A stretch of DNA of 64,000 bases from Escherichia coli (lineage in GTDB: Bacteria; Pseudomonadota; Gammaproteobacteria; Enterobacterales; Enterobacteriaceae): the NCBI RefSeq assembly GCF_050920415.1, contig NZ_CP169309.1; one strand, written 5' to 3'. How positions within the stretch are numbered: the stretch's first letter is position 1; every line of letters starts with the position of its first letter. The notes under the pieces were generated by a model. That model worked only from the letters and a program-made list of their open reading frames with translations, was not told where the DNA came from and did no database searches. The position numbers were made by a program, and so were the translations under genes. Positions 1 to 64,000 of this stretch are shown here, piece by piece.

Positions 1-1
1 C

Positions 2-367
2 GACACGTTCAAACGGCGTATCCGGCTCATCACCAGACGCGTTGGAGGCCAGGGCATAACCCAGATTGCCGAACAGATGCGGATATACCTTCGAGGCTGG
101 AAGTCCTACTTCCGGCTGGCACAAACCCCGAAGATATTCAAAGATCTGGATTCGTGGATACGTCACCGACTCCGGGCTATCCAGCTGAAGCACTGGCGCA
201 CGGGAACGACTGTCTATAATCGCCTCCGCAGTCTCGGGGCTACCCATGAGCAGGCCGCACTTATGGCAGGAGGCGCGGGGCACTGGTGGAGACACAGCGA
301 AGCTGGGCTGAACCGTATACTTACAGTCGACTACTTTGATGCTTTAGGTTTACCTCGACTCGCATAA
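2..367 (+). CDS. Group II intron reverse transcriptase/maturase, C-terminal fragment (5' part lies outside the window)
   Basis: Frame is open from the window edge; translation ...IRGWKSYFRLAQ...LDSWIRHRLRAIQLKHW... resembles the maturase domain of group II intron-encoded proteins; GC-rich structured tail follows (368..450). Confidence 0.55.
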   Translation, partial: DTFKRRIRLITRRVGGQGITQIAEQMRIYLRGWKSYFRLAQTPKIFKDLDSWIRHRLRAIQLKHWRTGTTVYNRLRSLGATHEQAALMAGGAGHWWRHSEAGLNRILTVDYFDALGLPRLA

Positions 368-451
368 CCTCAACTTCTCGAACCGCCCGGTGCGGACCCG
401 CATGCCGGGTGGTGTGGCAGGGGCGCCGCCTTGTGCTGCCCCCTATGCCGA

Positions 452-1123
452 TCAATAAACAGGTTGAATTAACTCCGCTCCCTGGTTTTTGACATTACCT
501 ACCGCGCGCGACACAGGGTGCCAGGTGAACTGGTTTGCTGGCACACAGCCACTGGTAGCGATTTCTGAGGCTTCTTTACCGCTAATCTCTTGCCGCATCC
601 ATTCCCGCGCAGTTTCTGGCGACAGTACCAGCGGGCGGCGGTCATGAATATCTACCAGGCCCTGGTCTGCTGCTGCAGTGACAATTAAAAATCCTTCGGC
701 CTCGTCACCGCGCTCAAACGGTGTGCTACCTATCGCGGCCATAAAAACAGGTTGTCCATCAGCGCGATAGATAAAATAAGGCTGTTTTTTGTCGCCTTCT
801 TTTTTCCACTCAAACCAGCCATCGGCAAAACAGATTGCCCGACCATGTTGCCAGAGCGGTTTAAACATACGACTGGTTGCCGCAGTTTCTACGCGGGCGT
901 TAATCAGCGGCGGTTTATCCCACCATCCGGGAGCATATCCCCAGAAAACCGGATCCAGATGAAGGTGTTCATCACGTTCACTGAGCAGAAGAACTTTGGT
1001 TCCCGGCGCGACGTTGTATCTGCCAATGGGTTCGGGATCGTAGGGAATATCGCGTTCAATATCTTCCGCGAGAAGCGCAAGGTAATCTTCACGCGTTTGG
1101 GATTGGGCAAAGCGTCCACACAT
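452..1123 (-). CDS. yedK: SOS response-associated peptidase YedK (abasic-site processing)
   Basis: 223 aa ORF starting MCGRFAQ (N-terminal Cys nucleophile); recognised sequence and synteny. Confidence 0.9.
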   Translation of the reverse strand: MCGRFAQSQTREDYLALLAEDIERDIPYDPEPIGRYNVAPGTKVLLLSERDEHLHLDPVFWGYAPGWWDKPPLINARVETAATSRMFKPLWQHGRAICFADGWFEWKKEGDKKQPYFIYRADGQPVFMAAIGSTPFERGDEAEGFLIVTAAADQGLVDIHDRRPLVLSPETAREWMRQEISGKEASEIATSGCVPANQFTWHPVSRAVGNVKNQGAELIQPVY

Positions 1124-1231
1124 AGCAACCTCCTGAGATCACCCTGAAAAGAATAGGAGAGGGGGCGGGTAAAATCTATATGATACAGAGACAACGATGT
1201 TCCCGCTGTGGGACACAGCGGGAAGGAGGGA

Positions 1232-1465
1232 TTATTTCTGAATTAAATAACGAATGGTCGGCCCGTCTTGCTGAATATCCAGCACCGTATAGCCGTGATT
1301 ACGCGCATCCAGTGGAATATTATTGATCGACTGCGGACAGTCGCTCACCACTTCCAGGATCTCACCTTTTTTTAATTGCGGCATCGCCTCAAGGGTTGCA
1401 ACTGCCGGATAAGGGCAGGGTTCACCCACCATATCAAGGCGGTAATCAGGAACGATATTTTTCAT
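1232..1465 (-). CDS. yedF: TusA-like sulfurtransferase-family protein YedF
   Basis: 77 aa ORF with CPYP motif; overlaps yedE start as in E. coli. Confidence 0.85.
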   Translation of the reverse strand: MKNIVPDYRLDMVGEPCPYPAVATLEAMPQLKKGEILEVVSDCPQSINNIPLDARNHGYTVLDIQQDGPTIRYLIQK

Positions 1466-2667
1466 GCGATCTCCTTAGCTGTCTGCGGTGCCGCATGGCG
1501 GAAGAAGCGTTTTTCCCAGCCGATAATCAACATCAGCGCAGCAAACAGCAGCAAATATGTCACCAGCAGGCCACCCATCGGGCCAAAGGTTTTCAGGAGG
1601 TTGATTTTGTCCCAGTCGGTGGCCAGCGCCGGAGCGAAATCATCCCAGTAATACGCCAGAATCGTTGAGCCGATCACATTGCCCAGACCGACCCACCAGT
1701 AGTGCACCTGGCCTTCTACCGCGCGGTACATCCAGCCGGTTTCGCAGCCGCCTGCCAGCACGATGCCAAATCCAAACAGCAAACCACCAATTACCGCGTT
1801 TGGTCCTGCCCACATGATTTTGGGTTCAACGCCTAACTGTACGTAACTTAAGATCCCGATGGCACTTACCGCCATACCGATAATGATTGCTTTCGCCATG
1901 TGGGTACGTCCGGTGATCCACATATCGCGGAACGCCGAAGTAAAGCAGATTTGCGCACGTTCAATCAGTAAACCAAAGCCGACGCCAAACAGCATTGCCA
2001 GCCCCAGTTTTGGTTGGTTCATCGCCGTCAGCAGCGCCCAGCCCAGCATGCCGAAAAAGACCAGCATCCCGAGACGAAAACGACGCCGCGCCTGATCCGG
2101 TTTTTGCGTCAGCGGTGAGGCGGCAGAAACTTTCTGCATTTTCACGGGAATACGGAAGATGGGCAGCAGGGTAAAGCGCGCGCCAAACCATGAACCAATG
2201 GCAGTGGCGATGGCAAAGAACCAGGCATGCAGCGAGAACTGAGGAATGCCGGTAAAGAACGCCGCCAGGTTACAGCCCATTGCCAGACGCGCGCCAAAAC
2301 CGGCGATAATGCCGCCAATGATGGCCTGCATAATGCGGATACGGCTGCGCGGCATGCGCAGTTTGACATTGTTGGCCCACAGCGCTGCAGCAAAGCAGCC
2401 GCCAAACATACCGAGGATCATCATTCCGTCGATGCGGGTTAATGGCGATCCTTCCAGATGAATAATTTTAAAATAACCCCACTCTTCAGCATGGACGCCA
2501 AACAGCTGCAAAAGCTGACCGCCCCAACGGGTAAATTCACCCGTGACTGCCCAAAAGGTGCCAGTGATGCCAAAATAGTAAGTGGAGAGAATACCCGCCG
2601 CGATGACCGCGGGGATGGGCGCCCAGAATTTAATCAACCAGGCGTGTTTGAATTGCTGCCATGACAT
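1462..2667 (-). CDS. yedE: Inner-membrane selenium/thiosulfate transporter-family protein YedE
   Basis: 401 aa highly hydrophobic ORF; synteny with yedF. Confidence 0.9.
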   Translation of the reverse strand: MSWQQFKHAWLIKFWAPIPAVIAAGILSTYYFGITGTFWAVTGEFTRWGGQLLQLFGVHAEEWGYFKIIHLEGSPLTRIDGMMILGMFGGCFAAALWANNVKLRMPRSRIRIMQAIIGGIIAGFGARLAMGCNLAAFFTGIPQFSLHAWFFAIATAIGSWFGARFTLLPIFRIPVKMQKVSAASPLTQKPDQARRRFRLGMLVFFGMLGWALLTAMNQPKLGLAMLFGVGFGLLIERAQICFTSAFRDMWITGRTHMAKAIIIGMAVSAIGILSYVQLGVEPKIMWAGPNAVIGGLLFGFGIVLAGGCETGWMYRAVEGQVHYWWVGLGNVIGSTILAYYWDDFAPALATDWDKINLLKTFGPMGGLLVTYLLLFAALMLIIGWEKRFFRHAAPQTAKEIA

Positions 2668-2850
2668 GAATGTAGCCTCTGAACTCAGAAGGTTTGAAAC
2701 AAGAGTCGCGAATCATACATCAAACAAATTTATTTTCGGGGTAATAATTCACAAAAATAATAGTTAGATCAAATTTCTCTCTGAACCTGGAAAGGCTGGC
2801 GACATCAGGGCTTTAATGCCACAATCCTCTTTTCTTCTCATGCAGGACGA

Positions 2851-3267
2851 ATGATGAAAAAACTCGCAATTGCAGGCGCGCTCATGTTGCTGGCGGGCTG
2901 TGCCGAAGTCGAAAACTATAACAATGTCGTTAAAACCCCCGCGCCGGACTGGCTGGCGGGCTACTGGCAGACCAAAGGGCCGCAAAGTGCGCTGGTCAGT
3001 CCGGAAGCGATAGGCAGCCTGATTGTCACTAAAGAGGGCGATACCCTCGATTGCCGTCAGTGGCAGCGGGTGATTGCTGTGCCGGGTAAGTTGACATTGA
3101 TGTCTGATGATCTCACTAACGTTACCGTAAAACGTGAGCTGTACGAGGTTGAGCGTGAAGGTAACACCATTGAGTACGATGGAATGACGATGGAGCGTGT
3201 GGATCGTCCGACGGCAGAGTGTGCCGCTGCGCTGGATAAAGCGCCGTTACCGACGCCATTGCCGTAA
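2851..3267 (+). CDS. yedD: Lipoprotein YedD
   Basis: 138 aa ORF with lipoprotein signal (LLAGC). Confidence 0.8.
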   Translation: MMKKLAIAGALMLLAGCAEVENYNNVVKTPAPDWLAGYWQTKGPQSALVSPEAIGSLIVTKEGDTLDCRQWQRVIAVPGKLTLMSDDLTNVTVKRELYEVEREGNTIEYDGMTMERVDRPTAECAAALDKAPLPTPLP

Positions 3268-3300
3268 TGAAATCTCCCCGGCTTGCCGCCGGGGATGAAT

Positions 3301-4788
3301 TTAAATCACCTCTTCGATAACCCACACGCTGACGCTGCCGCCGTTGCAAAAGAAGGTCGCTTCGCCGTTTTCGTCGGTTACTACACTTTCTTGCCGGTTC
3401 CCCAGAAAATCACGCCAGGTTTTATTGCCGTAATTCTCTCCTAAATGAATGGTTTTTTCGCCATCATCTCCGTTCGACATGACCACCACGCAGCCGGGAT
3501 ATTCGTCGGTGCCACTGCGGCTAAAGGCAATGCAGTTCGGATGGTCGAAAAATAACGTCTGTACACCGTGGGCGAAACGCTGACGGGCGAGAATTAATTC
3601 ATCAAGTTGTTCGATTATTGGCATATCTATCGGATAGGTTTGCCCGTCACCACCGACATCTTCGTAATGTGCACCGTAGAGATCCGGATAGAACACCGAA
3701 GGAACGCCATTTTCCCGCAACAAAATTAGGGCGTACGCCAGCGGTTTAAACCACGGTTCGACCGGCGCTTCGAGGGCTTGCAACGGTTGGGTGTCGTGGT
3801 TGGCAACGAGGGTTACGGCGTGAAAAGGATCGGCTTCCACAAGCGTCCCAGTGAAAATCTGCGTCATGTCGTAGTCGCGTCCCATGCGCGATGCTTCATG
3901 GAATTTCATCTGCAGCGGCGCATCGAACAGCATGGTTTTGCCTTCCACCTGATCAATATACGTTTGCAGCTTATCAACTTCATGCGACCAGTATTCCGCC
4001 ACAATAAACAGCGGCTTTGGCGCAACTTCCTGTACGTGTTCGATCCACTCTTTATAAAACCACGCCGGAATATGTTTGACCGCATCAAGACGAAAACCGT
4101 CGCATTGCGTTTGTTCCATCACCCAGCGCGCCCAGTATTTAATCTCTTCCGTCACGGCATGATTGCGAAAATCGATATTCTCGCCCATCAGGTAATCGAA
4201 ATTACCGAGTTCATCATCAACCTGATCGTTCCAGCCTTCGCCGGTGTAGTCGTTAACAATTTTAAAAATGCCATCTTCATCAGGATTTTCGATATGGTCG
4301 ATACCGCTAAAACATTTGAAATCCCAGATAAACTGTGAGTATTGCCCGGCACGGGCGGGGAAGGTGTAACGCGTCCAGCCTTCGCATTCAATGATTTCTT
4401 CATCAATTTGCGTACGGTCGTCAGCATTAACGCGCTGCACGCGAATAGCTTCTTTTTCATCCGCGCCCATTTTGTGATTGACTACCACGTCCAGCAGCAC
4501 CGCAATGTCATTACGTTTCAGGGCGTCAATGGCGGCCAGCAGTTGTGCTTTATCGCCATATTTAGTAGGGATGCTGCCTTTCTGATCAAACTCGCCTAAA
4601 TCAAATAAATCATAGGAGTCGTAGCCGACCGAATACCCGCCCGATGCGCCTTTATAGGCGGGCGGCAACCAGACCATATTGATACCAATATCATTAAAAC
4701 CGTCGGCGCGCTCGGCCAGTTCAGGCCAGAGCTTACCGCCTTCCGGGTAATACCAGTGAAAACATTGTAACAGCGTGGGATTACGCAT
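3301..4788 (-). CDS. amyA: Cytoplasmic alpha-amylase
   Basis: 495 aa ORF with glycoside hydrolase family 13 motifs; no signal peptide. Confidence 0.9.
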
Positions 4789-4865
4789 TCTTCGACTCCA
4801 TTCAAGGGGAACATTAGAAGCGTAGCCGTAATCGGATTATTCGCGAGCCATCGGCTCGTTAAGAT

Positions 4866-5231
4866 TCAAAAGAGGTTATCCTGCGGAGCCAGCACAAAGC
4901 CGCCCTGATCGCCATAGGCACTTAACACCGATTTTTGCACTGATGACTGACCGACCAGTTTCGCCAGTTCATCCATCCGAATCTGCAATAACTGCTTTAC
5001 CCTGCTTTCGTTGTCGAGAATCAGGCGCAGCATCGGGCGGAGTTGCTCCTGCATCGTGGTGGACGGATCAATCTCTTCAGTCAGATGTGCAATCTCCTGC
5101 ACCGCATTCACATACGCCATTTCGCTGGCGATGAGTTCGTCCCATTGTTCTTCCGTTGCCAGGCGTAACATGAGCTGGCTTTTTTCGACGAGTTGTTGCC
5201 AGGCGAAATACAAATGCGGTGCATGGTTCAT
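4866..5231 (-). CDS. fliT: Flagellar export chaperone / FlhDC antagonist FliT
   Basis: 121 aa ORF, last gene of fliDST. Confidence 0.85.
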
Positions 5232-5641
5232 CAGACTGGGTCCTGAATCAAAGAAGGGGAGAGTAAAGACTCTTTCCAGGCATCGGCAATATTGCGCATT
5301 AATGCTTCCACTTCTTCGACTGCGGAGACATCGTTGCGTAAATTGGCTTGCAGCAAGCGCCTGACCATATAGCTATAAAGAGCAATCAAGTTTTGGGTTA
5401 GTTCGTCTTTGCTCTCTTCATCAAGACTCACCTGCAGCCCGTTCTCAATGATGTTGATCGCTTTTGACAAAGAGACGCCTTTGCCTTGCTGATTGTTGTC
5501 CTGCATAAACAGGCGCGCTCTAACCAGTGCGCTCAGCACTCCATCAAATAGCATGGTGACCAGCTGCTGCTGGCTGGCGCTCATTACGGCGCTTTCGACG
5601 CCAATTTGTGCATAGGCCTGGGTGCCTTTTGCCGCGTACAT
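5231..5641 (-). CDS. fliS: Flagellin-specific chaperone FliS
   Basis: 136 aa ORF; synteny. Confidence 0.9.
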
Positions 5642-5656
5642 AGTTTCTCCTGAAGA

Positions 5657-7072
5657 TTATTTCGAGTTGCTATTTGAGGTGTCGAACTGCTGTGTCAGAT
5701 AGCTACTGGTGGAGTTAAGCGAGTTCATTAACACATCTAATTGGGTGAACTGGGCTTTATAGCGCGTCATTAAGGTATCGATACGCTCACTGGCTGCGTT
5801 GTACTGGTCGGTCAAATTATTCAGCGTTTTGCTGACGCCATCTTTTGCGGCCTGGATTATCCCGGTGGAAGAGAGCCAACTGGTTAGGTTGCTACTAATG
5901 CCGGTGGTTACCCCTGTACTTTTACCGTCACCTATAAACATTTCACCGATGCCAGTGGCATCTTTTTTTAGCGCCGTTTGCAGTTTGTCGGTCGCGATTT
6001 CCAGCTTGCCGGTACTGGCATCGCTGGTAATGCCAATCTGTGCCAGCGTTTTATAGTTTGAACTGCTGTGAGTATTGGCGAGCAAGGTTTTAAGCTGAGT
6101 CTGGATGGTACGCAGTGTGGAGTCACCGAGTAATGCGCCATTGCTGGAGTCCTGACTCTCTGCTCCGGCATCGACAGCGGTGTATTTGGTTAAGCTGCTG
6201 AACGTATCCTGCAATGAGTTATAGGCATCCACCCACGCTTTAACCGCATTTTCAGCTTTGGATGTGTCTTTACTGATGGTCAGTGTCTGATTACCGGTGG
6301 TGACGTCATTCAGGTTGAGGGTGATATCTTCCAGCGCGTCGCTGATAGTGTTACTACTGTTTTCAATCTCAACGTTATTGACTGTCAGTTTGGCGTTTTG
6401 CGCAGTGACGCTTTCAATCATGCCATTGCTGCTATCACCCGACGTTCCGTTGTAACCCATAAAACTTTCCAGGGCGCTGTCGCCGCTGACGCTAAGATTC
6501 ATAGCGTTATCGCTGCCCGTATCGTTAGCGGTGATGGACAGACGATATTCGCCGTTTCCCACATTGATGATACTGGCGCTGACACCAGCTTTGGCGTTGT
6601 TAATGGCATCGCGAATGCCGGAAAGTGACGAGTTACCCGCGCTGATATCAATCGTGACCGGATCTTTACCGCCGCCTTGTTGGATGGTCAGTACGCTATC
6701 GCTGGTGGCGATGGCGGCTTTACTGTCTTTTTGACTATTTTTTGTTGTCAGCGTCTGTGCCTGCGCCAGTTGGCTAACGCTAATGGTGTATTTCCCGGCA
6801 ATCGCGCTGCCCGTGGTGGTGGCGCTGAAAGCCGATGAACTGCTGGTGGTTGAGGTGGCGGTAAATAAATCGGCTTTATTCAGTGCTGTGTTGGCTGTCT
6901 GGAAACTCTCTAGTGCACTTTTCAGCGTCCCGTAGGCGCTCAGTTTCGCGGTGTAAGAGCTTTGCTGTTTTGATATCGGCGTCAGGGTAGATTTTTCTGC
7001 CGCCTCCAGACTGTCAAGGATGCTGCTTAAGTCCAGCCCCGACCCAACCCCAAGCGTTGAAATACTAGCCAT
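5657..7072 (-). CDS. fliD: Flagellar filament cap protein FliD
   Basis: 471 aa ORF with conserved FliD termini. Confidence 0.9.
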   Translation of the reverse strand: MASISTLGVGSGLDLSSILDSLEAAEKSTLTPISKQQSSYTAKLSAYGTLKSALESFQTANTALNKADLFTATSTTSSSSAFSATTTGSAIAGKYTISVSQLAQAQTLTTKNSQKDSKAAIATSDSVLTIQQGGGKDPVTIDISAGNSSLSGIRDAINNAKAGVSASIINVGNGEYRLSITANDTGSDNAMNLSVSGDSALESFMGYNGTSGDSSNGMIESVTAQNAKLTVNNVEIENSSNTISDALEDITLNLNDVTTGNQTLTISKDTSKAENAVKAWVDAYNSLQDTFSSLTKYTAVDAGAESQDSSNGALLGDSTLRTIQTQLKTLLANTHSSSNYKTLAQIGITSDASTGKLEIATDKLQTALKKDATGIGEMFIGDGKSTGVTTGISSNLTSWLSSTGIIQAAKDGVSKTLNNLTDQYNAASERIDTLMTRYKAQFTQLDVLMNSLNSTSSYLTQQFDTSNSNSK

Positions 7073-7114
7073 ATAAATTCCTTAATCATGCGACGTATAG
7101 AACGAATACCGGGG

Positions 7115-7141
7115 TTATCGGCGTAAGCGGGGCAAAGTTTA
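7115..7141 (-). promoter_or_regulatory. Sigma-28 (FliA) promoter for fliDST
   Basis: Minus strand reads TAAACTTT-N11-GCCGATAA, matching consensus TAAAGTTT-N11-GCCGATAA. Confidence 0.6.
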
Positions 7142-7214
7142 CGATTTATTTTTTGGCTTAATGACACGAACAGCAACGAGGAAGGGGAGTATTTCGACCG
7201 CTAGAAAAAAATTC

Positions 7215-7241
7215 TAAAGGTTGTGAGTGACCAGACGATAA
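7215..7241 (+). promoter_or_regulatory. Sigma-28 (FliA) promoter for fliC
   Basis: TAAAGGTT-N11-GACGATAA about 75 bp upstream of fliC start. Confidence 0.6.
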
Positions 7242-7317
7242 CAGGGTTGACGGCGACGAAGCCGAAGGGTGGAAGCCCAATACTTAAACCGTAGACTTGA
7301 AAACAGGAAAATGAATC

Positions 7318-8649
7318 ATGGCACAAGTCATTAATACCAACAGCCTCTCGCTGATCACTCAGAACAACATCAACAAAAACCAGTCTGCGCTGTCGACTTC
7401 TATCGAGCGCCTCTCTTCTGGTCTGCGCATTAACAGCGCTAAAGATGACGCTGCGGGCCAGGCGATTGCTAACCGCTTCACTTCTAACATCAAAGGTCTG
7501 ACTCAGGCCGCACGTAACGCCAACGACGGTATCTCTCTGGCGCAGACCACTGAAGGCGCACTGTCTGAAATCAACAACAACTTGCAGCGTGTTCGTGAAC
7601 TGACCGTTCAGGCCACTACCGGTACTAACTCTGATTCTGACCTATCTTCAATCCAGGACGAAATCAAATCCCGTCTCGATGAAATTGACCGCGTATCCGG
7701 TCAGACTCAGTTCAACGGCGTTAATGTTCTTTCCAAAGATGGTTCAATGAAAATTCAGGTTGGTGCGAATGATGGTCAAACTATCTCCATCGATCTGAAG
7801 AAAATTGATTCTTCAACTTTGGGGCTGAATGGCTTCTCAGTTTCTAAAAACTCTCTTAATGTCAGCAATGCTATCACATCTATCCCGCAAGACGCTGGCG
7901 ATAAACCTGTTGATGTTAACTTTGGTACTACTACTGAGTCTGCAGCAATTGCAGCTAAATTGGGTGTATCCGATACGTCAAGCCTGTCGCTGCACAACAT
8001 TCTTGATAAAGATGGTAAGGCAACAGCTGATTATGTTGTTCAGTCAGGTAAAGACTTCTATGCTGCTTCTGTTGATGCCGCTTCAGGTAAAGTAACCTTA
8101 AACACCATTAATGTTACTTATGATGATTATGCGAACGGTGTTGACGATGCCAAGCAAACAGGTCAGCTGATCAAAGTTTCAGCAGATAAAGACGGCGCAG
8201 CTCAAGGTTTCGTCACACTTCAAGGCAAAAACTATTCTGCTGGTGATGCGGCAGTCATTCTTAAGAATGGAGCAACAAGTCTTGAGTTAACTGATCTGAA
8301 TTTAAGTGATGTTACTGATACTAATGGTAAGGTAACCACAACTGCGACTGAGCAATTTGAAGGTGCTTCAACTGAGGATCCGCTGGCGCTTCTGGATAAA
8401 GCTATTGCATCAGTCGACAAATTCCGGTCTTCTCTAGGTGCCGTGCAGAACCGTCTCGATTCCGCTATCACCAACCTGAACAACACCACCACCAACCTGT
8501 CTGAAGCGCAGTCCCGTATTCAGGACGCCGACTATGCGACCGAAGTGTCCAACATGTCGAAAGCGCAGATTATTCAGCAGGCAGGCAACTCCGTGCTGTC
8601 TAAAGCGAACCAGGTACCGCAGCAAGTTCTGTCACTGTTACAAGGCTAA
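7318..8649 (+). CDS. fliC: Flagellin (short 443 aa H-antigen variant)
   Basis: Conserved flagellin N- and C-terminal domains with a divergent central region; shorter than K-12 FliC. Confidence 0.95.
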   Translation: MAQVINTNSLSLITQNNINKNQSALSTSIERLSSGLRINSAKDDAAGQAIANRFTSNIKGLTQAARNANDGISLAQTTEGALSEINNNLQRVRELTVQATTGTNSDSDLSSIQDEIKSRLDEIDRVSGQTQFNGVNVLSKDGSMKIQVGANDGQTISIDLKKIDSSTLGLNGFSVSKNSLNVSNAITSIPQDAGDKPVDVNFGTTTESAAIAAKLGVSDTSSLSLHNILDKDGKATADYVVQSGKDFYAASVDAASGKVTLNTINVTYDDYANGVDDAKQTGQLIKVSADKDGAAQGFVTLQGKNYSAGDAAVILKNGATSLELTDLNLSDVTDTNGKVTTTATEQFEGASTEDPLALLDKAIASVDKFRSSLGAVQNRLDSAITNLNNTTTNLSEAQSRIQDADYATEVSNMSKAQIIQQAGNSVLSKANQVPQQVLSLLQG

Positions 8650-8666
8650 TGGCCTTAACCTGCCTG

Positions 8667-8690
8667 ACCCCGCCACCGGCGGGGTTTTTT
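8667..8690 (+). terminator. Rho-independent terminator after fliC
   Basis: GC hairpin CCCCGCC..GGCGGGG followed by a T-run. Confidence 0.6.
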
Positions 8691-8812
8691 CTGTCCGCAA
8701 TTTACTGGTAACCCCCAAATAACCCCTCATTTCACCCACTAATCGTCCGATTAAAAACCCTGCAGAAACGGATAATCATGCCGATAACTCATATAACGCA
8801 GGGCTGTTTATC

Positions 8813-9532
8813 GTGAATTCACTCTATACCGCTGAAGGTGTAATGGATAAACACTCGCTGTGGCAGCGTTATGTCCCGCTGGTGCGTCACGAAGCATTGC
8901 GCCTGCAGGTTCGACTGCCCGCGAGCGTGGAACTTGACGATCTGCTACAGGCGGGCGGCATTGGGTTACTTAATGCCGTCGAACGCTATGACGCCCTACA
9001 AGGAACGGCATTTACAACTTACGCAGTGCAGCGTATCCGTGGCGCTATGCTGGATGAACTTCGCAGCCGTGACTGGGTGCCGCGCAGCGTGCGACGCAAC
9101 GCGCGTGAAGTGGCACAGGCAATAGGGCAACTGGAGCAGGAACTTGGCCGCAACGCCACGGAAACTGAGGTAGCGGAACGTTTAGGGATCGATATTGCCG
9201 ACTATCGCCAAATGTTGCTCGACACCAATAACAGCCAGCTCTTCTCCTACGATGAGTGGCGCGAAGAGCACGGCGATAGTATCGAACTGGTTACTGATGA
9301 TCATCAGCGAGAAAACCCGCTACAACAACTGCTGGACAGTAATCTGCGCCAGCGGGTGATGGAAGCTATCGAAACGTTGCCGGAGCGCGAAAAACTGGTA
9401 TTAACCCTCTATTACCAGGAAGAGCTGAATCTCAAAGAGATTGGTGCGGTGCTGGAGGTCGGGGAATCGCGGGTCAGTCAGTTACATAGTCAGGCCATTA
9501 AACGGTTACGCACTAAACTGGGTAAGTTATAA
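8813..9532 (+). CDS. fliA: Flagellar sigma factor sigma-28
   Basis: 239 aa ORF with sigma-70 family regions 2 and 4. Confidence 0.95.
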   Translation: MNSLYTAEGVMDKHSLWQRYVPLVRHEALRLQVRLPASVELDDLLQAGGIGLLNAVERYDALQGTAFTTYAVQRIRGAMLDELRSRDWVPRSVRRNAREVAQAIGQLEQELGRNATETEVAERLGIDIADYRQMLLDTNNSQLFSYDEWREEHGDSIELVTDDHQRENPLQQLLDSNLRQRVMEAIETLPEREKLVLTLYYQEELNLKEIGAVLEVGESRVSQLHSQAIKRLRTKLGKL

Positions 9533-9577
9533 CGTCAGTAAATGCCGCACTTTAATTTTGACTACCGGGAGTTCTTA

Positions 9578-10129
9578 ATGATGGTGCAGCACCTGAAAAG
9601 ACGGCCATTAAGCCGCTATCTTAAAGACTTTAAACACAGCCAGACCCATTGCGCGCATTGCCGTAAATTACTCGATCGCATTACCCTCGTTCGCGACGGC
9701 AAAATAGTGAATAAAATCGAGATTTCCCGCCTGGACACGCTGCTTGATGAAAATGGCTGGCAAGTGGAACAAAAATCATGGGCGGCATTGTGCCGATTCT
9801 GCGGTGATTTACATTGCAAAACACAGAGTGATTTTTTCGATATTATCGGCTTTAAGCAATTTCTTTTTGAGCAAACTGAAATGAGCCCAGGTACGGTGCG
9901 TGAATATGTCGTTCGTCTGCGCCGTTTGGGTAATCATCTTCACGAGCAAAATATTTCCCTCGATCAGCTGCAGGACGGTTTCCTTGATGAAATCCTCGCC
10001 CCGTGGCTGCCCACTACCAGCACCAACAATTACCGCATTGCGTTACGGAAGTATCAACACTATCAGCGTCAAACGTGTACCGGACTTGTGCAGAAATCCA
10101 CCAGCCTGCCTGCTTCTGATATATATTAA
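9578..10129 (+). CDS. fliZ: Regulator FliZ
   Basis: Start trimmed to MMVQHLKRR to give the 183 aa length I recall for FliZ; follows fliA. Confidence 0.8.
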   Translation: MMVQHLKRRPLSRYLKDFKHSQTHCAHCRKLLDRITLVRDGKIVNKIEISRLDTLLDENGWQVEQKSWAALCRFCGDLHCKTQSDFFDIIGFKQFLFEQTEMSPGTVREYVVRLRRLGNHLHEQNISLDQLQDGFLDEILAPWLPTTSTNNYRIALRKYQHYQRQTCTGLVQKSTSLPASDIY

Positions 10130-10216
10130 ATAAGAATAAGATGTAGCGGAGTTGTTTTTGTGTTTACAAACAATGGCTCTACACTGCAAACAGACATAAC
10201 AACATTCGGGGTGAAT

Positions 10217-12108
<1,892 letters not shown>

Positions 12109-12122
12109 CTCCGGAAACGCTC

Positions 12123-12791
12123 ATGCAAGAAAGTATACAACTGGTTATTGATTCCTTGCCGTTCCTGCTGAAAGGGGCTGGGTATACGCTGCAACTCAGT
12201 ATCGGCGGCATGTTTTTTGGCTTACTGCTAGGGTTTATTCTCGCGCTGATGCGCCTGTCGCCAATCTGGCCCGTGCGCTGGCTGGCGCGTTTTTATATCT
12301 CTATTTTTCGTGGTACGCCACTCATCGCACAATTGTTTATGATCTATTACGGCTTGCCGCAGTTTGGCATCGAACTAGATCCCATTCCGTCAGCAATGAT
12401 TGGTCTGTCGCTAAACACTGCCGCCTATGCTGCCGAAACGCTGCGCGCCGCCATTTCTTCTATTGATAAAGGTCAGTGGGAAGCTGCTGCCAGTATTGGT
12501 ATGACGCCGTGGCAGACCATGCGTCGCGCGATTTTGCCACAGGCGGCGCGGGTGGCGTTGCCGCCGCTGTCGAACAGCTTTATCAGCCTGGTAAAAGATA
12601 CATCGCTGGCCGCGACAATCCAGGTGCCGGAGCTGTTCCGTCAGGCGCAGTTGATTACCTCGCGTACGCTGGAGGTGTTCACCATGTATCTGGCGGCTTC
12701 GCTCATCTACTGGATCATGGCGACAGTGTTATCGACGTTGCAGAACCATTTTGAGAATCAACTTAATCGCCAGGAGAGAGAACCAAAATGA
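12123..12791 (+). CDS. tcyL: Cystine ABC transporter permease TcyL (YecS)
   Basis: 222 aa hydrophobic ORF with ABC permease motif. Confidence 0.9.
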   Translation: MQESIQLVIDSLPFLLKGAGYTLQLSIGGMFFGLLLGFILALMRLSPIWPVRWLARFYISIFRGTPLIAQLFMIYYGLPQFGIELDPIPSAMIGLSLNTAAYAAETLRAAISSIDKGQWEAAASIGMTPWQTMRRAILPQAARVALPPLSNSFISLVKDTSLAATIQVPELFRQAQLITSRTLEVFTMYLAASLIYWIMATVLSTLQNHFENQLNRQEREPK

Positions 12792-13540
12792 GTGCCATTG
12801 AAGTTAAGAACCTGGTGAAAAAATTCCACGGTCAGACGGTGCTGCACGGTATCGACCTTGAGGTGAAGCCTGGCGAAGTAGTGGCAATTATCGGTCCGAG
12901 TGGTTCCGGCAAAACCACGTTGCTACGCAGCATAAATCTGCTGGAACAACCGGAAGTGGGAACCATCACCGTTGGCGATATCACCATTGATACTGCACGT
13001 TCATTAAGTCAGCAAAAATCGCTGATTCGCCAGTTGCGTCAGCACGTCGGGTTTGTCTTCCAGAACTTTAATTTGTTTCCGCATCGTACGGTGCTGGAAA
13101 ACATTATTGAAGGGCCGGTGATCGTCAAAGGCGAACCGAAAGAAGAGGCCACGGCGCGTGCTCGCGAGCTGTTGGCGAAAGTTGGGCTGGCAGGTAAAGA
13201 AACCAGCTATCCACGTCGTTTGTCTGGCGGTCAACAGCAGCGTGTCGCGATTGCGCGAGCGCTGGCTATGCGTCCTGAGGTGATTTTGTTTGACGAGCCA
13301 ACGTCGGCGCTGGATCCAGAGCTGGTGGGCGAAGTCCTGAACACCATCCGTCAGCTGGCGCAGGAAAAGCGCACGATGGTGATTGTGACGCACGAAATGA
13401 GCTTTGCCCGGGATGTTGCGGACCGGGCGATCTTTATGGACCAGGGGCGGATAGTCGAGCAGGGGGCCGCAAAAGCGTTATTTGCCGATCCTCAGCAGCC
13501 TCGCACTCGCCAGTTTCTCGAGAAGTTTCTGCTGCAATAA
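12788..13540 (+). CDS. tcyN: Cystine ABC transporter ATP-binding protein TcyN (YecC)
   Basis: 250 aa ORF with Walker A GPSGSGKTT and ABC signature LSGGQQQR. Confidence 0.9.
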   Translation: MSAIEVKNLVKKFHGQTVLHGIDLEVKPGEVVAIIGPSGSGKTTLLRSINLLEQPEVGTITVGDITIDTARSLSQQKSLIRQLRQHVGFVFQNFNLFPHRTVLENIIEGPVIVKGEPKEEATARARELLAKVGLAGKETSYPRRLSGGQQQRVAIARALAMRPEVILFDEPTSALDPELVGEVLNTIRQLAQEKRTMVIVTHEMSFARDVADRAIFMDQGRIVEQGAAKALFADPQQPRTRQFLEKFLLQ

Positions 13541-13769
13541 TAAGAAAAAATCAGCCCAGACGGCGCTCTTGTCGGGGCTGAACGCCATTTCAAGTGTGAT
13601 AAAAGTGCTTAATGAATCAGCCTAACTCATTAATAACATAAGAGAATGTGATGTCTTGCAAAAGTACTTTATTACCTGAATAATATAATTTATATATAAA
13701 TCTTATTTATGTGATAGTTTGAATTATCATTATAAATGATACTCACTCTCAGGGGCGTTGCGGTTTACT

Positions 13770-14492
13770 ATGCAGGATACGGATTTTTTCAGCTGGCGTC
13801 GCACGATGCTGTTGCGTTTTCAGAGGATGGAGGCCGCAGAAGAGGTCTACCATGAAATCGAGCTTCAGGCTCAGCAGCTGGAGTACGATTACTATTCGTT
13901 ATGTGTTCGCCACCCGGTACCATTCACGCGACCTAAAGTAGCTTTCTACACCAATTACCCTGAGTCGTGGGTGAGTTATTATCAGGCAAAAAACTTTCTC
14001 GCCATTGATCCTGTGCTGAACCCTGAAAACTTTAGTCAGGGCCATTTAATGTGGAATGATGACTTATTCAGCGAAGCACAGCCGTTATGGGAAGCCGCGC
14101 GCGCACACGGTTTACGCCGTGGTGTCACCCAGTATTTAATGCTGCCAAACCGGGCGCTGGGCTTTTTGTCCTTTTCCCGTTGCAGCGCGCGCGAAATACC
14201 CATTCTTAGTGATGAACTGCAATTAAAAATGCAGTTACTGGTGCGCGAAAGTCTGATGGCTCTGATGCGTTTAAATGATGAAATAGTGATGACGCCAGAG
14301 ATGAATTTCAGCAAGCGCGAAAAAGAAATTCTGAAATGGACGGCGGAAGGGAAGACATCAGCAGAGATAGCGATGATTTTGTCAATCTCTGAGAATACGG
14401 TCAATTTCCATCAGAAAAACATGCAGAAAAAAATCAATGCACCGAATAAGACCCAGGTTGCCTGTTACGCGGCCGCTACTGGCTTAATTTGA
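13770..14492 (+). CDS. sdiA: LuxR-family quorum-sensing regulator SdiA
   Basis: Start trimmed to MQDTDFFSW (240 aa); C-terminal LuxR-type HTH. Confidence 0.9.
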   Translation: MQDTDFFSWRRTMLLRFQRMEAAEEVYHEIELQAQQLEYDYYSLCVRHPVPFTRPKVAFYTNYPESWVSYYQAKNFLAIDPVLNPENFSQGHLMWNDDLFSEAQPLWEAARAHGLRRGVTQYLMLPNRALGFLSFSRCSAREIPILSDELQLKMQLLVRESLMALMRLNDEIVMTPEMNFSKREKEILKWTAEGKTSAEIAMILSISENTVNFHQKNMQKKINAPNKTQVACYAAATGLI

Positions 14493-14520
14493 TCGCTTTT
14501 CTTTCTGCGTGCCAGATGCA

Positions 14521-14555
14521 AAAACCGGCTGAAAGGCACGCTCTCAGCCGGTTTT
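14521..14555. terminator. Bidirectional terminator between sdiA and yecF
   Basis: Hairpin AACCGGCTGA..TCAGCCGGTT flanked by A-run and T-run. Confidence 0.6.
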
Positions 14556-14558
14556 ATA

Positions 14559-14783
14559 TTACTGACGGTAGGCTTGTTTAATTTGCTTAACCGTTTTGGA
14601 AAATACAGCAGCCTGGGTTTCGTCTTCGATCAGCGCAAGCTGTTTTTCCATCTTTAACATCACGCGGCCCGCGTCAGCTTGTCCCATCGCCTGCAGCATC
14701 AGCGTCAGCATCGCTTTCAGGCAGGAGACTTCATTTGCCAGTTCTTGATTATTCTCGGCAGTAGAAAAATCAGGCGTACTCAT
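14559..14783 (-). CDS. yecF: Small protein YecF
   Basis: 74 aa ORF; synteny. Confidence 0.8.
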
Positions 14784-15241
14784 TTATTTTCCTCGTCATG
14801 TTGCAATGAAAATTTGCGGTGAAAAATGTTAAGGCGGCGGAGTATACCATAAGCTTTGCTAAAAATAGCAGTGGTTGTTTTTTGAGCGTGCCGTCAACGG
14901 TGCTATTAAATGCGTTAATATAATGACCAATAAATATTTTTATCATGAATGTTTTTTGCCCGTATTGTTCGGGTTAATTAATGTTACATATTCAGCGGGC
15001 TGATTTTCATTTTTGCTGAATAAAGGTAATTTTTGTCACATTTCGTCGCAGGGCTTACTGTGAAACGATCCGGTAAGCCGTTGGTGACGGGCGTGACCAT
15101 AACTGTGGACAATCGAATTGACAAAAACGAGAGAAAAATCGAATACCCACCATTTTTAACGTTTCAAAGTTGCAATAAAAACCGCTAATATACGAATGAC
15201 TAACTATCAGTAGCGTTATCCCTATTTCTGGAGATATTCCT

Positions 15242-15898
15242 TTGATCAACGTTCTACTTGTTGATGACCACGAACTGGTGCGCGCAGGGATACGACGCAT
15301 TCTGGAAGATATAAAGGGTATAAAAGTCGTTGGTGAGGCATCGTGCGGTGAAGACGCCGTTAAGTGGTGCCGGGCAAATGCCGTTGACGTGGTGCTAATG
15401 GACATGAGTATGCCGGGCATTGGCGGTCTTGAGGCGACGCGTAAAATCGCGCGTTCCACAGCTGATGTAAAAATCATCATGCTTACGGTCCATACAGAAA
15501 ACCCTTTACCAGCGAAAGTCATGCAGGCCGGTGCTGCTGGCTACCTCAGCAAAGGCGCGGCTCCGCAGGAAGTCGTGAGTGCGATTCGTTCTGTTTATTC
15601 TGGACAGCGTTACATTGCTTCTGACATCGCTCAACAAATGGCGTTAAGCCAGATCGAACCAGAAAAAACAGAAAGCCCATTTGCCAGTTTGTCTGAACGT
15701 GAATTGCAGATTATGCTGATGATCACCAAGGGCCAGAAGGTCAATGAGATCTCAGAACAGCTCAATCTCAGTCCGAAAACGGTGAACAGCTACCGCTATC
15801 GTATGTTCAGTAAACTAAACATTCATGGCGATGTTGAGCTGACTCACCTGGCAATTCGCCATGGTCTGTGTAATGCGGAGACATTATCAAGTCAGTGA
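15242..15898 (+). CDS. uvrY: Response regulator UvrY
   Basis: 218 aa ORF with receiver domain and LuxR-type HTH. Confidence 0.95.
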
Positions 15899-17727
15899 GT
15901 GATCAGTTTGACGCAAAAGCGTTTTTAAAAACCGTAACCAGCCAGCCAGGCGTTTATCGCATGTACGATGCTGGTGGTACGGTTATCTATGTCGGCAAAG
16001 CGAAAGACCTGAAAAAACGGCTTTCCAGCTATTTCCGTAGCAACCTCGCTTCGCGCAAAACCGAAGCGCTGGTCGCCCAGATCCAGCAAATTGATGTAAC
16101 GGTTACTCATACAGAAACCGAAGCGCTGTTGCTGGAACACAACTACATCAAACTCTATCAGCCGCGTTATAACGTTTTGCTACGCGATGATAAATCTTAT
16201 CCTTTTATCTTCCTGAGTGGCGATACCCACCCGCGTCTGGCGATGCATCGTGGTGCGAAGCATGCCAAAGGTGAATATTTCGGCCCGTTCCCGAATGGCT
16301 ATGCCGTACGTGAAACACTGGCGTTACTGCAAAAGATATTCCCCATTCGCCAGTGCGAAAATAGTGTTTATCGCAATCGCTCGCGTCCGTGTCTGCAATA
16401 TCAGATAGGGCGCTGTCTGGGACCGTGCGTTGAAGGACTGGTGAGTGAAGAAGAATACGCTCAGCAGGTCGAGTATGTGCGCCTGTTTTTGTCTGGCAAA
16501 GATGATCAGGTGCTTACGCAACTCATTAGCCGTATGGAAACTGCCAGCCAGAATCTGGAGTTTGAAGAAGCGGCACGTATTCGCGACCAAATTCAGGCGG
16601 TGCGACGCGTCACCGAAAAACAGTTTGTGTCCAATACCGGCGACGACCTTGACGTTATTGGTGTGGCGTTCGATGCGGGCATGGCTTGTGTCCACGTATT
16701 GTTCATTCGTCAGGGTAAAGTGCTCGGCAGCCGCAGCTATTTCCCGAAAGTGCCGGGCGGTACGGAACTGAGCGAGGTGGTGGAAACCTTCGTAGGTCAG
16801 TTCTATTTACAAGGCAGCCAGATGCGCACCTTACCGGGTGAGATCCTGCTCGATTTTAATCTTAGCGATAAAACGCTGCTCGCCGATTCCCTTTCAGAAC
16901 TGGCGGGACGCAAGATTAATGTTCAAACCAAACCTCGCGGCGATCGGGCGCGTTATCTGAAACTCGCGCGCACCAATGCGGCGACGGCCTTAACCAGCAA
17001 ACTTTCGCAGCAATCTACCGTTCACCAGCGACTGACCGCGCTTGCCAGCGTGTTGAAATTGCCGGAAGTGAAGCGGATGGAGTGCTTTGACATCAGCCAT
17101 ACCATGGGTGAACAAACCGTCGCCTCCTGTGTGGTATTTGATGCTAACGGCCCGCTGCGTGCGGAGTATCGGCGCTATAACATTACTGGCATTACGCCGG
17201 GCGATGATTATGCGGCGATGAATCAGGTGCTGCGTCGGCGTTATGGTAAAGCCATCGACGACAGTAAGATCCCGGATGTGATCCTTATCGACGGCGGCAA
17301 AGGCCAGCTTGCACAGGCGAAAAATGTCTTCGCCGAACTGGATGTCTCATGGGATAAAAATCATCCGCTGCTACTTGGCGTTGCCAAAGGAGCAGATAGG
17401 AAGGCTGGGTTGGAAACGCTGTTCTTTGAGCCGGAAGGTGAGGGATTCAGTTTGCCGCCAGATTCTCCCGCGCTGCATGTTATCCAACATATTCGCGACG
17501 AATCACACGATCACGCGATTGGCGGGCACCGCAAAAAACGGGCGAAGGTCAAAAATACCAGTTCCCTGGAAGCCATTGAAGGCGTCGGGCCAAAACGTCG
17601 GCAAATGTTGTTGAAATATATGGGCGGTTTGCAAGGTTTACGTAACGCCAGCGTCGAGGAAATTGCAAAAGTGCCGGGTATTTCGCAAGGTCTGGCAGAA
17701 AAGATCTTCTGGTCGTTGAAACATTGA
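15895..17727 (+). CDS. uvrC: Excinuclease ABC subunit C
   Basis: 610 aa ORF with GIY-YIG N-terminus ([13 protein letters not shown]). Confidence 0.95.
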
Positions 17728-17783
17728 TGTCTCTGTAGCAACATAGGGGTAATCTTACTGACAACAGATAGTTACCCGTCATT

Positions 17784-18332
17784 ATGCAATTTAATATCCC
17801 TACGTTGCTTACACTGTTCCGTGTCATCCTTATCCCATTCTTTGTATTGGTCTTTTATCTGCCTGTCACCTGGTCGCCGTTTGCCGCCGCGCTCATTTTC
17901 TGCGTCGCGGCGGTGACTGACTGGTTCGATGGTTTTCTGGCACGCCGCTGGAACCAGAGTACCCGGTTTGGTGCTTTCCTTGACCCTGTAGCAGATAAAG
18001 TTCTCGTGGCTATCGCCATGGTGCTGGTAACCGAGCATTATCACAGCTGGTGGGTGACATTACCGGCGGCAACGATGATCGCCCGTGAAATTATTATTTC
18101 TGCGCTACGCGAATGGATGGCAGAGTTGGGTAAACGCAGTAGCGTGGCTGTCTCCTGGATTGGGAAAGTGAAAACCACTGCCCAGATGGTAGCGCTGGCC
18201 TGGCTGCTGTGGCGTCCGAACATTTGGGTTGAGTACGCCGGTATTGCACTTTTCTTTGTGGCTGCGGTACTGACTCTGTGGTCAATGTTGCAATATTTGA
18301 GCGCTGCGCGTGCAGATTTGCTTGATCAGTGA
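17784..18332 (+). CDS. pgsA: CDP-diacylglycerol--glycerol-3-phosphate 3-phosphatidyltransferase
   Basis: 182 aa membrane ORF with CDP-alcohol phosphatidyltransferase motif. Confidence 0.95.
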
Positions 18333-18483
18333 TCGTTTCGGCGCAATTTTCAGCAAACGATCAAAAGTGGTGAAAAATATCGTTGACTCATCGCGCCAGG
18401 TAAGTAGAATGCAACGCATCGAACGGCGGCACTGATTGCCAGACGATAATAAAATCAAGTGATTAACTGATTGCTTGATGAAT

Positions 18484-18559
<76 letters not shown>

Positions 18560-18612
18560 GTTTAAAAGACATCGGCTTCAGCGGATGTCCGGCTGAAAGG
18601 CCTGAAGAATTT

Positions 18613-18686
18613 GGCGCGTTAACAAAGCGGTTATGTAGCGGATTGCAAATCCGTCTAGTCCGGTTCGACTCCGGAACGCGCCTCCA
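18613..18686 (+). tRNA. cysT: tRNA-Cys (GCA)
   Basis: 74 nt GGCGCGTTAACAAAG...CGCCTCCA, anticodon GCA. Confidence 0.95.
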
Positions 18687-18698
18687 CTTTCTTCCCGA

Positions 18699-18785
18699 GC
18701 CCGGATGGTGGAATCGGTAGACACAAGGGATTTAAAATCCCTCGGCGTTCGCGCTGTGCGGGTTCAAGTCCCGCTCCGGGTACCA
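18699..18785 (+). tRNA. leuZ: tRNA-Leu (TAA)
   Basis: 87 nt GCCCGGATGGTGGAATCGG...GGGTACCA, anticodon TAA; 3' two thirds lie in the prophage att repeat. Confidence 0.95.
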
Positions 18786-18855
18786 TGGGAAAGATAAGAA
18801 TAAAATCAAAGCAATAAGCAGTGTCGTGAAACCACCTTCGGGTGGTTTTTTTGTA
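18731..18855. repeat. attL: 125-bp direct repeat (3' 55 nt of tRNA-Leu plus the tRNA-operon terminator)
   Basis: Identical to 53671..53795. Confidence 0.9.
18829..18853 (+). terminator. glyW-cysT-leuZ operon terminator
   Basis: Hairpin ACCACC-TTCG-GGTGGT followed by TTTTTTT; duplicated at 53769..53793 inside attR. Confidence 0.7.
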
Positions 18856-18868
18856 TTTGTATTTTGTT

Positions 18869-18900
18869 AAATGGCGGTAAAGTGGCGATGGTGTGGCGAT
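18869..18900 (+). repeat. Candidate arm-type integrase-binding repeats (attL arm)
   Basis: Three tandem AAAGTGGCGAT-like copies; the same motif recurs next to int at 53564..53608. Confidence 0.4.
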
Positions 18901-18990
18901 ATGCAGAAATAATGATAGTACACGTCTGTTTAAACTCTAAGGGTGAAGCAAAACTCTCCTGCAACTCATCTGCATTTCGCATATTGAACT

Positions 18991-19092
18991 AGGGCCTTGG
19001 TTAAACCAAAGTTTTTTCTGGGATCTTCCCACTCAACTTCATTTTTCCTCCTACCATCCACCAAAAGGTGTCTGCGCTACTCTATCTTTTTT
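18991..19092 (+). repeat. Diverged ~105-bp direct repeat, copy A
   Basis: About 70% identical to 19994..20105 in the same orientation (TAGGGCCTYGGTTAAAC...CCACC...AAAGG...TCTATC...TTTTTT). Confidence 0.6.
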
Positions 19093-19325
19093 AATCTGAC
19101 AACATCCTGAGAAAAAGACAAATTCGTTAGATTTACTGTCTTTCTGCTGCCTCGAATGCTGATGTCTGCAGCACTGATAATAACTCTATCTCTTTGATAT
19201 AGATCTTTTTTTTGATGAATTGCACGGCATATTATCGTGATGGCACCTTCTTGTTAAAGGTGTTGTACTCCTCATCTCGATTTTATGATGTGGGCTATGA
19301 TTGGTTAGTAATAGAGTGTATCGGT

Positions 19326-19607
19326 ATGCGATGTGGTTTATTAATGGCAATCTGCCTTTGTTTGGTATCTTTTAGTGGGTATGCAGCAACAGGAAAGTCA
19401 GATGCTCAGATCAAGAAAGAAATAATTAAAGAGTCCATTGAATCTTATCCAGGCAATTGTGCGTGTCCGTATAATCATGCAAGGAATGGTAGTAGATGTG
19501 GTGGACGCAGTGCATATAGCCGTACTGGAGGGTATGACGTGGTATGTTATGAAAGTGATGTTACCGATGAAATGATCCGGCAATGGAAGCAGGAGAATGC
19601 TGAGTAA
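19326..19607 (+). CDS. Small Cys-rich secreted protein (prophage moron, function unknown)
   Basis: Signal-peptide-like N-terminus MRCGLLMAICLCLVSFSGYAA, then a Cys-rich mature region; low-GC islet; start uncertain (ORF track begins 19212). Confidence 0.5.
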   Translation: MRCGLLMAICLCLVSFSGYAATGKSDAQIKKEIIKESIESYPGNCACPYNHARNGSRCGGRSAYSRTGGYDVVCYESDVTDEMIRQWKQENAE

Positions 19608-19680
19608 TCTCTTTTAACTGATTTGTTGTGCGAGCATAATGTGCAGTTAACGGCTCACTAGCTAGTGAGAGTTCCAAAAA

Positions 19681-19717
19681 GAAACCCCGCAGTTTTTACG
19701 CTGCGGGGTTGTTATTC
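19681..19717 (+). terminator. Hairpin terminator after the moron gene
   Basis: AACCCCGCAG-TTTTTACG-CTGCGGGGTT followed by a T-rich stretch. Confidence 0.45.
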
Positions 19718-19993
19718 ATGCCTATGAGATAGGGTGCCTTATCGGCCTTACCCTGGCAACCGATTGACGGGGAGTTGCCTCCCCGTCGCGGTTTCCTTAC
19801 TGCTTACACTGTAAGAACGCCGCAAACTCCGCTCCCCAGAAGCTCATCCGTATTTCACACAGCGAACCGTGCAGCATCCAGATGATGAGGATTACCGTCA
19901 CGCAGAACGTGATGGCCGTAAGCGATTTTTGCGACATAGCGCTTGCTCCTTTGTTGGAGAGGCGCTAACCTATCACTTGCTAGGTTGACGGGT

Positions 19994-20105
19994 TAGGGCC
20001 TCGGTTAAACAGAAATGTTTTCCGGGGCCTTTCCACATCCGGCCTTCGGGTATTCCCTCCGACCATCAGCCGAAAGGCACCCGCACGTAATCTATCGCTT
20101 TTTTG
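19994..20105 (+). repeat. Diverged ~105-bp direct repeat, copy B
   Basis: Homologous to 18991..19092; lies immediately 3' of ogr. Confidence 0.6.
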
Positions 20106-20126
20106 TTACTCCGGCAATTCTGCCTG

Positions 20127-20387
20127 TTAATTCTGAGGTAAAGGCAAACTCATCTGATTGTTTCCCCTGTGTGAAGCTGGCAGCTCATGCCACGGGATAC
20201 CTTCTGAAGAGTGAACGCCGGAGGCGTGTTTTGATGTGAATTTATGGAAAGCTTCCAGTGTTGAGAAGCATACGCCGCATTCCAGATTGTTACACTGGTA
20301 ATACTTTTGCCGCACGGTGTTTGAATCATTTTCCGGACGACTGGTGCGGATACGGGCAGATGCGCCACAAAGCGGACAACGGAACAT
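20127..20387 (-). CDS. ogr: Ogr/Delta-type zinc-finger late-gene transcriptional activator
   Basis: MFRCPLCG...YYQCNNLECGVCF four-Cys arrangement typical of P2 Ogr; start may be downstream of the ORF-track start. Confidence 0.8.
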   Translation of the reverse strand: MFRCPLCGASARIRTSRPENDSNTVRQKYYQCNNLECGVCFSTLEAFHKFTSKHASGVHSSEGIPWHELPASHRGNNQMSLPLPQN

Positions 20388-20429
20388 AGCGACCTCCCTT
20401 AACGTGGTGCTGCCGCTATTCTAAGTTGC

Positions 20430-21539
20430 TCACTCTGTTTCCGCTATCCATTCCGGGATTTTTGCTTCAAGCTCAAGCTGCGTGGTAAAGCCGCTGTTAT
20501 CAATGGTGTGCTCGGCTTTTGCAATAATCCAGTCCTGATTGTCGATGTCACTTTTGAAGCCTGTCACCGTGCCATGCATTTCGGGATAGAGTTCTGCACG
20601 TCCACGCGCCAGCGTGATGGAGAATGATGCGGCTCCGCGTTGTAGTTGCTGCCACTTTGCCGCCGCTGCGCGTCTTGCTGCCTGCTCGTTCTGATAAGTC
20701 TTGCGTAACACAAACACATTGCCTTCCGCGCCTTCCATATAATCACCTTCACGGCTGCTGCTTTTCTCCTTTTTGGGTTTTGGCGGTTTACGGCGTTTTA
20801 CGCTGACTTTTTTCTTTTTCCCGTAATTAAGATCAAGCCAGTAGGCGCGTACCCCCGTATACGCCTCGCGGTCAGCAATACGGAACTGATGGCGATCGCC
20901 GCTGCTGCGTGTAATGGCGAACGAGGGCAACGGCTGGCCCTGTGCGTTCACGCCACCACCTGGCATGATGAATAACAGATTGCCGCTTTTTACCGTGGTG
21001 ATTGCGCCCAGCATTTCCGCCATGCGCGTAAGGAAGGACATGTCGCTTTCTTCGGTCTGGTCGGCGTGGTCGATTTCAATATCCATCAGCATTTCGCTGA
21101 TTTGCGGTTTCAGGCCGTATCGGTGAGCAATTGCAGACACCACGCGTTCAACGGTCACATCATGCCAGGATACTTCGCGCTTGACGTTAAATTCATCCCG
21201 AAAATCTGCGCTTCTGGCTGAAATGGTCAGTCTGTCGGGCGGTCCTTCATGAGCAATTTCATCAACAATGTAAGTGCCTTTTTCTGTCAGCGGTTCTCCT
21301 TTCCAGCCAATGAGAACCGTCAGGCGCGCGCCCCGTGGCGGTAGCTGCAACTGACCATCTGCATCATCCAGCGTGATGGTGAGCTGGTCCGCCTCAAATC
21401 CCCGGTTGTCGGTCAGTGACAGGCTCATCAGGCGCTCTGCCACGCCTGACAGCGTTTTACCCTCCGCGAGAATATCAAAATCCGGCATTTTCACGGGGTC
21501 TGTGCCCTGACTGAGCAATTGCATGGTGGTGTCGGTCAT
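20430..21539 (-). CDS. Tail protein gpD (late control gene D family)
   Basis: About 369 aa from MTDTTMQLLS; recalled gpD family features; ORF-track N-terminal extension to 21671 judged spurious. Confidence 0.8.
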   Translation of the reverse strand: MTDTTMQLLSQGTDPVKMPDFDILAEGKTLSGVAERLMSLSLTDNRGFEADQLTITLDDADGQLQLPPRGARLTVLIGWKGEPLTEKGTYIVDEIAHEGPPDRLTISARSADFRDEFNVKREVSWHDVTVERVVSAIAHRYGLKPQISEMLMDIEIDHADQTEESDMSFLTRMAEMLGAITTVKSGNLLFIMPGGGVNAQGQPLPSFAITRSSGDRHQFRIADREAYTGVRAYWLDLNYGKKKKVSVKRRKPPKPKKEKSSSREGDYMEGAEGNVFVLRKTYQNEQAARRAAAAKWQQLQRGAASFSITLARGRAELYPEMHGTVTGFKSDIDNQDWIIAKAEHTIDNSGFTTQLELEAKIPEWIAETE

Positions 21540-21696
21540 CTGTTCCCTCCCTGTGCGGCATGGTCGCATGTGCGTGCGGAGGGGGTTACTGCTTTTTGTT
21601 GTCGCCGTGGCGGGAGAACGGCGCAGGGGTGAGATTACGCGCGTGGTGGGTGATGATTGTTGCCGAATCATTTAACGGATACAAGGGGCTGAAGCT

Positions 21697-22881
21697 ATGA
21701 GTGAAACTCGTTTTCATGGTGCCCGTGTTACGGAAAATACCGACCTGGTAACAGCGATTAACGATGTTGATTCCAGCGTTATCGGTATCGTGGCAACGGC
21801 GGATGATGCGGACGCGGAGCTGTTCCCGCTGAACAAGCCCACATTGCTGACCCGCGTCAATGACGTGCTGGGAAAATGCGGAACAACGGGGACGCTTTAT
21901 CGTGCGCTTAAGGCCATCGCAGACCAGGTGAGCACAAAGGTGATCGTCGTTCGCGTGGCTGAACACAAAGAAGAAGACGGAAAAACGCAGGATCAACTGG
22001 TTATCGGTGGTTCTGAATCTGACGGCAGCTATACGGGGATGTATGCGCTGCTTGTTGCAGAGCAGGATGAAAGCATCGGATACCGTCCGCGTATTCTGGC
22101 CGCGCCGGAGCTGGACACGGAGGCGGTGACAAAATCCTTGTGCGTGATTGCGGGTAAACTGCGCGCGTTTGTGTATGCCACATGTCATGGTTGTAACACG
22201 ATGGCTGAGGCGATTACCTACCGCCAGAAATTCAACGAACGTGAGGTGATGCTCTTATGGCCTGACTTCATCGCCTACAACCCGAAAAGTGGCAAAAACG
22301 AAACGTTCCCCGCGCCTGCTTATGCGTGCGGCCTTCGTGCGTACATTGACCATGAGCAGGGCTGGCACAAATCGCTGTCCAACGTTCCGGTTAAAAATGT
22401 GCTGGGAATGTCCAGGCATGTGTTCTGGTCGTTGCAGGCCGAAGACAGTGATGCCAACAGCCTCAACAACAAAGAAATCACGACCATTATTCGTCGCAAC
22501 GGGTTCCGCTTCTGGGGCAACCGCACACCGGAAACGAACGCCTACATCTTTGAGGTGTATACCCGAACCGCACAGGTACTGGCTGATTCAATTGCGGAAG
22601 CGCAGTTTGAAACCATCGACAGTCCACTGACGCCTGCGAACGTGAAGGATGTTATCAGTGCCATCAGGGCAAAACTGGATTCACTGGTTACTGCCGGGAA
22701 ACTGATTGGCGCGTCGTGCTGGTATGACGTGGTGGATAACAGCACCACGGATTTACGTCAGGGGCGTGTGCGTATTCGCTACAAATATACGCCTGTTCCT
22801 CCGCTGGAAGATATGGAGCTTTACCAGACGTTTACTGATGAATACTTTGATCCCGCATTTGCGGTGTTGGGAGGTGTCTGA
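21697..22881 (+). CDS. Contractile tail sheath protein (P2 FI-like)
   Basis: 394 aa with recalled FI motifs (DADAELFPLNKP, KLRAF, QGWHKSLSNV, RRNGFRFWGNRT, YTRTAQV, YKYTPVPPLE). Confidence 0.9.
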   Translation: MSETRFHGARVTENTDLVTAINDVDSSVIGIVATADDADAELFPLNKPTLLTRVNDVLGKCGTTGTLYRALKAIADQVSTKVIVVRVAEHKEEDGKTQDQLVIGGSESDGSYTGMYALLVAEQDESIGYRPRILAAPELDTEAVTKSLCVIAGKLRAFVYATCHGCNTMAEAITYRQKFNEREVMLLWPDFIAYNPKSGKNETFPAPAYACGLRAYIDHEQGWHKSLSNVPVKNVLGMSRHVFWSLQAEDSDANSLNNKEITTIIRRNGFRFWGNRTPETNAYIFEVYTRTAQVLADSIAEAQFETIDSPLTPANVKDVISAIRAKLDSLVTAGKLIGASCWYDVVDNSTTDLRQGRVRIRYKYTPVPPLEDMELYQTFTDEYFDPAFAVLGGV

Positions 22882-23393
22882 TGGCTGTACCAAAACATCT
22901 TCGCTTTTTTACGCTGTTTGTGAATGGTGAAAACGAAGTGGGTAAGGTGACGTCCGTCACTCCACCTAAACTGACGCGCAAAACTGAAAGCTATCGTGGC
23001 GGTGGCATGATGGGGGCGGTGAGTATCGACCTCGGTCTTGATGATTCTGCGCTTGATGCGAGTTTTGTCATGGGGGGCGCAGTTCGTGAGCTGTTCCTTA
23101 AATATGGCGGCACGATTGACAGCACGTTGCTGCGTTTTGCGGGTGAATACTACACCGATGCAGAAAGTGATCTGTATGAAATCGAGATGCGCGGGCGTGT
23201 GACGGAAATTGATATGGGGGAAGCCAAACAGGGCGAAGCCACATCACACACTTACGCTGTCAAAAACACCTACTACAAGCTGAGCGTTAACGATCGTCCG
23301 CTGTGGGAAATCGACCTGCTGAACCACATCTACCGGAAGGACGGCAAGGACATCGTGCCTGATCGCATCCGTTCCGCGCTTGGGCTTGGCTGA
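22881..23393 (+). CDS. Tail tube protein (P2 FII-like)
   Basis: 170 aa ORF immediately after the sheath gene with overlapping stop/start. Confidence 0.85.
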   Translation: MAVPKHLRFFTLFVNGENEVGKVTSVTPPKLTRKTESYRGGGMMGAVSIDLGLDDSALDASFVMGGAVRELFLKYGGTIDSTLLRFAGEYYTDAESDLYEIEMRGRVTEIDMGEAKQGEATSHTYAVKNTYYKLSVNDRPLWEIDLLNHIYRKDGKDIVPDRIRSALGLG

Positions 23394-23449
23394 TAAGTAA
23401 TATGCAGGCGGCGCAGTGCGTCGCCTCTGACTGAAAAAGGAGACAACTG

Positions 23450-23824
23450 ATGCAAAACATCAATACTGAAACCCGGAATAACGCCGTGGCGGATGATGTG
23501 ACGGCAGGTGAGGATATGGCTGTCGAACGTGGCGTAAAACTGGCCCGACCAATTGAGCGCGGTGGCGAAAAAATCACGTATGTGGAAATTACCGGGGCTA
23601 TTGAGCAGGCTGGATCTCTGCGTGGTCTGTCGCTGTCTGATGTGCTGAATCTGAAAGCGGATACCATGTTCACGCTGTTGCCTCGCGTGACCTCGCCACG
23701 ACTGGATGAAGTGATGATTAAAAAAATGTCGTCACGCGATTTTATTCAGTTGTGCGCTGTGGCTGTAAATTTTATGAGCGAGCCAGACTCTGGCGCGAAG
23801 AGCGTGCAGGAGACGGCAGCGTAA
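23450..23824 (+). CDS. Tail assembly chaperone gpE-like
   Basis: Position between tube and tape measure; carries a slippery heptamer near its 3' end. Confidence 0.6.
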   Translation: MQNINTETRNNAVADDVTAGEDMAVERGVKLARPIERGGEKITYVEITGAIEQAGSLRGLSLSDVLNLKADTMFTLLPRVTSPRLDEVMIKKMSSRDFIQLCAVAVNFMSEPDSGAKSVQETAA

Positions 23825-23988
23825 TCACCCTGGTGTGCTTTGAGCACATCGAAGATCTGGTGGCGGATATTGCCGCCATTTTTAACTGGTCGCCCGCCGA
23901 AATCTTCATGATGACGCCCGGCGAAGTGGTTAGCTGGCGTGAGCGGGCGGCACTTCGCAGCGGGAATGCAGACAATGAAGACTCTTGA
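23752..23988 (+). CDS. E' extension frame of the gpE+E' frameshift fusion chaperone
   Basis: -1 frame ORF overlapping the gpE 3' end and the tape-measure 5' end; analogous to P2 E/E' and lambda G/GT. Confidence 0.55.
   Translation: MRCGCKFYERARLWREERAGDGSVITLVCFEHIEDLVADIAAIFNWSPAEIFMMTPGEVVSWRERAALRSGNADNEDS
23767..23773 (+). other. Programmed -1 ribosomal frameshift site (A_AAT_TTT)
   Basis: X_XXY_YYZ heptamer in the gpE zero frame; the -1 frame stays open to 23988 (E' extension). Confidence 0.6.
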
Positions 23989-26776
23989 TATCCGGGTCGC
24001 TTTCAGCGCCGTTGACAGACTGACCCGGCCTGCCGAAAACGCCCGCCGCCTGATGGGGCAGTTTGGTGACTCCATCCAGCGAACGCAGGGGGCGATCAAA
24101 AATCTCGAGCGTCAGGCGCGTTCATTTGAGCGCGCCCGTGACGCTGTCAGTAAAGCGGATGCGAGCATCGTGAAAGCACGACGCCAGCTTAACGCCCTTA
24201 ATCAGTTACAACGCACGGGTACAGTGCTCAGCGAAAAACAACAAAAGCTGATGCAGCAGTTAAGCACCCGGCTTGAACGCCTGAATGAATCGCGCACACG
24301 GGAAATTCAGAAAATGCGGGAGCTTGGCGGAGAGCTGAAACGCCACGGCATTTCCCTGACAGGCAGCGATAACACCATCCAGCAGGCCATCAGACGCACC
24401 GAACAGTACAACAACCAGCTTGAACGCGAACGGCAGACGCTTGCGCGTGTAACGCGGGCGCGTGAGCGGTATTCGCGCGCGCAGGAAACTGCTGGAAAAC
24501 TGAAAACAGGTGGTGCGCTGGCAATTGGTGCGGCAGCGGCTGGCGGCTATGCTGCCGGGCGTTTTTTGCAGCCTGCGATCGGGTTCGGGAAAGAGATGTC
24601 CCGCGTTCAGGCACTGACGCGAATCGACCAGAACAGCCCACAGTTTAAGGCGCTGCGTGAGCAGGCGTTAAAACTTGGCTCTGAAACGCAGTTCACCGCA
24701 GGCGATGCCGCCAGTGGACAGGCATTTCTTGCAATGGCTGGCTTCACACCGCAGGCCATTCAGGCTGCGCTTCCGGGCGTGCTGAGCATGGCAACGGCTG
24801 GCGGCATGGATCTCGGCGAGACGGCGGATATTGGCTCAAATATCCTGACGCAGTTCGGCCTTTCTGCTGACCAGATGGACCGGGTTGGTGACACACTCAC
24901 CGCAGCGTTTACCCGTACCAACACTGACCTTCGCGCACTGGGCGAAACCATGAAATATGCAGGTCCGGTGGCGGGTAAGCTGGGAATATCGCTGGAGCAG
25001 GCCGCAGCGATGGCGGGCGTGCTGGCGAATATGGGTATCAGAGGGAGTGATGCCGGGACGGCAATGCGTGCCAGCCTGGCTCGTCTGGCATCACCGCCAA
25101 AGGCAGCAGCAGAGGCGCTGAAAGAGCTTGGTGTGGCAGTTTCTGACGCGAACGGCAAAATGCGCCCGATGGAGGATGTGCTGGCCGACCTTTATAAAGC
25201 CACCCGCAAATACGGGGAAGTTGACCGGGTATCCTTCTTTAAGGACATCGCCGGGGAAGAGGCTTTCACATCATTTATGGCCCTCGTTGATGCAGCGGGT
25301 GACGGGTCCTTACCCAAACTGAGAAAAGAACTTGAAGGCGCGCGCGGTGAGGCTGAACGCACAGCAAAGGTTATGGCCAACAACCTTGACGGCGATCTGA
25401 AATCACTCGGCAGTGCATGGGAAGGGTTGCGCATCCGCATTGCAGATCTGATTGACGGTCCGCTGCGTTCTGTCACGCAGTGGCTCACGCGTGTGGTATC
25501 AAAGGTGACGGCGCTGGCGCAGGCCCATCCCGCACTGACGCGCCAGCTACTGATAGCAGGCGGTGCGTTGCTGGCAATGACTGCAACGGTTGGCTCGTTG
25601 TCGCTGGCTATTGGTGTGCTTGCTGGTCCGCTGGCAAAACTGCGTCTTGGTTTTTCCCTCCTGACCGGATCAATGAATGCTGTCAGGGTCCTGCCAGCAC
25701 TATGGGGAATGGTGACGGGTTCCGTTTCTTTGCTGGGAGGTGCTATCGGGGCGCTGTTCAGTCCGGTTGGTCTTATCGTGGCTGCGCTTGCCGGAGCTGC
25801 CATTCTTATCTGGAAATATTGGGATCCCATCAGGGCATTTTTTGCCGGGGTGTTCGGCGGGATTATGGAAAGGCTGACCCCGTTGCGCGAAACCTTTGAA
25901 CGGTTTGGCCCTGTTTTTGACGTAATCGGAAGCGGGATCAGCCAGGTGTTTAACTGGTTTAAATCGCTGCTGTCACCGATGGAGTCCAGCAAGGAAACGC
26001 TGGATAAATGTACCAGTGCTGGCGAGATATTCGGTAACGTTCTTGGCGGTGCGTTACAACTTGTTCTGACACCTGCAAAAATGTTGCTGGATACGCTGGC
26101 GTGGATACTTGAAAAGCTCGGTGTGCTTCCGGATGAAGCGGAAAGGGCGCGCAAGAAAATCGAAGACGCACAGCGTGCGGCCATTCTTCAGGACAAGGTT
26201 GCCTTGCTTCAGGGGGACCTGGCGAAAATCAATCCGCCGAAGCCTGTGGAAAATGGCACCGGAGGTGATAAACCCAAAGACAACAAACCGCTCACAGACA
26301 GCAATACCGGTACGCTACGCAGACTCAGCAAGATTGCTGATAACACAGGTAAGCTGGTTGATGAGACGAAAAAACGCATTGGCCCTGGCGATATTGTCTT
26401 TAAGAACCTGCCCCGCGCACTTGCTGTTCGTGGGGAGTGGCAGGAGCGGAAGATTGCGCAGGTCAGTAAGCCTGCTTCCGCAATCAACATCACACCTGTG
26501 GTCCCGACTCCTCTGCCTCCGGCGCTGGTCCCTGTTGTTGCGGCCAGCTCCCGCCCGGTGGCGGAGGCCATACGATCGCCAGTGGCATCAGTTCCTGCAA
26601 CTTCCCGTAACCGGGAGCCTGTTGTCTCCGGATTTGGCGGTGAAATTCATGTTCATCTGCATAACGTTGTTACGCAGAATCCCCGCGAACTGGCGAAACT
26701 GGTCGGTGAAATGGTCAGGGCAGAATTGGAACGACGCGACCGTGCCGGACGTGGCAGTTTTTACGATAAAGATTGA
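23939..26776 (+). CDS. Tail tape measure protein (gpT-like)
   Basis: 945 aa with coiled-coil-rich N-terminal part and Gly/Ala-rich hydrophobic segments; position. Confidence 0.9.
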   Translation: MSGRHFAAGMQTMKTLDIRVAFSAVDRLTRPAENARRLMGQFGDSIQRTQGAIKNLERQARSFERARDAVSKADASIVKARRQLNALNQLQRTGTVLSEKQQKLMQQLSTRLERLNESRTREIQKMRELGGELKRHGISLTGSDNTIQQAIRRTEQYNNQLERERQTLARVTRARERYSRAQETAGKLKTGGALAIGAAAAGGYAAGRFLQPAIGFGKEMSRVQALTRIDQNSPQFKALREQALKLGSETQFTAGDAASGQAFLAMAGFTPQAIQAALPGVLSMATAGGMDLGETADIGSNILTQFGLSADQMDRVGDTLTAAFTRTNTDLRALGETMKYAGPVAGKLGISLEQAAAMAGVLANMGIRGSDAGTAMRASLARLASPPKAAAEALKELGVAVSDANGKMRPMEDVLADLYKATRKYGEVDRVSFFKDIAGEEAFTSFMALVDAAGDGSLPKLRKELEGARGEAERTAKVMANNLDGDLKSLGSAWEGLRIRIADLIDGPLRSVTQWLTRVVSKVTALAQAHPALTRQLLIAGGALLAMTATVGSLSLAIGVLAGPLAKLRLGFSLLTGSMNAVRVLPALWGMVTGSVSLLGGAIGALFSPVGLIVAALAGAAILIWKYWDPIRAFFAGVFGGIMERLTPLRETFERFGPVFDVIGSGISQVFNWFKSLLSPMESSKETLDKCTSAGEIFGNVLGGALQLVLTPAKMLLDTLAWILEKLGVLPDEAERARKKIEDAQRAAILQDKVALLQGDLAKINPPKPVENGTGGDKPKDNKPLTDSNTGTLRRLSKIADNTGKLVDETKKRIGPGDIVFKNLPRALAVRGEWQERKIAQVSKPASAINITPVVPTPLPPALVPVVAASSRPVAEAIRSPVASVPATSRNREPVVSGFGGEIHVHLHNVVTQNPRELAKLVGEMVRAELERRDRAGRGSFYDKD

Positions 26777-26782
26777 GGAGTC

Positions 26783-27277
26783 ATGGCCATGATGATGATC
26801 TACGGCATGTTTGTTTTTGAGCTGCGCACATTGCCGCATCAGCAGTTACAGCAAAACAAAAGCTGGCGGCATGTGAAAAATGAACGCGTTAACCGTTCAG
26901 CAAGCTGGCAGTATATCGGGGCAGGCGATGATCGCATCGTTCTTTCTGGTGTGCTTTATCCTGAAATTACAGGTGGCGAAGTATCGCTTTCGTTGCTGAC
27001 CACGCAGGCATATACAGGACGCCCCTGGCCTCTGATTGATGGTGTCGGGCAGATTTACGGCATGTATGTCCTGACCGGAACGAATACGACCCGCTCCGAG
27101 TTTGATCGCTACGGTAAGGCGAAAAAGATAGAATTTTCACTGACCCTTGAACGCTGTGATGAGGATTTGCGGGAGCGCCTGCAATCCTCATCGTTCAGCG
27201 ATATGCTGTCCGGCTTCAAAGATAAGGTCACATCATCCCTTAACAGCGCGGCCAGCTCCGTTAAAGGGCTGTTTTGA
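26783..27277 (+). CDS. Tail protein gpU-like
   Basis: 164 aa ORF directly after the tape measure. Confidence 0.75.
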   Translation: MAMMMIYGMFVFELRTLPHQQLQQNKSWRHVKNERVNRSASWQYIGAGDDRIVLSGVLYPEITGGEVSLSLLTTQAYTGRPWPLIDGVGQIYGMYVLTGTNTTRSEFDRYGKAKKIEFSLTLERCDEDLRERLQSSSFSDMLSGFKDKVTSSLNSAASSVKGLF

Positions 27278-27284
27278 TTAACGC

Positions 27285-27314
27285 AAAACCGCTAATGGTC
27301 AGATTAGCGGTTTT
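27285..27314. terminator. Bidirectional hairpin terminator between gpU and the invertase
   Basis: Perfect 11-bp stem AAACCGCTAAT/ATTAGCGGTTT with 6-nt loop, between convergent genes. Confidence 0.6.
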
Positions 27315-27903
27315 CATTTTCCTGAGTCTGCCTGGTTGTTTCTTCAGCCTGTATATCGCCTACAGGGTGATAACGATAAATCGTCGATATGCCGATGTCG
27401 TAAATGATCGCCAGTTGTTTCCTGTCATGACCGTTTTTAATCAGCCTCGCTATTTGCTCGTGTTGTTCTTTTGTCAACTTCGGGCGACGTCCGCCAATGC
27501 GCCCCCGTGCGCGCGCTGCCGCCAGCCCGGCCAGTGTACGCTCTACAATTAATTCACGTTCCATTTCGGCTAAAGCCCCCATGACGTGAAAAAAGAAACG
27601 CCCCATGGGTGTTGATGTGTCAATGCTGTCCGTCAGACTACGGAAATTAACACCTTTTTCCCGCAATTCCTCAATAAGCGTGATCAGGTGTTTCATACTT
27701 CTGCCCAGTCTGTCCAGCTTCCAGACAACCAGCGTATCTCCTTCTGATAGCGTTCTGATCAGTTTTTTCAATCCCGGTCTGGCTGATTTCGTTCCGCTGA
27801 TTTTATCTTCAAAAATCAGTTCACATCCTGCGCACTCCAGCGCGTTACGCTGCAATTCTGTATTCTGGTCATTTGTTGATACGCGGACATAGCCAATAAG
27901 CAT
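27304..27903 (-). CDS. Serine-recombinase DNA invertase (Pin/Gin/Cin/Hin family)
   Basis: 199 aa starting MLIGYVRVSTNDQNTELQ; catalytic Ser in the VRVS motif; C-terminal HTH; closely resembles e14 Pin as recalled. Confidence 0.95.
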   Translation of the reverse strand: MLIGYVRVSTNDQNTELQRNALECAGCELIFEDKISGTKSARPGLKKLIRTLSEGDTLVVWKLDRLGRSMKHLITLIEELREKGVNFRSLTDSIDTSTPMGRFFFHVMGALAEMERELIVERTLAGLAAARARGRIGGRRPKLTKEQHEQIARLIKNGHDRKQLAIIYDIGISTIYRYHPVGDIQAEETTRQTQENENR

Positions 27904-27958
27904 GATGGATCCCCTGAATAAAAACCGGGGATGATGCCAGTTAGCCGTAATCTCTGCA

Positions 27959-27984
27959 TTTTCTTAAACGTTGGTTTGGGAGAA
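27959..27984. repeat. Invertase crossover site (gix/hix-like), right-hand copy
   Basis: TTTTCTTAAACG-TT-GGTTTGGGAGAA; the 14-mer 27971..27984 is the inverted repeat of 29777..29790; encodes VGLGE. Confidence 0.6.
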
Positions 27985-28440
27985 GGTGCTCCAGCTATTG
28001 GCGTTCCGTTCTTCTGGCCGTCCGCCGCAATGCCAGATACCGTAATCGAAAGCTGGTCCGGCATGGTGTTTTTGAAGTTCAACGGCGCGAAATTCTCTGC
28101 CACTGATTACCCTGTGCTGGCGAAAGTGTTTCCTTCGCTGGTATTACCTGAAGCCCGCGGTGATTTCATTCGTATCTGGGATGATGGCCGTGGTGTTGAT
28201 AGTGGCCGTGCGTTACTTTCCGCGCAATCAGACGATTTCAAAACGCACGAGCATAAAATTTTAGGGCTAAATGGAAGTGGCAGTAATGTAGTGTTTGGCA
28301 CCGTTTCGAATGCTTCTCCATTATATACCAGCGGCGTTAGTCAGCCGGGTGGAAGTGCTTTGCCCGCTTTTCAAAACCCAGGCGGTACTGAAACGCGTCC
28401 CCGTAACATCGCATTCAACTTTTTAGTAAGGGCTAAATAA
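27985..28440 (+). CDS. Silent alternative tail-fiber C-terminal cassette (Sv'-like)
   Basis: Open frame continuing from the crossover site with no credible own start; would fuse to the fiber constant region after inversion. Confidence 0.55.
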   Translation, partial: GAPAIGVPFFWPSAAMPDTVIESWSGMVFLKFNGAKFSATDYPVLAKVFPSLVLPEARGDFIRIWDDGRGVDSGRALLSAQSDDFKTHEHKILGLNGSGSNVVFGTVSNASPLYTSGVSQPGGSALPAFQNPGGTETRPRNIAFNFLVRAK

Positions 28441-29033
28441 TGAAACCTGTTTTTGATGAAAATGGACTGGCTACAGTGCCGGGTGATATGCGTTGTTTTT
28501 ATTATGATGCAGTAACGTATGAATATACGGGCTGGTCTGATGAATATATTAATACTGGTATAAGTATGCCCGCCTGTTCCACTGGTATTGACCCTGGCGA
28601 AAACATTCCGGGAAAAGTGGCTGTATTTACAGGTAAGGGATGGAGCCATGAAGAGGACCATCGCAATGAGACTGTTTACTCAATCGAAAATGGCGCAGCT
28701 GTTACAGTGGATTATATCGGTGCCATCAAAAACGGTTATGTCACGCTTTCACCGTTAACGCCATATGATAAATGGGATGGTGAGAAATGGGTGACAGATA
28801 CTGAGGCACAACACGGTGCCGCAGTAGAAGCGGCAGAAGCACAGCGTCAGCCACTGATTGATGCTGCAATGGCTTCCATCAGTCTGATTCAGCTGAAATT
28901 ACAGGCCGGGCGGAAGCTGACGCAGGCAGAAACCACCCGGCTTAACGCCGTGCTTGATTACATTGACGCGGTGACGGCAACAGATACGAGCACCGCTCCG
29001 GATGTCATCTGGCCTGAACTGCCGGAGGCGTAG
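28440..29033 (+). CDS. Tail fiber assembly protein, alternative copy (U'/tfa')
   Basis: 197 aa with C-terminal motif TSTAPDVIWPELP shared with the convergent tfa gene. Confidence 0.8.
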   Translation: MKPVFDENGLATVPGDMRCFYYDAVTYEYTGWSDEYINTGISMPACSTGIDPGENIPGKVAVFTGKGWSHEEDHRNETVYSIENGAAVTVDYIGAIKNGYVTLSPLTPYDKWDGEKWVTDTEAQHGAAVEAAEAQRQPLIDAAMASISLIQLKLQAGRKLTQAETTRLNAVLDYIDAVTATDTSTAPDVIWPELPEA

Positions 29034-29439
29034 GCCATTCAATATCTGGAGCACTGGAGGTATCAACCAGTTCCAGTGCGTCCAGATAATCCAGCCACAA
29101 ATTATATTGCGCCAGTTCCTCACCTTTCAGACGACCAATAGCCGCTTTACCAGGCCATTGCTTGGTATTCATATATTCGTTGGACTGATTAATCAATTGC
29201 TGTTTTTTCAATTCGGCTGCGGCAATCTGTTCCTCATGTGTTGGTGGTGGAATTTCAGACCATGCAGGAAAACCATTTTCCTCAGCGATACGGATTTTTC
29301 CTTTCGGCGGTAATCCGGAAAACTCAATATACACCTGCTCATCAACTTCAACAGCATCATCTGGCCATGAATTTACATTGATGTAGTCATCCTTAAGCGC
29401 AGGATTCACAAAAATATTTAAAGATGGACTAAAAAACAC
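29005..29439 (-). CDS. Tail fiber assembly protein (gpG/Tfa-like)
   Basis: 144 aa directly downstream of the fiber gene; 3' end overlaps the alternative copy convergently. Confidence 0.8.
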   Translation of the reverse strand: MFFSPSLNIFVNPALKDDYINVNSWPDDAVEVDEQVYIEFSGLPPKGKIRIAEENGFPAWSEIPPPTHEEQIAAAELKKQQLINQSNEYMNTKQWPGKAAIGRLKGEELAQYNLWLDYLDALELVDTSSAPDIEWPTPPAVQAR

Positions 29440-29440
29440 A

Positions 29441-30922
29441 TCACCCTCCTATAGCAACATAACAGCCCGATACAGGATTTGCGGCAGTCGCTACGCTGGA
29501 AAAACCACGAAAGCCGCTTTTTGTGATTGCGGAGGCAGATAGTATTCCGGCACCCGAAGGTGTATGCCCCACGTGGCTGGCAACCATCACGTAGCACGCC
29601 GACGGAAAAGCGAAAGGGAAATTGTTTAAATATCCCGCATCATCCCCCAGACTTCCCCCAAACTGCCCCACTCCCCACTGGATAATAAGTGGTCTCCGAA
29701 CGCCAGAAATAATTAATGGAATTGCTACATACCCATTCACCAACATAGCGCCGGTTGTTGCGCCAGCCAGAGCCAATTCCCCCAAACCAAGGTAATCAAG
29801 AACTCCCTGAGTGCTGGTTTTACCAAGAATGGCACGTCCAACACTTGTCAACGCGGTTAACGCGGCACGATCTGCCCCTGTAAAATATGGGAGTTTATCT
29901 GCTGATGTAGCAAGCTCCGCCAGCGCCGTCAGGGTGGCATCCTTCGGTTGCTTACCCGCAAGCGCGTTAGTCATGGTGGTCGCAAAATTCGGGTCATTGC
30001 CCAGCGCCGCAGCCAGTTCGTTCAGCGTGTTCAGTGCATCAGGTGACGAATCTACAAGTGCGGCAATCGCGGCCATAACGAAAGCCGTGCTTGCGATCTG
30101 GGTACTATTAGTCCCCTGTGGCGCTGTTGGTGTTGTTGGCGTTCCGGTCAGTGCCGGGCTGTTTAATGGTGCTTTCTTGCTCGTTTCATCCATTACCGCC
30201 TTAACAGCTTTTGGTGTCGCTGCCAGCGTTTCAGACGTGCTGTTCGTGGCGCTACTGAGCTGAACAATCCCTTTTTGTGTAGTGGTGGCGTTCTGGGCGG
30301 TATATTTCCCGTTAGCCAGGTCATATGCAGCCTTAACCGCTTTCGGTGTTGCGGCCAGTGTTTCTGATTCACTGTTAATTGCACTGCTTAACTGAGTAAA
30401 ACCTTTTACGGTCAGCGAGGCGTCCGGGTGACGTCGTGACTGTTCGTGCTCTGATATTTTATCATCCACATATTTGCGGGTTGCCAGAACCACAGACGGG
30501 TCGATTTTCAGCGTGATGGCTTCGGTGTTCGTGACAACCAGAATCATGCGGATAGTCTGGGTGCGTCCACTGCCTTCCTGCAACTGCGGTTTGTACGTTT
30601 CCGGGCAGTTTGCCACCGCAATGAGTACACCTTCATCATCATAAAGCCCAATCTCACGGATCCAGAATCCTCCCTCGTTTTCAGGGATGATTTGCTCCGC
30701 AATAATCTGGCTCTGATTGTTAGGGTCAACACTCAGAAGATTCAGCGGTGCAATGCGTTTCTGGTTAATCAGTTTTGTTTGTGCAGGGTCTGGTGTTGGT
30801 AACACACCATTTGCATCACCAACGGCCATTTGCGTCAGATTCAGCTTACTGCCGAGCATCGTCGCGTTAGCCAGTCGTGCCGCGCCCTGATTAGTCAGAA
30901 TGGCGTAGTATTTCACTGTCAT
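29441..30922 (-). CDS. Tail fiber protein (gpH-like), currently expressed variant
   Basis: 493 aa with conserved N-terminal region and repeat-rich shaft; C-terminal ~110 aa lie inside the invertible segment. Confidence 0.85.
   Translation of the reverse strand: MTVKYYAILTNQGAARLANATMLGSKLNLTQMAVGDANGVLPTPDPAQTKLINQKRIAPLNLLSVDPNNQSQIIAEQIIPENEGGFWIREIGLYDDEGVLIAVANCPETYKPQLQEGSGRTQTIRMILVVTNTEAITLKIDPSVVLATRKYVDDKISEHEQSRRHPDASLTVKGFTQLSSAINSESETLAATPKAVKAAYDLANGKYTAQNATTTQKGIVQLSSATNSTSETLAATPKAVKAVMDETSKKAPLNSPALTGTPTTPTAPQGTNSTQIASTAFVMAAIAALVDSSPDALNTLNELAAALGNDPNFATTMTNALAGKQPKDATLTALAELATSADKLPYFTGADRAALTALTSVGRAILGKTSTQGVLDYLGLGELALAGATTGAMLVNGYVAIPLIISGVRRPLIIQWGVGQFGGSLGDDAGYLNNFPFAFPSACYVMVASHVGHTPSGAGILSASAITKSGFRGFSSVATAANPVSGCYVAIGG
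29777..29802. repeat. Invertase crossover site (gix/hix-like), left-hand copy
   Basis: TTCCCCCAAACC-AA-GGTAATCAAGAA inside the fiber gene; encodes LGLGE on the minus strand. Confidence 0.6.
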
Positions 30923-31527
30923 GCGTTTACTCTCAGATTATCAATTAAATGAATGGCCGGGGCAGGGAAATAATCCCCTTCGACAATAATGGACTCCGGG
31001 GTGTAGGGATAAACCGTCAGGGCATCGCCGTGATAGCATCCCGTACCAACGAAAATCTTTCCGTTCACACTCAGGCTGATCGCCAGCCCCGTCAGATGGC
31101 GACTTACTGGTTTTGCATCCGCAATAAGGCGCTCAAGTTCCTGATACATTTCATCGGTGATGCCCTGATCAAGTACTCCGACAACAATGCGAAATGTTCC
31201 TGGCTCCTCGTTGAGTTGCCACCACTCCTTTACTTCAATCAGGTAGCCGAGAGGCTCCACGGCTCTTCGCAGTGCGCTGATGGTCCCTTTGTGTCGGTGT
31301 ATCAGCCATGCATCACGAATCACCTGTCGCTTTGTCTCTTCCGGCCAGTTGCGATCCCAGCGGTCAACGGAAAACGCCCAGGCGAGATAAGGCAGCAGAT
31401 GCACCGGGCAGGTGTCCGGCGACCACAGCGTGTTGAGGTCTACCGGAATGTCTGTAATGCGTGTTCCGACGGCTTCGGCACAACGCATGAAATTGCTGGC
31501 TGATGGCGGTAACAGTGAATTACTCAT
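30919..31527 (-). CDS. Baseplate assembly protein gpI-like
   Basis: Start trimmed to MSNSLLPP; position between fiber and gpJ. Confidence 0.75.
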   Translation of the reverse strand: MSNSLLPPSASNFMRCAEAVGTRITDIPVDLNTLWSPDTCPVHLLPYLAWAFSVDRWDRNWPEETKRQVIRDAWLIHRHKGTISALRRAVEPLGYLIEVKEWWQLNEEPGTFRIVVGVLDQGITDEMYQELERLIADAKPVSRHLTGLAISLSVNGKIFVGTGCYHGDALTVYPYTPESIIVEGDYFPAPAIHLIDNLRVNA

Positions 31528-32416
31528 TACGCCCACCTTCGCTGATGGTGAATGACTCACAACGCGCCGCCTGTATGTCGCTGATGGCCATATTCTGTGT
31601 GGGTTCGATTATTTCCACGCGTTGCACACCGTGCACATGCAGTGCGGCAGCAATGGCGGACAACGCCACGTCCTGACCGATAAGCCCCTGTTCAGCCAGC
31701 CACTTCCTGAATGACGATTCCGCCGCGGCCAGAATAGGTTCGGATTCCGGACCGGGGTAAAAGTACAGTTTTGCATTCAGCCGCCATGTCACGATGCTGG
31801 CGCTCTGTACGGTCAGGCGGTCGGCCACCGGGCGGGTATCCTCTGCATTCAGAACGGCGCGAACGGTATTAAGCAACGCCTCCGTTGCTGTGCCGTCGCC
31901 TTCAGTGGACAGGATGGAAACCGTCACATTTGCCGGAGACGGACTGATAGCCCGCGCATCACGCACCAGACCGCTGGCGCTGCGGGCAAAATACTCGTAT
32001 GCACCTGACGGGCCAGCAACACTCAGGCCGTCGTACGCCCGTTGCGCCCGCAGTCTCAGCGAGGTGTCGCTTTCCATCACCGCGTCGGTGGTATCCGTTG
32101 CCGGAGTGATAACCAGGCGCTTTGTGTTCATATTGCCTGCGAGGTTGTCCAGGTCTGTCCCGGCGCTGTGGCTTAACATGCAGGCGCGTGCACCCTCATT
32201 GACCCGCTGGCGTAACAGCATTTCACGAAACGACATGGTTTGAGCGATAACGTTAAGGGGTTCCGATTCCAGCTCCAGCGCGGCGGAGACGGCTTCACGC
32301 TGTTCGGCAGGATAGGACGCAATCATCATGGCCTTTGTGTCAGCCAGAATTGCCTCAAAGTCAGGCTCCGCGATGATGGCGGGTTCCGGTAACTGTGAAA
32401 GGTCAACGGCGGGCAT
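31520..32416 (-). CDS. Baseplate protein gpJ-like
   Basis: 298 aa, position and size. Confidence 0.85.
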   Translation of the reverse strand: MPAVDLSQLPEPAIIAEPDFEAILADTKAMMIASYPAEQREAVSAALELESEPLNVIAQTMSFREMLLRQRVNEGARACMLSHSAGTDLDNLAGNMNTKRLVITPATDTTDAVMESDTSLRLRAQRAYDGLSVAGPSGAYEYFARSASGLVRDARAISPSPANVTVSILSTEGDGTATEALLNTVRAVLNAEDTRPVADRLTVQSASIVTWRLNAKLYFYPGPESEPILAAAESSFRKWLAEQGLIGQDVALSAIAAALHVHGVQRVEIIEPTQNMAISDIQAARCESFTISEGGRNE

Positions 32417-32419
32417 GAT

Positions 32420-32770
32420 TTACTCCCTCAGCGTGATGGTTAATTCAACATTCTGCATGGTCTGCATGACAGTGCCCGACAGCGTCACCCCGGCGCGGCC
32501 TCCCGCTTTCCAGACAACGTCGATGGCATCCAGGGCAATGCGGGGTTCCCATCGTGTCAGCGCAATCACGGCAGCACTCATGCATTGCAGACGCGTGGTG
32601 TTATTCATGGGTTCGTCAATCAAATCAGGCACAAGGCTGCCATATTCCCGTCGCATAACCCGGCTTGCCAGCGGGGTGGTCAGGATGTCCCTGGCTGACT
32701 GTTTCAGGTGCTCCATATCGTTCAGGTTTCCCGTTCCGTCCGGGTTCATTCCTGTGTAGCGGGTTGTCAC
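32420..32770 (-). CDS. Baseplate wedge protein gpW-like
   Basis: 116 aa, position and size. Confidence 0.8.
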   Translation of the reverse strand: MTTRYTGMNPDGTGNLNDMEHLKQSARDILTTPLASRVMRREYGSLVPDLIDEPMNNTTRLQCMSAAVIALTRWEPRIALDAIDVVWKAGGRAGVTLSGTVMQTMQNVELTITLRE

Positions 32771-33348
32771 TGCGGGCCTCCTGTCGAATCGCTGCCACCT
32801 TTCACGCCACCGTGTTTATGCGTATGCACGGTAATGCCGTTTGAGGTGAAATTGCCGCCGCTGTGCGTGATATTGCCGCTCATCTTTCCCCCTTTTGTGA
32901 CGTCAAGCGTCGCCGTTCTCAGAAGGTCTGTGCATTCCACGACGGGCGTGTCCAGTGTCACGCTGACGGATGCCTGTAAAGTGGCCGTTTTCATGCCGCT
33001 GGCGCTCAGTGCGCCTGCGTCCGCGTCGTAGCGGAACACCGCGCCGTCCGGCGCGCTGATCACGATTTCTTTCAGGCTTTTGCCGGGGGCCGGATTGGCA
33101 TCACTCCACAGGCTGCCAATTATCATGGCGGTTTCCGGGTTGCCGCCAATGCAGGCAATTACCACCTGTTCGCCTGGTGATGGCGGCAGCCACACATTGA
33201 AGGCTCCCGCGCGCGTGGTGTTCCAGCGCAGCCAGCCTGTTTCCAGTTCGCCGCTGCGAACGCGCACGCGCCAGGACTTCTCATCAACTTCAGAGATGAT
33301 CCCGGTGCGGATGATATTGCTCAGCAGTCGCATGAGTTCTGCGCTCAC
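32767..33348 (-). CDS. Baseplate spike/assembly protein gpV-like
   Basis: 193 aa, position upstream of gpW. Confidence 0.8.
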   Translation of the reverse strand: MSAELMRLLSNIIRTGIISEVDEKSWRVRVRSGELETGWLRWNTTRAGAFNVWLPPSPGEQVVIACIGGNPETAMIIGSLWSDANPAPGKSLKEIVISAPDGAVFRYDADAGALSASGMKTATLQASVSVTLDTPVVECTDLLRTATLDVTKGGKMSGNITHSGGNFTSNGITVHTHKHGGVKGGSDSTGGPQ

Positions 33349-33989
33349 CGTACAGCCTCCGCAATCCGGCCCAGCACCGTGTTATAAATCAGGCGTTCAT
33401 CTGCCTGACTGATGCCCAACAGCTCACGTACCGGGTAATCGGTGAAAATGCCCGGCGCAACCTGATCGCGCTCACCGAACTGATGAACGCGTGCAATACG
33501 TGCGGCCACGCCGCTGTAACCCACCGTCACACCGGAAGCATCTGCACGGGCTTTCAGGTAGCGGGCGGTGCGCAGTTTTACGAACATGGGGACGCGCTTT
33601 GTGCTGTCCTGGTTGATGCGCCGGGTGCGTATTTCCAGAAAGCGGTCGATGTCATCCCGGTAAAACGTGCGGATGCTGTTTTTATCCTCATCCCACCCGG
33701 TGATGGTTCGCCCGTATTTCCCCGTGTCGTGATGCCAGTTTTTCAGCGTGCGTGCTTCGTTATTCCAGATAAAGCGAATGCGCTCCTGTATCCTGGTTAC
33801 GCGGCGTCTGCGTGGTGTCCATGCAGTCCCGTCCGGCGCTTTCTGTGACCGGATACGTGCCTGCTGGGCGCGACGTAAATCCTGTGCCAGCTTTCTGGCG
33901 ATGTTATTGATGGCCTGCTGATTCAGGCTGTCGCGGATAGCCTCAAAGGTTTCATCCACGCGGGTGAATGCCTTATCCATCGCTTTCAC
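33345..33989 (-). CDS. Virion morphogenesis / tail completion protein (gpS position)
   Basis: 214 aa, position between gpR and gpV; longer than I recall for P2 gpS. Confidence 0.6.
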   Translation of the reverse strand: MKAMDKAFTRVDETFEAIRDSLNQQAINNIARKLAQDLRRAQQARIRSQKAPDGTAWTPRRRRVTRIQERIRFIWNNEARTLKNWHHDTGKYGRTITGWDEDKNSIRTFYRDDIDRFLEIRTRRINQDSTKRVPMFVKLRTARYLKARADASGVTVGYSGVAARIARVHQFGERDQVAPGIFTDYPVRELLGISQADERLIYNTVLGRIAEAVR

Positions 33990-34440
33990 CCCACGTCACA
34001 TCCTGGAATACATGCGACCAGTCGCCTTCGGAAGAGGGCAGACGGGGTTTTGGCTCCGGCAGGTGTTCTGCCTGCGGTGTCCCCTGACTGCTGCGCGTGA
34101 TGCGAACGCGTTCCCGCAGAGGGAGCGTAAACAGGAGATCGGCGCTGTCATCGTCATTGATAACGGCGGAGAATTTGATGTCCTGATTACGCTCCGGATT
34201 GAGCAACAATTGCGGCTGATTTTCGGATAACCACGCCAGTAGCGGCAGCGTGAGGTCGTCCAGCTCCCCGGCGTAATCCATGACAAACATCACCATCTGA
34301 TAGCGGTAAACAAACGAGGGCGTTTCTCCGGTCGTTTCAATGTTGCCGCTCTCCACGAAAATGGTGAATTTTTCCGGGTTGGCCTGACACCATCGGCATG
34401 AACGGGTCATGGCTTCACGCAGGGAATCAGTTTTCAGCAT
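33973..34440 (-). CDS. Tail completion protein gpR-like
   Basis: 155 aa, position after the lysis genes. Confidence 0.7.
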   Translation of the reverse strand: MLKTDSLREAMTRSCRWCQANPEKFTIFVESGNIETTGETPSFVYRYQMVMFVMDYAGELDDLTLPLLAWLSENQPQLLLNPERNQDIKFSAVINDDDSADLLFTLPLRERVRITRSSQGTPQAEHLPEPKPRLPSSEGDWSHVFQDVTWGESDG

Positions 34441-34717
34441 GGTTGTTGTCCTCGTTGTTCAGTCGTTGCAGCCTGCGCTGTTCCAGTAATTCAATGGCCC
34501 GTTTATCCGCGTTACAGGTTTCCAGTGCATCCAGAAGGCGGTCGCCCCATATACCGAGATTTCCCCATGTGGGAGGGTCAGGGAAGGGGGGCGGCGTTAC
34601 CGGAATGGTCAGCGTCTGCGGTATAAGCCGGACTGACGGCGCTGGCAGTGGCGCGTTCTGCGTGCCTGCGCAGCCTGTCAGTAAAACGAGCGTCAGGCAA
34701 AGCGTGGGCGCATTCAT
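34427..34717 (-). CDS. o-spanin (Rz1/LysC-like outer-membrane lipoprotein)
   Basis: Lipobox LLTGC followed by a Pro-rich mature region; starts inside the i-spanin gene in another frame. Confidence 0.6.
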   Translation of the reverse strand: MNAPTLCLTLVLLTGCAGTQNAPLPAPSVRLIPQTLTIPVTPPPFPDPPTWGNLGIWGDRLLDALETCNADKRAIELLEQRRLQRLNNEDNNHAEN

Positions 34718-34985
34718 CTTTTGCAATATCGTTGCGTAGCTGTTCACGTCTTACCTCTCCGTCCTGATTGCGTTGCTGATTTTCCACGCGGAGTTGCGCC
34801 AGCACCTGCTGCATATCCTGTACCCCGGCGCTGATGATATTCAGGGTGTCGGCGGTACTTTTCAGGGTGCTGGCCTGCGCTTCGTTTCTGGCGTTCTCCC
34901 GGCCCAGCGACCACGACAGACGCATGGATGTTCCCCATCCGGCAATCAGAAGGAAAGCGACGCCAAGCGTGGGCCAGAGCTTCAT
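34578..34985 (-). CDS. i-spanin (Rz/LysB-like)
   Basis: N-terminal TM helix (LWPTLGVAFLLIAGW) followed by charged coiled-coil-like region; start trimmed to MKLWPT. Confidence 0.6.
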   Translation of the reverse strand: MKLWPTLGVAFLLIAGWGTSMRLSWSLGRENARNEAQASTLKSTADTLNIISAGVQDMQQVLAQLRVENQQRNQDGEVRREQLRNDIAKDECAHALPDARFTDRLRRHAERATASAVSPAYTADADHSGNAAPLP

Positions 34986-35374
34986 GCCGGATAGGCTCCG
35001 TGTGGTAACTGAAAATGCGGTCCGTCTTTCAGGGTCTTCCAGTCGCCGCCCCATTCCACCGGAATATTCAGCTCCCGGCTGGCCTGTCTGAATGCTGCTG
35101 CGATTTTTTCGTACAGCGGCCATTCCCATGACACCTGGCTGCCGACATAAGCCACAACATCCACGGCATGCCCCGTAAGGTGGCGGCTGTTCATGGTCTG
35201 GCTCTTACCTGTGGCCACAAGTTGCTTCTGGCGGTAACGGCTGCGCAACCCTTCGGTGATACCAAAATCCACTTCCGAGATTTCCAGTGCCCGTCGGGTC
35301 ACTTTCACCAGATCAGGATTTACGCCCTGCAAATTCTTTTCGCTCCGGCTGCTGAATTTAAATGTGTTGCTCAT
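34982..35374 (-). CDS. Endolysin, peptidase M15 family (T5-type L-alanyl-D-glutamate peptidase-like)
   Basis: 130 aa with zinc-peptidase motif SRHLTGHAVDV; resembles recalled T5 endolysin. Confidence 0.8.
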   Translation of the reverse strand: MSNTFKFSSRSEKNLQGVNPDLVKVTRRALEISEVDFGITEGLRSRYRQKQLVATGKSQTMNSRHLTGHAVDVVAYVGSQVSWEWPLYEKIAAAFRQASRELNIPVEWGGDWKTLKDGPHFQLPHGAYPA

Positions 35375-35694
35375 TCGTCCTTCTCCTTCACCCTGCGATT
35401 AAAGGCCGCAATAACCTTGTCGCGTGCTTTCTCTGCGCCCATAAAACCGATTGATGCGCCGATAAACGTCACGGCATCTTCAGGAAACCCGAAGAAGCGC
35501 AACGACCCGGCCACGGCCATGGCAAGAACGCCGCACGCCAGCGATCCCGTTACGGTCTGAACCAGTGTTCGTCCGTCATAAAGACTCATCAGCGCGGAAA
35601 TGCTGACTGCCGCGCCTACTGCATACACCGTTGGCAGGTGGTCAAAGAGCCACGCAATAACCTGCTCTGTGATCCCTGTTTGAATGGTGCTCAC
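35371..35694 (-). CDS. Holin (putative)
   Basis: About 107 aa with hydrophobic segments and charged C-terminus, immediately upstream of the endolysin; start uncertain. Confidence 0.55.
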   Translation of the reverse strand: MSTIQTGITEQVIAWLFDHLPTVYAVGAAVSISALMSLYDGRTLVQTVTGSLACGVLAMAVAGSLRFFGFPEDAVTFIGASIGFMGAEKARDKVIAAFNRRVKEKDE

Positions 35695-35696
35695 TG

Positions 35697-35903
35697 CTAC
35701 TCCCCCCACAACTGAATCATTTCTCGTTTCTTCTTCTCCGGCTCCGGCATCTCCACGTCCTGCCCGGCGTCCAGAAATACCTGCTGACAGAGTCCGGGGT
35801 TGGCATCCAGCACCTTTTCGGTGACGCCCTGCGTCGTGCCGTAGTACCGGAAACAGAGCGAATCCACGGTGTCGCCTTCCAGTGCCTTCACTTTCATCAG
35901 CAC
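35697..35903 (-). CDS. Tail protein gpX-like (LysM-like)
   Basis: 68 aa resembling recalled P2 gpX. Confidence 0.7.
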   Translation of the reverse strand: MLMKVKALEGDTVDSLCFRYYGTTQGVTEKVLDANPGLCQQVFLDAGQDVEMPEPEKKKREMIQLWGE

Positions 35904-36400
35904 AGCTCCGCAAAGATTCGCGGGCGGCGCAGAATGTCAGAGATGGCCCAGCTCACATCGCGCCACAAATCCGATGTCTGTATATCCAGTGCGTCCGCGC
36001 GGCGGTCGCCCTTATCCGTTGTGTCCGCATCGCGGTAACGCTCCAGAATCAGGGCGCGTGTGGCGGTATAAACGGCATTGCGCCAGTGCCAGAGATTGAC
36101 GCTTTCTCCGTTAATTACGGGTGCCGGAACATCGGCCAGCGTCTGATGGCCAGCCGCCTGTTGTTCCTGCTGCCACGCTTCCAGCTCGCGGGTAACGTGT
36201 GCCACGGCCCCGGTGGCGGTATGCAGCAGGCGGGAGGTGGTCACACGGCCCGGCAGTCGTATCGCCAGACGCAGCTCACGCAGCACAATATCCGGCCAGA
36301 ATGCGCCCGCTGAAATACGGGTATCACCATCATCGGTATCGGTGATGTCGTCCTCTGCGGGTCCGGGGTTGGTTCTGGCAACCATACTCATGGGGTTCAC
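35897..36400 (-). CDS. Head completion/stabilization protein gpL-like
   Basis: 167 aa, position after terminase small subunit. Confidence 0.75.
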   Translation of the reverse strand: MNPMSMVARTNPGPAEDDITDTDDGDTRISAGAFWPDIVLRELRLAIRLPGRVTTSRLLHTATGAVAHVTRELEAWQQEQQAAGHQTLADVPAPVINGESVNLWHWRNAVYTATRALILERYRDADTTDKGDRRADALDIQTSDLWRDVSWAISDILRRPRIFAELC

Positions 36401-36492
36401 TCCTGAAAAAATCGGGCGGTGGGTGCGCGGTGTAAACGGTCACGGAGTCAAACCGGAACACCGCGCACGCCGCCCGCTGACGGGGTCAGTCG

Positions 36493-37293
36493 TTAACCGC
36501 GCTTCGCCTTCTGCGTCGCGGTGGTTTTTCGTGTTGCAGGCTTCCGCGTTGTTTTTTTACTTTTGCTGCTTTCGTCCTGCGTCTGCGGTGTGCTGGCATC
36601 TTCTGGTGCGGCTGCGGAATCAGCTTTCTTCAGGGCGCGGGAAAGGGTTGCAATCTCGCGTTTCACACCTGCGTTCGGGTTCAGGTGCATCGCTTCGCGC
36701 AGCAGCTTCAGTGATGAGGCCATGCTGTCCGCATCACTCAGGCCACGGCGGGCAAAGGCGCACGCCTTGCATAATTTGGCGCGCACTTCGTCCGGCATAT
36801 CCTGGTTGGCGACAATTTCCCAAAGTGTGTCCAGTGGTTCGATAAAGGTGGACAAATCCGCGTCGGCATCCGTCCCGGCCTGCGTCAGTACCGGGTTGCA
36901 GATTTCTTCGGTCAGTACCGTGGCAGCAGTACGGCCAAAGTTATCCGGCATGATGAGGTTGTGACGGACCACATACGCACCAATACGCAGCGCAAGCGGA
37001 AGATCGCCGCAGTCAATCGCCCACACCATCAGCGTGGCAATCACTTCGTCCTGCTGCCCGCCGTCAGCCTCCAGCGTTCCCTCAATCCAGCCGGAAAAAT
37101 CCGGCAACAACTCTTTTTTGATGGCGGCTTTCGCGCTTCTTGCCTGTACGCCCTTAAGCCGGGCCTGTGCCAGACGCAGACGATACAGCACCTCTTCATG
37201 CGCGGTACGCGCGGCGTGGTCCACGCCTTCATTCGCCCGGCCTGCGCGCTGTGCCATCACGTTCTGCCAGTGTTGCTGTGCAGGAGTAATCAT
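36493..37293 (-). CDS. Terminase endonuclease (small) subunit gpM-like
   Basis: 266 aa with basic C-terminal tail; position between capsid and gpL. Confidence 0.8.
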   Translation of the reverse strand: MITPAQQHWQNVMAQRAGRANEGVDHAARTAHEEVLYRLRLAQARLKGVQARSAKAAIKKELLPDFSGWIEGTLEADGGQQDEVIATLMVWAIDCGDLPLALRIGAYVVRHNLIMPDNFGRTAATVLTEEICNPVLTQAGTDADADLSTFIEPLDTLWEIVANQDMPDEVRAKLCKACAFARRGLSDADSMASSLKLLREAMHLNPNAGVKREIATLSRALKKADSAAAPEDASTPQTQDESSKSKKTTRKPATRKTTATQKAKRG

Positions 37294-37338
37294 TTTTTCT
37301 CTCCGTTACAGGCGGGCATGATGCCCGCCGTGAGTTGA

Positions 37339-38391
37339 TTAGCTGTCGGCGAACTTCAGGCCAGTGACCATCGCGCACTTGCCATAGTCTTCAACGACAT
37401 AAGCGTCATTGATGGACTGGTAGGTGGCGATGCGGTTGTATTCCGGTTCGTCTTTCATCAGACGACGCATTGAACCTTTCTGCCAGTAAATCGACAGGTT
37501 GTTGAACGAGGTGATCAGCATCGTTGAATCCGGGAAGAACGGCGCAAGGAACACGCCCAGCCCGCCAATGGTGCGCGATGACAGAATGAGCTGCCCGGCG
37601 AGTAATTCCGCATTGGGATTCTGGCCGCTGATGCTGTTCAGCACGGGCAGACGCAGCGAGTTAAACAGGTTGCGCCCCATAATCACCACGAGGTCGTCAG
37701 CTTCCTTGTGCCATTCATCCAGCAGGGATGAGCGCGCGTCCTGTACCAGTGCATCAGCGTTCGCATACTTACCCGCGTGCGCCACGGTGTTGTCCATGTT
37801 ACGGGAGGTCAGCGTCACGTCATTCATAACGCGTTCGCTGGCGTCGGTTCTGATGTGCTCCAGCCAGCCCACGTTAACGTCCTGAAGCAACTTGTTGGTG
37901 CTGAAGTTAGACTCATCCGCGTGAGACGTGCCGTTGAAACCGATCATGATGCGGTCAAGTGCCACCTGTCGGGCAATCTGTGCGCTGATGCGGGACTGAA
38001 AATCAGGGTGTGCCGCCCAGGCATCAAGCTGCGGATATGAAATAAACGTGTCGTAGTTCACCTGTTCGCACTGGTATTTGCGGTTTTTCAGATCAACCAC
38101 GTTATTCGGGTTACGGCGTTTTGTGCCGTCATAACTGGTATTCGTGCGCGCAATCGGCCCGGTGGTATCCGGGAGGATTTTTTCGCCTTTCTGGTCGGTC
38201 ACGCCGATCACGTTAATTCTTTTTGTAAATTCGGTGCTTTCCTTTGAGGCGTTTTCAAAACGCTGCTGTACCGAGGGTTCCACGGTAAATCGCGATACCA
38301 GTGCGGAAACCGGGATATTGTTAAGCGACGCCTGCTGCGCCATATAGCAACCCAGCTTGTTGCGGGTAATATCTGACATCACCAGATTCAT
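37339..38391 (-). CDS. Major capsid protein gpN-like
   Basis: 350 aa, position and size. Confidence 0.9.
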   Translation of the reverse strand: MNLVMSDITRNKLGCYMAQQASLNNIPVSALVSRFTVEPSVQQRFENASKESTEFTKRINVIGVTDQKGEKILPDTTGPIARTNTSYDGTKRRNPNNVVDLKNRKYQCEQVNYDTFISYPQLDAWAAHPDFQSRISAQIARQVALDRIMIGFNGTSHADESNFSTNKLLQDVNVGWLEHIRTDASERVMNDVTLTSRNMDNTVAHAGKYANADALVQDARSSLLDEWHKEADDLVVIMGRNLFNSLRLPVLNSISGQNPNAELLAGQLILSSRTIGGLGVFLAPFFPDSTMLITSFNNLSIYWQKGSMRRLMKDEPEYNRIATYQSINDAYVVEDYGKCAMVTGLKFADS

Positions 38392-38414
38392 AAAAAATTT
38401 GCTCCTTTGTCTTA

Positions 38415-39284
38415 TCAGAAGTCAGCCAGCTGGTCGGAGGCTGCGCCCGTTGCGGTGAACCGGTTCTGCGGATCGCCGTCCTGCGTGCGCAGTTTTTCCT
38501 TCAGTGCTGCCAGCTCTGTGGTCAGTGAAGTGATTTTCTGGCTGTCCTGCTGATGGCGGGTTTCCAGTGCATTAAAACGGTCGATAATGTCGGCCTGTGA
38601 CGTTGCGACGCCTTCCACCGCTTCCTGAATGCGGGAGAAACTGGCGTCATCCGCTTTGCGGCCACGGCCAATAATCCCCATTACGCGGTTAAACCACTGG
38701 GTGCCTTCTTCCTGGCGTTGTTCTGCCATTTCGATGATTTCAGACTCGATGGCTTCGGAGATAAGCGGTGCTTCACCCTGGACACTGTTGAACGTCATCA
38801 CCGCCTGACGTTGCTGTGCCGTGAATTTCAGGCGCTCAGTGCCCAGGCTTGCCGGGGTGTCGGTCATCGCCAGCCCGACCAGATAGGCGCGCCCGTTAAC
38901 GGAGAACTGCGGGTGCAGTTCGATACTGGAATAGATTTTCTTGCCGTCAGCGACAAGCTGCTTCATGCGCTCGGTCGGTTCGATTTCTGCATACAGCGCA
39001 GTACGTCCGGCCAGCGGGCCTTCCGTAATATCTTCCGTACTCAGCGCGGTGACATCGCCCATTGCGGAAAATTCGCTTGACGGGCATGGCGAGAGATAGT
39101 GCTCAACGTTCACGCGGGCAGCGTAAACATCCGGGTTGAAGTTCTCGGCGGCTTCACGCAGATGTACCGGACTGATTTCGCGGCCATCAACAGTTGATCC
39201 GGAGACAGCCACGCGAAACTTTTTGCGGGATGTCTTTTTTTCATTAGCCATAGTTTTTGCCCCTCTGACTGGTTCTTCAGTCAT
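38415..39284 (-). CDS. Capsid scaffolding protein gpO-like
   Basis: 289 aa, position upstream of capsid gene. Confidence 0.85.
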   Translation of the reverse strand: MTEEPVRGAKTMANEKKTSRKKFRVAVSGSTVDGREISPVHLREAAENFNPDVYAARVNVEHYLSPCPSSEFSAMGDVTALSTEDITEGPLAGRTALYAEIEPTERMKQLVADGKKIYSSIELHPQFSVNGRAYLVGLAMTDTPASLGTERLKFTAQQRQAVMTFNSVQGEAPLISEAIESEIIEMAEQRQEEGTQWFNRVMGIIGRGRKADDASFSRIQEAVEGVATSQADIIDRFNALETRHQQDSQKITSLTTELAALKEKLRTQDGDPQNRFTATGAASDQLADF

Positions 39285-39405
39285 GATGGCAAAGCGTAAC
39301 AGGCTGATACAAAGGGCTTTTGTTGTAAGAAAACGGCCAGAACAGGGGGTTAAGGAGAACGGTTTCGCGCGCGGGTAATCTTCCTGTAATTACTCAGGGG
39401 GAGCA

Positions 39406-41157
39406 ATGATTCAGGACGCTTTTGTGCGCCAGCGTGCGCGGCAACTTTACTGGCAGGGTTATCCGCCCGCAGAAATATCACGTCTGATGGGAATAAACCC
39501 GAACACGATTTATGCGTGGAAAAAACGCGACCAGTGGGATGAAACGCCACCCGTGCAGCGTGTCACGCAGTCCATCGATGCGCGCCTCATCCAGCTCACT
39601 GAAAAACAGAATAAAACAGGTGGTGACTTCAAGGAAATAGACCTGCTGACCCGGCAGCTTAAAAAACTGCATGATGGCCAGCCGGATGCGACGGCCACAG
39701 GAAAGAAAGGCCGGGCGAAAAAGCTTAAAAATCATTTCACGCCGGAACAGATTGCCGCACTGCGGGAAAAAATCATCAGCAGGCTGGAGTGGCATCAGCG
39801 GGGCTGGTTTGACTCCCTGACCCTTTGCAGGGAAGCAGGGATACGTAACAGGATGATCCTGAAATCCCGACAGATTGGGGCGACCTGGTATTTTGCACAG
39901 GAAGCGCTGCTGATGGCGCTGCGTGACGATGTGGCGCAACCTTACCAGCGTAACCAGATTTTTTTGTCTGCGTCGCGTCGTCAGGCGTTCCAGTTTAAAA
40001 GCATTATTCAGAAGGCCGCGGCTGAAGTTGATGTGGAGTTGAAAGGGGGCGATAAAATCATCCTCTCCAACGGCGCAGAGCTGCATTTTCTCGGCACTTC
40101 TGCTGCGTCGGCACAGTCCTATACGGGCAATTTTTATTTTGATGAATTTTTCTGGGTCAGTCGCTTTGCTGAACTGCGCAAGGTGGCTGGCGCTATGGCA
40201 ACCCTCAGCGGACTGCGGCGCACCTACTTCTCCACGCCATCCACCGAAACGCACGAGGCATACGCCTACTGGAACGGCGACCGCTGGAACGAGAAAAAGG
40301 CCACGCATAAACGCCAGCGTTTTTCTGTGGACTGGAAAACGCTGCATAACGGGCTTATCTGCCCTGACCGGACGTGGCGGCAAATTGTCACGCTGGAAGA
40401 TGTGGTTAATCACGGCTGGAAACACACCGATATCGACGAAATTCGTGATGAAAACACCGAAGACGAGTTCCTCAATCTCTATATGTGTGAGTTTGTCCGC
40501 GAAGGGGAATCGGCATTTAACCTGAATATCCTGATTGGCTGCGGTGTTGACGGATACGACGACTGGAAAGACTGGAAACCTTTTGCTCCCCGCCCGATGG
40601 GGAATCGTCCGGTATGGATTGGGTATGACGCAAACGGCAGCAGTGGCAACGGCGACAGCGGCGCTGTGTCCGTGGTGGTTCCTCCGTCTGTTCCTGGTGG
40701 CCGTTTTCGAACGGTGGAGACGCGACGCGCTCAGGGGCTGGAGTTTGAAGAACAGGCCAGAGTCATTGAAGAGTTCACGTGTCGCTACAACGTGGAACAC
40801 ATCGGCATTGATGTGACGGGCGGGAACGGGGAGGCTGTTTATCAGATAGTGAAACGGTTTTTCCCTGCCGCTATTCCGTACACCTTCACGCTGTCATCAA
40901 AACGGTCGCTGGTACTGAAAATGCTGCAAATAATGCGTGCCGGGCGGTGGGAATACGATCGCGCCGAACGCGAGCTGGTCGCGGCCTTTAACGCCGTGCG
41001 TAAGGTGAAAACACCGGGCGGCTTTATCACTTACGAAACGGACCGCGCGAGGGGGATCAGCCACGGCGACCTTGCGTGGGCAACCATGCTTGCTGTCATT
41101 AACGAACCAATTGGCGGCGAAGGAGAAAACGAGCGTTTCACGGTTATGGAGTTCTGA
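39406..41157 (+). CDS. Terminase ATPase (large) subunit gpP-like
   Basis: 583 aa, divergent from gpO as in P2. Confidence 0.9.
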   Translation: MIQDAFVRQRARQLYWQGYPPAEISRLMGINPNTIYAWKKRDQWDETPPVQRVTQSIDARLIQLTEKQNKTGGDFKEIDLLTRQLKKLHDGQPDATATGKKGRAKKLKNHFTPEQIAALREKIISRLEWHQRGWFDSLTLCREAGIRNRMILKSRQIGATWYFAQEALLMALRDDVAQPYQRNQIFLSASRRQAFQFKSIIQKAAAEVDVELKGGDKIILSNGAELHFLGTSAASAQSYTGNFYFDEFFWVSRFAELRKVAGAMATLSGLRRTYFSTPSTETHEAYAYWNGDRWNEKKATHKRQRFSVDWKTLHNGLICPDRTWRQIVTLEDVVNHGWKHTDIDEIRDENTEDEFLNLYMCEFVREGESAFNLNILIGCGVDGYDDWKDWKPFAPRPMGNRPVWIGYDANGSSGNGDSGAVSVVVPPSVPGGRFRTVETRRAQGLEFEEQARVIEEFTCRYNVEHIGIDVTGGNGEAVYQIVKRFFPAAIPYTFTLSSKRSLVLKMLQIMRAGRWEYDRAERELVAAFNAVRKVKTPGGFITYETDRARGISHGDLAWATMLAVINEPIGGEGENERFTVMEF

Positions 41158-42203
41158 TGAGCAGAAAAAATAAAAAAGTGCGCATGAGTTCACGCATTGA
41201 TCTCGCTGATGCGCTCAGGAAAGAATCATCGCTCAGTGCATTCACATTTGATGGTCCTTATCGCCTGACCGGGCATGACCTGCTGGACAATATGTACTGT
41301 GCTGATAACGGGCGGTGGTATGAAACCCCGGTGGACTGGTACGGTCTGGCAAGAGCCGCCCGGCAAACGTCCTGGCATCAGTCTGCGCTTTACTTTAAGC
41401 GCAATGTATTGCTCGGTTGCTACATCCCGCACCCGCTGCTTTCCCGGCAGGATTTCTCGGCGCTGGCGCTGGACTGGTTTGTGTTCGGTAACGCATTCCT
41501 TGAGCTTCGAAGCAATATGCTCGGCGAACCGCTTAAATTACGGCACGCCCTGGCGAAATACATGCGACGCGGAAGCGATCTTGAATCATGGTGGTATGTG
41601 CAGGATGGCAAGGATGCGTTTCAGTTTCGCCCAGGCAAAGTGTGCCACCTGATGAATCCGGACATTAACCAGGAAATCTACGGCATGCCGGAATATCTCG
41701 GCGCATTACTCTCGGCCAGCCTGTCTCATTCGGCGGACATGTTCAGAAAACTGTATTACGACAACGGATCCCACGCCGGGTGCATCATCTACATCGGTGC
41801 AGCGCAGGTAAACCGCGAAAGCATGGACTCCCTGAAAGAAACGCTACAGGGTGCGCGTGGTGGTGGTGCGTTTAAAAACGTGCTCATTCATGCGCCCAAC
41901 GGGGGCAAAGAGGGGGTGCAAATTTTGCCGTTCCAGCAGATCACCGCAAAGGATGAGTTCATGAATGTTAAGGCGGCATCCCGTGATGATGTGCTGGCTG
42001 CGCACCGCGTTCCGCCGCAACTGATGGGGGCGATGCCGGGTGAAAAAAGTGCGTTTGGTGATGTGGAGAAGGCCGCGCGGGTTTACGCAATTAACGAGCT
42101 GATGCCCGTCATGGAGGCCATGAAGCATATCAATGACTGGCTTGGCGAAGAGGTGCTCCGCTTTAACCCTTACGCACTGCTGGACACCCAGCCCACATCC
42201 TGA
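41157..42203 (+). CDS. Portal protein gpQ-like
   Basis: 348 aa directly after the terminase gene. Confidence 0.9.
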   Translation: MSRKNKKVRMSSRIDLADALRKESSLSAFTFDGPYRLTGHDLLDNMYCADNGRWYETPVDWYGLARAARQTSWHQSALYFKRNVLLGCYIPHPLLSRQDFSALALDWFVFGNAFLELRSNMLGEPLKLRHALAKYMRRGSDLESWWYVQDGKDAFQFRPGKVCHLMNPDINQEIYGMPEYLGALLSASLSHSADMFRKLYYDNGSHAGCIIYIGAAQVNRESMDSLKETLQGARGGGAFKNVLIHAPNGGKEGVQILPFQQITAKDEFMNVKAASRDDVLAAHRVPPQLMGAMPGEKSAFGDVEKAARVYAINELMPVMEAMKHINDWLGEEVLRFNPYALLDTQPTS

Positions 42204-42656
42204 CGCGCTTCGCTTGTCTGCTGCTTCGCCGGGGCATAAAAAATTTATGCCCCGACTCTCCAGCTCCTGTATCAGTCAGATAATTTCACGACGCCTTCCA
42301 GTTTATCGCCACTATCGACAGTCAGACTCTTACGCAATCCCACTGCGCTGACTGCATGTTCTCGCCGCCTCAGTGCGATTTTGACGGCCTTATCTGCCAC
42401 CCCGTCAAATCAAAAGCCCTCACGTCTTTTTCACGCTCAGCGTGAGAAATACAGCCATTCTGTTGTGTCGCTGCGACATCGTTCAGGGGATGCTATTTAC
42501 CCCCTGAAACGCGGGCTGTTCCCCCGTCACCTGCGCGTAGAAAAAGCGCGTTTTTTTGTGCACGCACGGATCCTTGACGGATCCAGCCGCCACGCGGGCC
42601 GGAAGGGCAAAAAGTCGTTCAAAAAAATTGTGCAAATTTGTGCACTATTGTGCATT

Positions 42657-42686
42657 GAAATAAACGCCCTGGAAGAGGGCGTTTTG
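42657..42686 (-). terminator. Terminator at the end of the cargo operon
   Basis: Hairpin AACGCCCTCTTCCAGGGCGTT followed by a T-rich tail on the minus strand. Confidence 0.5.
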
Positions 42687-42694
42687 GCTCATTT

Positions 42695-42955
42695 CTATAG
42701 CTTTGATGCAGGCTGGGCTAGATGTAAGGGTTGGACATACCAGCCTTTTGATAACCAACTCTCTGCAACATCTTTACTCCTTGTTATTGCTGGTATTCCG
42801 ATGCCGTTATTTACATGCATCCATGCTACTGGCTCTGCTTCCAGCGATGCCAGTGCAATTTCATAAGCACGGCGTTCAATATTGTCTCGAACGTCCAGGC
42901 TGCCGATGCGCTCTTTGATTTCTTTAATCAGTTCTTTGTCGGTGAACGTTGTCAT
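42695..42955 (-). CDS. Hypothetical small protein (cargo operon gene 8)
   Basis: 86 aa ORF, last gene of the minus-strand operon; no recognised family. Confidence 0.45.
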   Translation of the reverse strand: MTTFTDKELIKEIKERIGSLDVRDNIERRAYEIALASLEAEPVAWMHVNNGIGIPAITRSKDVAESWLSKGWYVQPLHLAQPASKL

Positions 42956-42965
42956 GTGTTAGTCC

Positions 42966-43229
42966 TTATCCTGCTGTGCTTTCAACTGATGAGGGGAACA
43001 AAATCTTTTCATCAAATCCGGCATTCATATCATGGACAGCAACACACCAATCCATCGACGAACGATTATCAAGAGCCTCCATGATTTCATCCATGCGGCG
43101 TAGGTCATACAGGTAAATGTTTTTATCGCCAATGGTGTAAAAACCAATTTTTTTCGGTGATGGACAGCGATCAAGAACGTCCTGTAATTCGTTCAACCAT
43201 GCCTGTTCTTTTTTTGTCAACGTTGCCAT
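42966..43229 (-). CDS. Hypothetical small protein (cargo operon gene 7)
   Basis: About 87 aa from MATLTKKEQ; no recognised family. Confidence 0.45.
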   Translation of the reverse strand: MATLTKKEQAWLNELQDVLDRCPSPKKIGFYTIGDKNIYLYDLRRMDEIMEALDNRSSMDWCVAVHDMNAGFDEKILFPSSVESTAG

Positions 43230-43230
43230 A

Positions 43231-43449
43231 TCAGTTTTCCTTATACGGATTAATTTTATTGTGCAATGTGTTGAACGACGCCCATACCACGTCGTTATAC
43301 AATTCAATAACTGGCTCAATTATTTTCCCGATTGCCCAGATAAAAATTAGCGGGGATATCGGTATCATCAACACGATAAACAGAATGAGAAACAGAAATT
43401 CTATTGCTCTACTCTTTCGCGGATAGTTTTTCCTGAATAGTGTAGGCAC
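43231..43449 (-). CDS. Small single-pass membrane protein (cargo operon gene 6)
   Basis: 72 aa with one strongly hydrophobic helix (FLFLILFIVLMIPISPLIFIWAIG). Confidence 0.45.
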   Translation of the reverse strand: MPTLFRKNYPRKSRAIEFLFLILFIVLMIPISPLIFIWAIGKIIEPVIELYNDVVWASFNTLHNKINPYKEN

Positions 43450-43450
43450 C

Positions 43451-43645
43451 TCACTCTCCTTTAATGCGAAAGTGGTTTTTCCAGCGGTTTTGCGCCGCGC
43501 TGGGCTTTTTGCAAAAACCGCAATCCATCATCCCGTAATATTTCATCAACCCCATTCGTCGGTTGCTGAGTCTCACCCACTGCCATACGCCTGGATCGTT
43601 TCTGCGAACTAACAGAATCTTTGCTTTACGGTTGTTGGTTGCCAT
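43451..43645 (-). CDS. Hypothetical small basic protein (cargo operon gene 5)
   Basis: About 64 aa from MATNNRK; Cys/His-containing; start uncertain. Confidence 0.35.
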   Translation of the reverse strand: MATNNRKAKILLVRRNDPGVWQWVRLSNRRMGLMKYYGMMDCGFCKKPSAAQNRWKNHFRIKGE

Positions 43646-43961
43646 ATCCCCCTCCCTTGATACCAATATTTACAACATGGCAAGCCTCTTTGAGCACCCA
43701 GTCAACAGCGTCTTTCCATGCTCCGGTTTCGGCTGGCGGATTCTCACGCTTTACCAGTTCATAGAAACGTACTGCTCTAACCAGTCCATCTGACGGTTTT
43801 GCCTGTAGTGCAGCCTGAGCTATGCGGTATGCCTGGAGTATACGGGCGTCGTTGATATCCATTCCGAACGGAATTTCTGATGATTGTGATTCTGCATCTT
43901 CAAGCCTGGCAATTTCTTTACGTAAGAAGTATTTCAACTCTTGTTTTTGTTTTCTGTTCAT
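43626..43961 (-). CDS. Hypothetical protein (cargo operon gene 4)
   Basis: 111 aa ORF, no recognised family. Confidence 0.45.
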
Positions 43962-44290
43962 GCGTTTTTTCCCTTTTTGTCTGTCACTTCTCTCCTGATA
44001 ATTTCATTGCACAAATCCACGCACTCATTGCAGATGTAAACAGACGGTCCAGCAATCACCTTTGTGACTTCGTACTGGGATTTATTGCAGAAGCTGCAAT
44101 AAATCGTCTCCTCACCTGAAGTCCATGTTTTGCTGGTTTCGCCAGACATCAGTTGTTTGAGGTCTTTTTCACGACGAAGAACTATCTGGCCACATTCAGC
44201 TATTTTTTGGATGTTGACATTTTCTTCTTTCGCCAGCGCTTCCATCCGCTCAATCAGTCGCTGCGCTTTTTCTCTGTCAATGTGTTGCAT
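43958..44290 (-). CDS. Small protein with C-terminal ClpX-type C4 zinc-finger domain
   Basis: C-terminus [38 protein letters not shown] closely matches the recalled N-terminal zinc-binding domain of ClpX. Confidence 0.7.
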
Positions 44291-44353
44291 TGTGTCCCCC
44301 TTGTTTATGCTCCCGGGTTAAAGTCATCAGGGCGGATGCGCCCTGATGTTGTG

Positions 44354-44665
44354 TTATTCGGGAAATAACGCCCGGATATTTCCGGCCATCTGACTGGTTA
44401 TCTGTGCGGCTGATACTGGCTGTGACGCGGGGCGTTCTGTCCTGGGTTGTGTCACTGATAACGCCTCATCATCAGCCCATGCAGCCAGTCGGTAAGCCTC
44501 TGCCGGATTCATTTTCAGTAGTGCCAGCCCGGCCAGAAAAGCCACGCGTTGACCACTTTTGCGGGCTTCTGGTGTAAGGCTGTCCAGCCAGGCGCATGCT
44601 TCGCCTTCGTTCTTGACGGCGGCGGGCTTCAGATAGAAACTTATCCGTCTGGTTGGTGTCGTCAT
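44354..44665 (-). CDS. ParR-like DNA-binding adaptor
   Basis: About 103 aa from MTTPTRRISFYLKP...LDSLTPEARK...AFLAGLAL...ALFPE; resembles recalled plasmid R1 ParR. Confidence 0.65.
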   Translation of the reverse strand: MTTPTRRISFYLKPAAVKNEGEACAWLDSLTPEARKSGQRVAFLAGLALLKMNPAEAYRLAAWADDEALSVTQPRTERPASQPVSAAQITSQMAGNIRALFPE

Positions 44666-44669
44666 TGGC

Positions 44670-45629
44670 TTACTCCTTGTCCATTGCGTACAGCCCATTA
44701 ACCAGAGCAAACTGTGGCACCCCGTCCGCGATGAAAGTCGCATTAACTCCGCAGGCTTCGCGGATAGCGGGTGCCACAATCTCCGCCCCGCCACCGACAA
44801 CCATCACCCGCCCGTAACCCGAAAAACCCGCCAGCGCGCGGATCACGCGTTGTTTCAGTGTTTCTTCCTTTTCACGAATAACCGCCATCAGGCTGGCGTA
44901 ATGCGCGTCATTGTGGATGTGCTGGCGCAGCCAGGCTTCATCATGGCGATGTTCAATAATGGTATTGGCGATGTGGTGACTGGTGCGCATACCGTTAGTG
45001 GCCATCACCGACAGCACGGCATCGGCCATCAGTGAAACACCTACGTGTGGATCGCAAAACACCTGGCTGATACCTGCCAGTTGTCCCTGAACCTTTGCCA
45101 CATCCAGCGTGGTTCCGCCCAAATCCACAATCAGCAGGGATTCAAACGGACTCATGTCAGCCAGTGCCTTAAAGCCTGCCGGAATGGATTCAGGCATAAC
45201 CCGCACGTTACGGATAGTGAATGCCTCACCGTTCTGGTACTCCACCGGGCGCATAACGTTCGCTTTTTTGCGGTTGATGTTGGCCATGTCCGGCTGTGCG
45301 TTTGTGTCGAAATACTCGCTCAGTGGCAGGGTGACAACCACATCCACCTCCTGTGGCGTGATGCCTGATTTGACCAGCGCGTGATGAATGGCAATGACAT
45401 TCACATCGCTGTATTGGTATTGCGTGTCGGTCGTCTGGACAAAGCGATCGCTGACCGGATCAAAACCATAGCGCACGCCATCAAGCATGTAGTTCGCGGG
45501 CTGCGTGCCACCGAACGGCGCAGACCATTCCGACTTGAAGCTGTTCGGGCTGATGGCGTTGCGGCGTTCGCCGTTCTCAGTCCATGCCAGCTTGATGTTG
45601 GTGGAGCCGTCGTCGATACAAATTTTCAT
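44670..45629 (-). CDS. ParM/StbA-like actin-fold ATPase
   Basis: 319 aa; N-terminus MKICIDDGSTNIKLAW...ISPNSFK and ...YSDVNVIAIHHAL... closely resemble recalled plasmid R1 ParM. Confidence 0.85.
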   Translation of the reverse strand: MKICIDDGSTNIKLAWTENGERRNAISPNSFKSEWSAPFGGTQPANYMLDGVRYGFDPVSDRFVQTTDTQYQYSDVNVIAIHHALVKSGITPQEVDVVVTLPLSEYFDTNAQPDMANINRKKANVMRPVEYQNGEAFTIRNVRVMPESIPAGFKALADMSPFESLLIVDLGGTTLDVAKVQGQLAGISQVFCDPHVGVSLMADAVLSVMATNGMRTSHHIANTIIEHRHDEAWLRQHIHNDAHYASLMAVIREKEETLKQRVIRALAGFSGYGRVMVVGGGAEIVAPAIREACGVNATFIADGVPQFALVNGLYAMDKE

Positions 45630-45660
45630 GTCGCTTTTCCTTATGTTGATTAATTAATCG

Positions 45661-45756
45661 TTTACGGGATTCTGAAATCCCGTTTTTGCCTGCTTTGTGC
45701 GCGCTTCATATATCACTGCGCGTTTTTTGCTCATTTACGGGATTCGTGAGTCCCGT
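45661..45756. promoter_or_regulatory. Two 20-bp palindromes upstream of parM (candidate parC-like centromere/operator)
   Basis: ACGGGATTCTGAAATCCCGT (45664..45683) and ACGGGATTCGTGAGTCCCGT (45737..45756), each preceded by TTT; the second overlaps the last codons of gene A. Confidence 0.5.
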
Positions 45757-48528
45757 TTCTGTCTGTTTTTTGTTTCCGCTGGTCAGGCCACCCCGCAGCA
45801 GGTCTGCTTTGCGGCTGGCGCGTTCAGTGGTTTCACTGATTCTCTGTGCGTGCTCTGCGTCGCGGATGGCGCGCAGCATGTCAGAAAGCACAGTAACGGG
45901 TGTTTTCATGGTGTTCTGGTCCTGCTGAAGTGTGGATGCCAGGCGTGCGGCGGCTTCAGGGTCTGATGCCCCCAGCTGTGCCAGATAGCTGGCGACCGGG
46001 TTATGGCGGATCTCCGTGCTGCTTACGCCATGATTACGGCTCAGGCGCTGCCAGAGCTGCGTGATTCGGCTGTCCGGGCGGGTATCCGGTTTGCGTACAA
46101 TTTCAAATCCCTGCGGTGCAATGATGCTGCCGTCAACGTACAGACTGCCGCCCCGTAACAGGTGCTGCATCTGTTGTTCACCGATATGCAGGCCGAGAGA
46201 TTCAGCAGACTCCCGCCATTCTTTAGCGAGTAATTCGTGGTTATCAGGCAAAGGCCGCTGCTGTTTGCGGCTCTGTGTCCAGCTCTGCATTTCATCACTG
46301 CTGTTTTTTGCCTGTTTGTCACGAAGCGAACGCATCAGCGCCCGGCGTTCGTGCCGTTTCAGTGAGCGCATCCATTCGTTCACTTCAACGCCGTCAGGGA
46401 GCTGCGGCCACGGTGCTGGCCGTTCTTCCGGCTGTTCTGTCCCGTTGTTGTCCGTTTCCTGTGCACGGGGACAGTTATTGCCACGAGTCCAAGGGGCGGC
46501 AGGGCCGCCCTGAAGGTCAAAACCATTTTCGTGGGCGTTGTCTCCCGGTTCTGGTTTACGTCTTACCAGCTTCCAGTTATCCGGATGCGTGCACACACGG
46601 GAGGATTCCCCGATGAGTGGTGACCAGATCCCGTAAATCTGTACGCTCTGTTCGCCGTAATCGTTCAGCTCATCTGCGAGGTCGTAGGCGGTGCGAATCA
46701 GGTAGTCCTTGCGTGGAACAAGCACGCCACCCTGTTTTTCAATGTAGGTGGCAAAACACCCGGCATCGGCGGCAGCGAGTACCGCATCCATTGCATCATC
46801 TTTCAGCCGTTGCGGGCCTTCCGGATTGCGTGCCATCTGGCTGGCAAGGCGGCGCAGTTCACGCCACACCTGACGGGAGGGGATGCCAAAGAACTGGAAC
46901 TGACGGACCCGGTGAAGGCGCGCCCAGCCGATGGCGCGCTCCACGCTCTCGGCCATTGATTTTCCGGTTTCGTGGTCAACGCGTGGCTTGCCCGTTTTCG
47001 GGTCGATGCCATCCACGGCGCGGCTGTCCAGGTTCTTTCCGATGTAGGTGGCGATGTAGCTGGTTGGTGTGCCTTTTGAGCCGTCGACATACTCCGCCTT
47101 AAAACGCGGAGTTATGTCATCGCCCAGCTCGTGGCGGTCCTCCTGAATGGCAATATCGCAGACGTGGGACACGATGGTTTCAATCTCGTCCGGATGTGCA
47201 AAGACCATCATATGCCAGTGCACAGTGCCGTCATGGTGAGGCTCCACCGTGCGGATGCCATACCAGCGCAGGCCGTCGCGGTTCAGTTTTTTGCGGACCG
47301 CCGCAAAAAACGTGTTAACCAGGTAATCGCTGGAGTCGCGCATGGTGGCCCCGTTCCATTTGGGGTTCGGATGACCGTTCTCCGTTGTTGCGTGGTATTT
47401 TGACGGGCAGGTGACGGTCAGAAACACCGCTCTGTCGCCACGGGCTTCGGCCAGAAGTTCCAGTCCCTTCATGGTGGCCATCATTTCTGCCTTACGGTGA
47501 ACCGGGTTACTTACTCCCGCGTAATACACCGTCTCGAGATCAATCGTGAACCCGTCTTCATTTTCCAGCATGAAACTTTTCAGGAAATCGCGTGTTTTCT
47601 CGCGCTGTGCGCGAAACTCGCTTAACGCGTCCTGGCTCAGATAGGGGGATGTTTTTCTGGAAACCAGACAGGCGGCGCGGAGTTGTTCTTCCCGCCACTC
47701 ACAACGTAACAGCCACAGTTTGCGTTTCCACCATTCCGCACAGGTCAAGCGAAGGATTGCGCCCGGCAGCAGCTCCGTGTCCGGTTCGTTCCTCCGGTCT
47801 TTGTCTGTTGTCAGTGCGTCATAATGTGGAGGCATGGCGTGCAGGTGTAACGCCATGCGGGCCAGCATCTGATAAGCCTTCAGGGTTACATCCATGGTCA
47901 GCTCGCCATCAGTCGCGCCAAAGCCATCGCAGAGTTTTTCGAAGGTGCTGCTGAACATCGCCGCCGTCATGGTGGCCAGCGTCTGTATCTGGTGTTTGTT
48001 GAGCTGCGGCAGGTAAAGCAAATCGTCCAGGCGTTCGCGTCCGGCAAGGGAGCGATAACCCGGTGTCAGCCAGCGGTGGTCGGTGCGGTCCAGACGTTCG
48101 AATATTTTGCGCAGGGTTCCGCACGCGTAGCGTTCAGCCTGCCAGCTCTTTTTGCCTTTCCGGCGATCGGCTTCCTGTTTTTTGCGCAGGAAGGAGAGGT
48201 GGCGAATAAGCGGATCGCGCAGATAGGACGGCAGCAGGCGCAGCGAGGCCATGGCTTCATCCACCGCGCCACGTGCCTGTTTTCTGGCGTCTCCTGCCAG
48301 TGTGATGGTTTTGTCCTGTTTTTCCTGTGCGTCCAGGCTTTTATTAATCAGGTTGCCCAGCGGCGTGGCGGAGAACGCCGCATCAGCCATTTCCTGGCGG
48401 CGCTCGTTCTCTGCCCGGTAGGCATCCAGCCAGGAGGAAAGCGCGGATTCAGGAGCGGGGATCCCCGTTCCTTCACGCCCCACTGCGTGGCGCGGTTGTT
48501 GCCAGTCCCTGATGTACTCTGCCGTCAT
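45706..48528 (-). CDS. Replication initiation endonuclease (P2 gpA-like, rolling-circle)
   Basis: 940 aa at the canonical position downstream of the early operon; longer than the ~760 aa I recall for P2 A. Confidence 0.8.
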   Translation of the reverse strand: MTAEYIRDWQQPRHAVGREGTGIPAPESALSSWLDAYRAENERRQEMADAAFSATPLGNLINKSLDAQEKQDKTITLAGDARKQARGAVDEAMASLRLLPSYLRDPLIRHLSFLRKKQEADRRKGKKSWQAERYACGTLRKIFERLDRTDHRWLTPGYRSLAGRERLDDLLYLPQLNKHQIQTLATMTAAMFSSTFEKLCDGFGATDGELTMDVTLKAYQMLARMALHLHAMPPHYDALTTDKDRRNEPDTELLPGAILRLTCAEWWKRKLWLLRCEWREEQLRAACLVSRKTSPYLSQDALSEFRAQREKTRDFLKSFMLENEDGFTIDLETVYYAGVSNPVHRKAEMMATMKGLELLAEARGDRAVFLTVTCPSKYHATTENGHPNPKWNGATMRDSSDYLVNTFFAAVRKKLNRDGLRWYGIRTVEPHHDGTVHWHMMVFAHPDEIETIVSHVCDIAIQEDRHELGDDITPRFKAEYVDGSKGTPTSYIATYIGKNLDSRAVDGIDPKTGKPRVDHETGKSMAESVERAIGWARLHRVRQFQFFGIPSRQVWRELRRLASQMARNPEGPQRLKDDAMDAVLAAADAGCFATYIEKQGGVLVPRKDYLIRTAYDLADELNDYGEQSVQIYGIWSPLIGESSRVCTHPDNWKLVRRKPEPGDNAHENGFDLQGGPAAPWTRGNNCPRAQETDNNGTEQPEERPAPWPQLPDGVEVNEWMRSLKRHERRALMRSLRDKQAKNSSDEMQSWTQSRKQQRPLPDNHELLAKEWRESAESLGLHIGEQQMQHLLRGGSLYVDGSIIAPQGFEIVRKPDTRPDSRITQLWQRLSRNHGVSSTEIRHNPVASYLAQLGASDPEAAARLASTLQQDQNTMKTPVTVLSDMLRAIRDAEHAQRISETTERASRKADLLRGGLTSGNKKQTETGLTNPVNEQKTRSDI

Positions 48529-48534
48529 AGTGAT

Positions 48535-48900
48535 TTACTTCGTCATGCCATTCAGGGTGTCGCGGCAGACTGTAGCCAGCCGCTGAATTTCCAGCACGGT
48601 GTCTTCTGTGTCGGCATGGCGATGTGTGATGCGGATGCTGTCGGCAATCACATCGACGATTGCAGAGGATGGGCGCTGGTAAATGCCAATAACGGACGGG
48701 GTGCCACCTTCAATGCGGTAAAGCCTGTAATTTCCCTCGTGGCTGTCAATCATGTAGCGACCATCAATAACAATCTTTCCGTCAGCGAGCTGCGGTACAG
48801 GCAGGGATTTCAGGTACATGTCATAACGATCACGCACGCGAGCGGCAAGATCACGTTCTGTGTTGAGCAGGTATTCAAGAAAGTCGTTGGCGAGAATCAT
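48535..48900 (-). CDS. Hypothetical early protein (gpB position)
   Basis: 121 aa ORF immediately upstream of A. Confidence 0.45.
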   Translation of the reverse strand: MILANDFLEYLLNTERDLAARVRDRYDMYLKSLPVPQLADGKIVIDGRYMIDSHEGNYRLYRIEGGTPSVIGIYQRPSSAIVDVIADSIRITHRHADTEDTVLEIQRLATVCRDTLNGMTK

Positions 48901-49041
48901 TGCGGCAATCCTCTTGTTACAGATGTGCGAAGGCCTCCCGCCGCAAGGTGCAGGAAAGGCCCGGAACAGGAATTAATGGAGTTTGTTTTGCAGCCGGATG
49001 AGCTGCTGAAGCCCGACGTGGTTTCCGGCAGTTGGAGGTGC

Positions 49042-49287
49042 TCATGCTCTGATTTCCCTCAGTAGCTGGTTGAACATCTGGGTTAGTGGGTTGCTACACC
49101 CAAACGGCATCGGGTTTACCTGATAGGAAAAGCGACCGCCTGTTTTGCGCTCTTTTCTTATGACTGAACCGCTGCGCCAGAGACGGCGTAGCTCCGCATT
49201 AATGGTTGTGGTTGGTGTATTCAGTGCTGCGGCGATTTCTCCACCGCTACAACCCGGATTGGCAGCGATGTAGTCCAGAATGGTCAT
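49042..49287 (-). CDS. Small winged-helix-like DNA-binding protein
   Basis: 81 aa; GGEIAAALNTPTTTINAELRRL resembles an HTH. Confidence 0.45.
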   Translation of the reverse strand: MTILDYIAANPGCSGGEIAAALNTPTTTINAELRRLWRSGSVIRKERKTGGRFSYQVNPMPFGCSNPLTQMFNQLLREIRA

Positions 49288-49538
49288 CTGCGTGACTCCT
49301 GTACCTGTCTGATAAGATTCACCTGCACCACGTTGGTGGCGCAGAAGTAAGTGCCGTCAGTGAGATAGATGTGATGTGCATCCTTTTCTGAACGGTGTTT
49401 GTCGATTGTGGTAATCAGGCGTTCGTCAACTTCGTATTCACGTCCTCTGGAGGTGAAACGAACGACAGGAAAATGCTTAATTGCCATTACGCCTCCTTGG
49501 CGTGTGCGAATACCTCCGCGAATGCGGATTGTTTTCAC
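49284..49538 (-). CDS. Hypothetical early protein
   Basis: ORF in early operon; start uncertain. Confidence 0.35.
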   Translation of the reverse strand: MKTIRIRGGIRTRQGGVMAIKHFPVVRFTSRGREYEVDERLITTIDKHRSEKDAHHIYLTDGTYFCATNVVQVNLIRQVQESRR

Positions 49539-49683
49539 ATTTTCTTATTTAACCTGGGGTCTTATTTGCGCGGTTATTCTTCAGTGAAAAAGCGTTCAAT
49601 CTTTTTTACTGAATTAATAATTCGCATAATCCCAATGGCGCAGACCACCGAAATAATCAGAACAAGCCATGAGATAAATATAC

Positions 49684-49929
49684 TCATGCGATATTTCCCA
49701 GCTTATACGGTTCAATATGTTCCCCGCATTCTGCGGCACAGATCAGCTCGGAAAGTTCGTTAAGTGCATCCAGATCATCAGCGTAAAAAGCCACGTCATA
49801 CAGACTTCGGATTGCTCTGGTCAATGAGTCACGGGCCGCACGTTCAGCATGAGTGCCTGATGCACTTAAGCGAAAATAAAAACGCTCAAGTGCTTTGTTA
49901 ATGAGAGTTTTATATTCTTTGCCCATCAC
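49684..49929 (-). CDS. Hypothetical early protein
   Basis: 81 aa ORF in early operon. Confidence 0.4.
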   Translation of the reverse strand: MMGKEYKTLINKALERFYFRLSASGTHAERAARDSLTRAIRSLYDVAFYADDLDALNELSELICAAECGEHIEPYKLGNIA

Positions 49930-49964
49930 AACGCCCTTTAATCTGCTTTCTGTATTTCAGCTTC

Positions 49965-50228
49965 TTAATCCATACAAATAATTTCGATATAGGGTTCATC
50001 GCCATTAACCTGGCGTGCCTTTTCAGCTTCGCTAATGATTTCTCGTACGGTCTGGTACGGAAGTTCCACAAGCAGTCGCGTGCCGTTCAGATAAACGTAA
50101 GTGGCTTCGTCGGCTCCGTTTTTACCCGCCGGAGTCACTCCGTCAATAGCGGATGCACGTAATAACAGTTCACCGCGAAAATCAATAAAACGGATAAATA
50201 CACCTTGTGCATGGTCTTTGGTCATAAA
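49965..50228 (-). CDS. Hypothetical early protein
   Basis: About 87 aa from MTKDHAQG; ORF-track extension overlaps the upstream gene. Confidence 0.4.
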   Translation of the reverse strand, partial: FMTKDHAQGVFIRFIDFRGELLLRASAIDGVTPAGKNGADEATYVYLNGTRLLVELPYQTVREIISEAEKARQVNGDEPYIEIICMD

Positions 50229-50235
50229 GCACCTG

Positions 50236-50586
50236 TTATAAATCAGCCTGTTTAATAAAACTTTGCCTGCGAAGCAGACGATCAACCGTGCGAAGTGCTT
50301 CGTATAATGTGAAATCCTGCCCGAACTGATTGTCGCCACAGCTCAATGCAAAAATGCGGTTTCCGGTAAACGGATTGCGTGGGCATTTGTGGACCACGAT
50401 TCCAGCTTTCTCAATCAGCCAGGCATGCTCGCCGATTTGTTTTACAGCGTGGCCATCCGGTGTTGCGTGCGTCTCGTTCAGGTTATAGCGACTGTTACTA
50501 CGTGATGCACTGGTAGTGACGTGGTGTACATGGCGTTCTACGCCATTACGAAATTTGGAGTATGGATTATTAGCGTTTTTTTTCAT
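50236..50586 (-). CDS. Hypothetical early protein
   Basis: 116 aa ORF in early operon. Confidence 0.4.
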   Translation of the reverse strand: MKKNANNPYSKFRNGVERHVHHVTTSASRSNSRYNLNETHATPDGHAVKQIGEHAWLIEKAGIVVHKCPRNPFTGNRIFALSCGDNQFGQDFTLYEALRTVDRLLRRQSFIKQADL

Positions 50587-50607
50587 GATGGTGCTCTGTT
50601 CATTGTT

Positions 50608-50811
50608 TTAGCTGTTAGCCAAAGCGTCTTTTAACATCGCCACAAGGTTTACTTCAGGCTTTTCCATTTTGGCGCGTTTGGGGCGGATAATAATTCGACC
50701 GTCAGCCAACATCTTTTTGCATGTATTAAGAGGGATACCTGTTATCTCTGCATATTTCTGCAGGGATACATAGGGGGCATTCACATTGATATTGATGGTT
50801 ATACCTGACAT
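50608..50811 (-). CDS. Small HTH DNA-binding protein (excisionase/CII-like candidate)
   Basis: 67 aa; VSLQKYAEITGIPLNTCKKML resembles an HTH; second gene of the early operon. Confidence 0.55.
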   Translation of the reverse strand: MSGITININVNAPYVSLQKYAEITGIPLNTCKKMLADGRIIIRPKRAKMEKPEVNLVAMLKDALANS

Positions 50812-50827
50812 CCCACTAGCCTCCTGA

Positions 50828-51034
50828 TCAGGAAGATTTGTTTTGTTCTTTCTGGGTTAGCTCTAGGCCGCGAAGGAAGATCATGCGCGCCATGTTAGAG
50901 GATGAGCGTTGTTCTTTAGCTGCCATTTCATCAATGACGGCTCGCTCCTCGAGGGACAGCCGAAGTGCCAGTCTTGGACCTGTGGCGGTGTTACGCGGAA
51001 TGCGTGATCTGGTATCGTGAAGAACTTGTTTCAT
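50828..51034 (-). CDS. Cro/Cox-position ribbon-helix-helix repressor
   Basis: 68 aa; LRLSLEERAVIDEMA is RHH-like; first gene of the early operon, divergent from cI. Confidence 0.6.
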   Translation of the reverse strand: MKQVLHDTRSRIPRNTATGPRLALRLSLEERAVIDEMAAKEQRSSSNMARMIFLRGLELTQKEQNKSS

Positions 51035-51094
51035 AGTGGTATATTGTGATCATCTAATAGCTCGTGAAATCATTTTGGTATCAAAAAAGATACC
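51009..51094. promoter_or_regulatory. Genetic-switch region with GGTATC operator half-sites
   Basis: GGTAT at 51011, 51038 and palindrome GGTATC-AAAAAA-GATACC at 51077..51094; AT-rich divergent promoter region. Confidence 0.4.
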
Positions 51095-51109
51095 TGTCAA
51101 GGTTTTTGT

Positions 51110-51514
51110 ATGAAAAATGATATTGGTCAGCGGTTGCGTGAGGAAAGGGAAAGATTGGGACTTAGTCAAGTTGCCATGAGCGACATTGGTGGAGTCAAAA
51201 AGCTAACTCAGCTTAGATATGAGAAAGGAGATAGCTTTCCTGATGCTGCGTATTTGGCAGCGCTGTCTCGTTTTGGCCTTGATGTTCAGTATGTTGTGTT
51301 GGGAATTCACTCACCTGAAACTTATAACGATGATGAGCAGGAGTTGATTACTCGCTTTCGAGCAGCTTCGTTAGATGTGAAAAACGCGGTGATTGGGGCT
51401 TTAAAAGGTGCGATCAGTGAAAAGGAAACTCAGCCATCAGGACGTGAGTTAAATATTTCTGGTGGTAATAACCGTATTGCTGGTCGTGACTATAACGAAA
51501 CTAAGGGTAGGTGA
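51110..51514 (+). CDS. Immunity repressor CI (XRE-family HTH)
   Basis: 134 aa; LREERERLGLSQVAMSDIGGVKKLTQLRYEKGDSFP is a typical XRE HTH; transcribed toward int. Confidence 0.8.
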   Translation: MKNDIGQRLREERERLGLSQVAMSDIGGVKKLTQLRYEKGDSFPDAAYLAALSRFGLDVQYVVLGIHSPETYNDDEQELITRFRAASLDVKNAVIGALKGAISEKETQPSGRELNISGGNNRIAGRDYNETKGR

Positions 51515-51529
51515 TAGTAGGGAGGTGAC

Positions 51530-52180
51530 ATGGCCGTCAACTCAAACGGTTCAAACAATCGCGTTGCTGGGCGTGATTTTCACGAAAAGAATATTCAGAT
51601 AGAGCGATATGATGGTTCTCATACCGTCAATATCGCAATCCCTTCGAATAATGATGATGACGATCGCCCTTTGCTTAAGGCTCAGCGTAAGGAGCTAAAT
51701 AGTTTGGTTGCTGCTATTGCAGAAGCTAGCAATACTGAAGCGTTTATTATTTGGCAAAAAGTACATGCTGAGATTGGTGTAGCTGGTATTGATGATATGA
51801 CAGTAAATCAATATAAAACAGCGGAGAGTTTTCTGCATGCAATGCTTGAGCGATGTAAAGATCATGATGCCTGTAAGGCTCTTGTAAGTTTATTACTACG
51901 TAACAGTGAAGACTGTGGACTTCGACAAAAACTTCTGCGGTATTGCCATATCAATTTCGGTACAGGACGTTTAAACGATCTTACTCGTTCTCAGTTACAG
52001 TCTGCATTGTCGTGGTTAGAGCAACAATCGGCATCAAGCCACACAGAGAGTTCGACCTTACCAGAAGTCCGACTTCGTGCTTCAGAATTAATCCGACTTT
52101 ATCCAAAAGAAATAATATTCTTTATCTGCGTAGGGGGTTTGGTAGGCGGTGTCATTTCTAGGGTGCTTTTTAATTTGTAA
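51530..52180 (+). CDS. Tail-anchored membrane protein of unknown function (immunity-region moron)
   Basis: 216 aa with good RBS (GGAGG) and a single C-terminal TM helix; N-terminus repeats a motif from the CI C-terminus. Confidence 0.55.
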   Translation: MAVNSNGSNNRVAGRDFHEKNIQIERYDGSHTVNIAIPSNNDDDDRPLLKAQRKELNSLVAAIAEASNTEAFIIWQKVHAEIGVAGIDDMTVNQYKTAESFLHAMLERCKDHDACKALVSLLLRNSEDCGLRQKLLRYCHINFGTGRLNDLTRSQLQSALSWLEQQSASSHTESSTLPEVRLRASELIRLYPKEIIFFICVGGLVGGVISRVLFNL

Positions 52181-52209
52181 TCTTACTTGAGCTAAATTGA
52201 GGTAATGAT

Positions 52210-52557
52210 ATGAAAGTAAAAAAGGTTCAACTATTAGTTACTTTTTTATCTATGTTTTCTTTTTCCGCCGTCGCAATGCCTTTTAAAACTATTGAACGTG
52301 AGAGTTTCAATGGGGTATGGCCATTTAATACTGATGAGGTTCAATTACAGTGTCTTGATGGTAATCCTTATGTGATGAATTTTGACGATAATAAGTTATA
52401 TGCACTTACAGGTTTGGCTCGAATAAAAGGTAAAACATTTGGTGCGTTACCGTTAGATAACAATAATCCATTTTGGCTAGATAATGATGCCGCCCCAGGG
52501 TTAAAAAAGAGTCTGGGGGATGTCACTAAGGCTGCATTTGATTTATGTGATAAGTAA
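52210..52557 (+). CDS. Secreted protein of unknown function (immunity-region moron)
   Basis: 115 aa with signal peptide MKVKKVQLLVTFLSMFSFSAVA; low-GC gene. Confidence 0.55.
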   Translation: MKVKKVQLLVTFLSMFSFSAVAMPFKTIERESFNGVWPFNTDEVQLQCLDGNPYVMNFDDNKLYALTGLARIKGKTFGALPLDNNNPFWLDNDAAPGLKKSLGDVTKAAFDLCDK

Positions 52558-52562
52558 CTAAA

Positions 52563-53564
52563 ATGTCGGTTCGTAAGATTCCATCAGGTAAATGGCTTTG
52601 CGAATGTTATCCCTACGGGGCATCGGGAAAACGCATTCGTAAACAGTTTGCGACAAAAAGTGAGGCGCTCTCTTATGAGCGCCGTTTAATGAATAGTAGA
52701 GTTGGAGACGAGTTTCAAGATGGTTCTGGTCCTCGTCTTTCTGAGTTGATTGCTCGTTGGTTTGAGATGTACGGTAAAACCTTGTCCTCTGGTGCAGAGC
52801 GCAAAGTCAAACTTGAGGCGATTTGTTCCAGGCTGGGAGATCCATTTGCTTCTCAGTTTGACAAAAATATGTTTGCTACTTATCGGGAAAGAAGGCTATC
52901 AGGAGAATGGAATCCCAAGGGGAAGAAAAAACTTAGTGAAGCAACCGTTAATCGCGAGCAGTCATATCTACATGCTGTTTTTGCCGAACTGAAGCGCCTT
53001 GGGGAGTGGTCTGGTGAAAACCCCCTGACTGGTATTCGCAAGTTTCGTGAGGAAGAAAAGGAACTGGCGTTTCTGTATGTAGATGAGATTGAACGCCTTC
53101 TGATTGCGTGTGATGAGTCACGGAATAAAGATTTGGGGGTTGTTGTCCGTATTGGGCTTGCGACTGGTGCTCGGTGGAGTGAAGCAGAAGGATTAAAGCA
53201 ATCTCAAGTACTGCCCGGTCGAATCACATTTGTTAAAACTAAAGGAAAGAAGAACCGCACTGTACCGATTTCACCTCAATTGCAGGCTATGCTTCCTAAA
53301 AAACGAGGAGCGCTATTTTCACCATGTTATGAGGCTTTTGACGCTGCAATTAAGAGAGCGAAGATCGAGCTTCCTGATGGGCAATTAACTCATGTGCTAC
53401 GTCACACGTTTGCCAGTCATTTTATGATGCGGGGCGGAAATATTCTTGTGTTGCAAAAAATACTGGGGCATAGCGATATAAAAATGACTATGCGTTATGC
53501 GCATTTTGCTCCAGGTCATTTAGAGGCTGCTGTTGAATTGAACCCTTTTGACAATAGAGGGTAA
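52563..53564 (+). CDS. int: Tyrosine integrase (P2 Int-like)
   Basis: 333 aa with catalytic box HVLRHTFASHFMMRGGNILVLQKILGHSDIKMTMRYAHF; adjacent to attR. Confidence 0.9.
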   Translation: MSVRKIPSGKWLCECYPYGASGKRIRKQFATKSEALSYERRLMNSRVGDEFQDGSGPRLSELIARWFEMYGKTLSSGAERKVKLEAICSRLGDPFASQFDKNMFATYRERRLSGEWNPKGKKKLSEATVNREQSYLHAVFAELKRLGEWSGENPLTGIRKFREEEKELAFLYVDEIERLLIACDESRNKDLGVVVRIGLATGARWSEAEGLKQSQVLPGRITFVKTKGKKNRTVPISPQLQAMLPKKRGALFSPCYEAFDAAIKRAKIELPDGQLTHVLRHTFASHFMMRGGNILVLQKILGHSDIKMTMRYAHFAPGHLEAAVELNPFDNRG

Positions 53565-53608
53565 AAAGTGGCGATAAAAAGTGACAATAGATTCAAATGG
53601 CGTTGTAT
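53564..53608 (+). repeat. Candidate arm-type integrase-binding repeats (attR arm)
   Basis: AAAAGTGGCGATA, AAAAGTGACAATA and CAAATGGCGTTGTA; same motif family as 18869..18900. Confidence 0.4.
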
Positions 53609-53670
53609 AGAGCCATTTTCAAAGTTAATAAAATCATAAGGTTATGATTTATAAATGGTGGTTGATAGTT

Positions 53671-53795
53671 TTTAAAATCCCTCGGCGTTCGCGCTGTGCG
53701 GGTTCAAGTCCCGCTCCGGGTACCATGGGAAAGATAAGAATAAAATCAAAGCAATAAGCAGTGTCGTGAAACCACCTTCGGGTGGTTTTTTTGTA
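53671..53795. repeat. attR: 125-bp direct repeat (partial tRNA-Leu 3' end plus terminator)
   Basis: Identical to 18731..18855. Confidence 0.9.
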
Positions 53796-53920
53796 CCTGC
53801 AACTTGTCGTTACACCCTCCTTAATTTTTAATCACCGGCAAAGCCACTCAAAAAGTATCTCTGATACGGACCGACATGTAAGATAGGTGTTGGCGAGTTG
53901 AGATCCACAAGGAAAAGCGT

Positions 53921-54586
53921 ATGAAAACGGGACCGTTAAACGAAAGTGAGTTGGAATGGCTGGACGATATTCTGACCAAATACAACACTGACCACGCCAT
54001 TCTTGATGTGGCGGAGCTGGACGGTTTATTGACGGCGGTGTTGAGTTCTCCGCAAGAGATTGAACCGGCACAGTGGCTGGTTGCCGTATGGGGTGGGGCT
54101 GACTATGTGCCACGCTGGGCGTCAGAGAAAGAGATGACGCGCTTTATGAACCTGGCTTTTCAGCATATGGCCGATACCGCAGAGCGTCTGAACGAATTCC
54201 CGGAGCAGTTTGAGCCGTTATTCGGCTTGCGAGAAGTCGATGGCAGCGAGCTGACGATTGTTGAGGAGTGGTGCTTTGGCTATATGCGGGGCGTGGCACT
54301 TTCTGACTGGTCAACGTTGCCCGATTCGTTAAAACCGGCGCTGGAGGCGATTGCGCTGCACGGTACTGAGGAAAACTTCGAGCGGGTAGAGAAGATGTCG
54401 CCAGAAGCGTTTGAAGAGAGCGTAGATGCCATTCGACTGGCGGCGCTTGATTTACATGCATACTGGATGGCGCATCCGCAGGAAAAAGCTGTTCAGCAAC
54501 CGATCAAAGCAGAAGAGAAACCGGGTCGTAACGATCCTTGTCCGTGCGGCAGTGGTAAGAAATTTAAGCAGTGCTGCCTGCATTAA
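53921..54586 (+). CDS. yecA: SEC-C motif protein YecA
   Basis: 221 aa; C-terminal [13 protein letters not shown]. Confidence 0.9.
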
Positions 54587-54635
54587 GAGGTCAAATTGGG
54601 TGTCAGCGTTAATTCTGGCACCCAATAAGATCTAA

Positions 54636-55847
54636 TCATCCCACTTCTGGTAACAAGCCTGCCGCAATCAAAAATTGCACGCCAATCACAGCAATACCAC
54701 AGAGAAACACCACCACCAGCGCTGGACGACCACCTTTCACCCGGTAACCCGCCTGAGGATTGTGCTTTCTGCTTTGCCAGGTCAACAGCGAAGGGATAAT
54801 CAATGCCAGTACCGCCAGCGCCACACCGGCGTAACCCAGCGCCATTACAAATCCTCGTGGATAAAACAGTGCAAACGCTAACGGCGGCAGAAAGGTAATT
54901 GCACCAGTTTGCAATCGTCCACCAACGGTATTTGAACGCTGAAACAAATCTGCCAGATAATCAAATAAACCTAACGCAACGCCGAGGAATGACGTGGCGA
55001 GGGCTAAATCAGCAAATAAATGCACCGCCAGCTCAACATGCGGAGAGGCCACCATTTCGCGTAACGCCTGTAACAGCCCGTTTAATCCGGCATGATTAGC
55101 CAGCAATCCCATAAAGGTTGTTGAATCAATGCTGCCAAGCGTCGCCAGCTGCCAGAAAATATATGCCACCAGGGGGATCGCACTACCGGTTATAAACACC
55201 CAGCGTAGCTTACGAATATTGCCATCCATATAACTGACAATGCTCGGCACGCTACCGTGAAAACCAAACGACGTAAAAATCACTGGGATTGCAGACAGTG
55301 CCAGCCCCTGTTGCAACGGCAGGGTTAAAAGATTCACCTTATGAATATGCGGAAGTAGCAGTACCAGCATCACCACCAGAAAAATAATTTTGGCGCTGAA
55401 CAGAAAACGGTTAAATAAATCGACCAGCGAAGTTCCGACACAAACCACGCCACCGGCAACAAAAGTGAACAACAGCACGCCAGCGGTTGCCGACATTGAA
55501 ATACCTGTCCAGTCGCTGATGCTGGAAGCCAACAATTCACCAGCACCACTGATGTATGCCGCAGTCAGAGCATACATTAAGAACATCATACTGAAGCCCG
55601 TCAGCCACTGACCGTAGCGTCCCAGATAGCGTTTTGCCAGCGTGCCCAGACCGGTATCTGCCGGGACATGCTGGTACACCTCCAGTAGTAATAGCGCCGT
55701 GTAGCACATCAACGCCCAAAGCCCAATCAACAAGATTAACGTGACGCTAAAACCAACACCTGCCGCAGCCAGCGGCATTGCCAGCATGCCTGCGCCAATT
55801 GTGGTTCCCGCCACGATAAAAACACTTCCCAGAGTTCTGTTTTTCAC
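54636..55847 (-). CDS. tyrP: Tyrosine-specific transport protein
   Basis: 403 aa polytopic membrane ORF; synteny. Confidence 0.95.
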
Positions 55848-56036
55848 GCTTTCTTCTGTCCTGACGATCTTTATGAGTGATATCTGCGGCGCAGGTTAAG
55901 GCATAACGGCGGATTCGTCAAACCGGCGTTACATATGGTGTAAATATAAATGTACAATAAAATGCGTTCAGTCCTGCGCTGGCGCAAAGTCTTGGTAAGC
56001 GGCAATCGCTACGCTAGCCTTTTTTGAGGAGGAACG

Positions 56037-56276
56037 ATGGACTCTATTCACGGTCATGAAGTGTTAAATATGATGATTGAATCAGGCGAGCAATATACGC
56101 ATGCCAGTCTGGAAGCAGCGATTAAAGCGCGTTTTGGTGAACAGGCACATTTTCACACCTGCTCGGCAGAAGGGATGACAGCGGGAGAGCTGGTAGCGTT
56201 TCTGGCAGCAAAAGGCAAATTTATACCTTCGGAAGACGGTTTTTCAACCGATCAGAGTAAGATTTGCCGTCACTGA
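56037..56276 (+). CDS. yecH: Small protein YecH
   Basis: 79 aa ORF; synteny. Confidence 0.8.
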   Translation: MDSIHGHEVLNMMIESGEQYTHASLEAAIKARFGEQAHFHTCSAEGMTAGELVAFLAAKGKFIPSEDGFSTDQSKICRH

Positions 56277-56313
56277 TTTGAAACGGCGGCAGTAAACCTG
56301 CCGCCGGAGAACA

Positions 56314-56811
56314 TTAGTTTTGTGTGTCGAGGGTGGAGAGTTCTTTGTCGATAAAATACAAACCTTCGCCGCTTTTGCCTGCCAGGCTTAATTTATCAAT
56401 AATCGATTTGAACAGCTTCTCTTCTTCATGCTGCTCAGAAACATACCATTGCAGGAAATTAAATGTTGGGTAGTCCTGATTGGTCATTGCAGCATGAGCC
56501 AGTTCGTTAATTTTCTGCGTGATTAATTGTTCGTGTTTATAGGTTTCCTGGAATAATTCATCAAGTGAAGAATATTCAGCAAACGGAGATTCAACGGTAT
56601 TAATACGCGGTAAGTTGCCGGTATCAGTCAGATAATCAAACAGACGCTGCATATGCGTCATCTCTTCCTGGGCGTGACGGCGCAGGAACGCGGCAGCACC
56701 TTCGAAGGTATGATAGCTGCACCAGGCGCTCATTTGCTGATAAAGCAGTGAAGAGTACAGTTCCAGGTTCATCTGCTCATTAAGTTTTTCAATCATTTCT
56801 GGTTTCAGCAT
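56314..56811 (-). CDS. ftnA: Ferritin FtnA
   Basis: Start trimmed to [13 protein letters not shown] (165 aa); ferritin-like four-helix bundle. Confidence 0.9.
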
Positions 56812-56982
56812 GATAGTGCTCCACAAAGGTTATATTTGTTGCAGTGGCGTCACTATAATTTGTTATTTTATTATTTGCAAAAGGTAAAATATAAACTTCA
56901 TTTATTAAAAATACGAATGGGAATAAAACGCATTACTGATATTTATTTAATCAGCGAAGATCCCCCTCGCTGATTAAAACAT

Positions 56983-57306
56983 TTAGAGAAAGACAGGGAA
57001 GGCGGAATGATGGCACTGATATGACAAAGTGAATTCCGTATTCAAACATAAGGAACCCGCAAAGAGGCTACAGTTGCCTACTGGCTGACCAAAGGGGATA
57101 GCGTGGGTATAGCCTTCCTGCTGGCATGCGCGATCGGCGATCCCGCGACTGATATAACGATCGGTACGGGCATGCTGCAAAAAAGCCTGATCATAAACCA
57201 ACCGAACAATACCTGTTGCCGCGTCAACTTCGCCCACATGAGCCTGGCGAGTAACTGTGCACCCCGCCAGCGTTATTAATGAAAGAGTCAGAATCAGAAG
57301 TCTCAT
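56983..57306 (-). CDS. yecR: Lipoprotein YecR
   Basis: 107 aa with lipobox LTLAGC; synteny. Confidence 0.75.
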   Translation of the reverse strand: MRLLILTLSLITLAGCTVTRQAHVGEVDAATGIVRLVYDQAFLQHARTDRYISRGIADRACQQEGYTHAIPFGQPVGNCSLFAGSLCLNTEFTLSYQCHHSAFPVFL

Positions 57307-57568
57307 GGTCCAGCCAGAAGAGTAAAAGAAAGCAGTATTTTACGCGTTACAGCGCTGCGACAATGGCCGGAAAAGACGCCTGGCAGGCGCTATTTCTCGC
57401 CATCTGTATGTGTCAGAAATGGGGGGGCTGCTTTTTGATTATCATTTTTATAACATTAAAGGGGTATTTATGTGATTTGCATCACATAAAGATTGATTTT
57501 TGTGATGATTGTCATATTATAAGTGCAAAGACAATAACACCTGCATAACAAATAGTCGGAGTGCCGCG

Positions 57569-57655
57569 ATGAAACTGCGCAAGATCCTGAAAAGTATGTT
57601 CAATAACTATTGCAAGACGTTCAAAGACGTACCGCCAGGGAATATGTTCCGATAA
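57569..57655 (+). CDS. azuC: Small protein AzuC (28 aa)
   Basis: ATG...TAA encoding MKLRKILKSMFNNYCKTFKDVPPGNMFR; synteny between yecR and yecJ. Confidence 0.75.
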   Translation: MKLRKILKSMFNNYCKTFKDVPPGNMFR

Positions 57656-57769
57656 CAAAAAACCTGCTCCGGCAGGTTTTTTTGTGTCCTGATGACGGTG
57701 GTTGTGACTATCGCTGAAGAAGTGAAGCCGCTACTATAACGGCTTTCAAAATGCTATCAGGAGTTTACG

Positions 57770-58021
57770 ATGTCCCAGCCGCTGAATGCCGATCAGGAAC
57801 TGGTTTCTGACGTGGTTGCTTGCCAGTTGGTTATCAAACAAATTCTGGATGTTCTCGATGTGATCGCACCCGTTGAAGTTCGCGAAAAAATGTCCAGCCA
57901 GCTGAAGAATATCGACTTTACTCACCATCCCGCCGCCGCAGACCCGGTCACCATGCGGGCAATCCAAAAAGCTATCGCGCTGATTGACCTCAAGTTTACC
58001 CCACAAGGCGAATCCCATTAA
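57770..58021 (+). CDS. yecJ: Small protein YecJ
   Basis: 83 aa ORF; synteny. Confidence 0.8.
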
Positions 58022-58098
58022 AAAACCGCTGCTTCAAAAAGATGAGGCAGCGGTTTCTCAAAAACTTCATCGGCGCAATGCATTAGCGCCGATGATGA

Positions 58099-58602
58099 TC
58101 AATGCAGCTGATGCGACACGACATTCAGAACATGTTGGTCGGTCTGCACAGGGCACATACCAGCAAGTTTCGCACTGCGCACTTCATCAAGAATGGTTTG
58201 CAGCAACAGGCCATCATGCTGCTGCTCTTTTTCCAGATCGCGCAGGAAATTGACGGTTGAATCATCATTCAGTTCTTTAGCTTCATCGGCTAACTGTGCC
58301 AGCGTGCTTGAACGTTGCTCGTATTCTTCCATCGTTTTTTGGAAAAGTTCTTCCAGTGAGTTCAGTTTTTCACCGGGAACATCAATGGCTTTAACGATGG
58401 GAGTAGCGCCGACACTCTTCATAAAGTTAAACATGCGCATCATTTGGGTCACGTTACTCTGTGCCTGGGCGCGAAGGAAAGTGGCGGTGCCGTTCAGACT
58501 CTGTTCAGAACACCAGTTACTCAGGTGAAGGTAGAGATTGGATGCGTAAAACTCGCGGTTCATTTGAGAGTTGAGTTTGAGAAGCATTCCAGCGGTTGCC
58601 AT
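58099..58602 (-). CDS. ftnB: Ferritin-like protein FtnB
   Basis: 167 aa ferritin-like ORF. Confidence 0.85.
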
Positions 58603-59398
58603 ACCTAATATCCTTATATCCAGAAGTGGAGAGGTGCAAGATAAATCAAAACACCATAATTACTGTTTGCAGAATAATTCCTTTCTGCCGGTCCGAAATG
58701 TGATCGTGGAGTCAATTCTGACGATGATCTGAAATAAGAATAACGTCTGAACGGGTATAAGAAAATGCTTAAATCATCAAGTTTATATATTTTTACATTT
58801 CATTGATGAAATCAATGTAACTGCAATGAATTTTAATGATGATGCTTTTTGTATCTTGTTGATATTAATAGGGGGATTTGAATTCATGATGAAGCAATGA
58901 TTTTTTAAAACGTTTTTTCATTTTTGCGATAAGGCTCTCAGTATACGTGTTCTGTTAATTAATGAGCACGGTGATAATTAATGGCGAAATGAATGACGCT
59001 CATTTTCCACATCTTTGAATTGCGGTTATTACACCATTTCAAAAGCTCAACGCCAGGTAATGTGGCCAATTGACTGGTTAAAAAGAAGACGTTCCGTATG
59101 AGTACAAAACACAACAAGGATTTCCAGGCTAATCTTATGGATTAATCTGCTGTGTACTCGATGATTTGTCTGACAAATAAGCCTTTCTCTATGTCTTTTC
59201 CCGCTAAATTTATGCACGTTCTCACTGTAATTCTGCGATGTGATATTGCTCTCCTATGGAGAATTAATTTCTCGCTAAAACTATGTCAACACAGTTACTT
59301 ATCTTTTAGTTAAAAGGTAATGCTTTGTTTTCCGATTAAATTAACGAGAGTTATTCGTTTTTGCCCTACACAAAACGACACTAAAGCTGGAGAGAACC

Positions 59399-60388
59399 AT
59401 GCACAAATTTACTAAAGCCCTGGCAGCCATTGGTCTGGCAGCCGTTATGTCACAATCCGCTATGGCGGAGAACCTGAAGCTCGGTTTCCTGGTGAAGCAA
59501 CCGGAAGAGCCGTGGTTCCAGACCGAATGGAAGTTTGCCGATAAAGCCGGGAAGGATTTAGGGTTTGAAGTTATTAAGATTGCCGTGCCGGATGGCGAAA
59601 AAACATTGAACGCGATCGACAGCCTGGCTGCCAGTGGCGCGAAAGGTTTCGTTATTTGTACTCCGGACCCGAAACTCGGCTCTGCCATCGTGGCGAAAGC
59701 GCGTGGCTACGATATGAAAGTCATTGCCGTGGATGACCAGTTTGTTAACGCCAAAGGCAAGCCAATGGATACCGTTCCGCTGGTGATGATGGCAGCGACC
59801 AAAATTGGCGAACGTCAGGGCCAGGAACTGTATAAAGAGATGCAGAAACGTGGCTGGGATGTCAAAGAAAGCGCGGTGATGGCGATTACCGCCAACGAAC
59901 TGGATACGGCTCGTCGCCGTACTACGGGTTCTATGGATGCGCTGAAAGCTGCAGGATTCCCGGAAAAACAAATTTATCAGGTACCTACCAAATCTAACGA
60001 CATCCCGGGGGCATTTGACGCTGCCAACTCAATGCTGGTTCAACATCCGGAAGTTAAACATTGGCTGATCGTCGGTATGAACGACAGCACCGTGCTGGGC
60101 GGCGTACGCGCGACGGAAGGTCAGGGCTTTAAAGCGGCCGATATTATCGGTATCGGTATTAACGGTGTGGATGCGGTGAGCGAACTGTCTAAGGCACAGG
60201 CAACCGGCTTCTACGGATCACTGCTGCCAAGCCCGGATGTACATGGTTATAAGTCCAGCGAAATGCTTTACAACTGGGTCGCAAAAGGTGTCGAACCGAC
60301 CAAATTCACCGAAGTTACCGACGTGGTGCTGATCACGCGTGACAACTTTAAAGAAGAACTGGAGAAAAAAGGTTTAGGCGGTAAGTAA
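59399..60388 (+). CDS. araF: L-arabinose-binding periplasmic protein
   Basis: 329 aa with signal peptide; synteny with araG and araH. Confidence 0.95.
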   Translation: MHKFTKALAAIGLAAVMSQSAMAENLKLGFLVKQPEEPWFQTEWKFADKAGKDLGFEVIKIAVPDGEKTLNAIDSLAASGAKGFVICTPDPKLGSAIVAKARGYDMKVIAVDDQFVNAKGKPMDTVPLVMMAATKIGERQGQELYKEMQKRGWDVKESAVMAITANELDTARRRTTGSMDALKAAGFPEKQIYQVPTKSNDIPGAFDAANSMLVQHPEVKHWLIVGMNDSTVLGGVRATEGQGFKAADIIGIGINGVDAVSELSKAQATGFYGSLLPSPDVHGYKSSEMLYNWVAKGVEPTKFTEVTDVVLITRDNFKEELEKKGLGGK

Positions 60389-60457
60389 TCTGCCGAAAAA
60401 ATTCCCCTCTGCATGATGCAGAGGGGGTGTGAACGACCAGTGATTCACGGAGACGTT

Positions 60458-61972
60458 ATGCAACAGTCTACCCCGTATCTCTCATTTCGCGGCATCGGTA
60501 AAACGTTTCCCGGCGTTAAGGCGCTGACGGATATTAGTTTTGACTGCTATGCCGGTCAGGTTCATGCGTTGATGGGTGAAAATGGCGCAGGAAAATCAAC
60601 TCTCTTAAAAATCCTCAGCGGCAACTATGCGCCAACCACGGGTTCTGTAGTGATTAATGGGCAGGAAATGTCCTTTTCCGACACAACCGCAGCACTTAAC
60701 GCGGGTGTGGCGATTATTTATCAGGAACTGCATCTCGTGCCGGAAATGACCGTCGCGGAAAACATCTATCTCGGCCAGCTTCCTCATAAAGGCGGCATTG
60801 TGAATCGCTCATTGCTGAATTATGAGGCGGGTTTACAACTTAAGCATCTTGGTATGGATATTGACCCGGACACGCCGCTGAAATATCTCTCCATTGGTCA
60901 GTGGCAGATGGTTGAAATTGCCAAAGCGCTGGCGCGTAACGCCAAAATTATCGCCTTTGATGAGCCAACCAGCTCCCTCTCTGCCCGTGAAATCGACAAT
61001 CTTTTCCGCGTTATTCGTGAACTGCGAAAAGAGGGGCGGGTGATCTTATACGTTTCTCACCGTATGGAAGAAATATTTGCCCTCAGCGATGCCATCACCG
61101 TCTTTAAAGATGGGCGTTATGTCAAAACCTTTACTGATATGCAGCAGGTTGACCACGACGCCCTGGTGCAGGCGATGGTCGGGCGCGACATCGGAGATAT
61201 CTACGGTTGGCAACCGCGTAGTTATGGCGAGGAGCGGCTGCGTCTTGATGCTGTGAAAGCACCAGGCGTGCGTACGCCAATAAGTCTGGCGGTTCGCAGT
61301 GGAGAAATTGTCGGTCTGTTTGGTCTGGTCGGGGCAGGGCGTAGCGAATTAATGAAAGGCATGTTTGGCGGTACGCAAATCACCGCCGGTCAGGTTTATA
61401 TCGACCAACGGCCGATTGATATTCGTAAACCGAGCCACGCTATTGCCGCAGGCATGATGCTCTGCCCGGAAGATCGCAAAGCGGAAGGCATTATTCCTGT
61501 GCACTCCGTTCGCGACAATATCAACATCAGTGCCAGACGCAAACATGTGCTCGGCGGTTGTGTAATCAACAACGGTTGGGAAGAAAACAATGCCGATCAC
61601 CACATTCGTTCGCTCAACATCAAAACGCCGGGCGCAGAGCAACTGATCATGAATCTTTCAGGCGGAAATCAGCAAAAAGCCATTCTGGGCCGCTGGTTAT
61701 CGGAAGAGATGAAGGTCATTTTGCTGGATGAACCTACGCGCGGCATTGATGTTGGTGCTAAGCATGAAATTTACAACGTGATTTATGCGCTGGCAGCGCA
61801 GGGCGTGGCGGTGCTGTTTGCCTCCAGCGACTTACCTGAAGTCCTCGGCGTTGCCGACCGGATTGTGGTGATGCGCGAAGGCGAAATCGCCGGTGAATTG
61901 TTACACGAGCAGGCAGATGAGCGTCAGGCATTAAGCCTTGCAATGCCTAAAGTCAGCCAGGCAGTTGCCTGA
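60458..61972 (+). CDS. araG: L-arabinose ABC transporter ATP-binding protein
   Basis: Start trimmed to [10 protein letters not shown] (504 aa); two ABC domains. Confidence 0.95.
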
Positions 61973-61983
61973 GTAAGGAGAGT

Positions 61984-64000
<2,017 letters not shown>

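Follow-up and report, generated by a model that had tools for sequence, protein, structure and literature searches.

Introduction

Phages of the P2 family possess a two-subunit gpM/gpP terminase, carry 19-nt 5′ cohesive ends and, unlike lambda, package their DNA from monomeric circles (PMC2231350). A conserved 55-bp core of the P2/P4 cos site is described in four papers, which attribute it to Ziermann & Calendar 1990 (PMC2231350, PMC9594776, PMC3931495, PMC5247547). P2 and P4 share only cos (PMC9594776; PMC9122126). The P2 and 186 records annotate the cohesive end approximately 186-195 nt past the portal gene and its terminator. Furthermore, a hotspot of defence and cargo genes lies next to cos in P2-like phages, as reported by Rousset et al. 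(PMC9122126).

Cohesive ends have also been assigned in other members of the Peduoviridae. The end of the Salmonella phages SEN4 and SEN5 is ggcgaggcgggggaacgag (PMC5261728), and cos sites are described for Smp131 (PMC3931495) and Burkholderia phage AP3 (PMC5247547). The phiCTX record annotates cosR and the repeats R3-R6 around cos. In this paper, we compare these systems with an interval (positions 42204-42690) of a 64-kb stretch of Escherichia coli DNA, hereafter called the window. A sequence-only reading of the window had proposed this interval as a candidate cos/packaging region.

Results

The interval follows the portal gene of a P88-like prophage

By comparison with phage 520873 and P88, the DNA around the interval is classified as a full-length P88-like (Xuanwuvirus, Peduoviridae) prophage of the P2 family, which spans approximately 18.7-54.6 kb of the window. 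Sequence identity of the region to Escherichia phage P88 and related phages of Xuanwuvirus and neighbouring Peduoviridae genera is 92-97%. The prophage carries genes for the tail, head, terminase, gpA replication protein, ParM and integrase.

Both subunits of a cognate terminase are encoded by the prophage. The gene for the small, P2 gpM-like subunit is located at 36493-37293 on the minus strand (Pfam PF05944 Phage_term_smal, E = 1e-36). The gene for the large, P2 gpP-like subunit (583 aa) is located at 39406-41157 on the plus strand; its product possesses an N-terminal helix-turn-helix (PF06056, residues 6-63), followed by an ATPase domain (PF03237) and an RNaseH-like nuclease domain (PF17289). 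No PDB relative of either subunit was found by sequence search. The P2 gpQ-like portal gene (41157-42203, plus strand; 348 aa, Pfam PF04860) encodes a protein with 99.7% amino acid identity to the P88 portal, and the interval begins directly after the stop codon of this gene. The scaffold and capsid genes were confirmed upstream of the interval. Past the cargo genes, the gpA replication gene is located at 45706-48528 (PF05840), and genes for a Plasmid_stab_B protein and ParM/StbA were found at 44354-44800 and 44670-45629, respectively. Around the interval, the order is large terminase subunit and portal, then a hairpin (42230-42254), the interval, the cargo genes and gpA. The P2 and 186 records annotate this order as well, in which the portal gene is followed by a terminator and then by cos. 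The proposal of a cos site at the position equivalent to that in P2 was thus borne out at the level of gene order.

The interval appears noncoding and ends in a cargo terminator

The interval was found in 1141 of the 5426 complete E. coli genomes. In the E. coli genomes among the best matches listed, no PGAP/RefSeq feature is annotated under it, and no Pfam match was obtained for its open reading frames. A 42-aa open reading frame on the minus strand (42272-42400), which is annotated in some phage records, is frameshifted or disrupted by stop codons in 10 of the 69 close relatives. The Rfam scan of the interval gave no family at threshold, and its sole hit was a sub-threshold match of gyrA-RNA on the first hairpin. 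These results agree with the description of 42204-42690 as noncoding. Among the relatives compared, the stretch 42255-42490 is lineage-specific and more variable.

The first hairpin begins 27 nt past the portal stop codon and occupies 42230-42254 on the plus strand, within 1 nt of the position at which it had been noticed (42231-42255). It consists of perfect 11-bp arms (42230-42240 and 42244-42254) and a 3-nt loop, and no T-run follows it. As single-stranded DNA, it folds with a dG of -12.1 kcal/mol (z = -6.3), and none of 200 shuffled sequences folded as well. The hairpin is almost invariant in 69 relatives, and the annotated terminators tQ of P2 and tW of 186 lie at the matching relative place. 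Judged from these features, it is a terminator-like element of the terminase-portal operon.

A second strong hairpin was detected at 42662-42684 on the minus strand, with 9-bp arms (z = -5.0) and T-rich tails on both strands, as in a bidirectional terminator. It was found only in relatives carrying the same cargo. This hairpin ends the minus-strand cargo operon and is part of the cargo, outside the conserved cos unit.

A diverged P2-type cohesive-end sequence is present at 42513-42533

The P2 cohesive end, which had not been matched by eye in the sequence-only reading, was recovered in diverged form at 42513-42533. We predict this segment to be cosN, the site of the staggered nicks, in one of two registers. 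In the register 42513-42531 (GGGCTGTTCCCCCGTCACC), 13 of the 19 positions match the P2 and P4 cohesive end. In the register 42515-42533 (GCTGTTCCCCCGTCACCTG), the ungapped match is 10/19 to P2 and 11/19 to SEN5, and the box distances of P2 (see below) are kept. The segment has the form of a GC-rich cohesive end of approximately 19 nt related to GGCGAGGCGGGGAAAGCAC. Taken alone, the match is weak, and it becomes convincing only when combined with the flanks and geometry of the region.

In the orientation of the window, the P2 site reads GCGCGCA-GTGCTTTCCCCGCCTCGCC-hairpin-TTTT-AATGCA, and 186 and P4 share this layout. At 42509-42562, the window reads ACGCGG-GCTGTTCCCCCGTCACC-TGCGCG(hairpin)-T7-GTGCA. 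The order of the elements is as in P2: the GCGC-rich flank, cohesive end, hairpin, T-run and TGCA of the 55-bp core all appear in the window over an approximately equal length. The small GC hairpin (CGCG...CGCG) with its T7 run is located at 42534-42557 on the plus strand, with a terminator-like hit at 42533-42551, and corresponds to the hairpin and TTTT of the P2/P4 core; the same layout occurs in 186. In the P88-like copies, its stem is kept and its loop is variable. The fold of this cos-proximal hairpin is statistically indistinguishable from those of shuffled sequences.

The end differs from those of P2, 186 and P4 at no fewer than 6 of the 19 positions. Furthermore, 2 nt are missing from its box side (…CCCCCGTCACC in the window versus …CCCCGCCTCGCC), a difference made up by 2 additional nt ahead of the first box. 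Two intermediate forms were found. The record of Salmonella SEN5 ends with …CTCGTTCCCCCGCCTCGCC, which is the published sticky end of this phage (PMC5261728), and the Klebsiella 3LV2017 form is CTTGCTCCCCCGCCTCGCC followed by TGCGCGC. As aligned, the SEN5 and 3LV2017 forms bridge the P2-type and P88-type ends. The P88-type end is likewise 2 nt shorter on the box side than these two (…CGTCACC versus …CGCCTCGCC), again with 2 nt more before the first box. Since the length differs by 2 nt from that of P2, the cut positions are predicted with an uncertainty of approximately 2 nt, and the overhang would be 17 or 19 nt. The left (portal-side) end is predicted to carry the overhang 5′-GGTGACGGGGGAACAGCCC or 5′-CAGGTGACGGGGGAACAGC.

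Like the window, SEN4/SEN5, Smp131, AP3 and phiCTX have GC-rich ends (19-21 nt) with a G/C run, which were assigned largely by analogy with P2. Unlike the window, however, they keep the …GCC(T/A)CGCC end of P2. The P88-type …GTCACC end was seen only in Escherichia, Enterobacter and Klebsiella lineages whose portals are 68-100% identical.

The predicted cosN is strongly conserved among prophages

In loci selected with a cosN 17-mer, the conservation of cosN is partly built in by the selection, and only the sample selected by portal similarity is free of this bias. In the latter, the cosN block was identical in 79 of 80 prophages, and the 80th carries an IS1 end inserted directly after …GTCACCTG. 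In an alignment of 69 close relatives, no 20-nt bin of the interval varies less than 42511-42530. The flanks of cosN, GCG(G/T)GG and TGCGCGC, are kept across 37 non-redundant lineages.

A deviation was found in the record of P884B11, which uniquely lacks 5 nt (window 42511-42515) and carries a T>C substitution where cosN begins on its left side; neither is present in any of the 79 prophage copies. If this record is a virion-derived assembly, the anomaly gives a weak hint of difficulties at the physical ends of the DNA. The start of the record, at the equivalent of 42609/42610 of the window, is simply a circular permutation. None of the phage records in the collection has either terminus at the predicted cosN. 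A few contig or locus ends fall 5-50 nt from cosN at inconsistent positions, and none falls consistently at the predicted cut. The P88 paper makes no mention of cos, and neither papers nor records with mapped virion ends were found for the P88-type lineage. When the text of the literature was searched with the predicted end sequence, the papers retrieved were all unrelated.

TTGTGCA boxes lie at fixed distances from cosN

Three TTGTGCA repeats had been noticed near 42629-42656. They are exact copies with a regular 10-nt spacing on the plus strand, at 42628-42634, 42638-42644 and 42648-42654, and are preceded by the A-tract TCAAAAAAA, so that the whole element covers 42619-42654. A fourth TTGTGCA on the same strand, absent from the earlier description, is located at 42556-42562. 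In this proximal box, TGCA starts 33 nt (+33) from the G after the C-run of cosN, exactly as AATGCA does in P2, 186 and P4. By count alone, TTGTGCA is not in excess in the window (12 copies versus 16.5 expected). The phased triplet, with up to 3 mismatches allowed, occurs once versus 0.01 expected.

Counted from the end of cosN, TGCA starts at 28, 100, 110 and 120 in the window. The corresponding starts are 26, 98, 108 and 120 in P2, 26, 98, 108 and 121 in P4, and 26, 98, 108 and 117 in both 186 and PSP3. In SEN5, GTGCA/ATGCA boxes are found 26, 98, 108 and 118 nt from the end. The starts are 26, 97 and 107 in Wphi, and in phiCTX the form CTGC(A/G) starts at 25, 34, 96 and 106. The window shows an offset of 2 nt. 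This offset vanishes when the distances are counted from the G after the C-run. We measured seven regions in this way (the window, P2, 186, P4, SEN5, Klebsiella 3LV2017 and Enterobacter phiT5282H), and all seven have TGCA at +33, +105 and +115, with the last distal TGCA at +124 to +128. That the 2-nt difference is compensated exactly points to the distance from the C-run side of cosN to the boxes as the constrained quantity.

The spacers between the boxes cannot be aligned (window versus P2, z = -0.9 against shuffles). Among 20000 shuffled arms, none had TGCA in all three positional windows (0/20000). The box itself varies between groups: ATGCA occurs in the P2/186/P4 group, GTGCA in the P88, Klebsiella and Enterobacter groups, and both in SEN5. 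Across the 37 non-redundant lineages, the T-run with GTGCA (42551-42562) and the block TCAAAAAAA + TTGTGCAAATTTGTGCAC..TTGTGCA (42619-42654) are nearly invariant, and no conservation was observed beyond 42654. Judged by this comparison, the TTGTGCA triplet is the local form of a family-wide element, not an oddity of the locus. The boxes probably bind terminase; they would form a putative array, whose distal members are the distal part of the packaging signal.

The tandem ACGGATCC repeats are likewise real, with two exact direct copies 11 nt apart at 42566-42573 and 42577-42584 (42566-42584, plus strand). Four copies of ACGGATCC occur in the window versus 1.5 expected; the adjacency of the pair is non-random, whereas the count is not. 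Because GGATCC is a palindrome, the pair also forms a 6-bp dyad, whose fold is not significant (z = -1.3). Other lineages have at most a partial GATCC in this spacer, and other GC-rich dyads instead. Since the pair was seen only in the P88 lineage, we rejected it as a conserved element of cos. It is lineage-specific spacer, possibly with a secondary protein site.

The conserved unit ends at the third distal box and is shared with satellite-like elements

Among near-identical P88-like prophages, homology stops directly after the third distal GTGCA, and dozens of different cargos follow. Thus, the triplet forms the inner wall of the cos-proximal defence/cargo hotspot. With this end of homology as its right edge, the cos unit defined by comparison comprises 160 bp (42495-42654). 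Enterobacter phiT5282H, whose portal is 69% identical, matches only 42510-42661 of the region. In the 37 non-redundant lineages, the conserved blocks are the flanks of cosN, the T-run with GTGCA, and the A-tract with the triple box.

A scan of viral contigs with the cosN 17-mer gave approximately 200 loci. Two of them (L098 and L104) were discarded as chance matches in unrelated GC-rich contigs. In the loci with enough flank, a portal gene (68-100% amino acid identity) is located to the left of the 17-mer in 75 of 79. Three contigs found with the 17-mer, L124, L135 and L192, are satellite-like and not phages: they encode a primase, an integrase and regulators, and no portal.

L135 is a contig of 12,006 bp. 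Besides the cos unit, it carries genes for a repressor-like protein, an integrase and a P4-alpha-like primase (phrog_1139). The cos unit is followed by two small open reading frames, the gene for a 470-aa protein with a P2-family capsid domain, which is 35% identical to gpN of the window, and a MazF-like gene. In contrast to the 75 phage loci, no portal homologue was found in the stretch to the left of its cosN. When the three contigs were compared with the whole 64-kb window by blastn, L124 and L192 matched only 42489/42495-42654 (80% identity over 160-170 bp). L135 matched the same segment and, weakly, a 125-nt stretch at approximately 53.4 kb, near the far end of the prophage.

L124, L135 and L192 thus share with the prophage the sequence expected of satellites that use the terminase of a helper, as in the case of P4 and P2, and by analogy they may be mobilised by P88-type helpers. 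This sharing indicates that the functional unit extends from approximately 20 nt to the left of cosN through the third distal box. We regard it as the strongest argument for assigning the boxes to the packaging signal rather than to the cargo.

Discussion

A probable cos site with a phased box array

We consider it highly likely, from the comparisons described above, that 42495-42654 is the functional cos site of the P88-like P2-family prophage, with cosN at approximately 42513-42533. The comparative evidence makes the original cos interpretation of the interval very probably correct, although not every feature on which it was built belongs to the site. The TTGTGCA triplet appears to be a part of cos, whereas the first hairpin is terminator-like and the ACGGATCC pair is found only in the P88 lineage.

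The following mechanism is proposed. After induction, the terminase, which consists of the gpM-like protein and the gpP-like protein with its N-terminal helix-turn-helix, would assemble on the phased boxes. The spacing of the distal boxes is one helical turn, and the proximal box is at a distance of 72 bp, or roughly seven turns. The proximal box follows a T-run, and the first distal box follows an A-tract. Either the gpM-like protein or the N-terminal helix-turn-helix of the gpP-like protein could read the boxes, and both are candidates. The box-bound terminase would position the nuclease of the large subunit on cosN, where two nicks 17-19 nt apart would generate 5′ GC-rich cohesive ends. DNA would be pumped into the procapsid after cutting. 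Since the boxes are on the cargo side, the terminase is predicted, as an analogy to lambda cosB, to remain attached to the end that bears them. The hairpin at 42230-42254 would end the terminase-portal transcript.

Other functions considered for the repeats

The boxes could instead be a promoter or operator for the adjacent cargo genes, with cos proper restricted to the core of approximately 55 bp. In P2, the old-tin mRNA starts at 33424/33426, which places a TTGAAT -35 element directly against the third distal box, so that a role in transcription is conceivable in P2, and TTGTGCA itself resembles a -35 hexamer. Moreover, the 55-bp core, as given in secondary sources (PMC2231350, PMC9594776, PMC3931495), excludes the distal boxes. 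However, the cargo of the window is encoded on the minus strand, so that it reads towards the boxes and is terminated before reaching them at 42662-42684. No sigma-70-like promoter site was detected in the interval. The distances of the boxes from cosN are constant whatever follows them, namely old in P2, psu in P4 and dozens of cargos in P88-like prophages, and satellite-like elements otherwise unrelated to the prophage retain all of the boxes. In addition, a longer cos flank improved cosmid transduction (PMC9594776). A regulatory function in place of a packaging function is improbable.

Still less likely is a parC-like centromere, composed of the two ACGGATCC and three TTGTGCA repeats, that would serve the ParM/ParR-like genes of the prophage. 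Partition centromeres are arrays of short phased direct repeats, and the ParM/StbA and Plasmid_stab_B genes are 1.7-3 kb from the repeats. However, the same boxes are found at the same distances in P2, 186, P4, PSP3, Wphi and SEN5, and no partition genes were seen in the cos-flanking stretches examined. The iterons of a ParR-type parC are par-specific and located upstream of parM-parR; in the window, the boxes lie on the downstream side of the par genes, 1.7 kb away and past three to four unrelated cargo genes and a terminator, and not upstream of parM. ACGGATCC is present in only two copies there, which P88-like prophages carry whatever cargo follows cos.

A third possibility, in which the interval is an intergenic spacer containing two terminators and repeats that arose by chance, and packaging uses a cos or pac site elsewhere, for example in the small terminase gene, is scarcely credible. 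That no end-mapping record or paper was found for the lineage and that the number of TTGTGCA heptamers is unremarkable would fit it. However, the phased triplet is far from expected by chance, and across genera only the cosN and box blocks are conserved. Only these blocks are common to the satellite-like elements, and their geometry is identical to that of the experimentally defined cos of P2, 186 and P4. Moreover, P2-family phages package their DNA by way of cos sites located at this position.

Comparison with the cos sites of P2-family phages and lambda

On the preferred reading of a cos site, the closest counterparts are those of P2, 186 and P4. Like them, the site in the window lies past a portal gene and terminator and beside a variable cargo region, has the same order of elements, and carries TGCA boxes at +33, +105 and +115, to the nucleotide. 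Unlike in P2, where the distance from the portal gene to cosN is approximately 186 nt, it is approximately 310 nt in the window. The boxes are TTGTGCA here versus (A/T)ATGCA in P2, 186 and P4, and the cut sites of the window are predicted. Finding cos here is to be expected and leaves the current understanding intact. What appears distinctive in the sequence is the variant cohesive end, the GTGCA-type boxes and the longer spacer between the portal gene and cos.

In lambda, cos is composed of cosQ, cosN and cosB; its R-elements are bound by the small terminase subunit gpNu1, and it also has an IHF site. The site in the window resembles it functionally, as far as can be inferred, in that a nick site is combined with a one-sided array of short repeats that would anchor the terminase. 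However, sequence or protein homology to Nu1 is absent, the sequence, number and spacing of the boxes differ, and the repeats are on the side away from the terminase genes.

Implications for packaging in the P2 family

We tentatively propose, as a possibility that falls short of even chances, that the boxes are a universal, under-described cosB-like terminase-recognition array of the P2 family and its satellites, and that the P88-type phages are a separate packaging-specificity group with satellites of its own. If this is true, the array holds +33/+105/+115 while the spacer turns over completely, and it is the fixed inner wall of an anti-phage cargo hotspot. The group with the P88-type end (…GTCACC, 2 nt shorter and compensated in the spacer) would then have satellites that include elements with their own P2-family capsid protein.

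With the cos unit narrowed to 160 bp, genomes of P88-type phages could be linearised correctly. Cosmids or transducing particles could also be made for a P88-type helper, as is already the case with P2/P4. In addition, the defence-gene hotspot (PMC9122126) could be delimited on its inner side with single-base precision. The combination of a fixed box geometry and a free spacer, seen in P2, 186, P4 and P88-type phages, is a testable model of DNA recognition by P2-family terminases, and the conserved geometry shows what a satellite must copy from its helper.

An insertion and a sequence variant at the predicted cosN

In L052, a locus from IMGVR_UViG_2681813261_000011 (about 3858-3924), an IS1 terminal repeat (GGTAATGACTCCAACTTATTGATAGTG…) was found inserted in a P88-like prophage. 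The insertion point directly follows …GTCACCTG, within cosN or at its edge, and the insertion should render this prophage unpackageable.

Two differences mark the left edge of the predicted cosN (equivalent to window positions 42511-42520) in the record of phage P88_4B11 (end of locus L002; LR595891.1, about 95-110): GCGGG is missing, and there is a T>C substitution. This variant was found in none of the 79 prophage copies of the portal-selected set; the probable explanation is an artefact of assembly at the physical ends of the DNA. The same record is circularly permuted at the window-equivalent position 42609/42610.

GC-rich dyads between the proximal and distal boxes

The sequence that separates the proximal box from the distal ones could not be aligned across lineages, yet a GC-rich dyad was present there in most of them. 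The comparison covered 42586-42603 of the window and the equivalent spacer in P4, 186, PSP3, 3LV2017 and phiT5282H. The dyads read CCGCGCCGGGAATGGCGCGG in P4, GCGCCAGCTCTGGCG in 186, CGCCAGTGCTGGCG in 3LV2017 and CCGCCACAGGGCGG in phiT5282H. The dyad may be an additional cos element, with a protein-binding or structural role.

Cargo and partition genes

Parts of the cargo are similar to Stx and lambdoid phage sequences, namely those of the ea22 region and DUF551. The product of a minus-strand gene at 43958-44290 is 110 aa long and contains a C4 zinc finger of the ClpX type (PF06689, E = 8e-18), and a Pfam search with the three small ORFs flanking it (42695-42955, 42966-43319 and 43626-43961) gave no match. 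Between gpA and this cos-proximal cargo, the integrated P2-family prophage also carries ParM/StbA-like (PF06406, PF21523) and ParR-like (Plasmid_stab_B) genes, assigned by Pfam (44354-45629, minus strand), an actin-type partition system in an integrating phage. Both genes are also annotated in P88, 520873 and P884B11.

Satellite-like elements with the P88-type cos

The P88-type cos unit was also present in L135, a satellite-like element (IMGVR_UViG_2609460346_000011, 1-12006), as well as in L124 and L192. L135 contains a repressor-like gene, an AlpA-like regulator, a P4-alpha-like primase, an integrase and cos, beyond which lie two small ORFs, a gene for a 470-aa capsid-domain protein and a MazF-like gene. 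The 470-aa protein possesses a P2-family major-capsid domain, is 35% identical to the prophage gpN and has an additional N-terminal stretch of about 165 aa.

Across the 64-kb window, L135 matches 42495-42654 and otherwise only a weakly similar stretch of 125 nt near 53.4 kb. That stretch (53388-53512, 73%), close to the opposite end of the prophage, resembles the L135 region at the integrase gene's 3′ end; it is possibly a related integrase or an att segment.

A satellite possessing its own P2-type capsid protein together with the cos of its helper may represent an undescribed satellite type.

Follow-up and report, generated by a model that had tools for sequence, protein, structure and literature searches.

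In P2-family phages, the old/tin hotspot of variable gene content between the replication gene A and the portal gene Q (gpA-gpQ) was defined by Rousset et al. 2022 (PMC9122126), and the tables of that study, in their accessible part, list at this position the arrangement 'StbA + Plasmid_stab_B + zf-C4_ClpX + hypothetical x3'. The string of five small genes that we describe here shares with this cargo its site beside cos, its high turnover of content and, going by the same part of those tables, the combination of ParM/StbA, ParR, a ClpX-type zinc finger and hypothetical proteins. Unlike the validated systems of the hotspot, which are larger proteins cloned with their native promoters, the five proteins are 64-111 aa long, match no defence model and are absent from the systems tested by Rousset et al.; six RefSeq protein accessions likewise gave no match in the accessible part of the tables. 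[quoted passage not shown] On plasmids, the leading regions are enriched in early-expressed anti-defence genes (Samuel et al. 2024, PMC11541004). That temperate phages exchange genes mosaically at short sequences conserved on gene boundaries is an idea cited in PMC3029335.

The gene string in the gpA-gpQ slot

The element under study, in a 64,000-nucleotide window of Escherichia coli contig NZ_CP169309.1, is a P88-like (Xuanwuvirus) P2-family prophage. Its early operon starts opposite the repressor and integrase and comprises, in order and all on the minus strand, gpA (45706-48528), ParM (44670-45629), ParR (44354-44665), a ClpX-type zinc-finger protein (43958-44290) and the five small genes, which are co-directional with this operon and form its last part. 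On the other side of the string lie the portal gene Q (41157-42203, plus strand) and the terminase (39406-41157, plus strand), with the block adjoining cos. The sequence-only reading had assigned it to the P2 old/tin variable slot, and it indeed falls inside the published gpA-gpQ hotspot.

The five genes are ORF1 (43626-43961; 111 aa, ATG start), ORF2 (43451-43645; 64 aa, ATG at 43645), ORF3 (43231-43449; 72 aa, GTG start), ORF4 (42966-43229; 87 aa, ATG at 43229) and ORF5 (42695-42955; 86 aa), all on the minus strand. The start of ORF1 overlaps the end of the zinc-finger gene via ATGA, ORF1 and ORF2 overlap by 20 nt, and the remaining junctions leave gaps of 1 nt (ORF2/ORF3), 1 nt (ORF3/ORF4) and 10 nt (ORF4/ORF5). 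On a 99.9% identical E. coli chromosome PGAP (RefSeq) calls exactly the same five CDS. Comparison with relatives reveals purifying selection on all five frames, with pN/pS values, based on small counts throughout, of 0.33-0.41 for ORF1, 0.15-0.24 for ORF2, 0.16-0.32 for ORF3, 0.03-0.09 for ORF4 and 0.04-0.12 for ORF5, the synonymous excess being strongest in the last two. Together with confident AlphaFold models this range of 0.03-0.41 supports the conclusion that the genes are real, and the earlier description of five tightly packed small ORFs is borne out. The same description had put them forward as a candidate novel module; novelty does not hold, as the exact protein sequences occur on ~600 to at least 1000 public contigs per protein, under the label 'hypothetical/prophage protein'.

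A terminator-like hairpin (42657-42695, minus strand), with the stem AACGCCCU/AGGGCGUU at ~42663-42683, closes the gene string, and every variant of the slot retains it. For the 71-nt stretch around the hairpin the folding energy is -21.3 kcal/mol (z = -4.1 vs shuffles), and the flanking region (42400-42721) is 95% identical in P88. A terminator had been proposed at 42657..42686; the hairpin there is genuine and closes the block, and it escapes a strict terminator scan because its U-tail (UAUUUC) is weak. A second strong hairpin, at 44325-44348, lies between the ParR and zinc-finger genes in a 70-nt intergenic stretch (-22.9 kcal/mol, z = -4.8). It may limit read-through into ORF1-5, which tells against taking the upstream operon as the certain source of their transcription. 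An internal promoter for the block was considered and found no support, as the only minus-strand promoter-like site, inside ORF1, scores 9/12 and the region has fewer promoter-like sites than shuffled sequences (2 found vs 3.8 expected). From the close spacing and the scarcity of such sites we infer that ORF1-5 are probably co-transcribed. An Rfam search of 42100-45800 returned just two hits, both sub-threshold and at chance level.

Families and features of the five proteins

The sequence-only reading recognised no family for any of these proteins; in fact all five match PHROG families (E 1e-26 to 1e-51), the function of which is unknown. In Pfam, ORF3 alone has a significant match (DUF4014), with none for ORF1, ORF2, ORF4 and ORF5, while an NCBIfam scan yielded no family for any of the five. 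A PDB sequence search with ORF1, ORF2, ORF4 and ORF5 gave no credible match to solved structures, and none of the five ORFs contains an enzymatic domain. Our literature search found a tested function for no homologue of ORF1-5, nothing on DUF4014, nothing relevant under the 933W locus names L0065-68, nothing on this locus in work on Xuanwuvirus, and no study joining the exo-xis region with anti-defence.

ORF1 (PHROG 26213/660, E about 2e-27) combines a helical segment at the N-terminus with a near-invariant 36-residue C-terminal module, which alignment shows to be common to lambdoid proteins of 140-170 aa; it lacks the middle domain present in these relatives. Of the five genes it varies least among P88-like phages; its last 8 codons differ from variant to variant. 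A profile of the ORF1 family had no credible match in the PDB and did not find the solved Ea22 C-terminal domain. ORF2 (PHROG 1380, E 1e-38) belongs to a narrow family of 34 clusters and is very basic (pI 11), with a conserved 14-residue N-terminal stretch and the conserved C-terminus KPSAAQNRWKNH. Zinc binding through its CGFC motif was ruled out, since the cysteines are not conserved in the family.

ORF3 matches DUF4014 (PF13198) over its full length (E 4.4e-26, residues 2-72 vs model positions 2-72/72), is also named DUF4014 by PGAP, and corresponds to PHROG 1832, with members in 125 phage records. It has a basic N-terminus, a transmembrane segment at ~17-41 and a C-terminal tail of ~30 aa; among the five it is the only protein with a transmembrane-grade stretch (Kyte-Doolittle 2.97, residues 19-37), so that hydropathy agrees with the earlier statement that one ORF encodes a membrane protein with a single pass. 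In PHROG this family bears the label 'released from the phage upon host infection', which was traced to database re-annotations of phage records, with no experiment found behind it, and which we set aside. One re-annotated phage record of the family reads 'acetyltransferase inhibitor'.

ORF4 is an acidic (pI 4.7), compact alpha/beta protein and the most constrained of the five. Its homologues in many genera retain 53-97% identity and share the invariant residues C22, P23, S24, P25, K27, G29, T32, Y41, D42, R44 and P79 (RCPSPKKIGFYTIGD region). ORF5 starts with an EaA-like helical hairpin ending in ...ALASLEAEPVAW, which is followed by a small alpha/beta module; the two correspond to the opening modules of longer lambdoid proteins of modular build, of which many have DUF551 at the end, and ORF5 amounts to the first 84 residues of relatives 170-265 aa long. 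The final 8 codons of ORF5 (LAQPASKL) belong to the P88 backbone. Structure searches with the confident AlphaFold models of ORF4 and ORF5 matched no solved fold. Being highly constrained, widespread and modelled with confidence in a form that matches no solved structure, ORF4 is the gene of the five that most deserves a function screen.

Cassettes, linkers and their spread across mobile elements

To the idea that the five genes constitute one module, their distribution offers no support, as they assort independently both among close prophages and in other elements. We compared prophages with >89% identical ClpX-zinc-finger genes, in which the trio ParM-ParR-ClpXZnF (43958-45629, minus strand; conserved in loci L001-L035) is constant. 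Downstream of this trio at least nine arrangements were found in otherwise near-identical phages: these include ORF1-5; ORF1 only; ORF1+4; ORF1+5; ORF1+2+another+5; and ORF1+XF1762+4(+5), besides a Doc toxin with an opposite-strand partner, an Ea22-like pair and other ORFs. Each of the five ORFs is found without the others, and the full set is present in only 5 of 5,426 complete E. coli genomes. At the 63 IMG/VR loci with flanks, ORF4 has ORF3 as a neighbour in 27/63, ORF2 in 6/63, ORF5 in 4/63 and ORF1 or ClpX in 2/63; the retrieved loci are mutually related and these counts are not independent events. A toxin-antitoxin pair of ORF3, as membrane toxin, with a neighbour was rejected for want of a constant partner: ORF3 is flanked by ORF2 and ORF4 here, by L0068 and L0066 in 933W and by an Ead/Ea22-like gene in pAPEC201603, and 36/63 loci have ORF4 without ORF3.

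Phage P88 itself carries ORF1 without ORF2-5. By blastn break-points it lacks the segment 42722-43651 (minus strand), which covers the tail of ORF1, ORF2, ORF3, ORF4 and most of ORF5, and joins 43652 to 42721, with the result that ORF1 is fused to the last 8 codons of ORF5. The fusion product, P88 gp20, has 112 aa and ends in ...GIKGDLAQPASKL. The right end of the deletion is a break-point without homology and looks illegitimate.

A recurrent linker, AAAGGAGAGTGA followed by ATG or GTG, lies between the cassettes. Its canonical form, AAAGGAGAGTGAGGTG, combines Shine-Dalgarno, stop and start and occupies the ORF2/ORF3 junction (43447-43462, minus strand); variants occur at the ORF1/ORF2 (AAGGGAGGGGGATATG, 43643-43658, minus strand), ORF3/ORF4 (AAGGAAAACTGATATG) and ORF4/ORF5 (TAAGGACTAACACATG) junctions. 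The core AA[AG]GGAG[AG]GTGA has 110 occurrences on the gene strand of the retrieved loci, which are related rather than independent, against ~0.3 expected for 1.19 Mb at uniform base composition. The linker would couple the translation of adjacent cassettes and could also supply the short homologies for swapping them between elements. Such a use is reminiscent of the boundary-sequence exchange in temperate phages, in that a short conserved junction sequence recurs wherever cassettes swap; the original work on these sequences reportedly dealt with HK620 and lambdoid phages. Unlike in that precedent, one linker here recurs on unrelated kinds of element: lambdoid and P2-like phages, a phage-like plasmid and an IncI2 conjugative plasmid.

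The homologues of the cassettes in lambdoid phages lie between xis/int and exo-bet-gam, as seen both in the annotation and alignment of 933W and in IMG/VR contexts. At the DNA level, ORF2, ORF3 and the N-terminus of ORF5 match the xis-exo region of Stx phage 933W, as well as ~200 other lambdoid records, with 92-96% identity. In 933W itself, the counterpart of ORF2 is an ORF that overlaps L0068 (93% identity), ORF3 has 92% protein identity to L0067 and the N-terminus of ORF5 is 86% identical to L0065. Most contexts of ORF4 include lambdoid int, xis, L0069 or exo-bet-gam genes, placing it in the same region of many lambdoid prophages. The string resembles the xis-exo genes (933W L0065-L0068 and the mosaic EaA/Ead/Ea22-type genes) through direct homology, and also in consisting of small, tightly packed, co-directional genes that have the same linkers and are mosaic in their domains. 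It differs from them in belonging to a P2-family phage, downstream of ParMR and outside any pL operon, and in that none of ORF1-5 is one of the studied genes ea22, ea8.5 or orf60a/61/63/73. ORF1 and ORF5 match neither Pfam Ead_Ea22 (PF13935) nor the NCBIfam 'ead/Ea22-like family', and are tied to Ead/Ea22 proteins by shared mosaic modules and neighbourhood only.

The cassettes also match 610 plasmid records. A 94-kb non-mobilizable plasmid with phage-type genes has ORF3 and ORF4, the latter 100% identical. The IncI2 conjugative plasmid pHB37-3 carries a protein with an EaA-like part and the ORF1 C-terminal module, ORF2 (100%), an ORF2 paralogue, ORF4 (99%) and the ORF5 N-terminus. On pHB37-3 these are annotated genes 4-7 leftward of the stbA/mobC gap, on the far side from the putative relaxase, reading away from it on one strand. 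This relaxase is the ORF that follows mobC, whose match is weak (E 9e-5) and falls well short of the curated cut-off, although PLSDB types the plasmid as MOBP. Going by this weak match and the rule that the relaxase lies in the lagging region, the cassettes may be situated in the leading region. They are among the first genes beyond the stbA/mobC gap and share a single orientation, a layout that may correspond to that of the leading-region anti-defence islands, and many leading-region genes are small and uncharacterised as well. In contrast to those islands, ORF1-5 show no similarity to known anti-restriction, anti-CRISPR or SOS-inhibitor proteins in PHROG, PADLOC, Pfam, NCBIfam and PDB searches.

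Taken by itself the locus is ordinary: small phage genes, all uncharacterised, form a mosaic string in an already mapped slot, and the exact proteins are already in databases. Its value lies in the comparative picture: the same genes and the same junction sequence recur nearly unchanged across elements as unlike as lambda-like Stx phages, P2-like prophages from E. coli strains both uropathogenic and other, one phage-like plasmid and one IncI2 conjugative plasmid. Such a distribution speaks for a role that mobile elements in general need on entering a cell, and against one specific to the life cycle of one phage.

Candidate roles of ORF1-5

We favour, with moderate confidence, the view that ORF1-5 are independent small proteins made early upon entry or induction, which act on the host or its defences. 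They represent not one system but a series of independent small-protein cassettes such as populate the lambdoid early-left ('ea', xis-exo) region, and they make up the distal part of the rightward early operon in the P88-like prophage. Each would act alone, binding a host protein, a membrane component or nucleic acid in the first minutes after entry or induction, and would aid establishment by adjusting host physiology or blunting host defences. Binding to host factors is suggested by the small size of the proteins and their lack of domains, the structural searches having come back empty. A more far-reaching and rather doubtful extension is that ORF1-5 are drawn from a shared pool of mini-cassettes, flanked by linkers and coupled in translation, occupying the first-expressed stretch of all four element kinds, in which at least some members (acidic ORF4, basic ORF2, membrane ORF3) are new counter-defence or establishment factors and the linker is the common recombination joint. 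Should any ORF prove to block a host defence, it would join the few counter-defence genes that phages and plasmids have in common.

The homologues in the same xis-exo region, the published effects of that region on lysogenisation and induction, and the modules which ORF1 and ORF5 share with mosaic proteins neighbouring, or fused to, Ead/Ea22-type proteins would also fit developmental modulators like Ea22, orf60a, orf61, orf63 and orf73, which bias the lysis-lysogeny decision or the timing of induction. We regard this as unlikely, given that near-identical ORF2, ORF4 and an ORF5-type gene reside on an IncI2 plasmid, where there is no lysis-lysogeny decision, that the switches of P2-family and lambdoid phages are unrelated, and that ORF1 and ORF5 fail the Ead_Ea22 model, with the ORF1 profile also missing the solved Ea22 domain.

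Quite improbable, in our estimate, is that the prophage expresses ORF1-5 as anti-phage defence or superinfection-exclusion cargo, as with old/tin in P2, even though the slot is a published P2 defence hotspot with variable cargo, and a Doc-family toxin with weak PADLOC candidate hits shares it in some relatives. ORF3, as a small membrane protein, would be the obvious candidate, and known exclusion factors include small membrane proteins with a single pass (HK97 gp15, T4 Imm). A promoter in the gpA-parM gap could provide low expression in the lysogen, which would fit such a role. Against this, searches of the eight operon proteins in PADLOC-DB v2.0.0 gave no hit at E <=0.1 for ORF2-5 or for any of the three genes upstream; the single hit of ORF1, to PDC-M28C (E = 0.025, 11 bits), was counted as noise and is the best match of the eight-gene block. 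Ten alternative cargo proteins of the same slot produced only weak Fic/Doc candidate hits. A link to the validated three-hypothetical-protein system of the hotspot was discarded, its proteins being 200-350 aa long and unmatched by ORF1-5, which are unrelated to the other validated hotspot systems as well. The genes moreover have early-operon orientation with no promoter signal of their own, and in lambdoid phages their homologues belong to the early-left operon, which the repressor controls, while on the conjugative IncI2 plasmid they are found near stbAB/mobC. Because such positions typify genes of entry and induction and not prophage-expressed defence, the defence role proposed by the sequence-only reading is not supported. 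The authors who defined the hotspot also regard the arrangements with a partition system as 'likely involved in other functions' (Rousset et al., PMC9122126).

Finally, that ORF1-5 are functionless passengers, recombination debris moved via the linkers with ORF1 and ORF5 as truncated longer genes, is very unlikely: ORF5 does stop after the first 84 residues of its longer relatives and end in P88 backbone codons, ORF1 is without their middle domain, P88 is a viable phage without ORF2-5 and the full set is rare, but all five genes show a synonymous excess, most strongly ORF4 and ORF5, ORF4 keeps its invariant residues across many genera, the exact sequences recur on hundreds of contigs and in four element kinds, and the folds are predicted with confidence by AlphaFold.

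Layout of the five-gene string and its place in the prophage

The five small genes, here ORF1 to ORF5, lie directly downstream of a gene for a ClpX-type zinc-finger protein on the same minus strand, in the order ORF1 (43626-43961, 111 aa), ORF2 (43451-43645, 64 aa counted from the ATG at 43645), ORF3 (43231-43449, 72 aa, with a GTG start), ORF4 (42966-43229, 87 aa counted from the ATG at 43229) and ORF5 (42695-42955, 86 aa). The zinc-finger gene overlaps ORF1 through an ATGA, ORF1 shares 20 nt with ORF2, and the gaps that follow are 1 nt (ORF2/ORF3), 1 nt (ORF3/ORF4) and 10 nt (ORF4/ORF5). The sequence-only reading had described five tightly packed ORFs, and this is upheld by the NCBI pipeline, which makes the identical five calls in a chromosome 99.9% identical, and by pN/pS values below 1 throughout. 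In relatives 84-98% identical in DNA, where the counts are small, these values are 0.33-0.41 for ORF1, 0.15-0.24 for ORF2, 0.16-0.32 for ORF3, 0.03-0.09 for ORF4 and 0.04-0.12 for ORF5. ORF2 is very basic (pI 11), with both termini but not the cysteines conserved, and ORF3 has a single hydrophobic span preceded by a positively charged N-terminus; the composition of neither gives a pointer to an enzyme. The terminator proposed after ORF5 holds up as a stable GC-rich hairpin (core stem 42663-42683, extended stem 42657-42695; -21.3 kcal/mol and z = -4.1 for the 71-nt stretch containing it), but its U-run is too weak to pass a strict terminator scan. A promoter scan found none for the block.

P2-family genes surround the string, namely terminase gpP (39406-41157), portal gpQ (41157-42203) and replication endonuclease gpA (45706-48528, 940 aa), with ParM (44670-45629) and ParR (44354-44665) between gpA and ORF1-ORF5. 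Among phages, Escherichia phage P88 and PhiR44_2 (genus Xuanwuvirus, Peduoviridae) come closest. In a complete genome with an identical block the prophage is inserted between pheA and raiA; its integrase and repressor point in one direction, and one long co-directional string, gpA-ParM-ParR-zinc-finger-...-ORF5, runs the opposite way. This genome, FDAARGOS_1059, has an IS66-family element (IS679; 8520-12221 of the fetched locus) at the pheA-side prophage end, flanked by a partial integrase fragment and the integrase gene of the prophage.

The earlier placement in the P2 old/tin slot was correct, since the gpA-gpQ interval is the published 'old/tin' diversity hotspot of P2-like phages and partition arrangements of this kind appear in its tables (Rousset et al., PMC9122126). 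According to that study, a putative partition system occupies the slot in about a quarter of P2-like phages and is counted with the cargo 'likely involved in other functions'; arrangements of the form 'StbA + Plasmid_stab_B + zf-C4_ClpX + hypothetical...' are tabulated there and are absent from the systems that its authors tested. On the cos side, 490 bp of non-coding DNA between the portal gene and ORF5 (42204-42694) are 94-95% conserved in every slot variant, P88 included. Small ORFs called within it (e.g. MHNSAQICTIF...) recur solely owing to this DNA conservation, and an Rfam 'gyrA RNA' match at 42209-42262, which scores 22 bits (E 0.036) where the gathering threshold is 45, is probably due to chance. 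Some relatives have a second small insertion point within the gpA-gpQ interval, where a 187-aa ORF of unknown family lies between the non-coding region and the portal gene (L012 6835-7398, L019 7201-7764 and L029 6828-7391 among the fetched comparison loci).

Upstream, two 42-nt direct repeats (45658-45699 and 45731-45772; 79% identical, 73 nt apart), one in the gap between gpA and parM, the second within the gpA 3' end, each hold the palindrome ACGGGATTC..GAATCCCGT, and are candidates for the ParMR centromere or operator (parC). The 70-nt stretch between parR and the zinc-finger gene (-22.9 kcal/mol, z = -4.8) contains a strong 10-bp GC-rich hairpin (44325-44348), after which the coding strand has just a weak U-run. 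This hairpin may act as an attenuator or RNA-stability element dividing parMR from the downstream genes, and may lower read-through into ORF1-ORF5. The zinc-finger gene itself (43958-44290, minus strand, 110 aa) remains a trio with ParM and ParR in all P88-like loci examined. The C-terminal 40-50 residues of its product match the C4 zinc-binding domain from the N-terminus of ClpX (E 2e-13), the ATPase being absent; such a free substrate/adaptor-binding domain could conceivably disturb ClpXP recognition.

Independent assortment of the genes and their shared junctions

We fetched prophage contigs encoding the same zinc-finger protein and located on each the portal and the eight proteins of the operon. 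The ParM-ParR-zinc-finger trio is invariant across the mapped contigs and the downstream content is variable. The full ORF1-ORF5 string is present in three fetched loci (L006-L008) and five complete E. coli genomes, and ORF1 alone in P88 and five contigs. Other arrangements of the slot are ORF1 with ORF4; ORF1 with ORF5; ORF1 and ORF2 with another ORF and ORF5; ORF1, an XF1762-family protein and ORF4, with or without ORF5 (UTI89, PhiR44_2); a Doc-family toxin with an opposite-strand partner; a pair of larger proteins; and an unrelated pair of 118 and 87 aa. P88 lacks exactly window positions 42722-43651, and in its single gene ORF1 residues 1-103 run straight into the final eight codons of ORF5. 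Among 63 IMG/VR loci with ORF4 and at least 1.5 kb on both sides, its neighbor is ORF3 in 27, ORF2 in six, ORF5 in four, and full-length ORF1 or the zinc-finger gene in just two. As a multi-component system would not show such varied adjacency, the five genes are not the single module that had been proposed. The Doc-family toxin (135 aa, TIGR01550, E 2e-14) replaces ORF1-ORF5 in L025, L026 and L029 (~5503-6266), with a 118-aa partner upstream, and is transcribed toward the zinc-finger gene from the opposite strand.

The junctions between these genes carry a recurrent Shine-Dalgarno-stop-start linker: ATTAAAGGAGAGTGAGGTG at ORF2/ORF3, ATCAAAGGAGAGTGAGAGTG and ATCAAAGGAGAGTGATATG on the two sides of the XF1762 gene in UTI89, ACTAAAGGAGAGTGATATG and AACAAAGGAGAGTGATGTG in the Stx lambdoid phage 933W, and related variants at ORF1/ORF2, ORF3/ORF4 and ORF4/ORF5. 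Because of this sequence many of the cassette proteins end in ...IKGE or ...IKGD. On the gene strand, the fetched loci contain 110 copies of its 12-nt core, where ~0.3 would be expected for that amount of DNA at uniform composition, a count that is descriptive rather than a test, the loci being related. The P88 deletion starts immediately after AAAGGAGA, its opposite end being without homology. Phage mosaicism has long been proposed to arise through exchange at short conserved boundary sequences (cited in PMC3029335), and the sequences of the cassette junctions are consistent with this.

Lambdoid and plasmid relatives

ORF2, ORF3 and the first 44 residues of ORF5 show 92-96% DNA identity to the xis-exo region of 933W (L0065-L0068 of that phage) and to about 200 other lambdoid records, and most ORF4 contexts include lambdoid int, xis, L0069 or exo-bet-gam genes. 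ORF1-ORF5 fall in the variable, unstudied set of xis-exo genes, a region transcribed very early from pL (PMC8614690). ORF1 and ORF5 are assemblies of shuffled modules: the former joins an N-terminal helix to a 45-residue C-terminal module that is near-invariant in lambdoid proteins of 140-170 aa, and the latter is equivalent to the two leading modules of proteins that reach ~350 aa, many with DUF551 at the end. A mosaic, portable-domain character has likewise been described for Ea22 variants (PMC10834534); however, neither ORF1 nor ORF5 matches the Ead_Ea22 model, and searching with an ORF1-family profile did not recover the solved Ea22 C-terminal domain.

Although the earlier reading recognised no family, all five belong to PHROG families of unknown function (E ~2e-27 to 7e-51), and ORF3 is over its full length a DUF4014 protein in Pfam; no Pfam or NCBIfam family was found for the other four. 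The exact sequences occur on ~600 to 1000 or more public contigs each, always named hypothetical, prophage or DUF4014 protein, and the literature search found a tested function for no homolog. Some DUF4014 records bear the label 'released from the phage upon host infection', which could be traced to no experiment.

Matches also extend to 610 plasmid records. The 94-kb non-mobilizable plasmid pAPEC201603 encodes ORF3 (93%) and ORF4 (100% identical), flanked by an Ead/Ea22-like and a DUF551 gene (4367-6210 of the fetched locus), with Eaa and ASCH genes also around and doc/phd ~3 kb off, a gene set that is phage-like. The IncI2 conjugative plasmid pHB37-3 (L127 5000-6245; also L128 10424-13719) bears a near-identical cassette string with the same linkers, comprising a protein ending in the ORF1 C-module, ORF2 (100%), an ORF2 paralog (60%), ORF4 (99%) and a gene with the ORF5 N-terminus. 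These are annotated genes 4-7 leftward of the StbA-like/mobC gap, all on one strand, just past stbA/stbB on the mobC side away from the relaxase; the ORF after mobC matches relaxases weakly, and the PLSDB type of the plasmid is MOBP. The usual place of relaxases is the lagging region, and early-expressed anti-defence functions are enriched among the first ~30 genes of the leading region (PMC11541004). By the relaxase rule, applied to this weak match, the pHB37-3 cassettes would be leading-region genes.

Candidate roles of the cassettes

The block consists of mosaic accessory genes within an already mapped hotspot. The observation of the five genes stands, and the interpretation first placed on it has support in part. 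We consider it somewhat probable that they are independent lambdoid 'ea'-type cassettes with a role on arrival of the element, for which tuning host physiology or weakening host defences are candidates. Recombination at shared modules and linkers would have carried them into the variable slot beside cos in a P2-like phage, and as the last genes of the early operon they would undergo coupled translation. Counter-defence specifically is doubtful. Since the same genes are carried by a conjugative plasmid as well as by phages whose developmental switches are unrelated, a function general to an element arriving in a cell is likelier than control of lysis and lysogeny, and we regard developmental modulators as unlikely. 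Defence or exclusion expressed from the prophage is improbable; PADLOC defence models gave no match for ORF1-ORF5 (best E = 0.025, 11 bits). Synonymous change exceeds non-synonymous change in all five, with small counts and a uniform direction, and that they are neutral passengers is quite improbable.

Beyond the distribution across elements and the common linker, the analysis offers ORF4 as a well-defined target, for which no matching solved structure was found. A Salmonella protein annotated as DGQHR-domain-containing (AFDB A0A606XM42, 277 aa) includes a domain resembling ORF4 (57% identity over 74 columns); the protein may represent either a true fusion or the merger of two adjacent genes, and could serve as a neighborhood clue for ORF4.

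Follow-up and report, generated by a model that had tools for sequence, protein, structure and literature searches.

A 64,000-nucleotide stretch of Escherichia coli DNA (the window) was found to contain, within a P2-like prophage, a gene for a 110-residue protein (43958..44290, minus strand; P88 gp19) that begins with a predicted helical hairpin specific to its family and ends in a ClpX-type C4 zinc-binding domain (ZBD). The reading that we favor, with a probability of roughly 40%, is that this protein is a mimic of the ClpX N-domain maintained by the phage, which would act as a soluble decoy and damp the branch of ClpXP proteolysis that depends on the ZBD. Because inhibition by the isolated ZBD supplied in trans has been published, the mechanism with the best support is that such a decoy would titrate substrates and adaptors by competition. 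A wider formulation is more tentative and seems somewhat doubtful as a whole: P2-like phages and temperate phages of the D6/PhiR41 type, some of them plasmid prophages, would keep the ClpX-docking mimic as a selective anti-protease decoy for adaptors and degrons that stabilizes chosen proteins, with the fast-diverging hairpin setting the target. In this wider formulation, the stabilized proteins could be antitoxins labile to ClpXP, among them Phd and MqsA, or sigma-S by way of RssB, or else a replication factor, and ClpXP-triggered abortive infection or toxin-antitoxin responses would be disarmed, or the stress physiology of the lysogen reprogrammed.

Domain organization of the protein and its family

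The open reading frame contained 110 codons and was initiated by ATG, with the ribosome-binding site GGGGGA located at 44295-44300, 5 nt before the start codon. The TGA stop codon overlapped the ATG of the next gene (ATGA, 43958-43961). The assignment of the gene was made from the open reading frame, the Pfam and PHROG searches and the match to phage P88. The protein was divided into a family-specific N-terminal helical hairpin (codons 1-48; 44147..44290, minus strand), defined by the AlphaFold2 (AF2) model and profile searches; a length-variable linker of low confidence (codons 49-60; 44111..44146, minus strand), defined by the pLDDT and by insertions in the family; and the ClpX-type C4 ZBD, containing C65, C68, C87, and C90, with a C-terminal helix (codons 61-110 and the stop codon; 43958..44110, minus strand), defined by Pfam, PDB and AF2.

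The Pfam search revealed that residues 64-99 matched positions 2-38 of the 39 positions of the zf-C4_ClpX model (PF06689; E=8.9e-18, 64.4 bits), above the threshold of the family. Residues 1-48 showed no match in Pfam and no sequence-profile match in the PDB, consistent with the initial annotation, which had described a free-standing ClpX zinc finger joined to an unrelated N-terminal region. When the protein was compared with PDB sequences by phmmer, the ClpX ZBD entries 1ovx and 2ds5 were the best matches (E about 1e-19). The zinc-ligand cysteines C65, C68, C87, and C90 (CxxC...CxxC) were all present and were invariant across the family alignment. In the 38-residue core of the ZBD, 31 residues were identical to those of E. 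coli ClpX (82%); the domain was therefore a close copy, and the earlier wording of a nearly identical sequence was a slight overstatement. The NCBIfam equivalogs of ClpX (TIGR00382 and NF003745) were matched over model positions 6-52 only and with a score of 50.2 bits, the cut-off being 370.75, which indicated that the 110-residue protein is not a ClpX. Judged from these comparisons, the protein has a genuine zf-C4_ClpX domain as its C-terminal half, and the resemblance of the protein to the ClpX ZBD is real and far above chance. The full-length protein also matched phrog_6797 (E=1.5e-58), with residues 1-106 aligned to positions 5-107 of the 107 positions of the profile. The current PGAP/RefSeq name of P88 gp19 is “ClpX C4-type zinc finger protein”; the older RefSeq/GenBank name of P88 gp19 and of D6 orf93, “carboxylate--amine ligase”, was not supported by any profile search.

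The AF2 model, which was built from an alignment of nine family sequences, had a mean pLDDT of 78. The zinc-finger fold, with its beta-hairpins and a helix at the C-terminus, was predicted as expected, and the modeled ZBD superimposed on 2ds5, 2ds6, and 2ds8 with an rmsd of 0.6-0.7 Å, a target TM score of 0.88-0.92 and 75% identity. The N-terminal half was predicted to form a hairpin of two helices (residues 6-22 and 27-48; pLDDT 80-91), and residues 53-59 in the linker, where the family members P0019 and P0125 carried insertions, had a pLDDT below 50. Foldseek searches of the PDB and BFVD found nothing for the hairpin, with all matches confined to the ZBD. When two copies of the protein were fused by a (GGGGS)6 linker and modeled with a paired alignment, the prediction was of low confidence (pLDDT 55, pTM 0.41).

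Full-length relatives of the protein were few and enterobacterial. When 1.84 billion representative proteins were searched with a profile built from the N-terminal 56 residues, 19 matches were obtained. Every intact match of family size that was inspected ended in a ZBD, and the remaining inspected matches were truncated or frameshifted copies; the inspection covered all but a few weak matches in long proteins (603-1176 residues). Since the intact inspected matches carried the ZBD, the hairpin-ZBD architecture marks a dedicated family, which is the same as PHROG 6797. Across the family, the ZBD core retained 53-89% identity to E. coli ClpX, and the N-terminal half had drifted to 23-67% identity. 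Codon analysis at this deep divergence gave an overall dN/dS of about 0.2 with saturated synonymous sites; taken separately, the ZBD had values of 0.06-0.27 and the hairpin had values of 0.17-0.30. Purifying selection acts on each of the two domains, and the gene is a genuine one.

The distribution of the family in E. coli was surveyed by blastn (word size 11) with the 153 bp coding for the ZBD against 5426 complete genomes. The search never matched clpX and matched only genes of the family, which were found in 220 genomes (about 4%) at 127 chromosomal and 105 plasmid places; the P88-type allele was present in 111 genomes. The carriers included O145, O55:H7, and ST131 strains, so any effect of the protein on stress tolerance, mutagenesis or toxin-antitoxin systems would be relevant to pathogens. 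A recent capture of the host clpX was ruled out, because the DNA of the ZBD had no blastn similarity to clpX in any of these genomes. Together with the low dN/dS and the saturation of synonymous sites, this lack of DNA likeness implied that the resemblance is old and has been kept by selection.

Genomic location and neighbors of the gene

The DNA around the ZBD gene was 98% identical to that of the Escherichia phages P88 and PhiR44_2, and the prophage is P2-like and of the P88 type (Peduoviridae, genus Xuanwuvirus). The ZBD protein was 100% identical in P88, a phage obtained by induction according to PMC5285337, and another 100% identical copy was found in UMNF18. In the window, the gene of the replication endonuclease gpA (P88 gp16; 45706..48528, minus strand) formed the left border of the gpA-gpQ hotspot, and the convergent portal gene gpQ (P88 gp23; 41157..42203, plus strand) formed the right border. 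From gpA inwards, the locus contained parM, which encodes an actin-like segregation ATPase (P88 gp17; 44670..45629, minus strand; phrog_691, E=2e-90), parR, which encodes the partition adaptor (P88 gp18; 44354..44665, minus strand; phrog_2515, E=6e-58) and lies directly upstream of the ZBD gene, the ZBD gene itself, and a gene for a 111-residue protein whose start overlaps the ZBD stop codon (43626..43961, minus strand) and which is one of several alternative neighbors. Small accessory genes of the ea/Ea22-like kind (DUF4014, phrog_1714, and phrog_660/5117 types; 42695..43666, minus strand) were also located in the hotspot.

The gpA-gpQ interval is a cos-adjacent diversity hotspot of P2-like phages; the reference phage P2 has old and tin there, and partition genes occupy the hotspot in more than a quarter of the P2-like prophages of E. 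coli (Rousset et al. preprint, 10.1101/2021.01.21.427644). The ZBD gene, ClpX and zinc were all unmentioned in the same preprint. When eight proteins of the locus (the ZBD protein and seven neighbors) were searched against PADLOC-DB v2 at E<=0.01, no match to a defense family was found, and a known defense system was ruled out on these two grounds. The ZBD gene was located either distally in the P2 early (gpA) transcription unit or in early accessory arrays of the ea type, and such positions are typical of host-takeover and cargo genes.

The gene had been described as prophage cargo directly downstream of parR, and this held true, with both genes on the same strand and 63 bp apart. The proposal that they share one operon was drawn from strand and spacing only, and the spacer (44291..44353, minus strand) contained, in addition to the ribosome-binding site, a GC-rich hairpin with a 10-bp stem (44325-44348). 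No T-run followed this hairpin on the coding strand, and a scan for the sigma-70 consensus upstream of the ZBD gene found no convincing promoter. The spacer was also the left boundary of the variable cargo: in the comparison with parMR phages from which the ZBD gene is missing, homology broke at about 44328-44361, at the hairpin, and the Xuanwuviruses P884B11, 520873, Shae_phiSM, and others had a near-identical parMR followed by different cargo after parR.

The context of the gene was surveyed in 23 loci inspected singly and in a marker census of 80 IMG/VR loci. P88-type loci with the order gpA-parM-parR-ZBD accounted for 31 of the 80, and the gene after the ZBD gene in these loci encoded the 111-residue protein in 19 and a 174-residue protein in 4; a convergent phd-doc pair followed in another 4, and the last 4 had other or unrecognized neighbors. 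Nine loci came from other P2-like lineages. These nine, together with several loci from genome assemblies (L007-L011, L021, and L023), had the corresponding slot occupied by divergent alleles of 36-70% identity. In these loci, gpA and a small, conserved backbone gene of about 100-145 residues preceded the allele, and a convergent ogr-like gene and the portal gene came after it; most loci of this type had no parMR. Another 30 loci were of the D6/PhiR41_1 type, a branch of about 50% identity that sat in arrays of early accessory genes of the Ead/Ea22/EaA/DUF4752 type, away from partition genes; D6 itself is a plasmid prophage. The last 10 loci matched the ZBD part only and were not members of the family.

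These distributions bear on whether the protein could be an accessory of the ParMR partition system, an explanation to which we assign only the slightest probability. The order parM-parR-ZBD with a fixed 63-bp spacer was found in every P88-type locus of E. coli that was inspected, and in L097 the parR (56% identical) and the ZBD allele behind it (36%) were both divergent, next to a parM that was 99% identical. Against the partition role, members of the family occupied the hotspot without parMR (L007-L011, L021, L023, L055/56, L088, and L100), the D6-type arrays did not adjoin partition genes, and many Xuanwuviruses with parMR carried other cargo after parR. An obligate co-occurrence with parM and parR was not found, and the distribution largely refuted the partition accessory; a functional tie to parR, as suggested by the adjacency of the two genes, was contradicted, with the family present in the gpA-gpQ slot without parMR and parMR present without the family. 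The only sign of a link, the pattern in L097 together with that in L090, where a remnant of parR lay upstream of the ZBD gene, is most simply explained as recombination breakpoints inside parR. In two Salmonella-type backbones, the gene upstream of the ZBD gene was 85% identical and the ZBD alleles were very different, and this combination of a shared backbone gene with very different alleles is a signature of cassette exchange. As cargo, the ZBD gene forms a self-contained module for which no partner is conserved, and its adjacency to parR is positional.

The downstream side was also variable, and the neighbor encoded a 111-residue, a 174-residue or a 176-residue protein, a DUF4752 protein or a convergent phd-doc pair, or was missing. 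A toxin-antitoxin pair formed with the overlapping downstream gene was rejected, because this neighbor was not conserved. The protein might instead be a dedicated modulator of an adjoining toxin-antitoxin or defense module, for example by shielding Phd so that the phage's own Phd-Doc stays silent in the lytic cycle. The phd-doc pair adjoined the gene in 18 of the 111 E. coli genomes and in 4 P88-type IMG/VR loci, and a doc of 58% identity with phd adjoined a very divergent member of the family in another P2-like lineage and in a different orientation (L012/L090). D6 has both doc and the ZBD gene, and Phd of P1 is a ClpXP substrate, as given in PMC4803016, which cites Lehnherr and Yarmolinsky 1995. 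However, most loci with the ZBD gene had no phd-doc, doc occurred without the ZBD gene in P1, P7, SJ46, and RCS47, and neither the gene nor its neighbors matched a PADLOC model. A function dedicated to Phd-Doc is decidedly improbable in view of these points.

Docking residues and possible modes of action

The ZBD dimer of ClpX is stable. The dimer docks SspB, RssB, and trigger factor at a hydrophobic patch formed by F16 and I46, and the degradation of lambda O needs the ZBD (PMC7804408). The ZBD also binds UmuD', MuA, and FtsZ, as well as the exposed degron of the antitoxin MqsA, for which L12, L13, and H23 are important; mutation of L12 or H23 impaired the recognition of MqsA (PMC8808172). 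In ClpX, L12 and H23 are located at or near the SspB site. The isolated ClpX ZBD is reported to dimerize rapidly, and 5-20 μM of this domain supplied in trans inhibited RssB-dependent sigma-S breakdown by 0.6 μM ClpXP in vitro (Micevski et al. 2020, PMC7226468). The use of the isolated ZBD as a competitor is also attributed to Wojtyra et al. 2003, which appears as an entry in the reference list of PMC7804408. The titration of adaptors by the phage protein, which the initial annotation had suggested, and likewise that of substrates, gains plausibility by analogy with this block of RssB-mediated sigma-S turnover.

Comparison of the sequences revealed that the patch residues F16, I46, and L13 of ClpX were retained as F67, I97, and I63 in the phage protein, and F67 and I97 were nearly invariant within the ZBD family. 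The residues L12 and H23 were substituted by T62 and Y73, respectively, in the protein of the window, and the position equivalent to H23 was occupied by H, Y, F, or T across the family, so that conservation of the docking patch is incomplete. The hydrophobic positions in the core of the ZBD were identical to or conservatively changed from those of ClpX.

In the proposed decoy mechanism, the 110-residue protein would form a zinc-stabilized dimer, as the isolated ClpX ZBD does, and this dimer would offer the hydrophobic docking patch that ClpX uses for the tail of SspB and for RssB. The same patch would be expected to take substrates that depend on the N-domain, such as lambda O, MuA, UmuD', FtsZ, and unfolded MqsA. 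Competition for these ligands would slow adaptor-dependent and N-domain-dependent proteolysis by ClpXP and spare degradation of the ssrA type. For the N-terminal hairpin, we propose a contribution to avidity via further oligomerization or to specificity via a particular partner. The benefit to the phage is a matter of speculation: a phage or host protein could be stabilized in early lytic development, ClpXP-triggered toxin-antitoxin or abortive-infection responses such as that of Phd-Doc could be blocked, or sigma-S could be raised in lysogens.

Several observations are in favor of the decoy. The domain is identifiable and has the predicted fold, F67, I97, and I63 are kept, and the ZBD is more conserved than the hairpin, with the dN/dS of the ZBD as low as 0.06 and not above 0.27. 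In addition, the gene is a stand-alone module in early or cargo positions. Other observations are unfavorable. The substitutions T62 and Y73 replace residues that are important for docking in ClpX, and within the family the position of H23 varies. The concentrations needed in vitro (5-20 μM against 0.6 μM) imply a low affinity, so that the protein would have to be highly expressed or gain additional avidity. A pure decoy would also leave unexplained why a conserved N-terminal domain of 50 residues is constantly attached to the ZBD, and elsewhere ZBD modules are joined to HTH-like regions or listed in sigma factors.

The last two points lead to a serious alternative to the decoy, which we nevertheless hold to be rather unlikely, in which the ZBD is only a zinc-stabilized dimerizer and the function lies in the hairpin, for example in binding to some protein, of phage or host origin, that has no relation to ClpXP, like the small early proteins of the ea/Ea22 type. 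The hairpin is conserved, specific to the family and under purifying selection (dN/dS 0.17-0.30), the docking positions H23 and L12 are not conserved, and the neighboring genes are ea/Ea22-like, all of which would fit such a role. ZBDs were also found in actinobacterial proteins of 136 residues, whose C-terminal region appeared HTH-like by inspection, and the domain is listed in a paper on the architecture of cyanobacterial sigma factors; these occurrences imply that the domain can be a mere dimerizing zinc module. On the other hand, a simple dimerizer would have no need of the 76-89% identity to the host ClpX ZBD that was kept in most lineages despite synonymous saturation, nor of the exposed patch residues F67 and I97.

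The protein could also act on ClpX itself, and the initial proposal had included heterodimerization with the host protein. A mixed N-domain dimer would poison the trimer of dimers, or the hairpin would dock on the hexamer, and the unfoldase would be blocked or re-targeted. Since the hydrophobic core positions were identical or conservative, a mixed dimer is sterically plausible, and the extra hairpin could give a second contact. The rapid formation and the stability of the ClpX ZBD dimer argue against this mode of action, because the two proteins should each homodimerize during their synthesis, and an effect exerted directly on ClpX appears improbable. The decoy, which would compete for the ligands of ClpX instead of joining it, is the reading retained in the comparisons below.

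Comparison with known regulators of proteolysis

The full-text literature search found no study of, or experiment on, free-standing ZBD proteins of phages. Annotation already recognizes the domain itself; no description existed of the family, of the conserved position of its genes or of the decoy role that it probably has. The phage protein is similar to the ClpX ZBD in its C4 zinc-binding fold, in its 75-82% identity and in the residues equivalent to F16, I46, and L13. It differs from ClpX in that it has no AAA+ module, its ZBD is C-terminal instead of N-terminal and preceded by a private hairpin, L12 and H23 are substituted, and its DNA is unrelated to clpX. The ClpX ZBD that has served on its own as a competitor in laboratory work is among the nearest functional parallels to the proposed free ZBD dimer that would compete for RssB, SspB, and substrates; it is a laboratory construct, whereas the phage protein is the product of a natural gene with an added domain.

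With somewhat less than even confidence, the 110-residue protein can be placed among the phage modulators of host proteolysis and the decoys that mimic host domains. IraP, IraM, and IraD, which are anti-adaptors of RssB, are likewise small proteins that alter the stability of chosen substrates by sequestering a delivery component, which is hypothetical for the phage protein. Their sequences and folds are unrelated to it, and the Ira proteins bind the adaptor, whereas the phage protein is proposed to copy the domain with which the protease itself docks its ligands. Scans of Pfam and NCBIfam, as regards membership of the Ira families, gave only ClpX-related matches. A prophage-linked precedent for the control of sigma-S turnover is AppY. 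Inhibitors of host AAA+ proteases are also encoded by other phages, with CIII of lambda acting on FtsH and PinA of T4 and Gp4.5 of T7 acting on Lon, and these inhibitors have no sequence or fold relationship to the ZBD protein. Compared with the other cargo of the P2 hotspot (old, tin, defense systems, and par genes), the ZBD gene is variable cargo of the same cos-adjacent locus, but its product has no enzymatic effector domain and no PADLOC match.

ClpXP governs sigma-S, SOS mutagenesis through UmuD', cell-division proteins, the turnover of antitoxins, lambda O and the Mu transposase, and all of these routes pass through the small ZBD docking domain. If the decoy reading is true, the protein would be a novel viral means of tuning a host protease, by imitation of its receptor as opposed to a block of the active site, and a ready-made genetic tool that selectively inhibits ClpXP in its adaptor-dependent branch. 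Other small phage proteins that consist of the ZBD only were also found, including phrog_12435, which is named “protease”, phrog_5259 and the 65-residue “Clp protease” of Pseudomonas phage PP9W2. These share the small ClpX-type zinc finger with the protein of the window, with 35-50% identity, and differ from it in having no hairpin. The same applies to an unannotated open reading frame of 73 residues in the Klebsiella lambdoid phage ST846-OXA48phi9.2, located between cII and the replication gene.

Putative centromere of the P88-type prophage and P88-like sequences in plasmid records

The inverted repeat ACGGGA-N8-TCCCGT occurred twice in the prophage, at window positions 45664-45683 and 45737-45756, with a spacing of 73 bp. 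One copy lay within the 3' end of gpA and the other in the 76-bp spacer between gpA and parM. This pair is a candidate for the parC centromere and ParR operator of the prophage ParMR system. P88-like sequences with parMR have also been deposited as plasmids (NZ_CP148288.1, 34,461 bp, and NZ_CP049283.1, 26,762 bp), and another was located inside the 129-kb plasmid pCREC455-3. These plasmid-deposited sequences agree with the idea that parMR allows the extrachromosomal persistence of some P2-like prophages.

Genes and repeats adjoining the ZBD gene

In the P2 gpA-gpQ hotspot, phd-doc toxin-antitoxin pairs adjoined two very different alleles of the gene for the ClpX-type zinc-binding domain (ZBD) protein, one in E. 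coli C3 (locus L014, 3079-3830) and one in locus L090 (4825-5630). The identity between the two pairs was 58% for Doc and about 28% for Phd. The interval between the phd and ZBD genes of L090 contained a parR remnant of 36% identity with no intact ORF.

In a Salmonella-type P2-like prophage (L008), the ZBD-family gene was flanked by a 71-nt direct repeat, the two copies of which (5891-5961 and 6390-6460; sequence CCGCTCGCCGCAAGCCCTGATTA..GAGCCGCACGGCGGCGAGTCTGTCAGGGCGAGGAAGCGGAATTACT) were 97% identical. Locus L010 contained one copy of this repeat, 3' of the ZBD-family gene at about 6345-6415. Its GGCGAGG.AGCGGAA portion is similar to the P2 cos end, and the repeat could therefore represent a cos-like or terminator element that was duplicated when the cassette inserted.

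Annotation of the ZBD protein and related domains

In the RefSeq phage records of P88 (NC_026014.1, gp19) and D6 (NC_050154.1, gp034), the ZBD protein is still named “carboxylate--amine ligase”, a label also carried by hundreds of protein-cluster members. This name, which would also apply to the protein encoded at 43958-44290 in the window, was backed by no profile search.

The lambdoid Klebsiella phage ST846-OXA48phi9.2 (MK416022.1) contained an unannotated 73-aa ORF (4001-4222, + strand), flanked by cII and the replication-initiator gene, the product of which was essentially just a ClpX-type zinc finger. In the deposited annotation, an ORF of 51 aa on the other strand is given in its place. 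In metagenome contig L020, the divergent family member P0130 (206-535) was followed by a second ORF of 111 aa (628-963), with a weak match to the ClpX N-terminus containing a CxxC...CxxC motif and then a helical tail, and the two may be tandem ZBD paralogues. Four metagenomic or genomic proteins of 136-182 aa (P0031, P0061, P0085 and P0116), probably of actinobacterial source, had an N-terminal ClpX-type ZBD and a conserved C-terminal region that by its appearance resembled a helix-turn-helix motif (GVSWARIGEALGMTRQSAWERF). The ZBD therefore also serves as a module in proteins other than ClpX.

What the first reader, a model, noticed from the sequence alone, without database searches (positions are those of the whole stretch)
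45706..48528. Unusually long replication protein A whose 3' end overlaps the parM regulatory palindrome
The A-like ORF is 940 aa, versus the roughly 760 aa I recall for P2 A, and its last ~15 codons run across the second palindrome upstream of parM. Either A carries an extra C-terminal domain or the ORF is read through into regulatory DNA.
Basis: inference. Interest (0 to 1): 0.3.

Follow-up and report, generated by a model that had tools for sequence, protein, structure and literature searches.

The report
P88-type replication protein A, cargo-encoded tail
This is the ordinary replication-initiator gene of a P88-like (P2-family) E. coli prophage; 940 aa is the normal length for this phage group, and only its last 29 codons are incidental read-through into the neighbouring plasmid-partition (parMR) cassette.

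Summary
The 940-aa ORF (45706-48528, minus strand) is real. It is the gpA-type rolling-circle replication endonuclease of a Xuanwuvirus (P88-like) prophage and is 98.7% identical to P88's annotated 940-aa protein. Homologues of 940-946 aa form database clusters with thousands of members, so the length is typical for this subgroup.

Against P2 A (761 aa), the extra residues are:
- an N-terminal insertion of about 65 aa;
- a C-terminal extension, aa 827-911, that is under purifying selection and is also present in a Hafnia homologue with 62% identity;
- a 29-aa tail, aa 912-940, predicted to be disordered.

The tail is not part of the A gene proper. Relatives with other cargo between gpA and gpQ lose all DNA similarity to the window after codon 911, and each has its own short tail. 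A Hafnia phage with the same parMR cassette keeps both palindromes but reads them in another frame and stops inside the first one. Phage Chuche has a frameshifted tail.

The two palindromes sit in 42-bp repeats spaced 73 bp apart and travel with parM/parR, so they are probably the parC centromere/operator. ParR binding was not tested.

The gpA-gpQ hotspot and its partition cargo are already published. Interest is low.

The parts
45706..48528 (-). Gene A: gpA-type HUH rolling-circle replication endonuclease, 940 aa
   Evidence: ORF. Pfam Phage_GPA 1.7e-129 over aa 179-503. PHROG 91 'nicking at origin of replication' 1.7e-273. 98.7% aa identity to the P88 replication protein.
47020..47994 (-). 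Phage_GPA catalytic core, aa 179-503. Includes the HUH motif H437-W-H439 (47212-47220) and the tyrosine pair Y491/Y495 (47044-47058).
   Evidence: Pfam match. H437, W438, H439, Y491 and Y495 are invariant across P2, 186 and 14 other homologues. That these are the catalytic residues comes from my recollection of the published P2 A work, not from a test here.
46471..46496 (-). Putative origin of replication (nick site) inside gene A, in the codons for PWTRGNNC
   Evidence: Aligns with the annotated P2 and 186 ori nick sites. C-T-GGA-T--TG-CAATAACTGT is invariant. Synonymous divergence from the Hafnia gene is suppressed in this stretch: pS 0.31 versus 0.56-0.73 in the flanking segments.
45796..46050 (-). 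Lineage-typical C-terminal extension of A, aa 827-911, lying beyond the end of P2 A. aa 827-870 is shared with a subfamily of A proteins. aa 877-911 is a long predicted helix specific to the P88-like lineage.
   Evidence: Alignments A1 and A3. Homologues P0153, P0155, P0157-P0159 and SW5 share the WQR..NHG...IRhnPVg.Y segment. AlphaFold2 predicts a helix at model residues 374-410. dN/dS is about 0.32 against the Hafnia gene.
45709..45795 (-). 29-codon tail of A, aa 912-940 (RGGLTSGNKKQTETGLTNPVNEQKTRSDI), encoded by the left edge of the parMR cargo cassette. The stop codon is at 45706-45708.
   Evidence: DNA similarity to relatives with other cargo ends after codon 911. At least four cargo types each have their own tail. 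Hafnia reads this DNA in another frame. Phage Chuche has a frameshifted tail. pLDDT is below 50.
45731..45772 (.). Distal 42-bp repeat with palindrome 45737-45756, inside A codons 920-933. Putative ParR-binding (parC) site.
   Evidence: Conserved as DNA in the Hafnia cassette at the same 73-nt spacing.
45658..45699 (.). Proximal 42-bp repeat with palindrome 45664-45683, between the A stop codon and the parM ribosome-binding site. Putative ParR-binding (parC) site.
44670..45629 (-). parM, actin-like segregation ATPase, 319 aa
   Evidence: Pfam StbA_N 1.8e-82 and ParM C-terminal domain 1.3e-68. 95% identical to the Hafnia copy although the two A proteins are only 62% identical.
44354..44665 (-). 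parR-like centromere-binding adaptor, 103 aa (Plasmid_stab_B)
   Evidence: Pfam PF10784 1.2e-23. P88 annotates the same 312-nt CDS as 'partition protein'. 75% identical to the Hafnia copy.

Best explanation
The ORF is the genuine replication initiator of a P88-like (Xuanwuvirus, Peduoviridae) prophage: a gpA-type HUH nickase that cuts an origin lying inside its own gene.

Its 940 aa are the normal length for this lineage. Compared with P2 A it has four additions:
- an N-terminal insertion of about 65 aa;
- an 8-aa insertion after the catalytic tyrosines;
- a conserved C-terminal extension, aa 827-911, which completes a small alpha/beta domain and adds one long helix;
- a 29-aa disordered tail, aa 912-940.

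The tail is a by-product of genome architecture. The known gpA-gpQ cargo hotspot of P2-like phages begins inside the A reading frame, right after codon 911. A therefore has no stop codon of its own and is translated into whatever cassette sits there until a stop codon occurs.

In this window the cassette is a type II partition module, parC-parM-parR. The first ~87 nt of the cassette, including the distal of two 42-bp repeats that probably bind ParR, are therefore translated as the end of A.

Shown here: the ORF, the homology, the typical length, the module junction, the frame-independence of the palindromes, and the predicted disorder of the tail.

Inferred: that the palindromes are the ParR centromere/operator, and that the tail has no function.
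For: Identity and typical length.

Where the extra residues lie: alignments.

The extension is a real protein segment:
- it is conserved in frame in the Hafnia homologue, which is 62% identical overall;
- dN/dS is about 0.32 for aa 827-911, similar to the neighbouring C-terminal domain;
- it is shared in part with distant A proteins;
- it is predicted to be structured.

Junction after codon 911:
- DNA alignment of the window with L012, L013 and L015;
- tails QDKGNSEKKK (AAA + Peptidase_S8 cargo), HRTR (other cargo), QKRGKQHFSNQ... (Dam methylase + AAA_15/21 cargo), and the parMR tail.

The palindromes are constrained as DNA, not as protein:
- the Hafnia cassette (ParM 95% identical) keeps both palindromes and the 73-nt spacing;
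- there, A is in another frame and stops at a TGA inside the first palindrome;
- isolated phage Chuche has a +1 A insertion that frameshifts the tail, and P0125 has another frameshifted tail.

Population data: the conserved 3' part of A occurs at 1,526 places in complete E. coli genomes, and the tail/parC segment at 1,242 of them.

The hotspot and its partition cargo are described in PMC9122126.
Against: - ParR binding to the palindromes is untested. Only two sites are visible, whereas as I recall the classical parC regions of R1 and pSK41 have more repeats.
- No sigma-70 consensus promoter was found upstream of parM. There is only a weak candidate that overlaps the A stop codon, so it is open how parMR is transcribed.
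- On the + strand both palindromes score as intrinsic-terminator-like hairpins.
- Among elements that carry parMR, the tail sequence is fairly well kept, with about 7 of 28 positions variable among proteins that are 82% or more identical. That is also what conservation of the underlying DNA site would produce, so a role for the peptide is not strictly excluded.
- Some frameshifted tail variants in the databases may be sequencing errors in the A-runs.
Confidence: 0.85

Rival explanations
1. The cassette-encoded tail is a functional adaptor: a parMR-specific C-terminal peptide on A that couples replication initiation to the partition machinery, for example by contacting ParR or ParM.
For: Among parMR-bearing elements the tail is translated in the same frame in most database sequences, with limited variation. 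Each cargo type brings its own tail.
Against: Hafnia uses the same cassette in another frame and has a different, shorter tail. Phage Chuche, an isolated phage, and P0125 have frameshifted tails. The tail is predicted to be disordered, with pLDDT 36-41. Conservation of the tail is explained by the DNA repeat beneath it.
Confidence: 0.05
2. The two palindromes are transcription terminators rather than ParR sites. They would be intrinsic terminators for + strand transcripts, meaning late P-Q operon read-through running antisense across the hotspot, that insulate gene A.
For: The terminator scan reports both on the + strand: 8-bp stems, 4 G-C pairs, followed by T-rich tails. The hairpins fold at about -10 kcal/mol.
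Against: They lie at the far end of parMR, so an antisense transcript would already have crossed both par genes. The hairpins are weak, with + strand z-scores of only about -2. The repeated unit is 42 bp and extends beyond the hairpin. The two copies are 73 bp apart, about 7 helical turns. They sit exactly where type II systems place parC. On the sense strand they lack a U-run, so they would not terminate A transcripts. The two roles are not mutually exclusive.
Confidence: 0.1
3. The long ORF is an artefact: a wrong start codon, a frameshift fusion with a downstream gene such as a P2 orf91 equivalent, or a sequencing error.
For: Two public phage records, 520873 and 503458, show the gene split into several CDSs.
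Against: The N-terminal motif W9..P12..A15 is invariant from P2 to this protein, so the start is correct. The same 940-946-aa ORF is present in over a thousand complete genomes and several isolated phages. Pfam finds no DUF3850 or any other second-gene domain in the C-terminus. The split records are the exception.
Confidence: 0.01

Closest known systems
Escherichia phage P88 replication endonuclease (YP_009113059.1, SF19_gp16; Xuanwuvirus, Peduoviridae)
   Same: 940 aa, 98.7% aa and 98.1% nt identity. Same neighbours: a 121-aa ORF upstream and parM/parR downstream. Same 76-nt A-parM spacer.
   Different: Only point differences. In practice it is the same gene.
Phage P2 gpA (NP_046795.1, 761 aa) and phage 186 A (NP_052289.1, 694 aa)
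   Same: Phage_GPA core with HUH motif and tyrosine pair. The post-core domain is shared. The origin lies inside the gene at the NNC-coding segment. The gene is the last in the early operon, next to the gpA-gpQ cargo hotspot.
   Different: About 30-35% identity. P2 and 186 lack the ~65-aa N-terminal insertion, the 8-aa DPKTGKPR insertion, the aa 827-911 extension and the cargo-encoded tail. Their downstream cargo differs: orf91/tin/old in P2, tum in 186.
Type II (ParMRC) plasmid partition systems, e.g. R1 parMRC
   Same: Gene order is repeats, then parM, then parR. ParM is an actin-like ATPase and ParR belongs to the Plasmid_stab_B family. Repeated DNA lies immediately upstream of parM.
   Different: ParM is only about 52% identical to the nearest true plasmid ParM. 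The upstream site consists of two 20-bp palindromes 73 bp apart, not arrays of short direct iterons as seen in the plasmid locus L016. One of the two sites lies inside a translated ORF. Almost all copies are in integrated prophages: 1,240 of 1,242 places.
gpA-gpQ hotspot of P2-like prophages (Rousset et al. 2022, PMC9122126)
   Same: Same locus. The paper already notes that about a quarter of P2-like phages carry a putative plasmid partitioning system there.
   Different: In the passages I read, the paper treats the hotspot as lying between the genes. Here the left boundary maps inside the A ORF, after codon 911, so the last residues of A change with the cargo.

Membership tests
gpA-type (Phage_GPA, PF05840) HUH rolling-circle replication endonucleases | Significant match to the family profile over its full length | tested here: met
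   PF05840 E = 1.7e-129, profile positions 1-321 of 321, aa 179-503. PHROG 91 E = 1.7e-273.
gpA-type (Phage_GPA, PF05840) HUH rolling-circle replication endonucleases | HUH metal-binding motif and paired catalytic tyrosines (Y-x3-Y) | tested here: met
   H437-W-H439 and Y491/Y495 are invariant in alignments with P2 A and 186 A. Their catalytic role is taken from my recollection of the published P2 A work, not tested here.
gpA-type (Phage_GPA, PF05840) HUH rolling-circle replication endonucleases | Cognate origin (nick site) within the A gene, acted on in cis | tested here: inconclusive
   A 26-nt segment at 46471-46496 aligns with the annotated P2 and 186 nick sites and shows suppressed synonymous change. 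Nicking itself cannot be tested here.
gpA-type (Phage_GPA, PF05840) HUH rolling-circle replication endonucleases | Genomic context of a P2-like phage: last gene of the early operon, next to the gpQ-side hotspot | tested here: met
   Synteny with P88, including Cox, C repressor, integrase, portal and terminase.
Type II ParMRC partition system | ParM actin-like ATPase | tested here: met
   StbA_N 1.8e-82 plus ParM C-terminal domain 1.3e-68.
Type II ParMRC partition system | ParR adaptor encoded directly downstream of parM | tested here: met
   PF10784 Plasmid_stab_B 1.2e-23. The gene starts 4 nt after parM ends.
Type II ParMRC partition system | parC: repeated ParR-binding sites upstream of parM that contain the autoregulated promoter | tested here: inconclusive
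   Two 42-bp repeats with palindromes are present and move together with parMR. There are only two copies, no consensus promoter and only a weak candidate promoter. ParR binding cannot be tested with these tools.
Type II ParMRC partition system | Stabilises an extrachromosomal replicon | not testable with these tools
   1,240 of 1,242 copies in complete E. coli genomes are chromosomal. One 34,461-bp circular 'plasmid' record is a whole P88-like genome.

The most novel reading that the evidence does not exclude
The gpA-gpQ hotspot junction lies inside the replication gene, so every cargo swap rewrites the C-terminus of the initiator. In parMR-bearing phages the distal ParR site sits in translated DNA. 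The most novel reading still open is that this overlap is functional. ParR bound at the intragenic palindrome, or the cassette-specific tail itself, could couple A expression or activity to partition. That would let an integrase-bearing, rolling-circle P2-like phage persist as a segregating plasmid under some conditions.
Probability: 0.07. Interest if true: 0.5.

Novelty: already known. Interest (0 to 1): 0.15.

Why it matters
The practical value is for annotation. A 940-aa gpA next to parMR is the normal state of a very common E. coli prophage type, found in about a quarter of complete genomes. It should not be flagged as a fusion or read-through error.

The one modest new point is that the left edge of the well-known P2 cargo hotspot lies within the A reading frame. 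The last residues of the initiator, and its stop codon, are therefore supplied by the cargo. This matters for delimiting hotspot cassettes in defence-system mining, and for anyone engineering this locus.

Whether the partition cassette ever lets these phages live as plasmids remains open. This analysis does not address it.

Tried and rejected
- Pfam on the C-terminal 251 aa, the N-terminal 178 aa and aa 504-691 at E up to 10 gave only sub-threshold noise (Death, PSK_trans_fac).
- NCBIfam has no model that matches A.
- The PDB sequence search found nothing.
- AlphaFold2 of aa 504-940 gave a usable domain map (mean pLDDT 68.7, pTM 0.32), but Foldseek against the PDB gave no match with E below 1. 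The fold of the C-terminal domains stays unassigned.
- An exhaustive HMMER search of 1.84 billion representative proteins with aa 690-940 returned only 28 hits, nearly all fragments of gpA proteins. One hit, a 2,998-aa cadherin/RTX protein with 14 short matched stretches, was judged spurious.
- The homologue search with the last 141 aa returned almost only partial E. coli fragments.
- I looked for closer plasmid relatives of this parMRC so that parC could be compared outside the phage context. The nearest true plasmid ParM is only about 52% identical, and its upstream region (L016) has unrelated direct iterons.
- The consensus promoter scan upstream of parM found nothing.
- The P88 genome paper does not discuss gene A or the partition genes.
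- I considered a fusion with an orf91-like gene and rejected it, because there is no DUF3850 match.
Full report
**1. Observation**

The ORF listing returns a 940-aa ATG-initiated ORF at 45706..48528 on the minus strand. Directly downstream on the same strand are two genes:
- a 319-aa ORF at 44670..45629 that matches both ParM Pfam domains (StbA_N 1.8e-82; ParM C-terminal domain 1.3e-68);
- a ParR-like gene, Plasmid_stab_B, 1.2e-23.

The A stop codon (45706-45708) is 76 nt from the parM start codon. The repeat finder shows two 42-nt direct repeats at 45658-45699 and 45731-45772. They are 79% identical and start 73 nt apart. Each contains a near-perfect 20-nt palindrome, ACGGGATTC..GAnTCCCGT.

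The distal palindrome (45737-45756) covers A codons 925-931. A degenerate search for the palindrome finds only this locus in the window, against 0.17 matches expected by chance.

**2. Identity**

The ORF matches Pfam Phage_GPA over the whole profile (1.7e-129, aa 179-503) and PHROG 91, 'nicking at origin of replication'. The DNA is 98.1% identical to Escherichia phage P88 (Xuanwuvirus, Peduoviridae). In P88 the same gene is annotated as a 940-aa replication endonuclease, flanked by the same 121-aa ORF upstream and by parM and a partition protein downstream.

The HUH motif (H437-W-H439) and the tyrosine pair Y491/Y495 are invariant in alignments with P2 A and 186 A. The N-terminal motif W9..P12..A15 is also invariant, so the start codon is correct.

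**3. Is 940 aa unusual?**

It is unusual only relative to P2 (761 aa) and 186 (694 aa). Other Peduoviridae A proteins are 804 aa (Gegavirus) and 878 aa (Irrigatiovirus SW5).

In the large protein collection, close relatives of 940, 941 and 946 aa form clusters of 707, 3,025 and 16,881 member sequences. The conserved 3' part of the gene occurs at 1,526 places in 1,366 of 5,426 complete E. coli genomes.

**4. Where the extra residues are**

Alignment with P2, 186, Gegavirus and SW5, and with 16 homologues, places the extra length as follows:
- an insertion of about 65 aa at aa ~20-85, shared with Gegavirus and SW5;
- an 8-aa insertion (DPKTGKPR) after the catalytic tyrosines;
- everything beyond the invariant W826, which is where P2 A essentially ends.

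The segment aa 827-870 (QRLSRNHGVSSTEIRHNPVASY...) recurs in SW5 and in distant gpA proteins found by an exhaustive HMMER search (P0153, P0155, P0157-P0159). The segment aa 877-911 is specific to the P88-like lineage but is conserved in frame in a Hafnia homologue that is only 62% identical overall (P0105).

Between the window and the Hafnia gene, aa 827-911 has dN/dS of about 0.32, the same as the neighbouring C-terminal domain. The 35-codon helix on its own gives a noisier value of about 0.75.

An AlphaFold2 model of aa 504-940 (30-sequence alignment, mean pLDDT 68.7) predicts:
- a folded domain at aa 504-653;
- a disordered linker at aa 660-705;
- helices at aa 716-755;
- a small alpha/beta domain at aa 764-855;
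- one long helix at aa 877-913;
- a disordered tail at aa 917-940 (pLDDT 36-41).

No Pfam family, PDB sequence or PDB fold matches the C-terminal half. So there is a real extra C-terminal region, of unknown fold family, that is lineage-typical.

**5. The last 29 codons belong to the cargo, not to A**

Homologues that are 95-96% identical to the window protein but 916 or 910 aa long (P0029, P0034) differ only at the very end. Their genomic loci carry different cargo downstream of A: an AAA ATPase plus a Peptidase_S8 gene (L012), or unrelated genes on the opposite strand (L013 and L014).

A DNA alignment shows that similarity to the window weakens across codons ~903-911 and is lost completely after L910-L911.

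Sorting all retrieved homologues by the sequence after '...LL' gives discrete tail classes:
- RGGLTSGNKKQTETGLTNPVNEQKTRSDI with parMR;
- QDKGNSEKKK with AAA + Peptidase_S8;
- HRTR with the opposite-strand cargo;
- QKRGKQHFSNQNDDEKKQLQSWICLFHHEG with a Dam methylase plus AAA_15/21 cassette (L017).

The A ORF therefore has no terminator codon of its own. It runs into whichever cassette occupies the site.

This site is the gpA-gpQ hotspot described by Rousset et al. 2022, who also note that about a quarter of P2-like phages carry a putative plasmid partitioning system there (PMC9122126). In complete E. coli genomes, 1,242 of the 1,526 copies of this A gene carry the parMR-type tail region.

**6. 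The palindromes are constrained as DNA, not as protein**

The Hafnia element has the same cassette: ParM is 95% identical and ParR 75% identical, although its A protein is only 62% identical. It keeps both 42-nt repeats at the same 73-nt spacing, with palindromes GGGATTCATGAATCCC and GGGATTTGAAAATCCC. Its A gene reads this DNA in a different frame and terminates at the TGA in the centre of the first palindrome, giving the tail ...NNKQKRDS*.

Other evidence points the same way:
- Phage Chuche, an isolated phage, has one extra A in the A-run just upstream of the palindrome. Its tail is frameshifted and the protein is 938 aa.
- P0125 has another frameshifted tail.
- Several database fragments read through in other frames.

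The tail peptide is therefore not under frame-specific selection, while the DNA repeats are retained with the par genes.

**7. What the palindromes are**

The most likely role is parC, the ParR-binding centromere/operator. The arguments are their position immediately upstream of parM, their co-transfer with parMR, and a spacing of about 7 helical turns. This is inference and binding was not tested.

There are caveats:
- Only two sites are visible.
- No sigma-70 consensus promoter is found.
- A weak, positionally conserved candidate (TGAGCA-15 nt-TGaTATATG, 45733-45707) overlaps the A stop codon.
- On the + strand both hairpins (about -10 kcal/mol) are followed by T-runs and score as terminator-like, so a role as terminators for antisense transcripts is a rival or an additional function.
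- On the sense strand they lack a U-run, so A transcripts probably continue into parMR.

The nearest true plasmid ParM is only about 52% identical, and its upstream iterons are unrelated. No independent comparison of parC outside the phage context was possible.

**8. Verdict**

The feature is real but ordinary. It is the already annotated replication endonuclease of a very common prophage type, with a length normal for its lineage.

The only modestly new point is that the hotspot boundary lies inside the A ORF, so the cargo supplies A's last residues and its stop codon. Novelty: already known. Interest: low.

Noticed in passing
window 46471-46496 (minus strand), inside gene A codons ~678-686: Putative replication origin. 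The DNA encoding PWTRGNNC aligns with the annotated P2 and 186 nick sites (invariant C-T-GGA-T--TG-CAATAACTGT). Synonymous divergence from the Hafnia gene is suppressed here: pS 0.31 versus 0.56-0.73 in flanking segments. AlphaFold2 predicts that the encoded peptide, aa 660-705, is disordered.
   Followed up: partly
L011 (NZ_CP148288.1, pZ1323PEC0009-2); A 34,461-bp circular E. coli 'plasmid' record is a complete P88-like phage genome with integrase, Cox, A, parMR and the structural genes. Only 2 of 1,242 copies of the parC/tail segment in complete E. coli genomes lie on plasmid records. Whether it is a true plasmid state or an excised circle captured by the assembly is unknown.
   Followed up: partly
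window ~48225-48900 (5' ~100 codons of A and the upstream 121-aa ORF 48535-48900): The N-terminal ~100 aa of A exist in two unrelated-looking alleles: the window/P88 type MTAEYIRDWQQ... and the P0042/Chuche type MNEFAWSWNEP.... The alleles seem to go with the version of the upstream ORF (121 aa versus 129 aa). This suggests a second recombination junction inside A.
   Followed up: no
window 45712-45722 and 45762-45775 (minus-strand A-runs CAAAAAACG and AAACAAAAAAC flanking the distal palindrome): Homopolymer A-runs on either side of the intragenic palindrome are where the frameshifted tail variants arise (phage Chuche +1 A; fragments P0017-P0021, P0125). Some may be sequencing errors. Others, such as Chuche, are in isolated phages.
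   Followed up: partly
window 45640-45790 versus 45800-46100; Across E. coli genomes the tail/parC segment is more diverged than the adjacent A coding DNA. For the tail/parC segment only 2 records reach 99% identity and most are 90-97%. For the adjacent A coding DNA 645 records reach 99%.
   Followed up: no
window 43958-44290 (minus strand): A 110-aa ORF in the hotspot, downstream of parR, has a ClpX-type zinc-finger motif (CSFCNK...CNECVDLC). P88 annotates it inconsistently as 'carboxylate--amine ligase / ClpX'. A zf-C4_ClpX ORF also sits in the hotspot of a relative that lacks parMR (L018).
   Followed up: no
L002 (NC_049344.1) and L003 (NC_049341.1): In the RefSeq records of phages 520873 and 503458, gene A (and parM in 503458) is split into several CDSs. 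These are probably assembly frameshifts, and the annotation there is misleading.
   Followed up: no
P0152 (2,998 aa): A giant cadherin/PA14/RTX protein matched A aa 831-871 in 14 short stretches (E = 1.2e-14). I judged this a compositional or repeat artefact and did not examine it further.
   Followed up: no
window 45640-46100; Two short queries from the window, 45640-45790 and 45800-46100, are 100% identical to E. coli strain 23CRST001 (NZ_AP045758.1, around 1,318,797-1,319,257). That genome has two copies of the element.
   Followed up: no
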